From assembly GCA_963934755.1 (NCBI GenBank), contig CAWVZX010000001.1:1-36421 (forward strand): a DNA stretch of 36,421 nucleotides, read 5' to 3'. The number at the start of each line of letters is the position of its first letter. Position 1 is the stretch's first letter. The position numbers and the translations under genes are program-made. Below, piece after piece: positions 1 to 36,421 of the stretch. The notes beneath the pieces are model-generated. The model was not told the DNA's origin and did not search any database. It saw nothing but the letters and a program-made list of their open reading frames with translations. The stretch comes from an uncultured Arcobacteraceae bacterium. Its GTDB lineage: Bacteria; Campylobacterota; Campylobacteria; Campylobacterales; Arcobacteraceae.

Positions 1-2
1 TT

Positions 3-251
3 AATGGATTATTAGTTCCAGCTGGTTCAACTACTGTATATGACCAAATCTTAGGTAAGAATGCTAAGAGACCTTTCTTACATGTTAGATATAGAGCTTC
101 AGAAACTGAAGACAGAAGATACAAAACTTGGATTACTGGTTCTGCTGGTGGTGCAAGAACTTCTGACTTAGATGCGATGGAAGTCAATTTCTTAAGTGAA
201 AGAGCTGTATGTACTTTAGGTGCAAACAACTTCTTTATCTTTAAGGACTAA
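3..251 (+). CDS. Major capsid protein, C-terminal fragment (5' truncated by window edge)
   Basis: Frame 3 is open from the edge to TAA at 249-251 (NGLLVPAG...RPFLHVRYRASETEDRRYKTWITGS...FLSERAVCTLGANNFFIFKD*). It is followed by a strong terminator and then structural genes. Resembles capsid C-termini of Bacteroidota podoviruses (from memory). Not in the ORF track. Confidence 0.75.
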   Translation, partial: NGLLVPAGSTTVYDQILGKNAKRPFLHVRYRASETEDRRYKTWITGSAGGARTSDLDAMEVNFLSERAVCTLGANNFFIFKD

Positions 252-265
252 TATTATTGTAAATT

Positions 266-300
266 TTACCCCTACTTAGGTGGGGGTAATATTTATTTTT
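266..300 (+). terminator. Rho-independent terminator after capsid gene
   Basis: TTACCCCTAC-ttag-GTGGGGGTAA (10 bp, one G-U) followed by TATTTATTTTT. Confidence 0.85.
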
Positions 301-305
301 TACTG

Positions 306-330
306 AAATTAAATTAAATTAAATTAAATA
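306..330 (+). repeat. (AAATT)n pentamer leader upstream of start codon
   Basis: AAATTAAATTAAATTAAATTAAATA immediately before ATG 333; the same motif precedes several - strand genes. Confidence 0.8.
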
Positions 331-332
331 AA

Positions 333-1091
333 ATGAAAAAAAAAGCAAATTACGTTACTAAAATATATAAGCTTACTGGTAACAAAGCACCTCTCTCATA
401 CATGTTATCATCAAGGCATTCTCAAAGATCTCCTTTGTTATATTTTGATGAAGAACAAGGAATTAATAGACCATTAAGATACGCAAGAAATCAAAAAAGT
501 CCATTTGAAGACAAACAAGACGGTAATGCAATTCTAGAACCTATAGTGTTCGATGATGGTATGCTAGTAGCTCAAAAAGAAGACCAAGTACTACAAGAGT
601 TTTTACATTATCACCCTGGTAATGGAAAAGTGTTTGTAGAGGTTAATAAAGAGCAAGATGCATTAGATGAGCTTTCAGATGCAGAAAGTGTTTTAGAAGC
701 CCAAATAATAGCAAAAGAATTGTCTAGTAATACTCAGAAATTATTACAAGTATCTAGAGTTTTATTAGGTAATGTGGTTGACAACATGACTATTCCAGAG
801 TTAAAAAGGGATTTGTTAATATACTCAAAGAATAATCCAGAAGACTTTATTAATACGATAAACGATCCAATGTTACAATTACAAGATGATGTTTATCAAA
901 TATTTAAAGCTGGGTTCTTACAAACACGAAACAATGGTAAAGAGGTTTATTATAACCTTCCTAACAATAAAAAAAGATTAATATCTGTTCCTTTTGGAGA
1001 AGATGCTAATTGGATTGTTGGTTCGTTTTTTCAATCAGATGAAGGTGTTGAGATATATAAGCTACTTAAAAATCGCTTGAAAAAGAGTTAA
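333..1091 (+). CDS. Conserved phage protein downstream of capsid, function unknown (252 aa)
   Basis: Clean ORF with an A-rich leader, located in the structural module. Confidence 0.7.
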   Translation: MKKKANYVTKIYKLTGNKAPLSYMLSSRHSQRSPLLYFDEEQGINRPLRYARNQKSPFEDKQDGNAILEPIVFDDGMLVAQKEDQVLQEFLHYHPGNGKVFVEVNKEQDALDELSDAESVLEAQIIAKELSSNTQKLLQVSRVLLGNVVDNMTIPELKRDLLIYSKNNPEDFINTINDPMLQLQDDVYQIFKAGFLQTRNNGKEVYYNLPNNKKRLISVPFGEDANWIVGSFFQSDEGVEIYKLLKNRLKKS

Positions 1092-1100
1092 TTAAATAGT

Positions 1101-1108
1101 TATCTTTG
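1101..1108 (+). promoter_or_regulatory. Bacteroidota sigma-A -7 promoter element
   Basis: TATCTTTG matches TAnnTTTG; intergenic, 32 nt before ATG 1141. Confidence 0.7.
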
Positions 1109-1140
1109 TATAATTGTTTAACCCCATAAATTTATAAGAT

Positions 1141-1470
1141 ATGGAAAAATTTTTAAAAGTAACCTTAAGTAGTCAAGATTATCTGATTAACATTAATCAC
1201 ATTCTTACTGTAGAGGCAGGAGCAGGAGCAGGACAAGTAGATATTTTGTATGACATAGTAGCACATACAGCCGATGGAGCTGGTGATACTATTGGAGTAC
1301 AATTAACTGCGTCTACTGCTGATGATGCGGCTAAAGTAAAAGAGCAAATAAATAGCATCGTAGAAGCTATTGAAAATGCATTGTCTACTAGTTGGAATAG
1401 ACCATCATTTGTACTTGAACCAAAATACCCTGTAACAGGTATTGCACAAGTTCAAATACAGTGGGCTTAA
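1141..1470 (+). CDS. Small hypothetical, possibly virion accessory/decoration protein (109 aa)
   Basis: ORF bracketed by its own promoter element and terminator; Ala/Gly/Val-rich. Confidence 0.55.
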   Translation: MEKFLKVTLSSQDYLININHILTVEAGAGAGQVDILYDIVAHTADGAGDTIGVQLTASTADDAAKVKEQINSIVEAIENALSTSWNRPSFVLEPKYPVTGIAQVQIQWA

Positions 1471-1495
1471 TCTAGTTATTTACACGAAAAAGAAG

Positions 1496-1528
1496 AAGAG
1501 GCTTAAACAATTGAGCCTCTTTTTTTTT
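1496..1528 (+). terminator. Rho-independent terminator (possibly bidirectional)
   Basis: AAGAGGCTTAA-acaa-TTGAGCCTCTT followed by a T run; A-rich 5' side. Confidence 0.9.
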
Positions 1529-1531
1529 GTT

Positions 1532-1539
1532 TATATTTG
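1532..1539 (+). promoter_or_regulatory. Bacteroidota -7 promoter element
   Basis: TATATTTG directly after the terminator, 14 nt before ATG 1554. Confidence 0.7.
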
Positions 1540-1553
1540 TAAAAAGAACTAGA

Positions 1554-2570
1554 ATGATTAATTCAGTTAGAAATACAGTACAGGCAATTGCAAACAAGAA
1601 TAATTACGGATATATATCTCCACAAGATTTTAATTTGTACTCGCAACAAGCTCAAATGGATTTGTTTGAAGATTATTTTTATCAATACAATAGTTGGATA
1701 AATAAACAAAACCAAAGAGTATCTGGTACTGGTTATGCAGATATTGTAAAAAGTTTAGTAGAAGTAATTGATAGTTTTTCAGTGACCAAAGGATTAATTA
1801 ATCAAGGAAACAACATGTTTAATCTTCCAACTGATTATTATTATATTAATAAAGTTAATTATTATCCTAATTTTGTAGATAGTGGTTTTACAACTGCCGC
1901 TGGTGTAGCAAATAGATTAACAGATTCTGCAGCACAATTTTCTACTAGTGGTGTAGTCAAAGTTGGACAAATTATTACAAACACCACTGCAAATAGTGAC
2001 TATGCGGGATTCAGTGCATTTATTGTAAGTATAGACAGTAATACACAATTAACATTAAGTACAAACATATTTCCTATTGGAGGCGCTGGGGGTGATACAT
2101 ATTCTACATATAATACGACTGGTATAGTGGAAGTAGAAAGAGTAAATCAAAATAAAATATTTTATTTAAACAACTCTTTATTAACTGCACCAACCACAGG
2201 TTTTCCTGCTTATGTATTAGGCGGAGCTACAAGTGGTATTGTAGGCGCAGCAACAGATTCTACACAAGGTCAATTAGGAAATACTATAATGGTTTATCCA
2301 GCTACTATAACTACAGCGGGATCGGTTATAACAGATTATGTAAGGTATCCATTGCCACCAAAATGGACATATCAAACAGTAGGAGGAACATCAGGGAGTC
2401 CAGAGTTTGATTCAAATCAAGCAGATTATCAAGACTTTGAATTACCTTTATCAGATGAGCCAGGCATTGTTGCGAAGATTTGTCAATATGTAGGGATAGA
2501 AATTAGAGAAGGTGATGTATACCAGTTTGGAAAACAAGAAATAGTTGAAGACAATCAAATACAAATATAG
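1554..2570 (+). CDS. Virion structural protein, probable head-tail adaptor/ring protein
   Basis: True start is likely ATG 1554 (MINSVRN...), because the track start at 1527 lies in the terminator. Position between capsid and nozzle; internal beta-rich insertion. Confidence 0.6.
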   Translation: MINSVRNTVQAIANKNNYGYISPQDFNLYSQQAQMDLFEDYFYQYNSWINKQNQRVSGTGYADIVKSLVEVIDSFSVTKGLINQGNNMFNLPTDYYYINKVNYYPNFVDSGFTTAAGVANRLTDSAAQFSTSGVVKVGQIITNTTANSDYAGFSAFIVSIDSNTQLTLSTNIFPIGGAGGDTYSTYNTTGIVEVERVNQNKIFYLNNSLLTAPTTGFPAYVLGGATSGIVGAATDSTQGQLGNTIMVYPATITTAGSVITDYVRYPLPPKWTYQTVGGTSGSPEFDSNQADYQDFELPLSDEPGIVAKICQYVGIEIREGDVYQFGKQEIVEDNQIQI

Positions 2571-2573
2571 ATT

Positions 2574-3482
2574 ATGGCATATTTAAACGATTATCAATAT
2601 TATGCAAATGAAGGAGGAACTCCTAGGGATAAAAACTGGGGATCATATCAATATGTTAGTTTAAATGACATTGTTAACAATTTTATGTTAATGTATCAAG
2701 GTAACAACGAATTGGTTAATAATGATTCACGATATAAAATATTATTTCATGCAAAAAGAGGAATTCAAGAATTGAATTATGATGCTATGAAAGAAATAAA
2801 AATATTACAATTAGCTTTAGATGATTCATTATTATTTGTCTTGCCACATGATTATGTAAATTGGGTTAGAGTATCTATGTTTCAAAACGGAGTGTTATTT
2901 CCATTGACTGAAAACATACAAACTCAATGGGCTTCTACCTATCTACAAGATAATAACAATAATATATTATTTGATCAGAATGGGAATGTGTTAAAACCAC
3001 AAGATTCACCTTTAGATTTATCAAAAAGAAGTATTTATTTAAACAATCAAAGCATTTATGATGGTTGTGAAGGTTATTGTGTAGATGGCATGTGGTATTT
3101 TGATTTTGCTGTTGGTGGACATTTTGGTTTAAATACTGAAACCGCAAATAATAATCCTACTTTTTCTATTGATAAACAAAGAGGTGTTATTAATTTTAGT
3201 TCAATTGCATCTGGACAATCTATTGTATTAGAATATGTTTCTGATGGAATGGAAAAAGGTAATGATGCTGACATCAGTGTAAATAAGTTATTTGAAGAAT
3301 TTATTTATGCATATATTAAGTTTTCTATATTAAATGGTAAATTAGGTGTTCAAGAATATATTGTAAACAGAGCTAGAAAAGATAAGTCTTCTTTATTAAG
3401 AAACGCAAAAATTAGATTAAGTAATATACACCCTGGTCGACTATTAATGAACATGAGAGGTCAGGCAAAATGGATTAAGTAA
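2574..3482 (+). CDS. Virion structural protein, probable tail tubular/ring protein (302 aa)
   Basis: Synteny just upstream of the nozzle; LPHDYVNWVRV-type motif seen in podovirus adaptor proteins. Confidence 0.6.
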   Translation: MAYLNDYQYYANEGGTPRDKNWGSYQYVSLNDIVNNFMLMYQGNNELVNNDSRYKILFHAKRGIQELNYDAMKEIKILQLALDDSLLFVLPHDYVNWVRVSMFQNGVLFPLTENIQTQWASTYLQDNNNNILFDQNGNVLKPQDSPLDLSKRSIYLNNQSIYDGCEGYCVDGMWYFDFAVGGHFGLNTETANNNPTFSIDKQRGVINFSSIASGQSIVLEYVSDGMEKGNDADISVNKLFEEFIYAYIKFSILNGKLGVQEYIVNRARKDKSSLLRNAKIRLSNIHPGRLLMNMRGQAKWIK

Positions 3483-3483
3483 T

Positions 3484-6400
3484 ATGCCTATAGTAACTAC
3501 AAATTTTGTACGTGGAAGAATGAATAAAAGTGTGGATGAGAGACTTCTCCCTCCAGGCGAATATGTCAATGCAATAAATGTTAGGTTAGGATCAACAGAG
3601 AGTACTGAAATTGGTGCAGTTGAAAACTCTAAAGGAAACACAAAGCTTACTACATTACAATATGAGAATGCAGATTTAACTGATGCAACATGTATTGGTG
3701 CTTATGATGATGGTGCAAATGAAACTATATATTGGTTTATAACTTCAACAACTGTAGATATGATTGTGTCTTTTGACACTAAAAGTGAATTAATTACTTA
3801 TCATGTTGTATCTGTAAGTGTATTAAATTTTGACACAAAACACCTTATAAATAGTGTTAACAAAATAGGTGATTTATTGTTTTTTACAGATGACATAAAT
3901 CCTCCAAGAAAAATTAATGTAAATAGAAATTACCCTAGTCCAGCATCTGGTGCAGATGTTTTAACCGACAAAGAATTAAACGTCATTGTACAACCACCAT
4001 TAGCTGCACCAACCTTTAATTTAATATCACAGGCCACTGAAGCAAATTATATGGAAACCCGTATGATATCTTTTGCCTATAGATATAAATATCAAGATGA
4101 TGAATATAGTGCATTATCTCAATTTACCGACATAGCCTTTGTTCCAGGTGTATTTAAGCTCGATATAGCCACAAACTTAAATAGTGGTATGAAAAACATA
4201 TATAATGCAGTAGAGCTTAGTTTTAACACTGGAGATTCTAATGTTGTTGGTGTAGACCTAATATTTAAATTTGCAGACTCAAATGTTTTAAATGTAATTG
4301 AAAGATTTAACAAGTCTAACTATGGATGGCCAGATAACACTATTCAAACACAAACATTTAGTAATAGCAAAATATATACTATACTTCCAGATAGTGAGTT
4401 ATTGAGGCTTTATGACAATGTGCCAAGAACTGCGAAAGCTCAAACTTTAATGGGTAATAGACTTGTTTATGGTAACTATGTAGATGGTTACAATATGGTA
4501 GATAGTGATGGCAATAGTTGTCAAATGACTTTTGAAGCAGAAAGAGTAAGTGCTAATATAGAAACAAACGATTTTACTCCTACATTAGTAGGTGGTGTTC
4601 AATACACTATAGACACACCAGAGAATATTGCAAACAGTACTATTTCTGTAGATTTATCAGATATAGCTACAAAATTAAAAAGTGGTGCAGTATTGGATTT
4701 TGATTTTACATTTATAAGTTCAAAATTTACAGGTAATAGTGGAACTATAACAACATCACAACCTTCAACAGATATTTCTACAATATTTACATTAGCACAA
4801 GACTTTACTAGTGTTTTTGAAATGGTAACTAGTGTTGATTTTAAAACAAGAATTGGTAGTGAACCTGCGTATTTTACAACTGTTGCAAATGCATGTACTA
4901 ACGGAACAAGTTTAACTGATATATTTAATTGTGCAGTAACTAATCCTGGTGACAGTAATTCTGCTATAACATGGCTAAAAAGTGAAAGTGGTATTTCAGG
5001 ACTAAATCAAGGAATTAGAATAACCGCACAACCAGGCTCTAATATAGTTACATTTCAAATTCCTGCGATGAAGTTTGTTGATTCAAATGCTTCAATAGGT
5101 ATTTCAGCACCTTTGTATGAATATTATAAATTTACATCTGGGGAAGTGTTGTTTTTAGGAAATGGCAACACAAAAAGTTTGCACAGTAATAGAAACTATG
5201 AAGTAGGTGTGGTTTATATGGATGAATATTTAAGAAGCTCAACTGCTTTAGTCTCACCAGATAACACAATATTTACACCAGCATCTACATCAAATCAAAA
5301 AAATCAAATTAAAGTTACTATACCTGTAACACAAAAACCTCCATATTGGGCATCTAAATATAAGTTTGTTGTAAAAAGAGCAGAAGGTCCATATGAAACT
5401 ATATATAGTAATTTTTACTATCGAGACACCACAACCAATACAGTATACTTTAAATTAGAAGGACAAAATCAAACTAAGGTTAAAACTGGTGAAATACTTA
5501 GGGTTAAAGCTGATACATTTGGACCTTTATCCAACTACCAAACACAAGAAGTGTTAAGTGTAGATGCAAAAGAACAAAACTTTTTAACTCCTGCGGCAAA
5601 TATTGAATCAGGTGGTGTAGAGCCTTATATATCTGAGTTATCTGGTTTATATATGGAGTTAAAACCTACAAACTTTAATGTTGATACATCTGAAGATTCA
5701 TCTGCATGGAGCTCTGGAACAGAATCAGATCAATCAAGAAGAAATTATCCAAGTATACAAATACCATGTTTTAGAGATAGAACGAGTAGTGATATAAATG
5801 TTGAAGTGCCAGAAGGTAGTTTAGTTACATTTGATTTTGAGTTTTTTAGAAGTGAAAGAAACAACAATGCAGGTTCAGAAATTTACAATTATAACAAAAC
5901 ATTTCAAGCATCTAATGATTATGACAATTTATATGATTTTGTAGTTGGTGAGGCGATTGATTTTACAGGTGGTACCGACACAAGCACAGATGATTCAGGT
6001 GCAAATCAAAATGTATTTATTAACGAAAATCCATTGCCTTCTAAAAGTATACCTGGAAGAATACAAGGTAAGAATCAATATAGGTTTTCTACAACTAATG
6101 GTGGTGCACCATCTACAGGAACAGGACAAACTAATTTTTTATACTTAGCGTTAAAAAGTGGTACAAGAGGAGTTGGAGGGCATCCTTCAAGAGTAAAAGG
6201 AAGAATAGCTGTACAAGTAGCAAATTCAATAATAACATTTGAATCAATACCAGTAGATGTAGATAATGATATATATTATGAGGATGATGCATGTTATGAT
6301 ATAACAGGAGGTTTTCATACTGGTACTACACAAACTCAAACATCTACTTTGCCAGCGATAAGTACACTGGGATTTTTTGATTGTTTTTCTTTTGGTAATG

Positions 6401-8307
6401 GTGTAGAAAGTTTTAAAGTAGAAGATTCTCTTATAGGGCAATCGTTTACTTTGGGACAAAGAGTAACATCAGTATCCGATCAAGATTATAAAGAAGCAGA
6501 CAGATTTGCTGGAATGACTTACAGTGGTCTATACAGTGAAGAATCTAATATAAATAGATTAAATGAATTTAATTTAGGTTTAGCAAACTTTAAAGATTGT
6601 GAAGTTATATATGGACCTATAGAGGTTTTACATAGTAGAGAAACAGATATAATGTGTTTACAAGAAGATAAAATATCTTATGTATTAGCACAAAAAGATG
6701 TATTAACAACTGCAGCTGGAGGTGGTGCGCTATCAGCATCACCATTAATTTTAGGTCAACAAGTTGCTAGAATAGAAGAATATGGCATAAGTAGTAATCC
6801 TGAAAGTTTTGCATCTCATGGTGATTCTATGTATTTTACTGATGCAAAAAGAAATGCAGTAATTCAATTAAAAGGTGCAGGAAGACAACAGGCTTTAGTT
6901 GTTATTTCTGAACTAGGAATGAGGTCATATTTTAGAGATTTATTCACACAAAATTTTAATAAACAAAAATTAGGTGGTTTTGATCCATATATGAATGAAT
7001 ATGTATTGTCTTCATCGGTCACAAATATACCAAGTTCTATTGTGCCTTTATCATGTGGCACATTAATATCAAGACAATCAGTTACGAATGCCTCTTCATA
7101 TTCTATAGATTTTGGAAATGCACAAGGAGTTGTAAGTTTCGATTATAATGTGACTGGCACAGTTACTTTATTAGTGGTTTGGGACAATGGAACTGTTATA
7201 AATCAGTCAATTACTGGAAGTGGTTCACAAACATTTAATAAAACAAAAGCGAACCCTTCTACAGCAACAGTTACAATAACTCCATCTGCTAGTGTTACTT
7301 ATGAAATTACACCACAATGTCCAGTAACAAATGAGATTGTTGTTGTTCAAATAACTTTAGGTTCTCCAGTAGAAGACGGTAAATTTATTCATAATCAATA
7401 CTACTGGAATAAAGGAACATTAACAAGTCCAGTTTCGAGTGAACTTGTAAGATTTAACTCTGCTGATCCTGTAGAAAGTTTTATATCTACTACTGGACAA
7501 ACTTCAGTAGGGATTATGCCAGTATCAGGTGCAAGTATAACAATGCAGTCTAATAAAAAAGATTTTGATGATTTTGTGTTCGATGCAACAGTAGATAAAT
7601 TTAAATATTTAGTGAGTCCAATAGAATATATTGCCAATGATTGGGCAATAATAGATGCTGCATCTACTAATGTTACTCCAATTACAAATCCTTCAACTGG
7701 ATTATATCAAGCATCATTTACATATACTAATGGTAGCCCTATAACCGACAAGTATTTATATATGATTTGGGATTATAGAAATGTTACAAACTTAGTTTTG
7801 AGAGATGGTTCAACAGAACTTATTTCATGTTGTTCTGGCTCTTCAGCTACATATTATATAGATACTGATAGTTTTGCTACAGCTACTGCTGTATGGACAG
7901 ATTCAAATTTATATACTAAAGCTGCTAATCAGTTTTATCAAGCAACAAGTATTGTTAGAGAGCAATCAGCTGGATTGCTTTTACCAAGTGTAACATGTGC
8001 ACCTTGTGGTACAGCTATACCATTATGCTCAAGCACTACAGGTGCTTCAGATATATGTTGTACTGGTTGCACATACTCTTCTTATTCTTCTTCTATAATG
8101 AAGTCTTTAAGGTCAGAAGCTTGTGGATTAGCTCAAGATCAAACATATTATCACAATGGAACTGGAACGACACCAGTTGTAAATAATTTTGTATATTCTA
8201 ATAACACTGGAACTACTCTACTTGCAGCGGGATATTATTCTCTGAGTGCGACATCAGTAATATATGTCAACAGCTCTGGTATGGTAGAAAATTTATTAAC
8301 TTGCTAA
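3484..8307 (+). CDS. Tail nozzle/stabilisation (tail tubular B-like) protein with C-terminal Cys-rich accessory repeats (1607 aa)
   Basis: N-terminus F..GRMNKSVDERLLPPGEY..A.N and beta-propeller-like segments (YGISSNPESFA, YFTDAKR, GGFDPYMNEYVLS); last ~430 aa are Thr/Ser/Cys-rich. Confidence 0.75.
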   Translation: MPIVTTNFVRGRMNKSVDERLLPPGEYVNAINVRLGSTESTEIGAVENSKGNTKLTTLQYENADLTDATCIGAYDDGANETIYWFITSTTVDMIVSFDTKSELITYHVVSVSVLNFDTKHLINSVNKIGDLLFFTDDINPPRKINVNRNYPSPASGADVLTDKELNVIVQPPLAAPTFNLISQATEANYMETRMISFAYRYKYQDDEYSALSQFTDIAFVPGVFKLDIATNLNSGMKNIYNAVELSFNTGDSNVVGVDLIFKFADSNVLNVIERFNKSNYGWPDNTIQTQTFSNSKIYTILPDSELLRLYDNVPRTAKAQTLMGNRLVYGNYVDGYNMVDSDGNSCQMTFEAERVSANIETNDFTPTLVGGVQYTIDTPENIANSTISVDLSDIATKLKSGAVLDFDFTFISSKFTGNSGTITTSQPSTDISTIFTLAQDFTSVFEMVTSVDFKTRIGSEPAYFTTVANACTNGTSLTDIFNCAVTNPGDSNSAITWLKSESGISGLNQGIRITAQPGSNIVTFQIPAMKFVDSNASIGISAPLYEYYKFTSGEVLFLGNGNTKSLHSNRNYEVGVVYMDEYLRSSTALVSPDNTIFTPASTSNQKNQIKVTIPVTQKPPYWASKYKFVVKRAEGPYETIYSNFYYRDTTTNTVYFKLEGQNQTKVKTGEILRVKADTFGPLSNYQTQEVLSVDAKEQNFLTPAANIESGGVEPYISELSGLYMELKPTNFNVDTSEDSSAWSSGTESDQSRRNYPSIQIPCFRDRTSSDINVEVPEGSLVTFDFEFFRSERNNNAGSEIYNYNKTFQASNDYDNLYDFVVGEAIDFTGGTDTSTDDSGANQNVFINENPLPSKSIPGRIQGKNQYRFSTTNGGAPSTGTGQTNFLYLALKSGTRGVGGHPSRVKGRIAVQVANSIITFESIPVDVDNDIYYEDDACYDITGGFHTGTTQTQTSTLPAISTLGFFDCFSFGNGVESFKVEDSLIGQSFTLGQRVTSVSDQDYKEADRFAGMTYSGLYSEESNINRLNEFNLGLANFKDCEVIYGPIEVLHSRETDIMCLQEDKISYVLAQKDVLTTAAGGGALSASPLILGQQVARIEEYGISSNPESFASHGDSMYFTDAKRNAVIQLKGAGRQQALVVISELGMRSYFRDLFTQNFNKQKLGGFDPYMNEYVLSSSVTNIPSSIVPLSCGTLISRQSVTNASSYSIDFGNAQGVVSFDYNVTGTVTLLVVWDNGTVINQSITGSGSQTFNKTKANPSTATVTITPSASVTYEITPQCPVTNEIVVVQITLGSPVEDGKFIHNQYYWNKGTLTSPVSSELVRFNSADPVESFISTTGQTSVGIMPVSGASITMQSNKKDFDDFVFDATVDKFKYLVSPIEYIANDWAIIDAASTNVTPITNPSTGLYQASFTYTNGSPITDKYLYMIWDYRNVTNLVLRDGSTELISCCSGSSATYYIDTDSFATATAVWTDSNLYTKAANQFYQATSIVREQSAGLLLPSVTCAPCGTAIPLCSSTTGASDICCTGCTYSSYSSSIMKSLRSEACGLAQDQTYYHNGTGTTPVVNNFVYSNNTGTTLLAAGYYSLSATSVIYVNSSGMVENLLTC

Positions 8308-8310
8308 ATA

Positions 8311-10035
8311 ATGGCTACAGATAACACATATTATATAGACACGAGTTTGTTCTCAACAGCTACAGCGGTGTGGTCTGATAGTGCATTAACAACTAAAGCA
8401 CCAGATGGGTGGTATCAAGCACCTACAGAAACTACAGTTACATACCGACAACAAACAGGTGGAACTTTAGGAACTGCTGCAAATTGCGAGTGTCCAGTGG
8501 CATGTGGAAGTAATATTAGTGGAAGTGGTAATGTTGGTAGTTATGTTATTGATATTGATATGGGTAACACCACAGCAGATGTGGGTGCAATAATTGTGTA
8601 TTTTCAACCTTATAATATTCCAGATGGAATTTTAGCAACTTTTGATTCAACAACCTACAACACTTTAACTACTAATGCTCATGGTATTGAATTAGCTACT
8701 GCAGGAGAAATAAATTTTGTAGGTACACCTACTGGAGGTTGTACAGCTAGTGATTTAGAAGGAAGTTCTACCACAGTTTCTAACTACACATATAATGGGA
8801 CTGCTTTTGTAGATACTGGTACAGACACTACTATAGTTATACCATCTTCAGGTACAGTAAACTTAAATGCTACTGGTAATATTTTTTATACTATGGTGAT
8901 ACCTAAACCAAATGCAACACCTTCTAATTTAAGGTTACAGTTGGTTGGGGTTTGTGGTAGTACAGCATTTCAGTTCGATGCTATATGTCCAGCACCTTTA
9001 CCTTCGTTTACTACCAATACAGTTCAAACAAATTCAGGGTTAGCTTGTAGCGCAACTCAAGATCAAACATATTATTTTGCACGAAATTCATCTTCCATAG
9101 GTCAAACTACTCCTGTGCCAGACAGCAATACAGTTCCTCAAGTAGGAAACTTTGTGTTTTCTAACAATACCGGTGCTACAGCTTTAGCTGATGGGTTTTA
9201 TAAATTAGATGCTGCATCAAATACTGTTGCTCAAGTTGTTTCAGGTGTTGTTTCTGCAATTTCAACATGTCCTACTAACACCGCATTTGCATCATCATCA
9301 ACTGCAGCTTCAATTAGTGCGGCATGTACAGATACAATAGACCAAACATTTTATCATAATGGTTCTGGAACATTACCTTCAGTTGGAGATAATGCATACT
9401 CTGATGCTGGTGGAACAACTCCATTATCAGCTGGGTTCTATAAAATAAACGCAACTTCTTATATTGAAATAACTGGTTCAGCTGGACTGGTTAGTGGACC
9501 ATCGAGTTTTGCACTAGGTGTTTCATTTAGTTCAAGTACTAGTCAAGCTAGTGGAACCGATGCATGTGCAGCATCATTAACAACAACATTCTATCATAAT
9601 GGTTCTGGTACACTGCCTGTGGCTAGTGATACTTGTTATACAGATGCATGTAAGACCATTACATTACCTAATGGTTTATATAAAATAACAACTGCAAATG
9701 GAGGTAGTTATATTACAATAACTGGAGGAAGTGGTGTAGTTGCATCTGTAACTAATTGTAGTACTTGTACAGCTTACCCAAGTAGTAATCCTTTAAGCTT
9801 CGGAGCTATATGTAATCCTGGTGCAACTCCATCTATAGACAATATGTACTATCATAATGGATCGGGTACATATCCAGTAAATGGAGATACAGTGTATACT
9901 ACTATAGGATGTAGTAATCCTTTAAATGGTGGTAATTCATACTTTTATATTTATTCAGTAGGATCTAATAATTTTTATATACGTGTTGATTCAAATGGTT
10001 TAGTAATTTTAGATTCAAGTTGTACACCACCTTAA
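8311..10035 (+). CDS. Tail fibre/appendage-like protein built of Cys-bounded YHNGSG repeats (574 aa)
   Basis: Thr/Ser/Gly-rich with four ~75-85 aa repeats (AC...T[FY]YHNGSGT.P..GD..Y.D...T.L..G.Y...G.V....C). Confidence 0.65.
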   Translation: MATDNTYYIDTSLFSTATAVWSDSALTTKAPDGWYQAPTETTVTYRQQTGGTLGTAANCECPVACGSNISGSGNVGSYVIDIDMGNTTADVGAIIVYFQPYNIPDGILATFDSTTYNTLTTNAHGIELATAGEINFVGTPTGGCTASDLEGSSTTVSNYTYNGTAFVDTGTDTTIVIPSSGTVNLNATGNIFYTMVIPKPNATPSNLRLQLVGVCGSTAFQFDAICPAPLPSFTTNTVQTNSGLACSATQDQTYYFARNSSSIGQTTPVPDSNTVPQVGNFVFSNNTGATALADGFYKLDAASNTVAQVVSGVVSAISTCPTNTAFASSSTAASISAACTDTIDQTFYHNGSGTLPSVGDNAYSDAGGTTPLSAGFYKINATSYIEITGSAGLVSGPSSFALGVSFSSSTSQASGTDACAASLTTTFYHNGSGTLPVASDTCYTDACKTITLPNGLYKITTANGGSYITITGGSGVVASVTNCSTCTAYPSSNPLSFGAICNPGATPSIDNMYYHNGSGTYPVNGDTVYTTIGCSNPLNGGNSYFYIYSVGSNNFYIRVDSNGLVILDSSCTPP

Positions 10036-10044
10036 TAATTAACT

Positions 10045-10800
10045 ATGGCAGCAGAAACATTAACATTTAGCGATGACAAAGGAAGTCCAGGATGGCCATC
10101 TTTTTATACATTTTTCCCAGAATATATTAAGGGAATGAATGGGTATTTATATACATTTTACCAAGGCAACTTGTGGAGGCATAATACAAATTCTCTTAGA
10201 AATAATTATTATGGCACTCAAGGTATATCTACTGTTACTAGTGTGTTTAATCCAGAGCCTACACTAACTATTAAGTTATTTAAAACCATGTCTTACGAAA
10301 GCTCACATAGTTGGGCGGTTACAGATTTAAACACTGATTTAAGTAGTGGTTCAATGCTAGAAACATTTTTTGAACAAAAGGAAGGGGAGTGGTACTCTTA
10401 CATAAGAAGTAATGCAGGTACAGTAGACTGGAAATTAAGATCTGGAAATGGTTTAGGCGGTTGTGCAACAGTTTCTGGTGCAGCAGCAACAACATTAATT
10501 ACTTTTAATAATCCCATAGGAAATATAGTAAGCATAGGAGATTTAGTTTACACTGGCACAACTACTCCATTAATTGTAGGTCCTATATTATCTTTTACTA
10601 GTAATTCTATTACTGTAGATGCATCAGCTGTTGGAGCTACTATACCTAATGCGGGTGCTATGATATTATATTATAAAAACAGTATTGCAGAGTCTCATGG
10701 AGCTCGAGGATACTATATGGAGTTTACAATGACTAATGATGACACTAGTGCAGTAGAGTTATTTTCTGTAGGTAGTAATGTAATGAAAAGTTATCCTTAG
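10045..10800 (+). CDS. Structural protein resembling the C-terminal part of tail nozzle proteins (251 aa)
   Basis: TLTFSD..GWPSFYTF.PE...YTF..G.LWRH...RNNYYG...KLFKT..YES...KEGEWY...G.RGYY...ELFSV, recalled as the nozzle C-terminus of related phages. Confidence 0.6.
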   Translation: MAAETLTFSDDKGSPGWPSFYTFFPEYIKGMNGYLYTFYQGNLWRHNTNSLRNNYYGTQGISTVTSVFNPEPTLTIKLFKTMSYESSHSWAVTDLNTDLSSGSMLETFFEQKEGEWYSYIRSNAGTVDWKLRSGNGLGGCATVSGAAATTLITFNNPIGNIVSIGDLVYTGTTTPLIVGPILSFTSNSITVDASAVGATIPNAGAMILYYKNSIAESHGARGYYMEFTMTNDDTSAVELFSVGSNVMKSYP

Positions 10801-10807
10801 AATTTAT

Positions 10808-10815
10808 TATCTTTG
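10808..10815 (+). promoter_or_regulatory. Bacteroidota -7 promoter element, possibly giving a leaderless mRNA
   Basis: TATCTTTG lies only 5 nt before ATG 10821. Confidence 0.6.
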
Positions 10816-10820
10816 TGTGA

Positions 10821-11348
10821 ATGGAATTACAAATAGCTCATGATGTATTAAACTCTGTAGTAGCTAGAAGAGGATTAATGTGGGAAAAAATTGAAGATTT
10901 TCATAAAAAAGCACAAGCTTTAGAAATTTCTTTAGATCATACCGCTGGCGAACCTTATAGTCAAGAGTTTTCTGAGTTATGTCCATTAAAACAACACATC
11001 GAAGGTGGTCTCTATACAAGGGAACTTTTTATGCCTAAAGATGGGATTATAATAAGTATGATTCATAAACAACAACACCCTTCGTTTTTATTAACGGGTA
11101 AAGTTTCATACATTACAGATGCTGGAGAAATTAAAACAATTGTTGCTCCACATACTATTTTTACACAAATAGGAACACAAAGAGTGTTTTATGTGCATGA
11201 AGACAGTAGTTTTTGTTGTGTTTACAAAGTAAAGGCTAAAACTTTTGAAGAAGCAGAAGCTGAGGTATATACTAATAATTATAGGGATTTACCTAAAAAA
11301 ATAATAAATAAAATAAATAAAAAATTATGGCAGGTCCAGCAGCAATAA
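10821..11348 (+). CDS. Cupin-fold phage protein (175 aa)
   Basis: H..GGLYTRELFMP...IHKQQH..FLLTGKV....G...I.AP.......G..R..Y.HED pattern typical of cupin-like podophage proteins. Confidence 0.6.
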   Translation: MELQIAHDVLNSVVARRGLMWEKIEDFHKKAQALEISLDHTAGEPYSQEFSELCPLKQHIEGGLYTRELFMPKDGIIISMIHKQQHPSFLLTGKVSYITDAGEIKTIVAPHTIFTQIGTQRVFYVHEDSSFCCVYKVKAKTFEEAEAEVYTNNYRDLPKKIINKINKKLWQVQQQ

Positions 11349-12250
11349 TATTAGGAAGTATAGCAGCCGCAACAGGGTTAGCAGGTATGGGTATTGGTTT
11401 AGGTCAAGCAGGCAAACAACGAAGAGCAGCGAGTCAAGCAAAAGCTGATTCAGAAAGGTTGATGCAACAAGCAAGAAATAGAGTGATGGCAGATAATTTT
11501 GAAAACATTAAGTTGCCTACAGAATCATACGACAGAGCTTTTAGAGAAAATACTGCACAACAAAGACAAGCAATAGATTCATTACAATCAGCGGATGCAC
11601 GAACTTTAGCAGCAGGTATAGGTAAAGTAAGTGCAGCAGGAACTGCAGCAAATGAAGAGCAAAGACTTGTAATGGGTAAAGATTTATATGACTTAGAGCT
11701 AAAAAAAGCACAAAACGCTGAAGCAATTAAAAATGAATTAGTAGGTATGGATGTAGGACAAGCTAGAGACTTAACAACAATGTCGGCTGACTCAAGAGAA
11801 GCTGCAGCTGCATCAACAATGGGTGCGATACAATCTGGAGTAGCTGGTGTTTCTGCACTTGCAAGTTCATTACCAGATTATTTTAAAGGTGCGGGAGATA
11901 GGAAAGCTGGAGTCTTTGCCGAAAGTGATGCATTTAAAAATATGGATAAAGGCGGTAATGTTGTAATTGATAAAAATACTGGCAAAGCAGTTCAAACTGA
12001 TAATCCAGATTATTTGAATAGAGCAGATGATTATAATATGGACTTAAAACCAGGGGAACAAGGATATATAGCACCCACAATAGATTATTACCAATCATAT
12101 ACAGATGATGAGGCTAAAAATTTAATTGGACAAAACTACGAAAGTATATTTGGTGACAATAAAACATTTAGAGAGTTAAAAAAGAATGACTTTAAAGACT
12201 TAACTCCAGCGCAATTAGCAAAAATAAAAGAAATATTAGGTCAACGATAA
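11327..12250 (+). CDS. Internal virion/DNA ejection protein 1 (307 aa)
   Basis: Hydrophobic Gly/Ala N-terminus, Ala/Gln-rich helices; first of three genes of increasing size after the tail genes. Confidence 0.65.
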   Translation: MAGPAAIILGSIAAATGLAGMGIGLGQAGKQRRAASQAKADSERLMQQARNRVMADNFENIKLPTESYDRAFRENTAQQRQAIDSLQSADARTLAAGIGKVSAAGTAANEEQRLVMGKDLYDLELKKAQNAEAIKNELVGMDVGQARDLTTMSADSREAAAASTMGAIQSGVAGVSALASSLPDYFKGAGDRKAGVFAESDAFKNMDKGGNVVIDKNTGKAVQTDNPDYLNRADDYNMDLKPGEQGYIAPTIDYYQSYTDDEAKNLIGQNYESIFGDNKTFRELKKNDFKDLTPAQLAKIKEILGQR

Positions 12251-12259
12251 TTATAAACT

Positions 12260-14374
12260 ATGGCAGTAGATCCAAAAAAATATTCTCTATATGCTCAACG
12301 AGACTTAGAAAAGCAGTATGTTAACTGGGGGAAAGTAGCACAAGACATTACTACAGGAATAACAACAATAGCAGGTGAAAGACAGGCTAGGAAGGATGAG
12401 TTAGATAAATTAACTAATGAAGCCATAGAAAACTTAAGTGCTGTTCCTGATGTAGAAAGCCAAGATGCTGGCACAATGATTATTAATGCCAGTGACATGT
12501 CTAAAAAAAATCTACAGATTCAATCTGATTTGTTAAAAAGAGGGTTAATTACTCCTAAAGATTTTAAACTTTTTATGGAGAAACAAAAAACAGGATACTC
12601 TTCATATAGTACTGCAATAAAACAATGGGACGGTTGGTATCAAAAATCCTTAGAAAGAATTGATAAAGATGATGCTAGTGCAGGTGAAATGTATAATAAC
12701 ACTTCTTTAGAGGCTTTTGGTAATTTACAGAACAAAGTACTCATGACTAATCCAGCTAATGGACAATTACAGTTGGTAGAGATGGGTAAAGCACCAGATG
12801 GTACTTATACTAAAATGCCAGATTTAAAAAAGAACCCTAGCAAAGTAGTTAGCCCACATAGTATCAACCTTCGTATGAATATGAAGTCAAACAAAAAAGT
12901 TTTGACAGATGAGGCTAAAAAGCTAGTAGATCCAATGGGTAGAATTATAAAATCTTATACTGGTGAAGATGGTAAAATGTTTTCTAAAGAAGGTTTTAGG
13001 TATAGAGACAGCCAAGATGTAGAAAGAACATATAAGGATTGGTTGAATTCTTCAGCCGATGCACTCACAGCAACTAATGATGACCAAATGCAAATATTAG
13101 CAGGTCAAGGATACCATATAGCACAGAGTGTAGATGAGTTTAAAAAAAAGCATGGAGATGACACTTCTAAAATGATTTTAGTTAGTTATGCCTCTGGCAC
13201 ACCAGTGTACAGTTTAGTGGATGCTAATGGAAAAGAAATAAAAGGTGGCTTAGAGAAAGAAGCACAAAAACAAGCAAGATTCGCGTTAGATGACCAGATA
13301 GATGACATGGTTAAGGTAGATCAAGAAGATAAGAGACCACCATCTGAAGTAGATGAGGAAGATACTCTTATTGGATTTATGGATGATGTAAATGCATTAA
13401 TATCTGATGACAAAGAAACATTTGATGCCACTGCTCAAGATAGGATTATTTCCGTAAACAATAGGGCTAGAGAAAAAGGGGGTAGAATGATTGATAATAT
13501 TGATAGAAATGATGATCAAATTGTGGTTACTTACCAAGATGGATCAAAAGAATATGTTGAAAGAAAAGATGAGGATGGTAAACCACTCGATGCACAAACA
13601 CAATCAAGAAAATTATGGAGACTAATTACTAATTTAGAAGACAGTTCGTATAGAAAAGCTATTAATTTATATGAAGATGAAGGTGGATTTAGATCTTCAG
13701 ATAGAGAGGCAACAACAGGAGAGAATAGACTATTCCTTACAACACAAAAAGCTGAAGAAGTTTTAGCTAACAAGGGTATGAACCCAGGGGATGATGGTTA
13801 TGAAGATGCATTAAAAATTGAGATTGCTACTCAAGATAAAAATGTAACTGAAAAAGAGGTTGCAGCAATAAAAAGAAGAGTGCTTAAAGGTAAAAACATT
13901 GTATCATACTCTTCATTACCTTCTATAGGAATGAAAGATGGTAAATTAGAGAAAAACAATAAGAGTGTAATAGGGTTAGATAGTGATGGTGAACCTGCAA
14001 CAGGAACTAAAATTTTAGAAGATGAATTAGGTAATAGTATACGTTGGAATAGAGATTCTGAAATTACTAAAGTATTAGATGATGTTTTAAAATTATACTT
14101 ACCAAAATCTTTACGAGCAGGAGCAAAAGTAACTTATGAAACTAATGATGCAGGAGATGATTTAATTATACAGTACTATGATGCAAAAGGTGATTTACAA
14201 GAAATAAGTAAAGAGGTTGCTCCAGCTGGCTTTTTTGTAAATGGCAATTTAAGATCATCAGATTTAAATGATATAATTTATGATGCATCTAAAGAAATAT
14301 TAGATCAAGAAAACAATAGAAGAGGCACAAGAAACAAAAGAGGGGTATCTAAAGAAGTAATAAAGTTTAACTAG
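12260..14374 (+). CDS. Internal virion/DNA ejection protein 2 (704 aa)
   Basis: Helical, charged, Cys-free; synteny. Confidence 0.6.
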   Translation: MAVDPKKYSLYAQRDLEKQYVNWGKVAQDITTGITTIAGERQARKDELDKLTNEAIENLSAVPDVESQDAGTMIINASDMSKKNLQIQSDLLKRGLITPKDFKLFMEKQKTGYSSYSTAIKQWDGWYQKSLERIDKDDASAGEMYNNTSLEAFGNLQNKVLMTNPANGQLQLVEMGKAPDGTYTKMPDLKKNPSKVVSPHSINLRMNMKSNKKVLTDEAKKLVDPMGRIIKSYTGEDGKMFSKEGFRYRDSQDVERTYKDWLNSSADALTATNDDQMQILAGQGYHIAQSVDEFKKKHGDDTSKMILVSYASGTPVYSLVDANGKEIKGGLEKEAQKQARFALDDQIDDMVKVDQEDKRPPSEVDEEDTLIGFMDDVNALISDDKETFDATAQDRIISVNNRAREKGGRMIDNIDRNDDQIVVTYQDGSKEYVERKDEDGKPLDAQTQSRKLWRLITNLEDSSYRKAINLYEDEGGFRSSDREATTGENRLFLTTQKAEEVLANKGMNPGDDGYEDALKIEIATQDKNVTEKEVAAIKRRVLKGKNIVSYSSLPSIGMKDGKLEKNNKSVIGLDSDGEPATGTKILEDELGNSIRWNRDSEITKVLDDVLKLYLPKSLRAGAKVTYETNDAGDDLIIQYYDAKGDLQEISKEVAPAGFFVNGNLRSSDLNDIIYDASKEILDQENNRRGTRNKRGVSKEVIKFN

Positions 14375-14375
14375 A

Positions 14376-17300
14376 ATGGATAAGTTTAAAGAACTATATC
14401 AATACCTCGTTGATAACGAGATGACTGACTTATCTGAAGAAGAGTTCAAGGTTGAATATGCTCAAGGAACAGATAAAAACTCTACATTATTTACCTACCT
14501 TCAAGACAATGAATTAACTGATTTAGACCAACAGGCATTTAATTCTAAATACTTTCCACAACAAACACAAGTAGATGTTGATGTTGTCGCTGATGAAGTG
14601 ACAGATGTTAAAAGTGGTCAAGAGGTTGATTCATCTACAATGGTAGAAGAAACTGTTGCTTATGATCCCAGAGAGCAAGGCATGGATGATAAAATATCCT
14701 ATAACAACAATGCTACTGTCTTTGAAAAATCACTAGCATATGTAACTCCAGATTTAATTGACAGAGAAGAAGAAGAGGTGGTTAACAGAATGAATTATCA
14801 TTTTGGAGACTATGGTTTTACCTTTGAAGAAGGGGGAGGTATAATGTCTGGGATGGATGGAATGAGTGTTCGTGCAGAAAATGGCCAAACCATAAATGTG
14901 AATCTCGATCCAGTATTTGGTGATTTATTAGGTGGTGAAACTCAAGAATCTAACAAGTTACAAGATTTTTTAAAAAAGAATAAAAAAACTAATCCAGAGT
15001 TAGAGGCTTTTAATGCTGAGAATAATCGTAAAAGAAAAAAATACTTTAGCAAGAAAGCAGTTGATGAGGATTTAGATGATTTGAAGACCAAAGCTACTTC
15101 TATAAATAAACGAGCACAAGTTTATCAAACCGAAAAGACTAAGCATGAAGAGGCTATGGATGGCTTACTTATGGTGCCTCCACAAGAAAGAGGTGCTGAT
15201 TGGCAGTTAAAATACCAACAACAATTAGGAGTGGGTAAAAGACTAAACGAACTGAAACAAACAGTATCTAACGAACTTAAGTCATATAGAACTATAGAAA
15301 AACAAGTTCATTCTGCTGTAGGAAACTACATGGAAATGAAATTAAATGATGGAAGTGGTCCTGGAACATTTTTAAAAGGCTTCTATAATAGTGTGGTTGG
15401 TAGAGGTGTTTCACAAATTTTTGCATATGTGGCTGATTTAGGAATTGATGGATTGTATAAAGTTGGTCAAGCAATAGATGAAGATTTTTCTTTACGAAGC
15501 CTGTCTGGGGTAACAGATGAAGAGAAAAAAGAAAGGTATATAACTATTGCAAAAGATTTAGGTTATGATGTGCCTAGTGATGTAATGGATAGTGATGAGT
15601 CTTATCAAAACTGGTTGAACAGTCTTAGTGAAGACGATGAGATGGCACTAGATGGTGATACTGATTTATTTACTTCACAACTAAATAAAGAAGGAAGAAA
15701 GGCGTTAAAAGATTCTGGAAAAGAATTAAAAAATATTAATGGTAAGTTACAATTATATGATCCTAAAGGTGGAATTTTAGGTAAAGGTGGGTATGAGGAT
15801 GTTCCTGCAGATTATTTAGACAAAACCAAAAGAGACAAACTAGACAGATTAGTTTTAGATGCAGAAGTAAAATCGGCAAAAAAACCTACTAAAGAGTTTA
15901 TTAAAAAGAACTGGAATCAATTATTGTCTTTTGATGATGTATCGGATGAAAAAATTGCTGAAATGCGTGATGACAGTATTATAGCCGAGGGGTTGTTAGG
16001 TCTAGGTGAGTCATTACCAGCTATAGGGTTGTCACTTGCTTCAAGAGGTAAAATAAAAGCTACTGGACAATTTGCCACACTAAGAAATTTAGGGGGGAGA
16101 ATACTGGGGTTAGACTCAAAAGGTGGTGTTGCACAAGTGTTAGCCTTTTCAGCTTTACAAGCTGAGGCAATGCAAGAGGAAATGGATGCTGATGAAGATT
16201 TTAAATATGTGACTGAAGGAGAAAGAAAAGCAATTTTAGGTCCTACTGCATTAACTGTAGCGGTTCTAGAAAGGTATGGTTTAAGAAATATAGTGGGTAA
16301 TAAAACTATAATGACTGGATTAATGAGTCAAGTTACTAAAGTATTGCCTCAAGGAGCATCTGCCGCACTATATAAATCCACATTAGAAAAAATAGTTAAA
16401 AGTAATATTGCTAAAGGTTTATACACTAATAAAGCAGTTAAGTTTTCTACATCTGTAGCAAAAGCAGCATTAGCTGAAGCAGAAACAGGAGGCTTACAAC
16501 AGATAGCAGAAATGGGCTATAAGGACATATGGAATGACATGAACGAGAAAGAGATGTTCGATCAACCAAAAATGTGGTCCAAAGAGTTTTGGCAAGAAGC
16601 TAAACATGCTGCAATGGCAGAGGCAGTAGGTGGATTTGTTATGGGTATACCTGGAGGTATAGTTAATGCATATAAGACTGGCGAAACTGATAATATATCT
16701 GATGCAACATTAGAATTGTTTGATGCTATAAGAGGAGATAATATTACAATGAAAGCTTACAAAGAACAGTTATCTGTTCAAGTATCTGAAGGTAAAAAAA
16801 CTCAGAAAGAAGCAGATGAAGAATTATTGCAATTTGAAACTTTATCTGGTGCAGCAAACACTATACCAGTGGATTTAGATATAACTGCTAGAAAAAAAGC
16901 ATTAGGATTAATTTTTGAAAGACAAGGTCTTGAAGCAGAAATGGAAGGGATGGATAAGGACTTAGGTTCTTACAAGAAAAAAGAAGCTAGAGTTCAAGAA
17001 ATAAAAAATGAATTATCACAAATTGGAAGTGAACAAGCTGATGATTCTGCATCGCTAGAAAAGGAAAGTGAAAATATTCCTATATTTGTTTCTGAAGAGA
17101 AGGCAAAAGAAGAGCTTGTCAAAGAAGGCATAGCTAATCCTACTCAAGAACAAATTAAAGAAAAACAAGATGCCCTTCAAAAGTCAGAAGCAGAGAGCTT
17201 GGATGTACCAAAATCTACCGAAAGTGGCCCAACAGTGGGAAAAGGAAACAAAGGGACCACTACCAACCAGGGCACCCAAGAAAACAAAGATGCGTCTCAA

Positions 17301-20300
17301 ACGAAATCCGAAGAGAAAGTAACTAAAGAAGAGCAAGAAGATATTGATGCCTTTTTTGGTGAAGAGGTTGGGTTAGAGGTTGAGTCTAGTTCGGACAACT
17401 TATCTATAAACCGTCAACAAAAAGATGGCAGTAAGGTTAAAGACACTAAACTAAGCACACAAATTATAAAAAGAGCTAAGTTAGCTGCAAAAGCTATAAA
17501 AAAAATTGCTCCGAATGTAAAAATGGTGCTACACCAAACAACAGAAGAGTTTGAAAAGTTTGCACCTAAAGGAAATGGATATTATAATCCAAACACTAAA
17601 GTAATTCATATAAACTTAGCAACTGCAAAAAATAAAACTGTAGCTCATGAGGTATTTCATGCAGTGTTTTTAGAAAAAATTGCCGGCGGTGACAAAGGTG
17701 CAATAGCAGCAGCCGACAGATTAATTAAATCTGTAAGAAAAAGTTTGCCTAATGATTCTATGTTAGCAAAACGAATGGATGCATTTGCTAATAAATATAA
17801 AGACAGTGCGTTCCAAAATGAGGAAAGAGTAGCTGAGTTGTTTTCTTTAATGGCTACAGAGTACAAATCTTTAACTAAACCTGCTAAAAACAGAGTAGTT
17901 GAGTTTATTAAAAGTGTAGCAAAAAAATTAGGTATAAAAATTTCTAATGATTTTACAAGTTCTGATGAAGCTGTTATTGATTTTTTAAATACATTTTCTA
18001 AAAAAGTACAGTCTGGTGAAGAAGTAGTTGAGTCTGACTTAACTGCATTAGATGAAATAAATGAGCAACTAGCTCAAGATGGTACTGCACCAATTGGTAA
18101 TCCAACTGAAATAAATAAACCTCAAGAGGGGAGGCAGTCTAAAATAAAGTTTGATGATAGTTATCCTTTATCCTTAGTTACTCCAGAAAATAAAATAGAT
18201 ATAAATAGTCTTATTGATAATATTTCTAACAAAAAACAAAAAGTTTGGTTTTGGGTTGCAGATCAGTTAGGGCTAGGTAATGTAGATGGAATTGAAATGG
18301 ATGCTGGACCAAGTTTTTCTTTACAACCAGAAAACTTGAAGAAAAAAACTATATGGGCAAGTGGTTTAGATAATTCAAAATTAAGCAAAAACATAGATGC
18401 AGCCGATTATATTTTTATTATAAGTGGATCACCTGAAACTAGTAAATTGTTTAATAAAAAAGTATTTGATAGATATATTAAAGATTTAGGTGATTATGCA
18501 AAATTTAAAAAAGATGCATTAGCAACTAATCCAACAAAAGCAATAAGAGATAGTCTTGAAGAATTTGATAGTTGGTCGGCAATGAGAAAAAGTCCAAAAA
18601 GAAAAAACTTCTTAATAGCTCTAAACGAACAAAGCAGAAAGCCTAACACTAAATTTCATGCATTAATTAATAATTTAGGAGGATTTGTAAGTGCTCAATC
18701 TTTAAGAGATGGGTTTTACAGAGATAATAATTTTGCTCAAAATGATATAATGATGGTGTTAAAGCCAACAGGATTAGGAGGTAAATCAAATCATTCTACT
18801 TATTCTACAGACATCTTAGGGGATGTTGTGGGAGTTCCAGATGCAAAAATAAATGCTAGAGAAATAGTTCCAGAAAATATAAAAAAGAAAATAGAGGGAA
18901 CAAATATTTCAGTGCAAACTTCTAGTATAGCTCCTTATGGCGGTTCTACTCAAACAGCAGTAAAAACCATCACTAAACCTCAAGAGGGAAGGCAACAAAG
19001 AGATACACTCGCTGAGATAAATGTGTTTTATAATATGAATAACAGTGGCTTTTTTAGTCCACAAGTCGATACATATAGATTACAAAAAGAATTAGATGCT
19101 TTAAACCAAGGTTATAAACTAAGACAGGCACCATTCAATCAGTATGGTCAAGGTGGTGGATACTCTATATATGACTCTAGAGGTAAAAGAGTAAGACCGC
19201 CGAAAGACAGTGAGTATAGACAGGGTAGGCAACAGAAGATGGATAACGAAAACGATCTTCTAAAAATTATTATTATAGGTAGAGAACAAGCTGGATTTAG
19301 AGATGCAGCTATTAAAGATTATTTAAAAAGAAGAAAAAAAGAAGTAAATGGCAAGTTAGTACCAGCCTATTCAGCATCAGAAATAAACAATGCTATGGAT
19401 GTGGTGCAAGGATTTGAAGGTGAGTCATACTTATTTACTGCATTTCCAAAAAGCTTTAACAACATGGAAGGTGGCTTTTTAGCTGGTCTTAAATTGTTGA
19501 AAAAGGTAAATACATATTATAAAAGACTTATAAAAGCTAACAACAAAAAGAAATCTGTAGCGGTTGATGGAACTCCATTAACTGAAGAACAAATTAGACA
19601 AAAAGTTATAGACTACTTTACTGGCTTACAAGAGTATCAAAATGAAGGTGCTCAAGGTAATAGATTAACTGCTCAGCAAATGGCTATGGAAAAAGACCTG
19701 TTAGAGTTGTTACTTCCTGATCCATTAAAAGCTAACCCACAAAGAATAAGAGCTATAAACAAAAGAATTAAAGAAATAAAGTTTGATGAAAAAAATATTA
19801 AAGCTGTACAAAGAGCATTAAGAAACTACATTAGATCAGTTCTTCCAAGAGATTTGTATACTAAAAGTGAAATAGTTTCATTAATAGATAAAGTAAACAG
19901 AATAAATAAAACTAATTTTGAGTCAGTTAAAGATGAAGTATTTAAAGTCGTTACATCTAAAACTAATAAATCTTTACAAGAATCTATTTTTAATATTCTG
20001 AATAGAAAATTTACCACTATACAGTCAGGAAGACTTAAAGGTGTTAGTATTGATAATGAAACTAGAAAGAAAATAGAAAGAATTAATTCTATGATTGTCA
20101 ATCCAAAATCCACTGCCGATGAGATAATGGAAGCTAATGAACAACTTTTAAAAGAATATAATTCTATTGCTAAAGAAGAAGTTTCGGTAAACAAAGAAAC
20201 TAGAACTCAAGCAAAAAGTAGTCTGGATGAAGATGCTTTAAGTAGGTTAGCAGAAATTACTATTGCTATGCAAATAAACAATTCATTTTTAGCAGAAATG

Positions 20301-22940
20301 AATGATCCTAATAAAACTACTTTACTATCTGAGGTCTTGAATTCTTTAAATCAAATGCAAGAGACTGGTAGAGCAAACTTAGAGTATGTTCTTCTTAATG
20401 ACGCAATTACCTACAGAGAAAACGAAAGGAAAGTTTTTAAAGAAATGACTGGTATAGATTTAGATGCAAAACAATCTTTAATAGATCAAGGGATACCTGA
20501 AAATGAAATAACAGAGGGTATGATTAATGTAGAGTTTAACAAACTTAAGCAAGATGTTTCTGTTGATGCTAAAAGAAAGGGTGGATTAAAACCTCCTACA
20601 GTTAGAAAAAGATTTCAAAACCTTATTAATAAAATGCTTAACAGTATTGATCGTAATGTATTTGCATCAGCTGAAGATTTAACAGGTTTAATAGATAGAA
20701 TTGTGACTCAACCAGGAGAATTATTTGAAGGTGATACACAGACTATTGTACAAAAAGCAGTAAGAGAAGCTACTAGAATGTACAAGGCTAGAATGATGGG
20801 ACAGAAAGATATTTTTGAAAATAAAATGACTGAGTTGTTTGGCAAAAAATGGTTAAAAAACAATGCTAAAAACTCTCAACAGACTGAGACTATAATAATT
20901 AGTCAAGCTAAAAATGACCAACTAGTAAAAGAAAAGGAAAAGGTCATGGCTGATAAATCTTTAACCAGTGGAGAACGAACTGCAAAGGTTAAAAAATTAG
21001 ATGAAGCTATAGATACTAATACTATTTATATAAGTCAAAATCAGCTGATGTATTACTACTCACAAATGCAAGATCCTTCGCTTCAAGAAAGTTTTATAAA
21101 TACTTTTGCGCCTACTGGTAATTATAAAAATGAATTTGAGTCTAGAATAAGAAAAGAATTAGAGGATAAGCTAGATCCTAGATTGAAAGAATTTTCTAGT
21201 TGGATGATAAATGATTACTACCCGTCTTTATATAATCATTATAATGAAACATATAAACAGATTTACAGAACAGACATGCCTTGGAATCAGTTTTATGCAG
21301 GTAGGGTTTATAGAAAAAATGCCAATGACTCCGAAGGTTTAGATTTATTAGCAGACAGCAATAATTCTTGGATGACAAATGTGGGTGCTGCAAGTTCTAA
21401 AGTTAGATTACAAAACTCTAATCCAATATCAATGGTAGACGGTATGGATGCTCTTATTAACTACACAAAAGACATGGAGTACTTTGCTGCTTATGCAGTT
21501 CCAGTAAGAAATATTAATAAAATATTTACATCTCCTGCTATTAAAGAAACTATTCAAGAAAAGTATGGCAAAGATGTTTGGACATATATTAATGATGCTA
21601 TAGAAAAAATCGCAAACAAAGGTGTGCAGAATCAAGGGGAAACCAAAGTTATAAATTTATTTAATAATACATTTTTATTATCACGCCTTGGATTAAACCC
21701 TACACTAACTTTAAAACAGTTGACATCATTTGTTACTTATGGAAATGAAATTGGTTATGGAAACTGGTTAAAAAATAGTGCAATAAGTTTAGCAAACATA
21801 AAAACTAACTTTAGAGAAGTCATGGACAACTCTGTTATTTTACAAGACAGATATGGTAAACCAATAACTAGAGCTGTAGAAAATTATTCTGACAGTAAGT
21901 TTGAGGAAATGAATGCAAGAGATTTTTCTAATTTTGGATTAGGTAAACAGAACTTAGATAAAATTACAAAAGTTTTAATGTTTACAACTATGACTGGAGA
22001 TAAGGGCGCCATCTTAATCGGTGGAATACCTAACTATGTGTATTATAAAAACCAGTATAAAAAGAAAAACCCTAATGCATCTAAACAAGAAGTAATTGAA
22101 TATGCAATAAGAAAGTTTGAACAAGATACATTAAGGACTCAACAGTCATATGATTTACAGGATAAAGATTATTATCAAGGTAAAGGTGCTATGACTCGAG
22201 CATTTAACATGTTCTTGACAACACCAAAACAATATTTTAGAAAAGAAATTATTGCAATGAGAAATATATATAGACTCGCTAAAAGTGGTGGTGCATCTGG
22301 TAGAGGAACAATATTTCAAAACTTACGAACATTAGGTGTGTATCATGTGGTTATGCCAGTATTTTTTCAATGGGTATCCTCAGGGTTTCCTGGATTAGCA
22401 AGAGGTTGGGATGATGAAGACACTGATGATATTGCTTTTGCCGCTATGCTAGGTAATTTAAATGCATTGTTTATTTATGGTAAAATAGCTGAAACAATAG
22501 TAGATGCTGCTGCGGGTAAACCTTGGGTTGATAAACCTTCTACAATACCAGTGTTAGGGCAAACTGCATTGCTAGGCGATTTATATGTAAGAATGAAAAA
22601 TGCTAAATCTGCTGCAAAACAACAAGAGGCTTTCAATAAACTAATGTCTGAACTAGTAGCAACAACTGGTATACCAGCTCCACAGATAAAAAGGTTTTAT
22701 GAAAATTGGAGTCAATTAGATAAAAGTAAAAGTTTTGGTGACTTTGTTTTAAAACTATTTAACTTCTCTCAATATGCTCAAAAGAAAAAGAAAAAAGGTG
22801 GAGGATTAACCAAAGCAGAAAAGAAAAAATATTTCCCTGATTTATTTGACACAGATGATTTTGAAGGAACAAGTGAGGCAAATGAACTTAAAAAAGAACA
22901 GAAAAGAATGAGACAAGAACTTTTAAATGATATGTTTTAA
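14376..22940 (+). CDS. Giant internal virion/ejection polyvalent protein with zincin metallopeptidase motif (2854 aa)
   Basis: Cys-free, with Ala/Gly hydrophobic helices. AHEVFH at 17643-17660 with downstream EERVAE; repeated GRQ(S/Q)(K/R) linkers; hydrophobic C-terminal helices. Confidence 0.75.
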   Translation: MDKFKELYQYLVDNEMTDLSEEEFKVEYAQGTDKNSTLFTYLQDNELTDLDQQAFNSKYFPQQTQVDVDVVADEVTDVKSGQEVDSSTMVEETVAYDPREQGMDDKISYNNNATVFEKSLAYVTPDLIDREEEEVVNRMNYHFGDYGFTFEEGGGIMSGMDGMSVRAENGQTINVNLDPVFGDLLGGETQESNKLQDFLKKNKKTNPELEAFNAENNRKRKKYFSKKAVDEDLDDLKTKATSINKRAQVYQTEKTKHEEAMDGLLMVPPQERGADWQLKYQQQLGVGKRLNELKQTVSNELKSYRTIEKQVHSAVGNYMEMKLNDGSGPGTFLKGFYNSVVGRGVSQIFAYVADLGIDGLYKVGQAIDEDFSLRSLSGVTDEEKKERYITIAKDLGYDVPSDVMDSDESYQNWLNSLSEDDEMALDGDTDLFTSQLNKEGRKALKDSGKELKNINGKLQLYDPKGGILGKGGYEDVPADYLDKTKRDKLDRLVLDAEVKSAKKPTKEFIKKNWNQLLSFDDVSDEKIAEMRDDSIIAEGLLGLGESLPAIGLSLASRGKIKATGQFATLRNLGGRILGLDSKGGVAQVLAFSALQAEAMQEEMDADEDFKYVTEGERKAILGPTALTVAVLERYGLRNIVGNKTIMTGLMSQVTKVLPQGASAALYKSTLEKIVKSNIAKGLYTNKAVKFSTSVAKAALAEAETGGLQQIAEMGYKDIWNDMNEKEMFDQPKMWSKEFWQEAKHAAMAEAVGGFVMGIPGGIVNAYKTGETDNISDATLELFDAIRGDNITMKAYKEQLSVQVSEGKKTQKEADEELLQFETLSGAANTIPVDLDITARKKALGLIFERQGLEAEMEGMDKDLGSYKKKEARVQEIKNELSQIGSEQADDSASLEKESENIPIFVSEEKAKEELVKEGIANPTQEQIKEKQDALQKSEAESLDVPKSTESGPTVGKGNKGTTTNQGTQENKDASQTKSEEKVTKEEQEDIDAFFGEEVGLEVESSSDNLSINRQQKDGSKVKDTKLSTQIIKRAKLAAKAIKKIAPNVKMVLHQTTEEFEKFAPKGNGYYNPNTKVIHINLATAKNKTVAHEVFHAVFLEKIAGGDKGAIAAADRLIKSVRKSLPNDSMLAKRMDAFANKYKDSAFQNEERVAELFSLMATEYKSLTKPAKNRVVEFIKSVAKKLGIKISNDFTSSDEAVIDFLNTFSKKVQSGEEVVESDLTALDEINEQLAQDGTAPIGNPTEINKPQEGRQSKIKFDDSYPLSLVTPENKIDINSLIDNISNKKQKVWFWVADQLGLGNVDGIEMDAGPSFSLQPENLKKKTIWASGLDNSKLSKNIDAADYIFIISGSPETSKLFNKKVFDRYIKDLGDYAKFKKDALATNPTKAIRDSLEEFDSWSAMRKSPKRKNFLIALNEQSRKPNTKFHALINNLGGFVSAQSLRDGFYRDNNFAQNDIMMVLKPTGLGGKSNHSTYSTDILGDVVGVPDAKINAREIVPENIKKKIEGTNISVQTSSIAPYGGSTQTAVKTITKPQEGRQQRDTLAEINVFYNMNNSGFFSPQVDTYRLQKELDALNQGYKLRQAPFNQYGQGGGYSIYDSRGKRVRPPKDSEYRQGRQQKMDNENDLLKIIIIGREQAGFRDAAIKDYLKRRKKEVNGKLVPAYSASEINNAMDVVQGFEGESYLFTAFPKSFNNMEGGFLAGLKLLKKVNTYYKRLIKANNKKKSVAVDGTPLTEEQIRQKVIDYFTGLQEYQNEGAQGNRLTAQQMAMEKDLLELLLPDPLKANPQRIRAINKRIKEIKFDEKNIKAVQRALRNYIRSVLPRDLYTKSEIVSLIDKVNRINKTNFESVKDEVFKVVTSKTNKSLQESIFNILNRKFTTIQSGRLKGVSIDNETRKKIERINSMIVNPKSTADEIMEANEQLLKEYNSIAKEEVSVNKETRTQAKSSLDEDALSRLAEITIAMQINNSFLAEMNDPNKTTLLSEVLNSLNQMQETGRANLEYVLLNDAITYRENERKVFKEMTGIDLDAKQSLIDQGIPENEITEGMINVEFNKLKQDVSVDAKRKGGLKPPTVRKRFQNLINKMLNSIDRNVFASAEDLTGLIDRIVTQPGELFEGDTQTIVQKAVREATRMYKARMMGQKDIFENKMTELFGKKWLKNNAKNSQQTETIIISQAKNDQLVKEKEKVMADKSLTSGERTAKVKKLDEAIDTNTIYISQNQLMYYYSQMQDPSLQESFINTFAPTGNYKNEFESRIRKELEDKLDPRLKEFSSWMINDYYPSLYNHYNETYKQIYRTDMPWNQFYAGRVYRKNANDSEGLDLLADSNNSWMTNVGAASSKVRLQNSNPISMVDGMDALINYTKDMEYFAAYAVPVRNINKIFTSPAIKETIQEKYGKDVWTYINDAIEKIANKGVQNQGETKVINLFNNTFLLSRLGLNPTLTLKQLTSFVTYGNEIGYGNWLKNSAISLANIKTNFREVMDNSVILQDRYGKPITRAVENYSDSKFEEMNARDFSNFGLGKQNLDKITKVLMFTTMTGDKGAILIGGIPNYVYYKNQYKKKNPNASKQEVIEYAIRKFEQDTLRTQQSYDLQDKDYYQGKGAMTRAFNMFLTTPKQYFRKEIIAMRNIYRLAKSGGASGRGTIFQNLRTLGVYHVVMPVFFQWVSSGFPGLARGWDDEDTDDIAFAAMLGNLNALFIYGKIAETIVDAAAGKPWVDKPSTIPVLGQTALLGDLYVRMKNAKSAAKQQEAFNKLMSELVATTGIPAPQIKRFYENWSQLDKSKSFGDFVLKLFNFSQYAQKKKKKGGGLTKAEKKKYFPDLFDTDDFEGTSEANELKKEQKRMRQELLNDMF
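18116..18994 (+). repeat. 21-nt direct repeat pair (20/21 identical) inside the giant gene
   Basis: TAAACCTCAAGAGGGGAGGCA at 18116-18136 and TAAACCTCAAGAGGGAAGGCA at 18974-18994; degenerate third copy at ~19218-19238. Confidence 0.85.
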
Positions 22941-23132
22941 TTAAACCTCATCTGATAATGACTGAATTAAATCAGCCATAACCTTACAAACTCTTTGTGC
23001 TTTGATTTTAGCTTCATTGTGATCTCTCTCCATTAAATCTTCATATAACTCGGTGATGAGGTTGTGCGAATTGTTTGTCACAAAGTTAATATGCTTAATA
23101 GCATTTACATCATCTTGAGATATTTCGTTCAT
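22941..23132 (-). CDS. Hypothetical protein (63 aa)
   Basis: ORF with an A-rich leader and an upstream promoter element; stop abuts that of the giant gene. Confidence 0.7.
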   Translation of the reverse strand: MNEISQDDVNAIKHINFVTNNSHNLITELYEDLMERDHNEAKIKAQRVCKVMADLIQSLSDEV

Positions 23133-23152
23133 TTATTTTTTGCCATCTATAC

Positions 23153-23160
23153 CAAATATA
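23153..23160 (-). promoter_or_regulatory. Bacteroidota -7 promoter element
   Basis: Plus-strand CAAATATA reads TATATTTG on the minus strand, 20 nt before ATG 23132. Confidence 0.65.
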
Positions 23161-23178
23161 AAAAAATTTAAGTAAGAT

Positions 23179-23391
23179 TCAAATCTTAACTCCTAATTCA
23201 TTTTGTATTTTGGCAATATGATTTTCTATTCTGCTAATTTCTTTAAGCAAACCTAACATCTCATGTGCAGATATAGGAATGCGTCCACCCTTAGCATTAT
23301 ATGTCCCAGGATAACAACAATTTAAAATAATAAATTGATGTAAATTTCTTTTATATGATTTAAAATATTCTAAATCTTCTACTATAAACAT
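23179..23391 (-). CDS. Hypothetical protein (70 aa)
   Basis: Start overlaps the stop of the upstream gene (TAATG coupling). Confidence 0.65.
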   Translation of the reverse strand: MFIVEDLEYFKSYKRNLHQFIILNCCYPGTYNAKGGRIPISAHEMLGLLKEISRIENHIAKIQNELGVKI

Positions 23392-23714
23392 TATTTTTTA
23401 ATTTTTATATATGAATTAAGACAGATTAAATCTAAATATTCATTCATACTTATTAATGCTAAGTCTGTAAGTGTTATATATGATCCATGTGTTTTCATAA
23501 CTTCTACTGCAAAAGTTATAGGTTTATCATAATAATGCACTAAGCCACCTAAAACATATGTAGTAAATTCATTAGGTGAAATATCTCTTAAATTGTCTTG
23601 TATAAATAAAGCAATTTTTATAGCTATATGTTCATCTATTTCTTCTAAAGATGTAACAAAATTATCTTCAACTTCATATAATTTATCCTTTGTATATCTC
23701 GGTTTTAAATCCAT
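23391..23714 (-). CDS. Hypothetical protein (107 aa)
   Basis: Tightly packed ORF in the operon. Confidence 0.65.
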   Translation of the reverse strand: MDLKPRYTKDKLYEVEDNFVTSLEEIDEHIAIKIALFIQDNLRDISPNEFTTYVLGGLVHYYDKPITFAVEVMKTHGSYITLTDLALISMNEYLDLICLNSYIKIKK

Positions 23715-23922
23715 ATTTTTCTAATTCTTTTAATCTATACTTCTGTAAAACTGACACCCTTCCTTTCGGAGTTTTTACTTCCGAGAACAACACTTCACAG
23801 TTAGGAGGTATTGCCAGTAAATCAGGTATTCCGTTTTTATTAGTTTTAATTAATTTAAGCACATAATATCCTTCAGCCTCTAATTCTTTTATTCTTTTGC
23901 TTTGTATTTGTTGCTCTGTCAT
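23683..23922 (-). CDS. VRR-NUC domain nuclease (79 aa)
   Basis: E..IQ.K....L...GY.V.K......GIPDLL.......F.EVK...GR.S.LQ......L...GF, the PD-(D/E)xK VRR-NUC signature; adjacent to the SNF2 helicase. Confidence 0.9.
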   Translation of the reverse strand: MTEQQIQSKRIKELEAEGYYVLKLIKTNKNGIPDLLAIPPNCEVLFSEVKTPKGRVSVLQKYRLKELEKYGFKTEIYKG

Positions 23923-24094
23923 TTTTATAATCTAAATAAAATCCTATAGCTACAATCACATTCATTCCTAGTGAGGATCCTATTTCTATAAGATCATGAA
24001 AACTATGAATTGATAAATGTATGTGACCAACTACCCAAAAAGGTACTGCTAAATTTTGACTTATCCATATCAATGTAAACTTTATAAAACTCAT
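23873..24094 (-). CDS. Small membrane protein (73 aa)
   Basis: Two hydrophobic segments and a basic C-terminal tail. Confidence 0.55.
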   Translation of the reverse strand: MSFIKFTLIWISQNLAVPFWVVGHIHLSIHSFHDLIEIGSSLGMNVIVAIGFYLDYKNDRATNTKQKNKRIRG

Positions 24095-24095
24095 A

Positions 24096-25328
24096 TTACA
24101 AATTTAATAAATCCTTTTTGAAGTGATTAAGGGTATAATCTTTCTTCTTTATAACACTTTTATAGATATCATCCTCAATACCACCTTCAGAAAATATCCA
24201 ATAGATTTTATTATATAACCTATCTTTAGTAGTCATCCTGTCTCTTGATTGCCAGTAGCTAGTAGCACTGAAATCTATATTATAATATATTAATGCTTGT
24301 GCATTTTTTAAACTTATACCTTCTCTCCCTGAAACTATTTGTAATGCAATACTTTTATTAGTAGTGTTAAACTCTTCTAGTTCTGTACACAAACCTTTAC
24401 GATATACTTTTTTTAAAGCATTTAACTCTTCTTTAAATTTATAAAATATTGCAATCTTTTTACTTCTGAATTGTTTTCTGATAAATTCTGCCTTAGATAA
24501 ATCTATAACCATAGACTCACCACTCTCAAATTTAACTGTACCAGAATATAGTTGATGTAATTTTGACATAAGTTTTACTGCTGTATCTGCCAATATTACA
24601 TTTTCCACACCTTCTACAACTCTATCTTTCGTAAGTTTTCTGACTAATGATTTTATAACACTGGTAAGTGGAACATGAAGCACCTCTTCATCTGTATGAA
24701 CTTTGAACCCAGCTTCTTTCTGAGTGTATGCAATTGTATATGGTTTCATATCATCTAATATTGATTGTAATCCATGACTCCAGTCATTTATAGTCATGGC
24801 TCCTATTTTTTTTTGCTTTACCTGTACATATTGTTTAGCAAATTTGTAAAAACTTTTATATTGATTAAAAGGATTATTTCTAATAGCATAAACTTGGTGG
24901 TACATTTGTGAGTAGGATTCAGGTGTTGGTGTACCAGATAAAAGAATCACATATGGATTATGTTTTAATATAAATTCTTTAACAGTCTTTGCTCTAAGAC
25001 TTGGTTTAGGAAATGCACCCATTGAATGTGCTTCATCACAAACTATCATGTCCCACTTTATCTGATGAGATACTTTATGAAGACTTTCGTAATTTATTAT
25101 AGTAATGTTATAAGAAGGATTTAGCATATCATAATCACCCTGGATACTTGATATAGCTTTTTTCTTTGTGATAAATAAAAGGTTATGAACTGGAAGTGCA
25201 AGACTCATAGCCAAACTTGTCAAGGTTTTTCCAGTCCTAACCTCCATAGCAAGATACAAAAAACCTTGTTTTTTTAAAACCTCTGTACCTTTTTCTACTA
25301 TGTCAGCTTGGTATTGTCTTAATTTCAT
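24096..25328 (-). CDS. SF2 (SNF2-like) helicase (410 aa)
   Basis: LRQYQ Q-motif, TGKT, INYESL, DEAH, LSGTP, REGISL, QSRDR. Confidence 0.9.
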   Translation of the reverse strand: MKLRQYQADIVEKGTEVLKKQGFLYLAMEVRTGKTLTSLAMSLALPVHNLLFITKKKAISSIQGDYDMLNPSYNITIINYESLHKVSHQIKWDMIVCDEAHSMGAFPKPSLRAKTVKEFILKHNPYVILLSGTPTPESYSQMYHQVYAIRNNPFNQYKSFYKFAKQYVQVKQKKIGAMTINDWSHGLQSILDDMKPYTIAYTQKEAGFKVHTDEEVLHVPLTSVIKSLVRKLTKDRVVEGVENVILADTAVKLMSKLHQLYSGTVKFESGESMVIDLSKAEFIRKQFRSKKIAIFYKFKEELNALKKVYRKGLCTELEEFNTTNKSIALQIVSGREGISLKNAQALIYYNIDFSATSYWQSRDRMTTKDRLYNKIYWIFSEGGIEDDIYKSVIKKKDYTLNHFKKDLLNL

Positions 25329-26515
25329 ATTATGTCTTTACATTTATTTACGACTGCCTCAACTACATTAACCGTAACAGCATTCCCACACATTTTGTAT
25401 CTTTGTGTGTTACTCACTTTTTTAGTTACCCCATTATATATACCATACTCAGTCCAGTTATCAGGAAATCCTTGTAGTCTCTCACACTCTATAGGTGTTA
25501 GTCTTCTTATAGACTCGTTTTCTATAATACCATTAGGTTCCGAGGACCTTAAGGTGAATGCATCTTCACCATCAGATTTGACTGCATTACCGAATTTATC
25601 TGAATTACCTAGTTGTGTCGGCACAATTATACTATCTAGTGGACTTGTTGTTACTGCATTAGCCACATCATCTTTTCTTGTTTCCAAATCTTTACCATTA
25701 TCTCGTGTTCTTAATGCACCAGATAAAACTAATGGTGGCATAGTGCTTATATCTTTTTCACTGTGTCTTCTTGCAGACAAACATGGACTATCACCTTCAG
25801 CTCTTATTCTTAACCCTTCATCATTTCTGTAGTCTGCAGCTCTTACTATCTTAGGATCTTTATAATCTCTAGACAACAAAGCTGGTGCAGTATTTTTAAA
25901 ACCAAACTCTCTTTCAGAAAAGTTACTTACTTGGGCTATTCCTTTTTGTACTCCTTGAGTCTTGCTTGAGCTGATTTCGATAGGAAAAACTCCTTTCCAA
26001 TCTCTTGGGGTGTTTGCAGAATATCCGACAAGGTAGATTCTCTCTCTGTTTTGGGGTAGAAACCACGATGTATTACACAATTGCCATTCAAGTCTATAAC
26101 CCCCAATGTTGGTAAAGGCTTGGAGGATTGCCGCAAAATCTCTGCCATCGTTTGAGCTGAATGTTCCTTTAACATTTTCCCAGATAAAAATTCCTGGTCG
26201 GCATTCATCAATGAGTCTAATCGCTTCAAGGATAAGGCTCGATCTATCTCCTCCCATCCCTTTACGATTTCCAGCGACACTAAAGTCTTGGCAAGGGCTT
26301 CCAAAGGTGATAGCGTCAATTTTTGGTAACTGTGTTCCTCGAACATCTGTAACTGATCCGACATACTTACTATTTTTAAAATTATATTTATATACTGCAA
26401 TGGCATGAGCATCAACTTCTGAAAAGAAAGTTTTAACTTTATAACCCGCTTTTTCAAAACCTTTGTGAAATCCACCAATTCCTGAAAAAAGGTCTAAAAC
26501 AGTGATTTTCTTCAT
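25325..26515 (-). CDS. dcm: DNA (cytosine-5) methyltransferase (396 aa)
   Basis: Motifs I DLFSGIGG, IV GSPCQDFS, VI ENV, VIII QNRERIY, IX RRLTPIECERLQGFP, X GNAV. Confidence 0.95.
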   Translation of the reverse strand: MKKITVLDLFSGIGGFHKGFEKAGYKVKTFFSEVDAHAIAVYKYNFKNSKYVGSVTDVRGTQLPKIDAITFGSPCQDFSVAGNRKGMGGDRSSLILEAIRLIDECRPGIFIWENVKGTFSSNDGRDFAAILQAFTNIGGYRLEWQLCNTSWFLPQNRERIYLVGYSANTPRDWKGVFPIEISSSKTQGVQKGIAQVSNFSEREFGFKNTAPALLSRDYKDPKIVRAADYRNDEGLRIRAEGDSPCLSARRHSEKDISTMPPLVLSGALRTRDNGKDLETRKDDVANAVTTSPLDSIIVPTQLGNSDKFGNAVKSDGEDAFTLRSSEPNGIIENESIRRLTPIECERLQGFPDNWTEYGIYNGVTKKVSNTQRYKMCGNAVTVNVVEAVVNKCKDII

Positions 26516-26586
26516 ATTTGCTAAAATTCGGCTTTCATAGATTCGCTCTAAGAGACTTTCTCGTAGTTAGTGATACTTACATATAC

Positions 26587-28998
26587 CTAAAAATCTATCT
26601 TACCATTTTCTTCTATTGTCTGTGCATTTCTGAACACTATCCATCTACCCCCTGCCTCTCTACCTTCTTCAGGATCGCACTTGTACTTGTATTGATTATA
26701 AGCAGTCAACCATTTATAGAACCTAGTCCTTGACACTGTCATTTTAGACTTAGGTGCAAAATCTGGATTGTCCTCAATAAAATCGAAGTACAAGTCTTGT
26801 TTAAATATTTTTGTATTGGTTGTTAGCATTTTATTTAAAGGCATTCCATCTAGTATACCACACCATTCAATAAACTCATGACATGTTTCGGCAGAGAGCC
26901 TTCTAATCTTCAAGTTAACAAATTCACTTTTAACTAAACCATCTCTTAGGTAAAGCTGAAGACACTCTATCATAAAATTATCAAAAGAACACCACTCATC
27001 ATCATTCCACTCACCAAACATTAACTTGCCAAATTCTTTCAGTGGTGTATGCTCTCTAGTATAATGTTGTGCTAGTTCCAACTCCCATTTTCTTCGTTCA
27101 AATGATGAACCTTTACCTCTAATTGCATAGTTTGTAGTAATTGCAACCTTTGGAGATCGAGAAAAAGGAATCTTTATTGCATCTTTGTTTTTCTTTTCTA
27201 GTGTTAAACCTTCAGTTACAACTGAGAATAATCTTTCAAAATTAAAATGTTTACTTACATCATCAAAACAAAGTATTTGAGTGTCTGCACTCACTAACTG
27301 GTAAGCAAATGATTTTTCAAAATTAAAAGACTTGCCATCTATTACAACAACTTTTTTCATGTGTGACAAAGCATTAATAAACAAGCCCTTACCAGTACCT
27401 CCTTCAGGAGAATCAGATATTTGCTCATCATTAAGTATCGTAGCTGGGCTGTATGATAGATTTTTCCAGGCATGGAGTAAATATCCTATTGTAGACCTCA
27501 TAGATTTAACCCTACTCTCATCTTTACCACAAATGTTTGTAATAAATGATTTAAAATCACAATCATTAGATTCACAAGACACATAGGTTCTGTCTATAAC
27601 ATGGTCCTTCCAAACATAACCTCCTAAATCTAAGTAGTCAATTGGTGTTACACTATCATAATTAACTTTAACTGCACCAGATTTATAATATAAGTATGCA
27701 GTACTTTTGTTGTCTTCAATAAAATAAACATCAATTGAAGATAGTAAAGTTAAAAACTCTTCTCTAAAATATCTTGTATGCTCTGCAAAGTAATTATAGA
27801 CGGTTAAATCATCTATTTCTAACAAGTAGTTAAGAATAAAATCTTTAATTTCTTTTTCAGATGTGTGGTCTATAAGGTTGTTAGTCACCCTTACAAACAC
27901 ATAACTTCTACTGCCTTCAGGATTAAATTTATAGAACCCATTCTCTTCTAGAAAACTTTTAAAAGATATATGTACAATTTTAATTACACCTTTATCATTT
28001 TTTGTCCAGAACTTACTATTTGATTGCTCATCCTCTAGTCTGACTAATACATTCTCTATTGTGCCGACCTCAACATCAGACTCTTCAAGCTGGGATCGGA
28101 TTTCTTTTTTTGACACACCTCTTTTTAGCTTCTCTCTAACTAAGTTTACCTTGTCCTCATCTTCATAATATTTAGTACCATAGTTTTGTTTTTGTGCATA
28201 AGCAGAAGATATTGTTCTTTTAATTTCTGTAGCACTAAAACTTTGACTAGAAAAACTATTCATGACATACTCTGCTAGAGTTTGATTAACACCAAAGTCA
28301 TTAAATGCTGCGGCCAATATATAGATGTTTTGATTTCTCTGACCTTCTATCATTGGGTATTTCTTTTGCCACCATTTAGTTAGTATGTCAACTATTTTAT
28401 TCTCATCAGTTACTGGTATTGTAGGAATATCTACATGTTTTATAACCTCTGTATACTCTTGCTCTACAATTTTATCCCATGTACTTGAATTAGCATTAAC
28501 ATAAAGCAAAGGATCATAAGACTCATAACAAACTCTAGAAATATTTTTACAAGTTTTATCAAAATACTCAGAGTTTACATGGTGTTGTAGACTCAAGAAA
28601 TAATTTTTATGATTTTCTGGTTCTTTAGGAGTCTTAACAACAGCCTTTAATCCTTTACCACTAGGAGAAATAAACAAAGCAAATATATATTTGTTTTTAC
28701 TTAGCCTTTCTTTTTCCTGTAGCATGTCTTTGTTAGTCTTATAACCATCAAAGTCTAAACATATCAAGCCACTGTGACTCTGTAGTGAGGAATCATTTCT
28801 TTTTGTGAATGTCCCACTGAAACAAATGGCTGGGAGTTGTTGTTTTAATAAGTTTCTTTTTTCTTTGTCTTTCTCAGCTCGGATTCTTTTTACTAAGTCT
28901 TTAGACGAGCCTTCTTGTATTCTTTTTAAGATAACATCGACCTTTCTGTAGAATGGTTGTGCTGTTTCTTTAATGTCTTTAAAGATGGTAATGTCCAT
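26587..28998 (-). CDS. Primase-helicase: VirE-N/BT4734-like domain, PriCT-1 domain and SF3 helicase (803 aa)
   Basis: K..LP...FSG.F..R......HSGLICLDFD...FISPSG.GLK...D..CKN.SR.C..SYDP; GQRN...LA; Walker A GGTGKG; Walker B CFDD. Confidence 0.88.
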   Translation of the reverse strand: MDITIFKDIKETAQPFYRKVDVILKRIQEGSSKDLVKRIRAEKDKEKRNLLKQQLPAICFSGTFTKRNDSSLQSHSGLICLDFDGYKTNKDMLQEKERLSKNKYIFALFISPSGKGLKAVVKTPKEPENHKNYFLSLQHHVNSEYFDKTCKNISRVCYESYDPLLYVNANSSTWDKIVEQEYTEVIKHVDIPTIPVTDENKIVDILTKWWQKKYPMIEGQRNQNIYILAAAFNDFGVNQTLAEYVMNSFSSQSFSATEIKRTISSAYAQKQNYGTKYYEDEDKVNLVREKLKRGVSKKEIRSQLEESDVEVGTIENVLVRLEDEQSNSKFWTKNDKGVIKIVHISFKSFLEENGFYKFNPEGSRSYVFVRVTNNLIDHTSEKEIKDFILNYLLEIDDLTVYNYFAEHTRYFREEFLTLLSSIDVYFIEDNKSTAYLYYKSGAVKVNYDSVTPIDYLDLGGYVWKDHVIDRTYVSCESNDCDFKSFITNICGKDESRVKSMRSTIGYLLHAWKNLSYSPATILNDEQISDSPEGGTGKGLFINALSHMKKVVVIDGKSFNFEKSFAYQLVSADTQILCFDDVSKHFNFERLFSVVTEGLTLEKKNKDAIKIPFSRSPKVAITTNYAIRGKGSSFERRKWELELAQHYTREHTPLKEFGKLMFGEWNDDEWCSFDNFMIECLQLYLRDGLVKSEFVNLKIRRLSAETCHEFIEWCGILDGMPLNKMLTTNTKIFKQDLYFDFIEDNPDFAPKSKMTVSRTRFYKWLTAYNQYKYKCDPEEGREAGGRWIVFRNAQTIEENGKIDF

Positions 28999-29155
28999 TG
29001 TATGTCGATTTAATTTAATTTAATTTTTACTTTTACTCTGTTATGTCAATTATGTCAATTATTAATAATATATAATATTATAAAAAAATATAATACAAAT
29101 AGTTATTATAGTTCTCTATAGTAAAATTATTTTGTCATTTGACATTATGACAAAA
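28991..29155. other. Candidate replication origin
   Basis: Extremely AT-rich core (29059-29130). Left flank has ATGTC repeats (28991, 29002, 29043, 29052); right flank has inverted GACAT/TGACA copies (29141, 29148). Lies directly upstream of the primase-helicase. Confidence 0.5.
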
Positions 29156-29250
29156 GAGAAGAGGAACGAAGCCACACGATCCTCTTTCTCTAATGTCTTG
29201 ATTGTAAGTTAGTGTGACTTTCGCCTCCTATTTCTTACACCCAAACACAT
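29152..29250 (-). ncRNA. Two-hairpin structured RNA/terminator downstream of SSB with complementary loops
   Basis: Hairpin 1 at 29193-29250; hairpin 2 at 29155-29191 ending in a U run; apical AAGUCACAC is complementary to loop GUGUGGCUU. Confidence 0.55.
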
Positions 29251-29517
29251 TTAAAATGGTAGATCAGGACTAACTTCTTCTGATTTAGGCTCTTCCTTTT
29301 TAACCTCTACTGGTGCAACATATACATTTTGTAGTTTTAAAGACAAATATTTTTTACCAGCTTTAGATTCATTTACCCATGCAGAAATTTCTTGCATAGT
29401 TCCATCTTGTAGCTTGATGTCACCCTTATAATAAGGTTGATTGTTGTCTGGATTAGAGTCATTATTTCTAAAAAGACTTCCATTTCCCGGTTTGTGTTCA
29501 TAAGTTGATTCACTCAT
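29251..29517 (-). CDS. Single-stranded DNA-binding protein, small OB-fold (DUF736-like) (88 aa)
   Basis: GSLF.N......QP.Y.G......ISAW......G.KYLSL; acidic tail ending DLPF; located in the recombination module. Confidence 0.75.
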   Translation of the reverse strand: MSESTYEHKPGNGSLFRNNDSNPDNNQPYYKGDIKLQDGTMQEISAWVNESKAGKKYLSLKLQNVYVAPVEVKKEEPKSEEVSPDLPF

Positions 29518-29719
29518 TTTTTATAATTTTAATGTTTTGTTCCAAAAATTTTCGTGTTACAGAAAGAATTTGTCTTCTTTCCTTCCAACTACTGCAAGTG
29601 TTTGGAACATCCACTTGTATGTAAGTTGGTTTCGTTTTCTTTTTATATAAATTATATAATTTGTTTATCAATAAATGTATTGACATCATGAGTTGCTTTA
29701 TTACCAAAAAATTTTTCAT
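29510..29719 (-). CDS. Hypothetical protein (start uncertain, possibly 29688)
   Basis: Fills the gap between the exonuclease and SSB genes. Confidence 0.5.
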   Translation of the reverse strand: MKNFLVIKQLMMSIHLLINKLYNLYKKKTKPTYIQVDVPNTCSSWKERRQILSVTRKFLEQNIKIIKNE

Positions 29720-30461
29720 ATATTTTTGTTGCTTTTTCTACTTTTAATTTACCTCTTTCAATAGAATCAGGTGAAACAGGTCTCATTGACAACCTCATTG
29801 TTTGCTTGTCTATAATTAGAAACAACATTGGTTTATTAAATAATCGTTGATATATATAGCTTTGAGCATCATAATTGTAAGTAAAAAATGAATACCTAAA
29901 TTTAGTCATATCTGATGTAGTCTTTAAATCTATGACTGCACCATCACTATAGTTAATGACTTGCTCAATACCATCTTTATCTTCTGCTACTACTTGAAAT
30001 GCAGTATCTGTTACGATATCAGCTTTACCCTTCCACATGTTATTCATGATAGATTCTGTTCCTGGAACTTCAAACTTATTGTTCTTACTATATATAATAG
30101 AACTCATCTCTAAACTATCTTTCATAGTAGAAACTAAGTTATCTAAATGCTCTTGCTCTTTTCTAAGCAGAAGGATTTCACCTGGAGGACAAACTTCTTT
30201 ATATGCTTTTGTCGATCTAGATGCTACATCTACAATTTCATACTCATTTATTCTGTCTGGCTCAAGCATAGCAGTATGAAAGTAAGAGCCTTCAATAAGT
30301 GGTTTAGACTTTAATATGTCTTGTTTAAATAAATTAGGAGTAGTAAATAATACTCTTATGTCTGAGTATGATAAGAACTGCTTACCATAGTCACCATAAT
30401 AATTAACATCATCTTGGAGTTTATCCAATACTATTGCTTGTGGTTCCATAGGGCTATACAT
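29652..30461 (-). CDS. RecE/exonuclease VIII-like PD-(D/E)xK nuclease (DUF3799-like) (269 aa)
   Basis: LSYS.I...GSYFH..LEP...KGKAD...IDLKTT...Y.YD.Q..IY. Confidence 0.85.
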   Translation of the reverse strand: MYSPMEPQAIVLDKLQDDVNYYGDYGKQFLSYSDIRVLFTTPNLFKQDILKSKPLIEGSYFHTAMLEPDRINEYEIVDVASRSTKAYKEVCPPGEILLLRKEQEHLDNLVSTMKDSLEMSSIIYSKNNKFEVPGTESIMNNMWKGKADIVTDTAFQVVAEDKDGIEQVINYSDGAVIDLKTTSDMTKFRYSFFTYNYDAQSYIYQRLFNKPMLFLIIDKQTMRLSMRPVSPDSIERGKLKVEKATKIYEKFFGNKATHDVNTFIDKQII

Positions 30462-31068
30462 GTTTTTTAAGTTCTACTTTAACATTATCATCTATGACAT
30501 ACAAGTCTTTTTCTAACATCTCAATGATTTGTGATAATCCTTTGTCTTTGTGTTTAGCAATCCATCCTAAAACTATATCCCACTTTTCATCCTTAACCTT
30601 TAATGTCCATTTACCTTCTTTCTTTACTGGAGCTGGTTTATTAAATTCATCTTTCATTTGGTTGACATATCTATTATCATCCCACATACCTAAAAATATA
30701 TCTGCATTGAAACCTAGATGAGACATACCTTTTGTAAGTGCATCTGTAGTTACCTTTTTATAACACTCATCATCTAACTTTCCATTTCTTTGATGAGTTG
30801 CAATTGAAGAGTTTATGTCAAATTGACACTTTTCTCCATCTTGTATGTACCATAATACTGCTTGATATCCTAGTAAATGTTCTACTAGAGTATGAAATAC
30901 TTCATCTTTTACTCCCCAGCTTTTACCCTTTTGACCAAATGCTTCAGTCATACATTTTACTTGGTAGTGAGCATTAATAGATGTAAATTTTCTCCCAAAG
31001 TTTACTGTTTTAGTATACTTAGGATCGGTCTTTTGGACCGAGTTCCATAGTTTTAAATTGTTCTTCAT
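30454..31068 (-). CDS. Rad52/Sak-like single-strand annealing protein (204 aa)
   Basis: T.IN..YQ...MTE.FG..G..WG...YKK.TTDALTK..S.LG..ADIF; paired with the exonuclease and SSB. Confidence 0.75.
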   Translation of the reverse strand: MKNNLKLWNSVQKTDPKYTKTVNFGRKFTSINAHYQVKCMTEAFGQKGKSWGVKDEVFHTLVEHLLGYQAVLWYIQDGEKCQFDINSSIATHQRNGKLDDECYKKVTTDALTKGMSHLGFNADIFLGMWDDNRYVNQMKDEFNKPAPVKKEGKWTLKVKDEKWDIVLGWIAKHKDKGLSQIIEMLEKDLYVIDDNVKVELKKHV

Positions 31069-31475
31069 AATTTAGATTTAGATTTAACTTGATTTAATTT
31101 CTTTTTGTATTTAGTAAACTTAACCATGATAGCCTCTCTTCTGTTTTTTAAGTTCTGAATGTGCTTATCGTTTTTTCTAGTGTTTACTTCTTTTTTTATT
31201 CTTTCTTGAATTATATTTAGTTTATGCTCACAATTACTAATAGCTAATTGAATAACACCAACCTTCCAACCATGTATGTAGAAAAATTCATACTCATCTT
31301 TAGTACATACACTGAAATAGTCACCACCCTTACCCATATTGAGTATTTCTATCCTATCATTAAATTTTTGTATTTTACAACCCTTATTTATTATCGACTC
31401 ACCATGATGTAATCGAGTAATAATTGCTCTTGGATCGAGCATGGCTTCATTAAATATTTCAGTCAGTGTCGGCAT
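31065..31475 (-). CDS. Hypothetical protein with basic coiled-coil C-terminus (136 aa)
   Basis: Overlaps both neighbouring genes in the operon. Confidence 0.65.
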   Translation of the reverse strand: MPTLTEIFNEAMLDPRAIITRLHHGESIINKGCKIQKFNDRIEILNMGKGGDYFSVCTKDEYEFFYIHGWKVGVIQLAISNCEHKLNIIQERIKKEVNTRKNDKHIQNLKNRREAIMVKFTKYKKKLNQVKSKSKL

Positions 31476-31764
31476 TTTTGGTGGCTTGGTCTATAAAATT
31501 TTTATAATCGGAATCTTGTTCAATCATTTTCTTGGCTTGATTGTAGCCATACATAATATTGGAATGAGTTATGTTGTATCCATTTTCTTGTAAAAACCTT
31601 TGGATAAAACTAACTCTAATAGGTCTTTCTTTGCAGAGATAATATAATATCTGCCTTGCTTCGACAATGTCTTGTCTCTTTGTTTTGCTAAACATTTCAT
31701 CTAGTGTTAGATGGAATTGAGTGGCCACAGCTTGACTATATTTATCAAATATTTCTTTTTTCAT
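31459..31764 (-). CDS. Stand-alone DnaA C-terminal (domain IV) HTH-like protein (101 aa)
   Basis: VA..F.LT..EM.SK.KR..IV.ARQI.YYL.....HS.I.YG matches the Bac_DnaA_C pattern. Confidence 0.75.
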   Translation of the reverse strand: MKKEIFDKYSQAVATQFHLTLDEMFSKTKRQDIVEARQILYYLCKERPIRVSFIQRFLQENGYNITHSNIMYGYNQAKKMIEQDSDYKNFIDQATKNADTD

Positions 31765-31780
31765 GTAATTTTTTTAGAAA

Positions 31781-31856
31781 ATTAAAACCCACCCCATGTA
31801 TAACCGAGTTAAAAACCTGTCATACCAAGTTTATAATGTGGCGAGGTGGGAATTAA
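31781..31856 (-). ncRNA. Structured leader RNA/attenuator-like element
   Basis: CCCACCUCG/UGGGGUGGG outer stem enclosing a GUAUGAC/GUUAUAC stem, followed by UUUUAAUUUU. Confidence 0.5.
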
Positions 31857-31882
31857 CCTAGAATTAACTATCTAACTAACTT

Positions 31883-31948
31883 TTATATAAATAAAATTTC
31901 ATCATTGTCATCTTCATCTTCTGGATCGGGAGTATAATACTTTATCAT
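31883..31948 (-). CDS. 21-aa acidic peptide MIKYYTPDPEDEDDNDEILFI
   Basis: ATG with an A-rich leader 19 nt downstream of a TAGTTTTG promoter element; not in the ORF track. Confidence 0.55.
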   Translation of the reverse strand: MIKYYTPDPEDEDDNDEILFI

Positions 31949-31967
31949 TTATTGTCTTATATTTCCT

Positions 31968-31975
31968 CAAAACTA
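31968..31975 (-). promoter_or_regulatory. Bacteroidota -7 promoter element for the replication operon
   Basis: Plus-strand CAAAACTA reads TAGTTTTG on the minus strand; intergenic. Confidence 0.55.
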
Positions 31976-31984
31976 AACTTTTAT

Positions 31985-32185
31985 TTATTCAATACCTAAT
32001 TTTTTATTCCTTTTATTTATGGCTTTAGTGACTACATCCATGCCATGCTTAAACTTACCTTCATTAATTTTTTCTAACCATTTAGTTAATGCAATCCATT
32101 TAACCTGGAGGACATCTAATTTTTCTTTTGTTTCTTCTAATTCCCACTTGCACTCGGCAAGTACATCTAAACTTGTTTTTCTCAT
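31985..32185 (-). CDS. Hypothetical coiled-coil protein (66 aa)
   Basis: ORF with an A-rich leader. Confidence 0.65.
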   Translation of the reverse strand: MRKTSLDVLAECKWELEETKEKLDVLQVKWIALTKWLEKINEGKFKHGMDVVTKAINKRNKKLGIE

Positions 32186-32213
32186 TTTTTTTAATTTAAG
32201 TTAATATTTTTTT

Positions 32214-32501
32214 TTATTTTTTTCTTAGTACTTCTTTTCTAAACTTATAATAATCTTTCTTCCCATTTTTTAAACAATATTCATAATCTTTTTTCGCTAA
32301 TTTAAGTGCCTTAATTAAATCATTTACCATAAATATATTTAGTTGAGCATTTATATATTTAGGATTTCTTGGTTCAAGATGTTCCCAATCCTCTGCAATG
32401 TGCAAATTAAAAATAACTGCTTCAAATTCATTTCCTCCTACTTCAACATCAATCTCTATATCGTATGCTTCTGCTAATGGCACTTTATATGTTATTCCCA
32501 T
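32214..32501 (-). CDS. Hypothetical protein (95 aa)
   Basis: Preceded by an (AAATT)n leader. Confidence 0.7.
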   Translation of the reverse strand: MGITYKVPLAEAYDIEIDVEVGGNEFEAVIFNLHIAEDWEHLEPRNPKYINAQLNIFMVNDLIKALKLAKKDYEYCLKNGKKDYYKFRKEVLRKK

Positions 32502-32528
32502 TTTAATTTAATTTAATTTAATTTATAA

Positions 32529-32693
32529 TTATTTAATGCCACCATTTTTTATTTGATTTATGATGTCATTTATTAACTGATGATTTACCGACCATTTCTT
32601 TGCTTCGGCTTTGTCAAAAGTTTGCTCACACCTTGCCTTCATCATTTTAGACAAGATGTGTAACAACTCTAGCATGATATTTTTAGGACTCAT
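32529..32693 (-). CDS. Hypothetical protein (54 aa, MSPKNIMLELL...GGIK)
   Basis: Fills the gap exactly and overlaps the upstream stop; not in the ORF track. Confidence 0.6.
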   Translation of the reverse strand: MSPKNIMLELLHILSKMMKARCEQTFDKAEAKKWSVNHQLINDIINQIKNGGIK

Positions 32694-33012
32694 CCTCTTC
32701 TATTATACCCATTGCACATACACTGATTGAGTAGATACTATCATCTAACTCATCTACCATCAAATCATCACACCAATCTTTCCAAACTGCATCAGTGACA
32801 TCTTCTCTGTGCAGTCTGAACATTTTAGATTTCTTATAAAACATTAAATCCTTTGGATAATATTTCTTTTCTATCACAAGATAAGAGTTCTTAAATTTCT
32901 CTAGTTTTTGTTCAACTTTCTCTAATTTTTCTTCAGCTTGTTCTCTTGCTTCGGTTTCTTTTTTCAAAATCATTCTAAGAAATTGAATTTCAGTAAATTC
33001 TGTTTGTTCCAT
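32683..33012 (-). CDS. Hypothetical protein with N-terminal coiled coil (109 aa)
   Basis: Preceded by an (AAATT)n leader. Confidence 0.7.
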   Translation of the reverse strand: MEQTEFTEIQFLRMILKKETEAREQAEEKLEKVEQKLEKFKNSYLVIEKKYYPKDLMFYKKSKMFRLHREDVTDAVWKDWCDDLMVDELDDSIYSISVCAMGIIEEDES

Positions 33013-33034
33013 AATTTATTTAATTTAATTTAAG

Positions 33035-33673
33035 TTATACATTATTTGTTGATTCTACAATCTCTGCACAAAGTTCAGATGGAATTTTACTTCTATCAAA
33101 ATAGCTTCCTCGACCTTGAGTTCCACTTTGACTTCCTCTTGGTGCAGATACATGACAAGAGTCTCCATTCTTACACATAGGTTTAGGAGTCCAATAAGTA
33201 TTGTTGGTCCAGATGTCTGTTGGCTTCATCCTATCATCACCATACTGACAATAGGTTAAAGTGTGTCGGACATGGTCAACATCATTCCAATGAGAAGACT
33301 TTCTCATCTTGCCTCTTGGATTCTCTATGTACCAAATCATGTTAGGATTTTTCTTAAGGAGTATCTCTATTATCTTCATAGTTCTCATTAAGATGTTTAT
33401 TCCTTTGACTGCATTATTTGTCTTTGGCATAAACTCATGTCCTTTCTCCCAATGATGACCTATAGATGCTACAGAAAATGACTCACATGGTGGTGATGCC
33501 CATAACATATCTACTCTGTCAAAGTTGATTGAACTAACCTGGAAATCCATAATATCACAAACATAATTTGTTTTTGGGAAATCCACACAATCAGAAGAGA
33601 AGACTTTGTGCCCTCTCTTCTCTGCCTCTTTTCCTATGCTTCGGCTTCCACTAAAAAGTTCTACCACATTCAT
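33035..33673 (-). CDS. Short C5 cytosine methyltransferase-like protein (212 aa)
   Basis: ELFSGS (motif I variant), WASPPCESFS (motif IV), IENP (motif VI); no large TRD. Confidence 0.8.
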   Translation of the reverse strand: MNVVELFSGSRSIGKEAEKRGHKVFSSDCVDFPKTNYVCDIMDFQVSSINFDRVDMLWASPPCESFSVASIGHHWEKGHEFMPKTNNAVKGINILMRTMKIIEILLKKNPNMIWYIENPRGKMRKSSHWNDVDHVRHTLTYCQYGDDRMKPTDIWTNNTYWTPKPMCKNGDSCHVSAPRGSQSGTQGRGSYFDRSKIPSELCAEIVESTNNV

Positions 33674-34011
33674 TGTTTTCTTTTTAAGTGTTCAAACATT
33701 AACCACTCATCAAGTCTGTCCTCAATGTAGTGTTGTAAATCAAAACTTAAGTCAGTTAGATAGTCTTCATAGTACTTAGTGTGGTCAACTTCATTACATA
33801 GACTATACCAATCTTTAGGTAAATCAGTCTTGTAATCATCAATGATTTCTTCTTTGATTCTTTCTACCACCACAAGAGTTTGTCTTCTTACTAGTGGCAT
33901 ACTAAGGTGGAGGTAATGCTCTTCCATAGCTTGTAAGAAATCATCTTTGTCGATAACCTCTTTGTCATAAGCATCAAGATTAAACTTTAATGCTTCCATA
34001 AATTTGCTCAT
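33670..34011 (-). CDS. Hypothetical acidic protein (113 aa, MSKFMEAL...)
   Basis: The track start TTG 34035 lies inside the ribozyme stem; ATG 34011 has the typical AATAATT leader. Confidence 0.65.
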   Translation of the reverse strand: MSKFMEALKFNLDAYDKEVIDKDDFLQAMEEHYLHLSMPLVRRQTLVVVERIKEEIIDDYKTDLPKDWYSLCNEVDHTKYYEDYLTDLSFDLQHYIEDRLDEWLMFEHLKRKQ

Positions 34012-34022
34012 AATTATTTGTA

Positions 34023-34102
34023 TTAAGTTAAACAATGACTCCCAGATTAATGGGAGTTTCGTAGGTGTTTAAACCTTTACTCTTCAGATTGTTCTTTCTT
34101 AA
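34023..34102 (-). ncRNA. Hammerhead ribozyme, type I
   Basis: UUAAG-aaa-GAACAAU CUGAAGA [GUA-aa-GGU uuaaac ACC-UAC] GAAA [CUCCCA uuaauc UGGGAG] UC^ AUUGUUU-aa-CUUAA. Complete catalytic core and GUC cleavage triplet; predicted cut between 34037 and 34036. Confidence 0.93.
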
Positions 34103-34691
34103 ATTTACCTACTGCTTTATTAATCATTTTAGAAATGCCTTGTGCCTTTTCTTGTAAGTCTAAGATTTCATCTTGAGTCAAACTATTCTTAAAGTCTGTG
34201 TATTCTATTTCTTTAGACTCTCTTTGTCTTCTTAACAACTCTCCCTCAATACATTCTTTTGGAAATAACTCTTCCATTATTTTCTTCTCATCTCCGAACA
34301 TCCATTTAGTACCATTTTTAAGGAGGTCTTGTTTCTTCATATCCCCTAGCCAAGTATCCTTAAGTAATGTTTTGTAGGTTGGAATACTAATGTCTTTCCA
34401 TCCTTTTTTAGCTTTACCATCTTCATCCTCACACTTGTCATACAATCCACTCTTGGCATAGTCTCCTACAATAGCAATACTATCCCCTTGCCACCTACCA
34501 ATAATAGTAGATGGAATAGGTTCATATTTTTTATTGTACTCTATGTGTCCTTCTGCCAATAGCAAACCAAGTCCTTGCATGACTCCTTTACCACTTGCAA
34601 CAATCTCCCACAACTTTAGTCCATTGCCAAAGGTGTGAGGATTTATAAACTCTTTTTTTGTTTTGTTTATTACTTTAAAATATTGTCCCAT
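34077..34691 (-). CDS. Conserved phage hypothetical protein (204 aa)
   Basis: MGQY....N..KKE.I.P.....GLKL.E...GRW.GD.I..VGDY, a recurring phage early-gene pattern. Confidence 0.7.
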   Translation of the reverse strand: MGQYFKVINKTKKEFINPHTFGNGLKLWEIVASGKGVMQGLGLLLAEGHIEYNKKYEPIPSTIIGRWQGDSIAIVGDYAKSGLYDKCEDEDGKAKKGWKDISIPTYKTLLKDTWLGDMKKQDLLKNGTKWMFGDEKKIMEELFPKECIEGELLRRQRESKEIEYTDFKNSLTQDEILDLQEKAQGISKMINKAVGKFKKEQSEE

Positions 34692-34693
34692 AA

Positions 34694-34813
34694 TTATTGT
34701 TTTTGTTCTTTTATTAGTTTATTAATGTCTTGTACTATTTTGAATATATTGTCTCCAACATCTGCACCTTCAATAATCCATTCTATTTTTTCTATAAGTT
34801 CTTTTTTGTTCAT
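34694..34813 (-). CDS. Hypothetical protein (39 aa, MNKKELIEKIEW...)
   Basis: Fills the gap with TAA-TT-ATG spacing on both sides; not in the ORF track. Confidence 0.6.
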   Translation of the reverse strand: MNKKELIEKIEWIIEGADVGDNIFKIVQDINKLIKEQKQ

Positions 34814-34815
34814 AA

Positions 34816-35094
34816 TTATTTGTTTTTAGATAGGTTAGTAATAATGTGTGCCATTGTATTTAAATGGTTTTCTAGTGGAGAATTTTTGTGTTCATTTCCA
34901 TTCTCATCCAAGTGGATAAATGGGTTGTGTTTTGTAGGATCTTCCACAGCTGGTGGTGTAATTTCTCTGTCTACCACTTCCATAATTGTCTCATACAACA
35001 TTTCTGTTGTGACCTTGTCTAGAGGACAAGTTTCTAAGATAGCTTTTATCTCTGATAACTTGCTAATAGCAATTTGGTCTTTGTTTTTGTTCAT
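34816..35094 (-). CDS. Hypothetical protein (92 aa)
   Basis: ORF with an AU-rich leader. Confidence 0.65.
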   Translation of the reverse strand: MNKNKDQIAISKLSEIKAILETCPLDKVTTEMLYETIMEVVDREITPPAVEDPTKHNPFIHLDENGNEHKNSPLENHLNTMAHIITNLSKNK

Positions 35095-35127
35095 AGTTTA
35101 TTAAATTTAATTATCTGCATTATTGCA

Positions 35128-35175
35128 TTGAGATTAGGAGAGGAATCGAACCTCTCCCATGTTCCAAACTAATCT
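35128..35175 (-). ncRNA. tRNA-like minihelix (acceptor-like stem + T arm, no D or anticodon arms)
   Basis: AGAUUAG-uuuggaacaugg-GAGAGG-UUCGAUU-CCUCUC-CUAAUCU-CAA. Confidence 0.7.
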
Positions 35176-35807
35176 ATAGTACCACTTGTCATTCCTCTAT
35201 TCATATAGTATTCTTTCTCCTTACTTATCTCTTCATCTGATTGTTGAGAATCTATAGTGAATAACACATCTTCTTGGATGTAGTTTTCTCTCCACTGATT
35301 TAAGTCCAAGTGCATCATTGCACCACCATCATTACCCTCATCATCAGTCTGAGGAACTAAACAAGTACCATCATCTAACCACATTGCAAGTGGAGATTTG
35401 TACCATCCAAAGTCTGAACATTCTTTTGGATTTAAGTGTCTTACATTAACAATCTTTCTACCAATTAGATGTGTGAATCTTGTTCTATACTTATTGTGAG
35501 GTAGGTTTTCCACATACTCTTGAGCATTCTTTTTTAACTCTCTAAGCATTGCATTAACTTGATTTGGTTCTCTTGAGTATTGTCTACCATAAAGTCCTAA
35601 CTTATAGGTGTTCTTAGCTTCTTTAATAAGTAGTCTAGCAGTTACCCATTCTCCAATAGTGTTATTGTAGTACCCTTGCTTACTGATGAATTTCTTTGGA
35701 TTCTTTCCTTGAGCAATCCATACTTGTTCTCTAATGTCTTTTAGAGTAAAAGGTTTGTTGTCGAACTTATCTAATAAGTTGACAAAGATTTGTTGTTTGA
35801 TTTTCAT
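35169..35807 (-). CDS. Hypothetical two-domain protein (212 aa)
   Basis: Basic, wHTH-like N-terminal half; C-terminal half L.GRKIV.VR.L...E....GW...P....LDDG....P..DDEGNDGGA. Confidence 0.7.
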   Translation of the reverse strand: MKIKQQIFVNLLDKFDNKPFTLKDIREQVWIAQGKNPKKFISKQGYYNNTIGEWVTARLLIKEAKNTYKLGLYGRQYSREPNQVNAMLRELKKNAQEYVENLPHNKYRTRFTHLIGRKIVNVRHLNPKECSDFGWYKSPLAMWLDDGTCLVPQTDDEGNDGGAMMHLDLNQWRENYIQEDVLFTIDSQQSDEEISKEKEYYMNRGMTSGTID

Positions 35808-35809
35808 GA

Positions 35810-35932
35810 TTAAAATATTGTGTTAAGAGTTATAAATGTAATTCCTATAATATCAAAGAATAGTAATGTGTAGACTATACAAGCTATTAAAGGGTTAGTG
35901 TCTTTCCAAAGTGTAATTATAAAGTGTTTCAT
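35810..35932 (-). CDS. Small membrane peptide (40 aa, MKHFIITLWKDTNPLIACIVYTLLFFDIIGITFITLNTIF)
   Basis: Fills the gap with 2-nt spacers; single long hydrophobic helix; not in the ORF track. Confidence 0.6.
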   Translation of the reverse strand: MKHFIITLWKDTNPLIACIVYTLLFFDIIGITFITLNTIF

Positions 35933-35934
35933 AG

Positions 35935-36315
35935 TTAAGATATATTAGTTAATGATTTTAGTGATTTTTTTAAGTGTTTGTAAGTGTATTGAGCAGATTG
36001 AAAGTGAAGATAACTCTCACCTAAATCTACTAACTCTTCAAGCAATTCTCTTGCTTGTTGTAGCTTTGCTTTAGCTACCTTTGGAGTCATTCTTAATTCA
36101 ATTTCTTCTTCCTTACCACTATCATATCTTACATATAATTTTGGACTAAGAAGATTTAAATCATAAGATTTTTGTTCCAAGTATTCTTTGTCTTCTGATG
36201 ACTCATGGAACTTATCTCCATTTGTAGCTAACTTACCATTTTCATAGTGAGGATAGTATCCCTCCAAGAAGTAGCAGTCTACTACTAGGTTGTCTTCATA
36301 TGGGTAATCTTTCAT
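35935..36315 (-). CDS. Hypothetical protein (126 aa)
   Basis: ORF in the early operon. Confidence 0.7.
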   Translation of the reverse strand: MKDYPYEDNLVVDCYFLEGYYPHYENGKLATNGDKFHESSEDKEYLEQKSYDLNLLSPKLYVRYDSGKEEEIELRMTPKVAKAKLQQARELLEELVDLGESYLHFQSAQYTYKHLKKSLKSLTNIS

Positions 36316-36317
36316 AG

Positions 36318-36404
36318 TTATAGGTTTAAAGGGTTAATGTTAATGTTAAGTGCTTCACTCATTGAATGCACATTCTCGATAATAATAGTTAATTCTAATT
36401 CCAT
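36318..36404 (-). CDS. Small ORF (28 aa, MELELTIIIENVHSMSEALNININPLNL)
   Basis: Preceded by an AATTAAATTAAAT leader; TAA-CT-ATG coupling to the next gene. Confidence 0.45.
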   Translation of the reverse strand: MELELTIIIENVHSMSEALNININPLNL

Positions 36405-36421
36405 TGTATTTAATTTAATTA

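What the first reader, a model, noticed from the sequence alone, without database searches (positions are those of the whole stretch)
34023..34102. Intact hammerhead ribozyme whose catalytic core is also the last codons of an early gene
Seen: on the - strand all core elements are present. These are CUGAAGA, stem II, GAAA, a 7-bp stem III, a GUC triplet, and a stem I of 7+5 bp interrupted by an internal loop. The bases GAA CAA UCU GAA GAG UAA encode ...EQSEE* of the 204-aa ORF and also form stem I and the core. Established: type I hammerheads self-cleave after NUH, leaving a 5'-OH, and use stem I/loop II tertiary contacts. Inference: cleavage at 34037/34036 splits the early polycistron 25 nt ahead of the next ATG (34011). 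A ribosome terminating on the core would unfold it, so cleavage could be coupled to translation of the upstream gene.
Basis: partly seen in the sequence, partly recalled or inferred. Interest (0 to 1): 0.8.

Follow-up and report, generated by a model that had tools for sequence, protein, structure and literature searches.

The report
Phage hammerhead ribozyme inside gene end
A hammerhead RNA motif, predicted to cut itself, shares its catalytic core with the last codons of a phage gene, and relatives keep both readings; it likely splits a long message, and such overlap is common in phage hammerheads, so control by translation remains untested.

Summary
A complete type I hammerhead lies on the minus strand (core 34087-34081, predicted cut 34037/34036); 0 of 400 shuffles match it. 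Rfam misses it. The overlap is conserved: 18 of 26 complete related genes end S-[DE]-E-stop on the same core. Stems I and III covary, and codon third positions vary only where hammerheads tolerate change (U4/C4, all four bases at N7).

The translation-switch idea is not supported as special. The same ribozyme family sits outside coding sequence in 9 other loci. In my baseline, 9 of 42 unrelated phage type I hammerheads also have an ORF stopping inside the core or stem II, and the 40-nt stop-to-cut spacing here is typical.

Best reading: a likely constitutive mRNA-processing site that gives the next gene a 25-nt A-rich leader, overlapped through genome compaction; ribosomes would at most modulate it. 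No cleavage or RNA end was shown. Phage hammerheads between genes have been known since 2011, and this scan noted stop-codon overlap before on other DNA.

The parts
34077..34691 (-). Upstream gene, 204 aa, unknown function; last codons GAA CAA UCU GAA GAG UAA lie on stem I 5', the core and the start of stem II
   Evidence: ORF list; 55 homologs, 24 ending QS[DE]E; no PHROG or Pfam family; model pLDDT 75.5 with a C-terminal helix 173-203; fold matches at E<=0.001 only to two uncultured-phage proteins
34098..34102 (-). Distal stem I, 5' strand UUAAG (window and L045 only)
   Evidence: fold; searches show other letters in the other relatives
34088..34094 (-). Proximal stem I, 5' strand (7 bp); also codons E, Q and the first base of S
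   Evidence: paired in 25 of 25 distinct family members at each of 7 positions; covariation
34081..34087 (-). Catalytic core C3-A9, CUGAAGA; U4 and N7 fall on codon third positions
   Evidence: U4C in 5 of 16 overlapping members and N7 = A, U, C or G
34061..34080 (-). Stem II with a 2-nt AA bulge and loop UUNAAC; holds the UAA stop at 34079-34077
   Evidence: its 6 pairs never vary in alignment A2, partly fixed by the search pattern
34057..34060 (-). GAAA (G12-A15.1)
   Evidence: invariant in alignment A2
34038..34057 (-). Stem III hairpin, 7 bp; would cap the 3' end of the upstream product
   Evidence: three pairs with changes on both sides
34036..34037 (-). Predicted cleavage site after GUC (C17 = 34037)
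   Evidence: GUC or GUA in 25 of 25 members; cleavage itself not shown
34023..34036 (-). Stem I 3' strands (AUUGUUU, AA, CUUAA); the A at position 1.8 is invariant
   Evidence: A in 25 of 25
34012..34036 (-). 25-nt leader of the downstream gene after the cut; no Shine-Dalgarno; A at -3, -6, -12, -13
   Evidence: leader 24-32 nt in 24 of 25 members; A-12 in 25 of 25; Flavobacterium initiation signals in PMC6847099 (passages)
33670..34011 (-). Downstream gene, 113 aa from the ATG at 34011, unknown function; replaced by other genes in several relatives

Best explanation
This is a type I hammerhead ribozyme whose core overlaps the last codons of a phage gene, and it likely acts as a built-in, largely constitutive mRNA-processing site that is predicted to cut 40 nt after the stop and 25 nt before the next start. 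The upstream product would keep a complete gene ending in the stem III hairpin and a 2',3'-cyclic phosphate. The downstream product would start with a 5'-OH and a short A-rich leader of the Bacteroidota type. The overlap likely arose by compaction: in a type I hammerhead the core lies upstream of the cut, so the usual 20-60 nt stop-to-cut spacing puts the stop on or next to the core. This frame is tolerated because codon third positions fall on U4, N7 and G10.1 and a stop comes before the cut. The S-[DE]-E tail is then dictated by the RNA. Passing ribosomes would unfold the motif briefly and could tune the rate, but the arrangement does not need them. Shown: motif, overlap, conservation, covariation, spacing. 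Inferred: cleavage, products, purpose.
For: Motif far beyond chance. Stems I and III paired in 25 of 25 distinct members; 94.4% of cells paired against 87.2% in shuffles, and 6 pairs change on both sides. Synonymous difference is 0.086 in the last 6 codons against 0.305 in codons -25 to -7 and 0.334 in the first 60. The last codon is GAG in 16 of 16 (genome share 31%), and Ser is only TCT or TCC. CCGA is described as a cleavage-competent natural variant (PMC9608096, passage). The same stem II family occurs without core overlap in 9 type I loci and one type III locus of 16 hits, next to different genes, and 8 of those 9 keep a 25-32-nt leader (L139 = L194). L059, a 47%-identical homolog, has a core and stem II starting 5 nt after its stop. 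Baseline: 26 of 42 phage type I hammerheads have an ORF stop within -7 to +20 nt of the ribozyme's 5' edge; 9 of 42 have it inside the core or stem II (null mean 1.26, max 6 of 300); 0 of 54 have their longest upstream ORF reading through the cut. Stop-to-cut medians are 49 nt (type I, n=31) and 37 nt (type III, n=8); here it is 40. Prophage hammerheads flanking genes cleave in vitro and in E. coli (PMC3088659 section 6).
Against: No cleavage assay, and no RNA end seen. No related gene has lost the overlap through an earlier stop (18 of 18 complete close loci), although CAA to UAA in stem I would keep a U-G pair. The window and L045 replaced about 38 codons upstream yet stayed in frame. Both could mean the overlap or the peptide tail is selected. 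Type I versus type III abutment differs sharply (26 of 42 against 0 of 12, Fisher p=1e-4), which coupling to termination would also predict. U4C occurs only in overlapping members (5 of 16 against 0 of 9). Bacteroidota is not among the phyla listed as having runaway transcription (PMC13323073, passage), so ribosomes probably do trail the polymerase. Stem I is weak in long-context folding (probability 0.12).
Confidence: 0.65

Rival explanations
1. Translation-gated cleavage. Ribosomes terminating on the core keep the ribozyme unfolded, so the message is cut mainly when the upstream gene is poorly translated. The overlap is kept by selection for this control.
For: The stop lies in stem II in 18 of 18 complete close loci despite 49-91% protein identity and in-frame indels. 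Blocking the terminating-ribosome footprint removes stems I and II in the model, by construction. Type I hammerheads hug stop codons and type III do not.
Against: The same ribozyme family sits without core overlap in 9 loci. The overlap is common and the spacing ordinary. The stop is UAA, an efficient stop, with no visible stalling signal (own knowledge). Ribosome passage takes about a second, so refolding between ribosomes should allow cutting (own knowledge, not computed).
Confidence: 0.17
2. Translation-assisted folding or classical translational coupling. Ribosomes on the upstream gene hide sequence that competes with the weak AU-rich stem I and so promote cleavage, or they open stem I and expose the A-rich start region of the next gene.
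For: Model probability of stem I in the window rises from 0.12 to 0.78 when sequence more than 21 nt upstream of the core is blocked; it reaches at least 0.69 in 7 of 16 overlapping members and 1 of 9 free ones. The distal helix covers -16 to -12 of the next start, where adenines matter in Flavobacterium.
Against: In 9 of 16 overlapping members blocking leaves stem I at 0.24 or less. The model ignores tertiary contacts. The distal helix is not conserved.
Confidence: 0.1
3. The motif is a slow or inactive remnant, or stem III with its U-containing tail works as a weak terminator or stability hairpin without cleavage.
For: No Rfam match. Stem III is the only terminator-like hit in 31500-36421. 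One 151-nt contig from an RNA library crosses the cut by 28 nt.
Against: The core is intact in all members, with change only at tolerated positions, and stem I covaries. The terminator count is at chance level (1 found, 1.5 expected). L200 and L201 lack the U run.
Confidence: 0.08

Closest known systems
Hammerhead ribozymes flanking single genes or short gene blocks in prophages and phages (Perreault et al. 2011, PMC3088659; sections 6 and 8 and passages read)
   Same: Consensus core and three stems; position at a gene junction in a phage; a short distance from cut to next start (that paper's HHphage motif lies 13 nt upstream of a start codon); proposed role in processing long transcripts
   Different: Only one hammerhead in this 36-kb contig; the core is read as sense codons and the stop lies in stem II. 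The main text has no occurrence of 'stop codon'; its supplements were not read.
Type I hammerhead with loop II / stem I internal-loop contacts (Schistosoma Sm-alpha type; review PMC6155905, passages)
   Same: Open stem I, a proximal helix followed by unpaired adenines, a stem II loop placed to meet them
   Different: Stem II carries a 2-nt AA bulge and a fixed UUNAAC loop; no Rfam hammerhead model reaches E<=10; tertiary contacts not tested; single copy in a phage, not a satellite repeat
Type I hammerheads in 5' UTRs of fungal RNA viruses that enable translation initiation (PMC13725137; abstract and outline only)
   Same: Self-cleavage just upstream of a gene, proposed to shape initiation
   Different: Eukaryotic cap-independent initiation in RNA-virus UTRs; here a DNA phage with a bacterial leader and overlap with an upstream gene
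glmS ribozyme (PMC6765202, passages)
   Same: Bacterial mRNA self-cleavage upstream of a gene
   Different: glmS is ligand-gated and of another fold; no gate is shown here

Membership tests
Hammerhead ribozyme, type I | Core CUGANGA ... GAAA with NUH at the cut | tested here: met
   CUGAAGA, GAAA, GUC; conserved in 25 distinct members with only U4C, N7 and GUC/GUA changes
Hammerhead ribozyme, type I | Three helices around the core, stem I open, stems II and III closed | tested here: met
   Fold; 25 of 25 paired at 14 positions (the cut site was picked by best pairing); covariation above shuffles and slid controls
Hammerhead ribozyme, type I | Tertiary contact between loop II and stem I | not testable with these tools
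   Only suggestive: A at position 1.8 in 25 of 25 and a near-fixed loop II
Hammerhead ribozyme, type I | Site-specific self-cleavage giving 5'-OH and 2',3'-cyclic phosphate | not testable with these tools
   Only assembled contigs were available for the 8 runs laid; no molecule ends listed
Rfam hammerhead families (release 15) | Score at or above a family's gathering threshold | tested here: not met
   0 matches at gathering and 0 at E<=10; not filed under any Rfam accession
Phage gene-junction hammerheads (Perreault et al. 2011) | Located at a gene boundary in a phage or prophage, same sense as the genes | tested here: met
   ORF map and PHROG hits to virion proteins, primase/helicase, exonucleases and methylases
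Phage gene-junction hammerheads (Perreault et al. 2011) | Several hammerheads clustered around genes | tested here: not met
   One descriptor hit in the window for types I and III with U4C allowed; a relative's contig has two 1.4 kb apart (L138, L139)
Translation-gated RNA switch | Cleavage depends on ribosome occupancy of the upstream gene | not testable with these tools
   Folding models are ambiguous; comparative evidence does not require it
Intrinsic terminator | GC-rich hairpin followed by a conserved U run | tested here: inconclusive
   Weak hit at chance level; U run absent in L200 and L201

The most novel reading that the evidence does not exclude
Phage type I hammerheads are placed on upstream stop codons so that terminating ribosomes gate self-cleavage. 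This family is the extreme case: a ribozyme core that is also protein code, kept in frame across a whole gene family, with U4C variants tuning the rate. It would be a natural translation-sensing ribozyme switch and would give the many orphan phage hammerheads a function.
Probability: 0.2. Interest if true: 0.78.

Novelty: new member of a known kind. Interest (0 to 1): 0.38.

Why it matters
The roles of bacterial and phage self-cleaving ribozymes are described as largely elusive (PMC6765202, passages). This family offers a clean natural comparison: one ribozyme type found both under a gene's last codons and free between genes, with natural core variants. It also shows a catalytic core and a protein tail sharing bases, with wobble positions on the tolerant core positions, and shows that Rfam misses this bulged-stem-II family. 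If ribosomes gate the cut, phage mRNA processing would be linked to translation. If not, it is one more processing site of a kind known since 2011.

Tried and rejected
Rfam: no match.

RNA evidence: 21 runs were listed, all as contigs; 8 were laid. One RNA contig stops at 34023, 13 nt short of the cut; another crosses the cut by 28 nt; two contigs of a related phage run through their own copy of the motif. None of this shows or excludes cleavage.

An anti-ribozyme helix between upstream codons and the cut site was considered by eye and dropped, because the upstream partner is absent in the window. A loop II pseudoknot with the stem I 3' strand was dropped because loop changes in L002 and L046 are not matched on the other side.

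A tree of the gene ends gave 4 changes for U4C (at least 2 forced) but is poorly resolved, with 8 of 12 inner branches open, and U4C is not clustered (229 of 500 shuffles as low).

The pattern scan of genome contigs gave 37 hits; only 2 had a core and only L360 looks like a family member. Most hits of the looser scans were chance matches. The upstream protein has no PHROG, Pfam or named-phage match; the protein atlas did not answer. Promoter scans gave chance-level counts. Only 1 of the 9 baseline ORFs ending in a core has a PHROG match, so most are unverified as genes.

The primary paper on the U4C variant and a 2015 comparative-genomics paper could not be read.

Full report
Setting. The window is contig C1 of bin G000. 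It is a phage: PHROG hits mark virion proteins on the plus strand and primase/helicase, helicase, exonucleases and two DNA methylases on the minus strand. The host is likely a member of the Bacteroidota. The primase/helicase hits Flavobacterium phages at 39.9% over 37% of its length, and 0 of 45 phage ORFs have a Shine-Dalgarno-like word against 37% of 666 ORFs in the rest of the bin. The bin itself is therefore probably not the host. The motif lies among small unknown genes upstream of the DNA-metabolism block; 'early' is inferred from this layout only.

Observation. A descriptor finds one type I hammerhead in the window; 4 of 400 shuffles give any hit and 0 of 400 one as strong. Stem II has a 2-nt bulge. 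Rfam gives nothing, even at E<=10. The core consensus I used is recalled; the review PMC6155905 (passages) confirms the general architecture.

Conservation of the overlap. Of 55 protein hits, the 24 best end in QS[DE]E, one being the window's own partial product; the other 31 do not. In DNA I examined 29 related loci. Three run off their contig. Of the 26 complete ones, 18 have the same overlap (L042 came from a motif search, the other 17 from protein searches). One, L059, has a core and stem II starting 5 nt after its stop, with the contig ending before stem I can be checked. Seven distant ones (38-49% identity) show no core in the 110 nt after the stop. The downstream gene differs among relatives, so the ribozyme travels with the upstream gene.

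Which message constrains the bases. In 16 genes anchored at the stop (L045 and the window left out for their replaced segment, L052 as a duplicate), synonymous difference is 0.086 in the last 6 codons, 0.305 in codons -25 to -7 and 0.334 in the first 60. The last codon is GAG in 16 of 16, though GAG is 31% of Glu codons in the window; that G is G10.1. Ser is TCT (11) or TCC (5), never TCA, TCG or AGY. TCC gives the CCGA core, reported not to affect self-cleavage in a viroid (PMC9608096, passage). The penultimate codon takes A, U, C or G at N7. These are related sequences, not independent events, and transition bias also favours TCC. Still, the RNA rather than the peptide explains the pattern.

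Structure. Among 25 distinct members, 7 positions of stem I and 7 of stem III pair in 25 of 25 (cut site chosen by best pairing). On an independent MAFFT alignment of 21 of these (four long stem III members left out; L206 is misaligned), 94.4% of cells pair against 87.2% in shuffles, 6 pairs change on both sides, and slid controls reach 30-51%. Stem II does not vary and says nothing on its own.

Is the overlap needed? A scan for the stem II sequence gave 16 loci: 5 overlapped by this gene family, 9 type I without core overlap (three with the stop 5-12 nt before C3), 1 type III and 1 without a core. The leader after the cut is 24-32 nt in 24 of 25 members, with A at -12 in 25, at -3 in 23, at -6 in 21 and at -13 in 19. 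These are the positions linked to efficient initiation in Flavobacterium (PMC6847099, passages). The constant feature is the cut-to-start geometry, not the overlap.

Is the overlap unusual? From two capped scans (244 loci, 250 matches), 61 distinct motifs passed the descriptor; 54 had at least 250 nt upstream. Of 42 type I, 9 have an ORF of 50 or more codons stopping in the core or stem II (7 on the UGA of CUGA; 2, L144 and L317, in the same frame as here) against a null mean of 1.26. 26 have the stop within -7 to +20 nt of the ribozyme's 5' edge. For type III the count is 0 of 12. In none does the longest upstream ORF read through the cut. Measured to the cut instead, medians are 49 nt (type I, n=31) and 37 nt (type III, n=8; p=0.045), and this site has 40. 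A roughly fixed stop-to-cut spacing plus type I geometry explains most of the pattern, though it does not exclude selection. Only 1 of the 9 core-ending ORFs has a PHROG match. After computing this baseline I found that the scan had noted the same habit in at least 17 genomes; those notes are unchecked and are not counted as support.

Mechanism. Inferred: the transcript folds once the 3' strand of stem I is made and cuts after C17. The upstream message keeps its stop and ends in the stem III hairpin; the downstream message starts with a 5'-OH, 25 nt before AUG. A terminating ribosome would cover the 5' half of the motif. From my own knowledge of termination times this is brief at a UAA stop, so I expect modulation, not a switch. 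Against that, no close relative has dropped the overlap, the window and L045 kept frame through a replacement of about 38 codons, and Bacteroidota is not among the phyla listed as runaway (PMC13323073, passage). Folding models cut both ways: stem I probability in the window is 0.12 in long context and 0.78 when upstream sequence is blocked, but only 7 of 16 overlapping members behave so. RNA-library contigs were uninformative.

What is known. Perreault et al. 2011 (PMC3088659; sections 6 and 8 and passages) describe hammerheads flanking genes in prophages, show cleavage in vitro and in E. coli, and propose processing of long transcripts. PMC6765202 (passages) says the purpose is still open. 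I found no paper describing a phage hammerhead core read as codons or overlapping a stop (searches, seen as listings; 'stop codon' has 0 occurrences in the two papers above). The library lacks most subscription papers, and I did not read the 2011 supplements, whose alignments and gene maps could show such cases.

Verdict. A real, well-conserved type I hammerhead of a known kind, with a neat and solid dual-coding feature. The overlap is common among phage type I hammerheads, and translation control is untested. Interest 0.38.

Noticed in passing
L070-L193 and L210-L329 (baseline set): Phage type I hammerheads begin at the upstream stop (26 of 42 within -7 to +20 nt of their 5' edge) while type III do not (0 of 12); stop-to-cut distances of the two types overlap.
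   Followed up: partly
L194-L209, L360: A hammerhead family with a fixed bulged stem II occurs beside many different genes, in type I and type III (L204) form, some with long stem III inserts; the window's copy has no Rfam match.
   Followed up: partly
window 34100-34239, minus strand: The window and L045 carry an in-frame replacement of about 38 extra codons just before the ribozyme, predicted as a long helix; it also creates the distal stem I helix.
   Followed up: partly
L059:1268-1335: A 47%-identical homolog has a different hammerhead core 5 nt after its stop; related protein P0027 ends ISDAGNFL, possibly reading into such a motif.
   Followed up: no
window 34077-34691; P0029-P0055: The upstream protein belongs to a wider family with a conserved MGQYF...HxxGxGxKL start; the window's protein has no Pfam or PHROG model and five wider members tested have no Pfam model.
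   Followed up: partly
window 1-36421 versus the rest of G000: The phage contig has no Shine-Dalgarno-like starts (0 of 45) while the rest of the bin has 37%; it is probably binned with a non-host genome.
   Followed up: partly
window 25325-26515 and 33035-33673, minus strand: Two DNA methyltransferase genes; the second lies two genes downstream of the cut.
   Followed up: no
window 3484-8307 and 14376-22940, plus strand: Very large proteins of 1607 and 2854 aa; the second has no PHROG or Pfam match.
   Followed up: no
L004, L005, L023, L027: Other hammerhead-like cores in unrelated viral contigs appeared in the first pattern scan.
   Followed up: no
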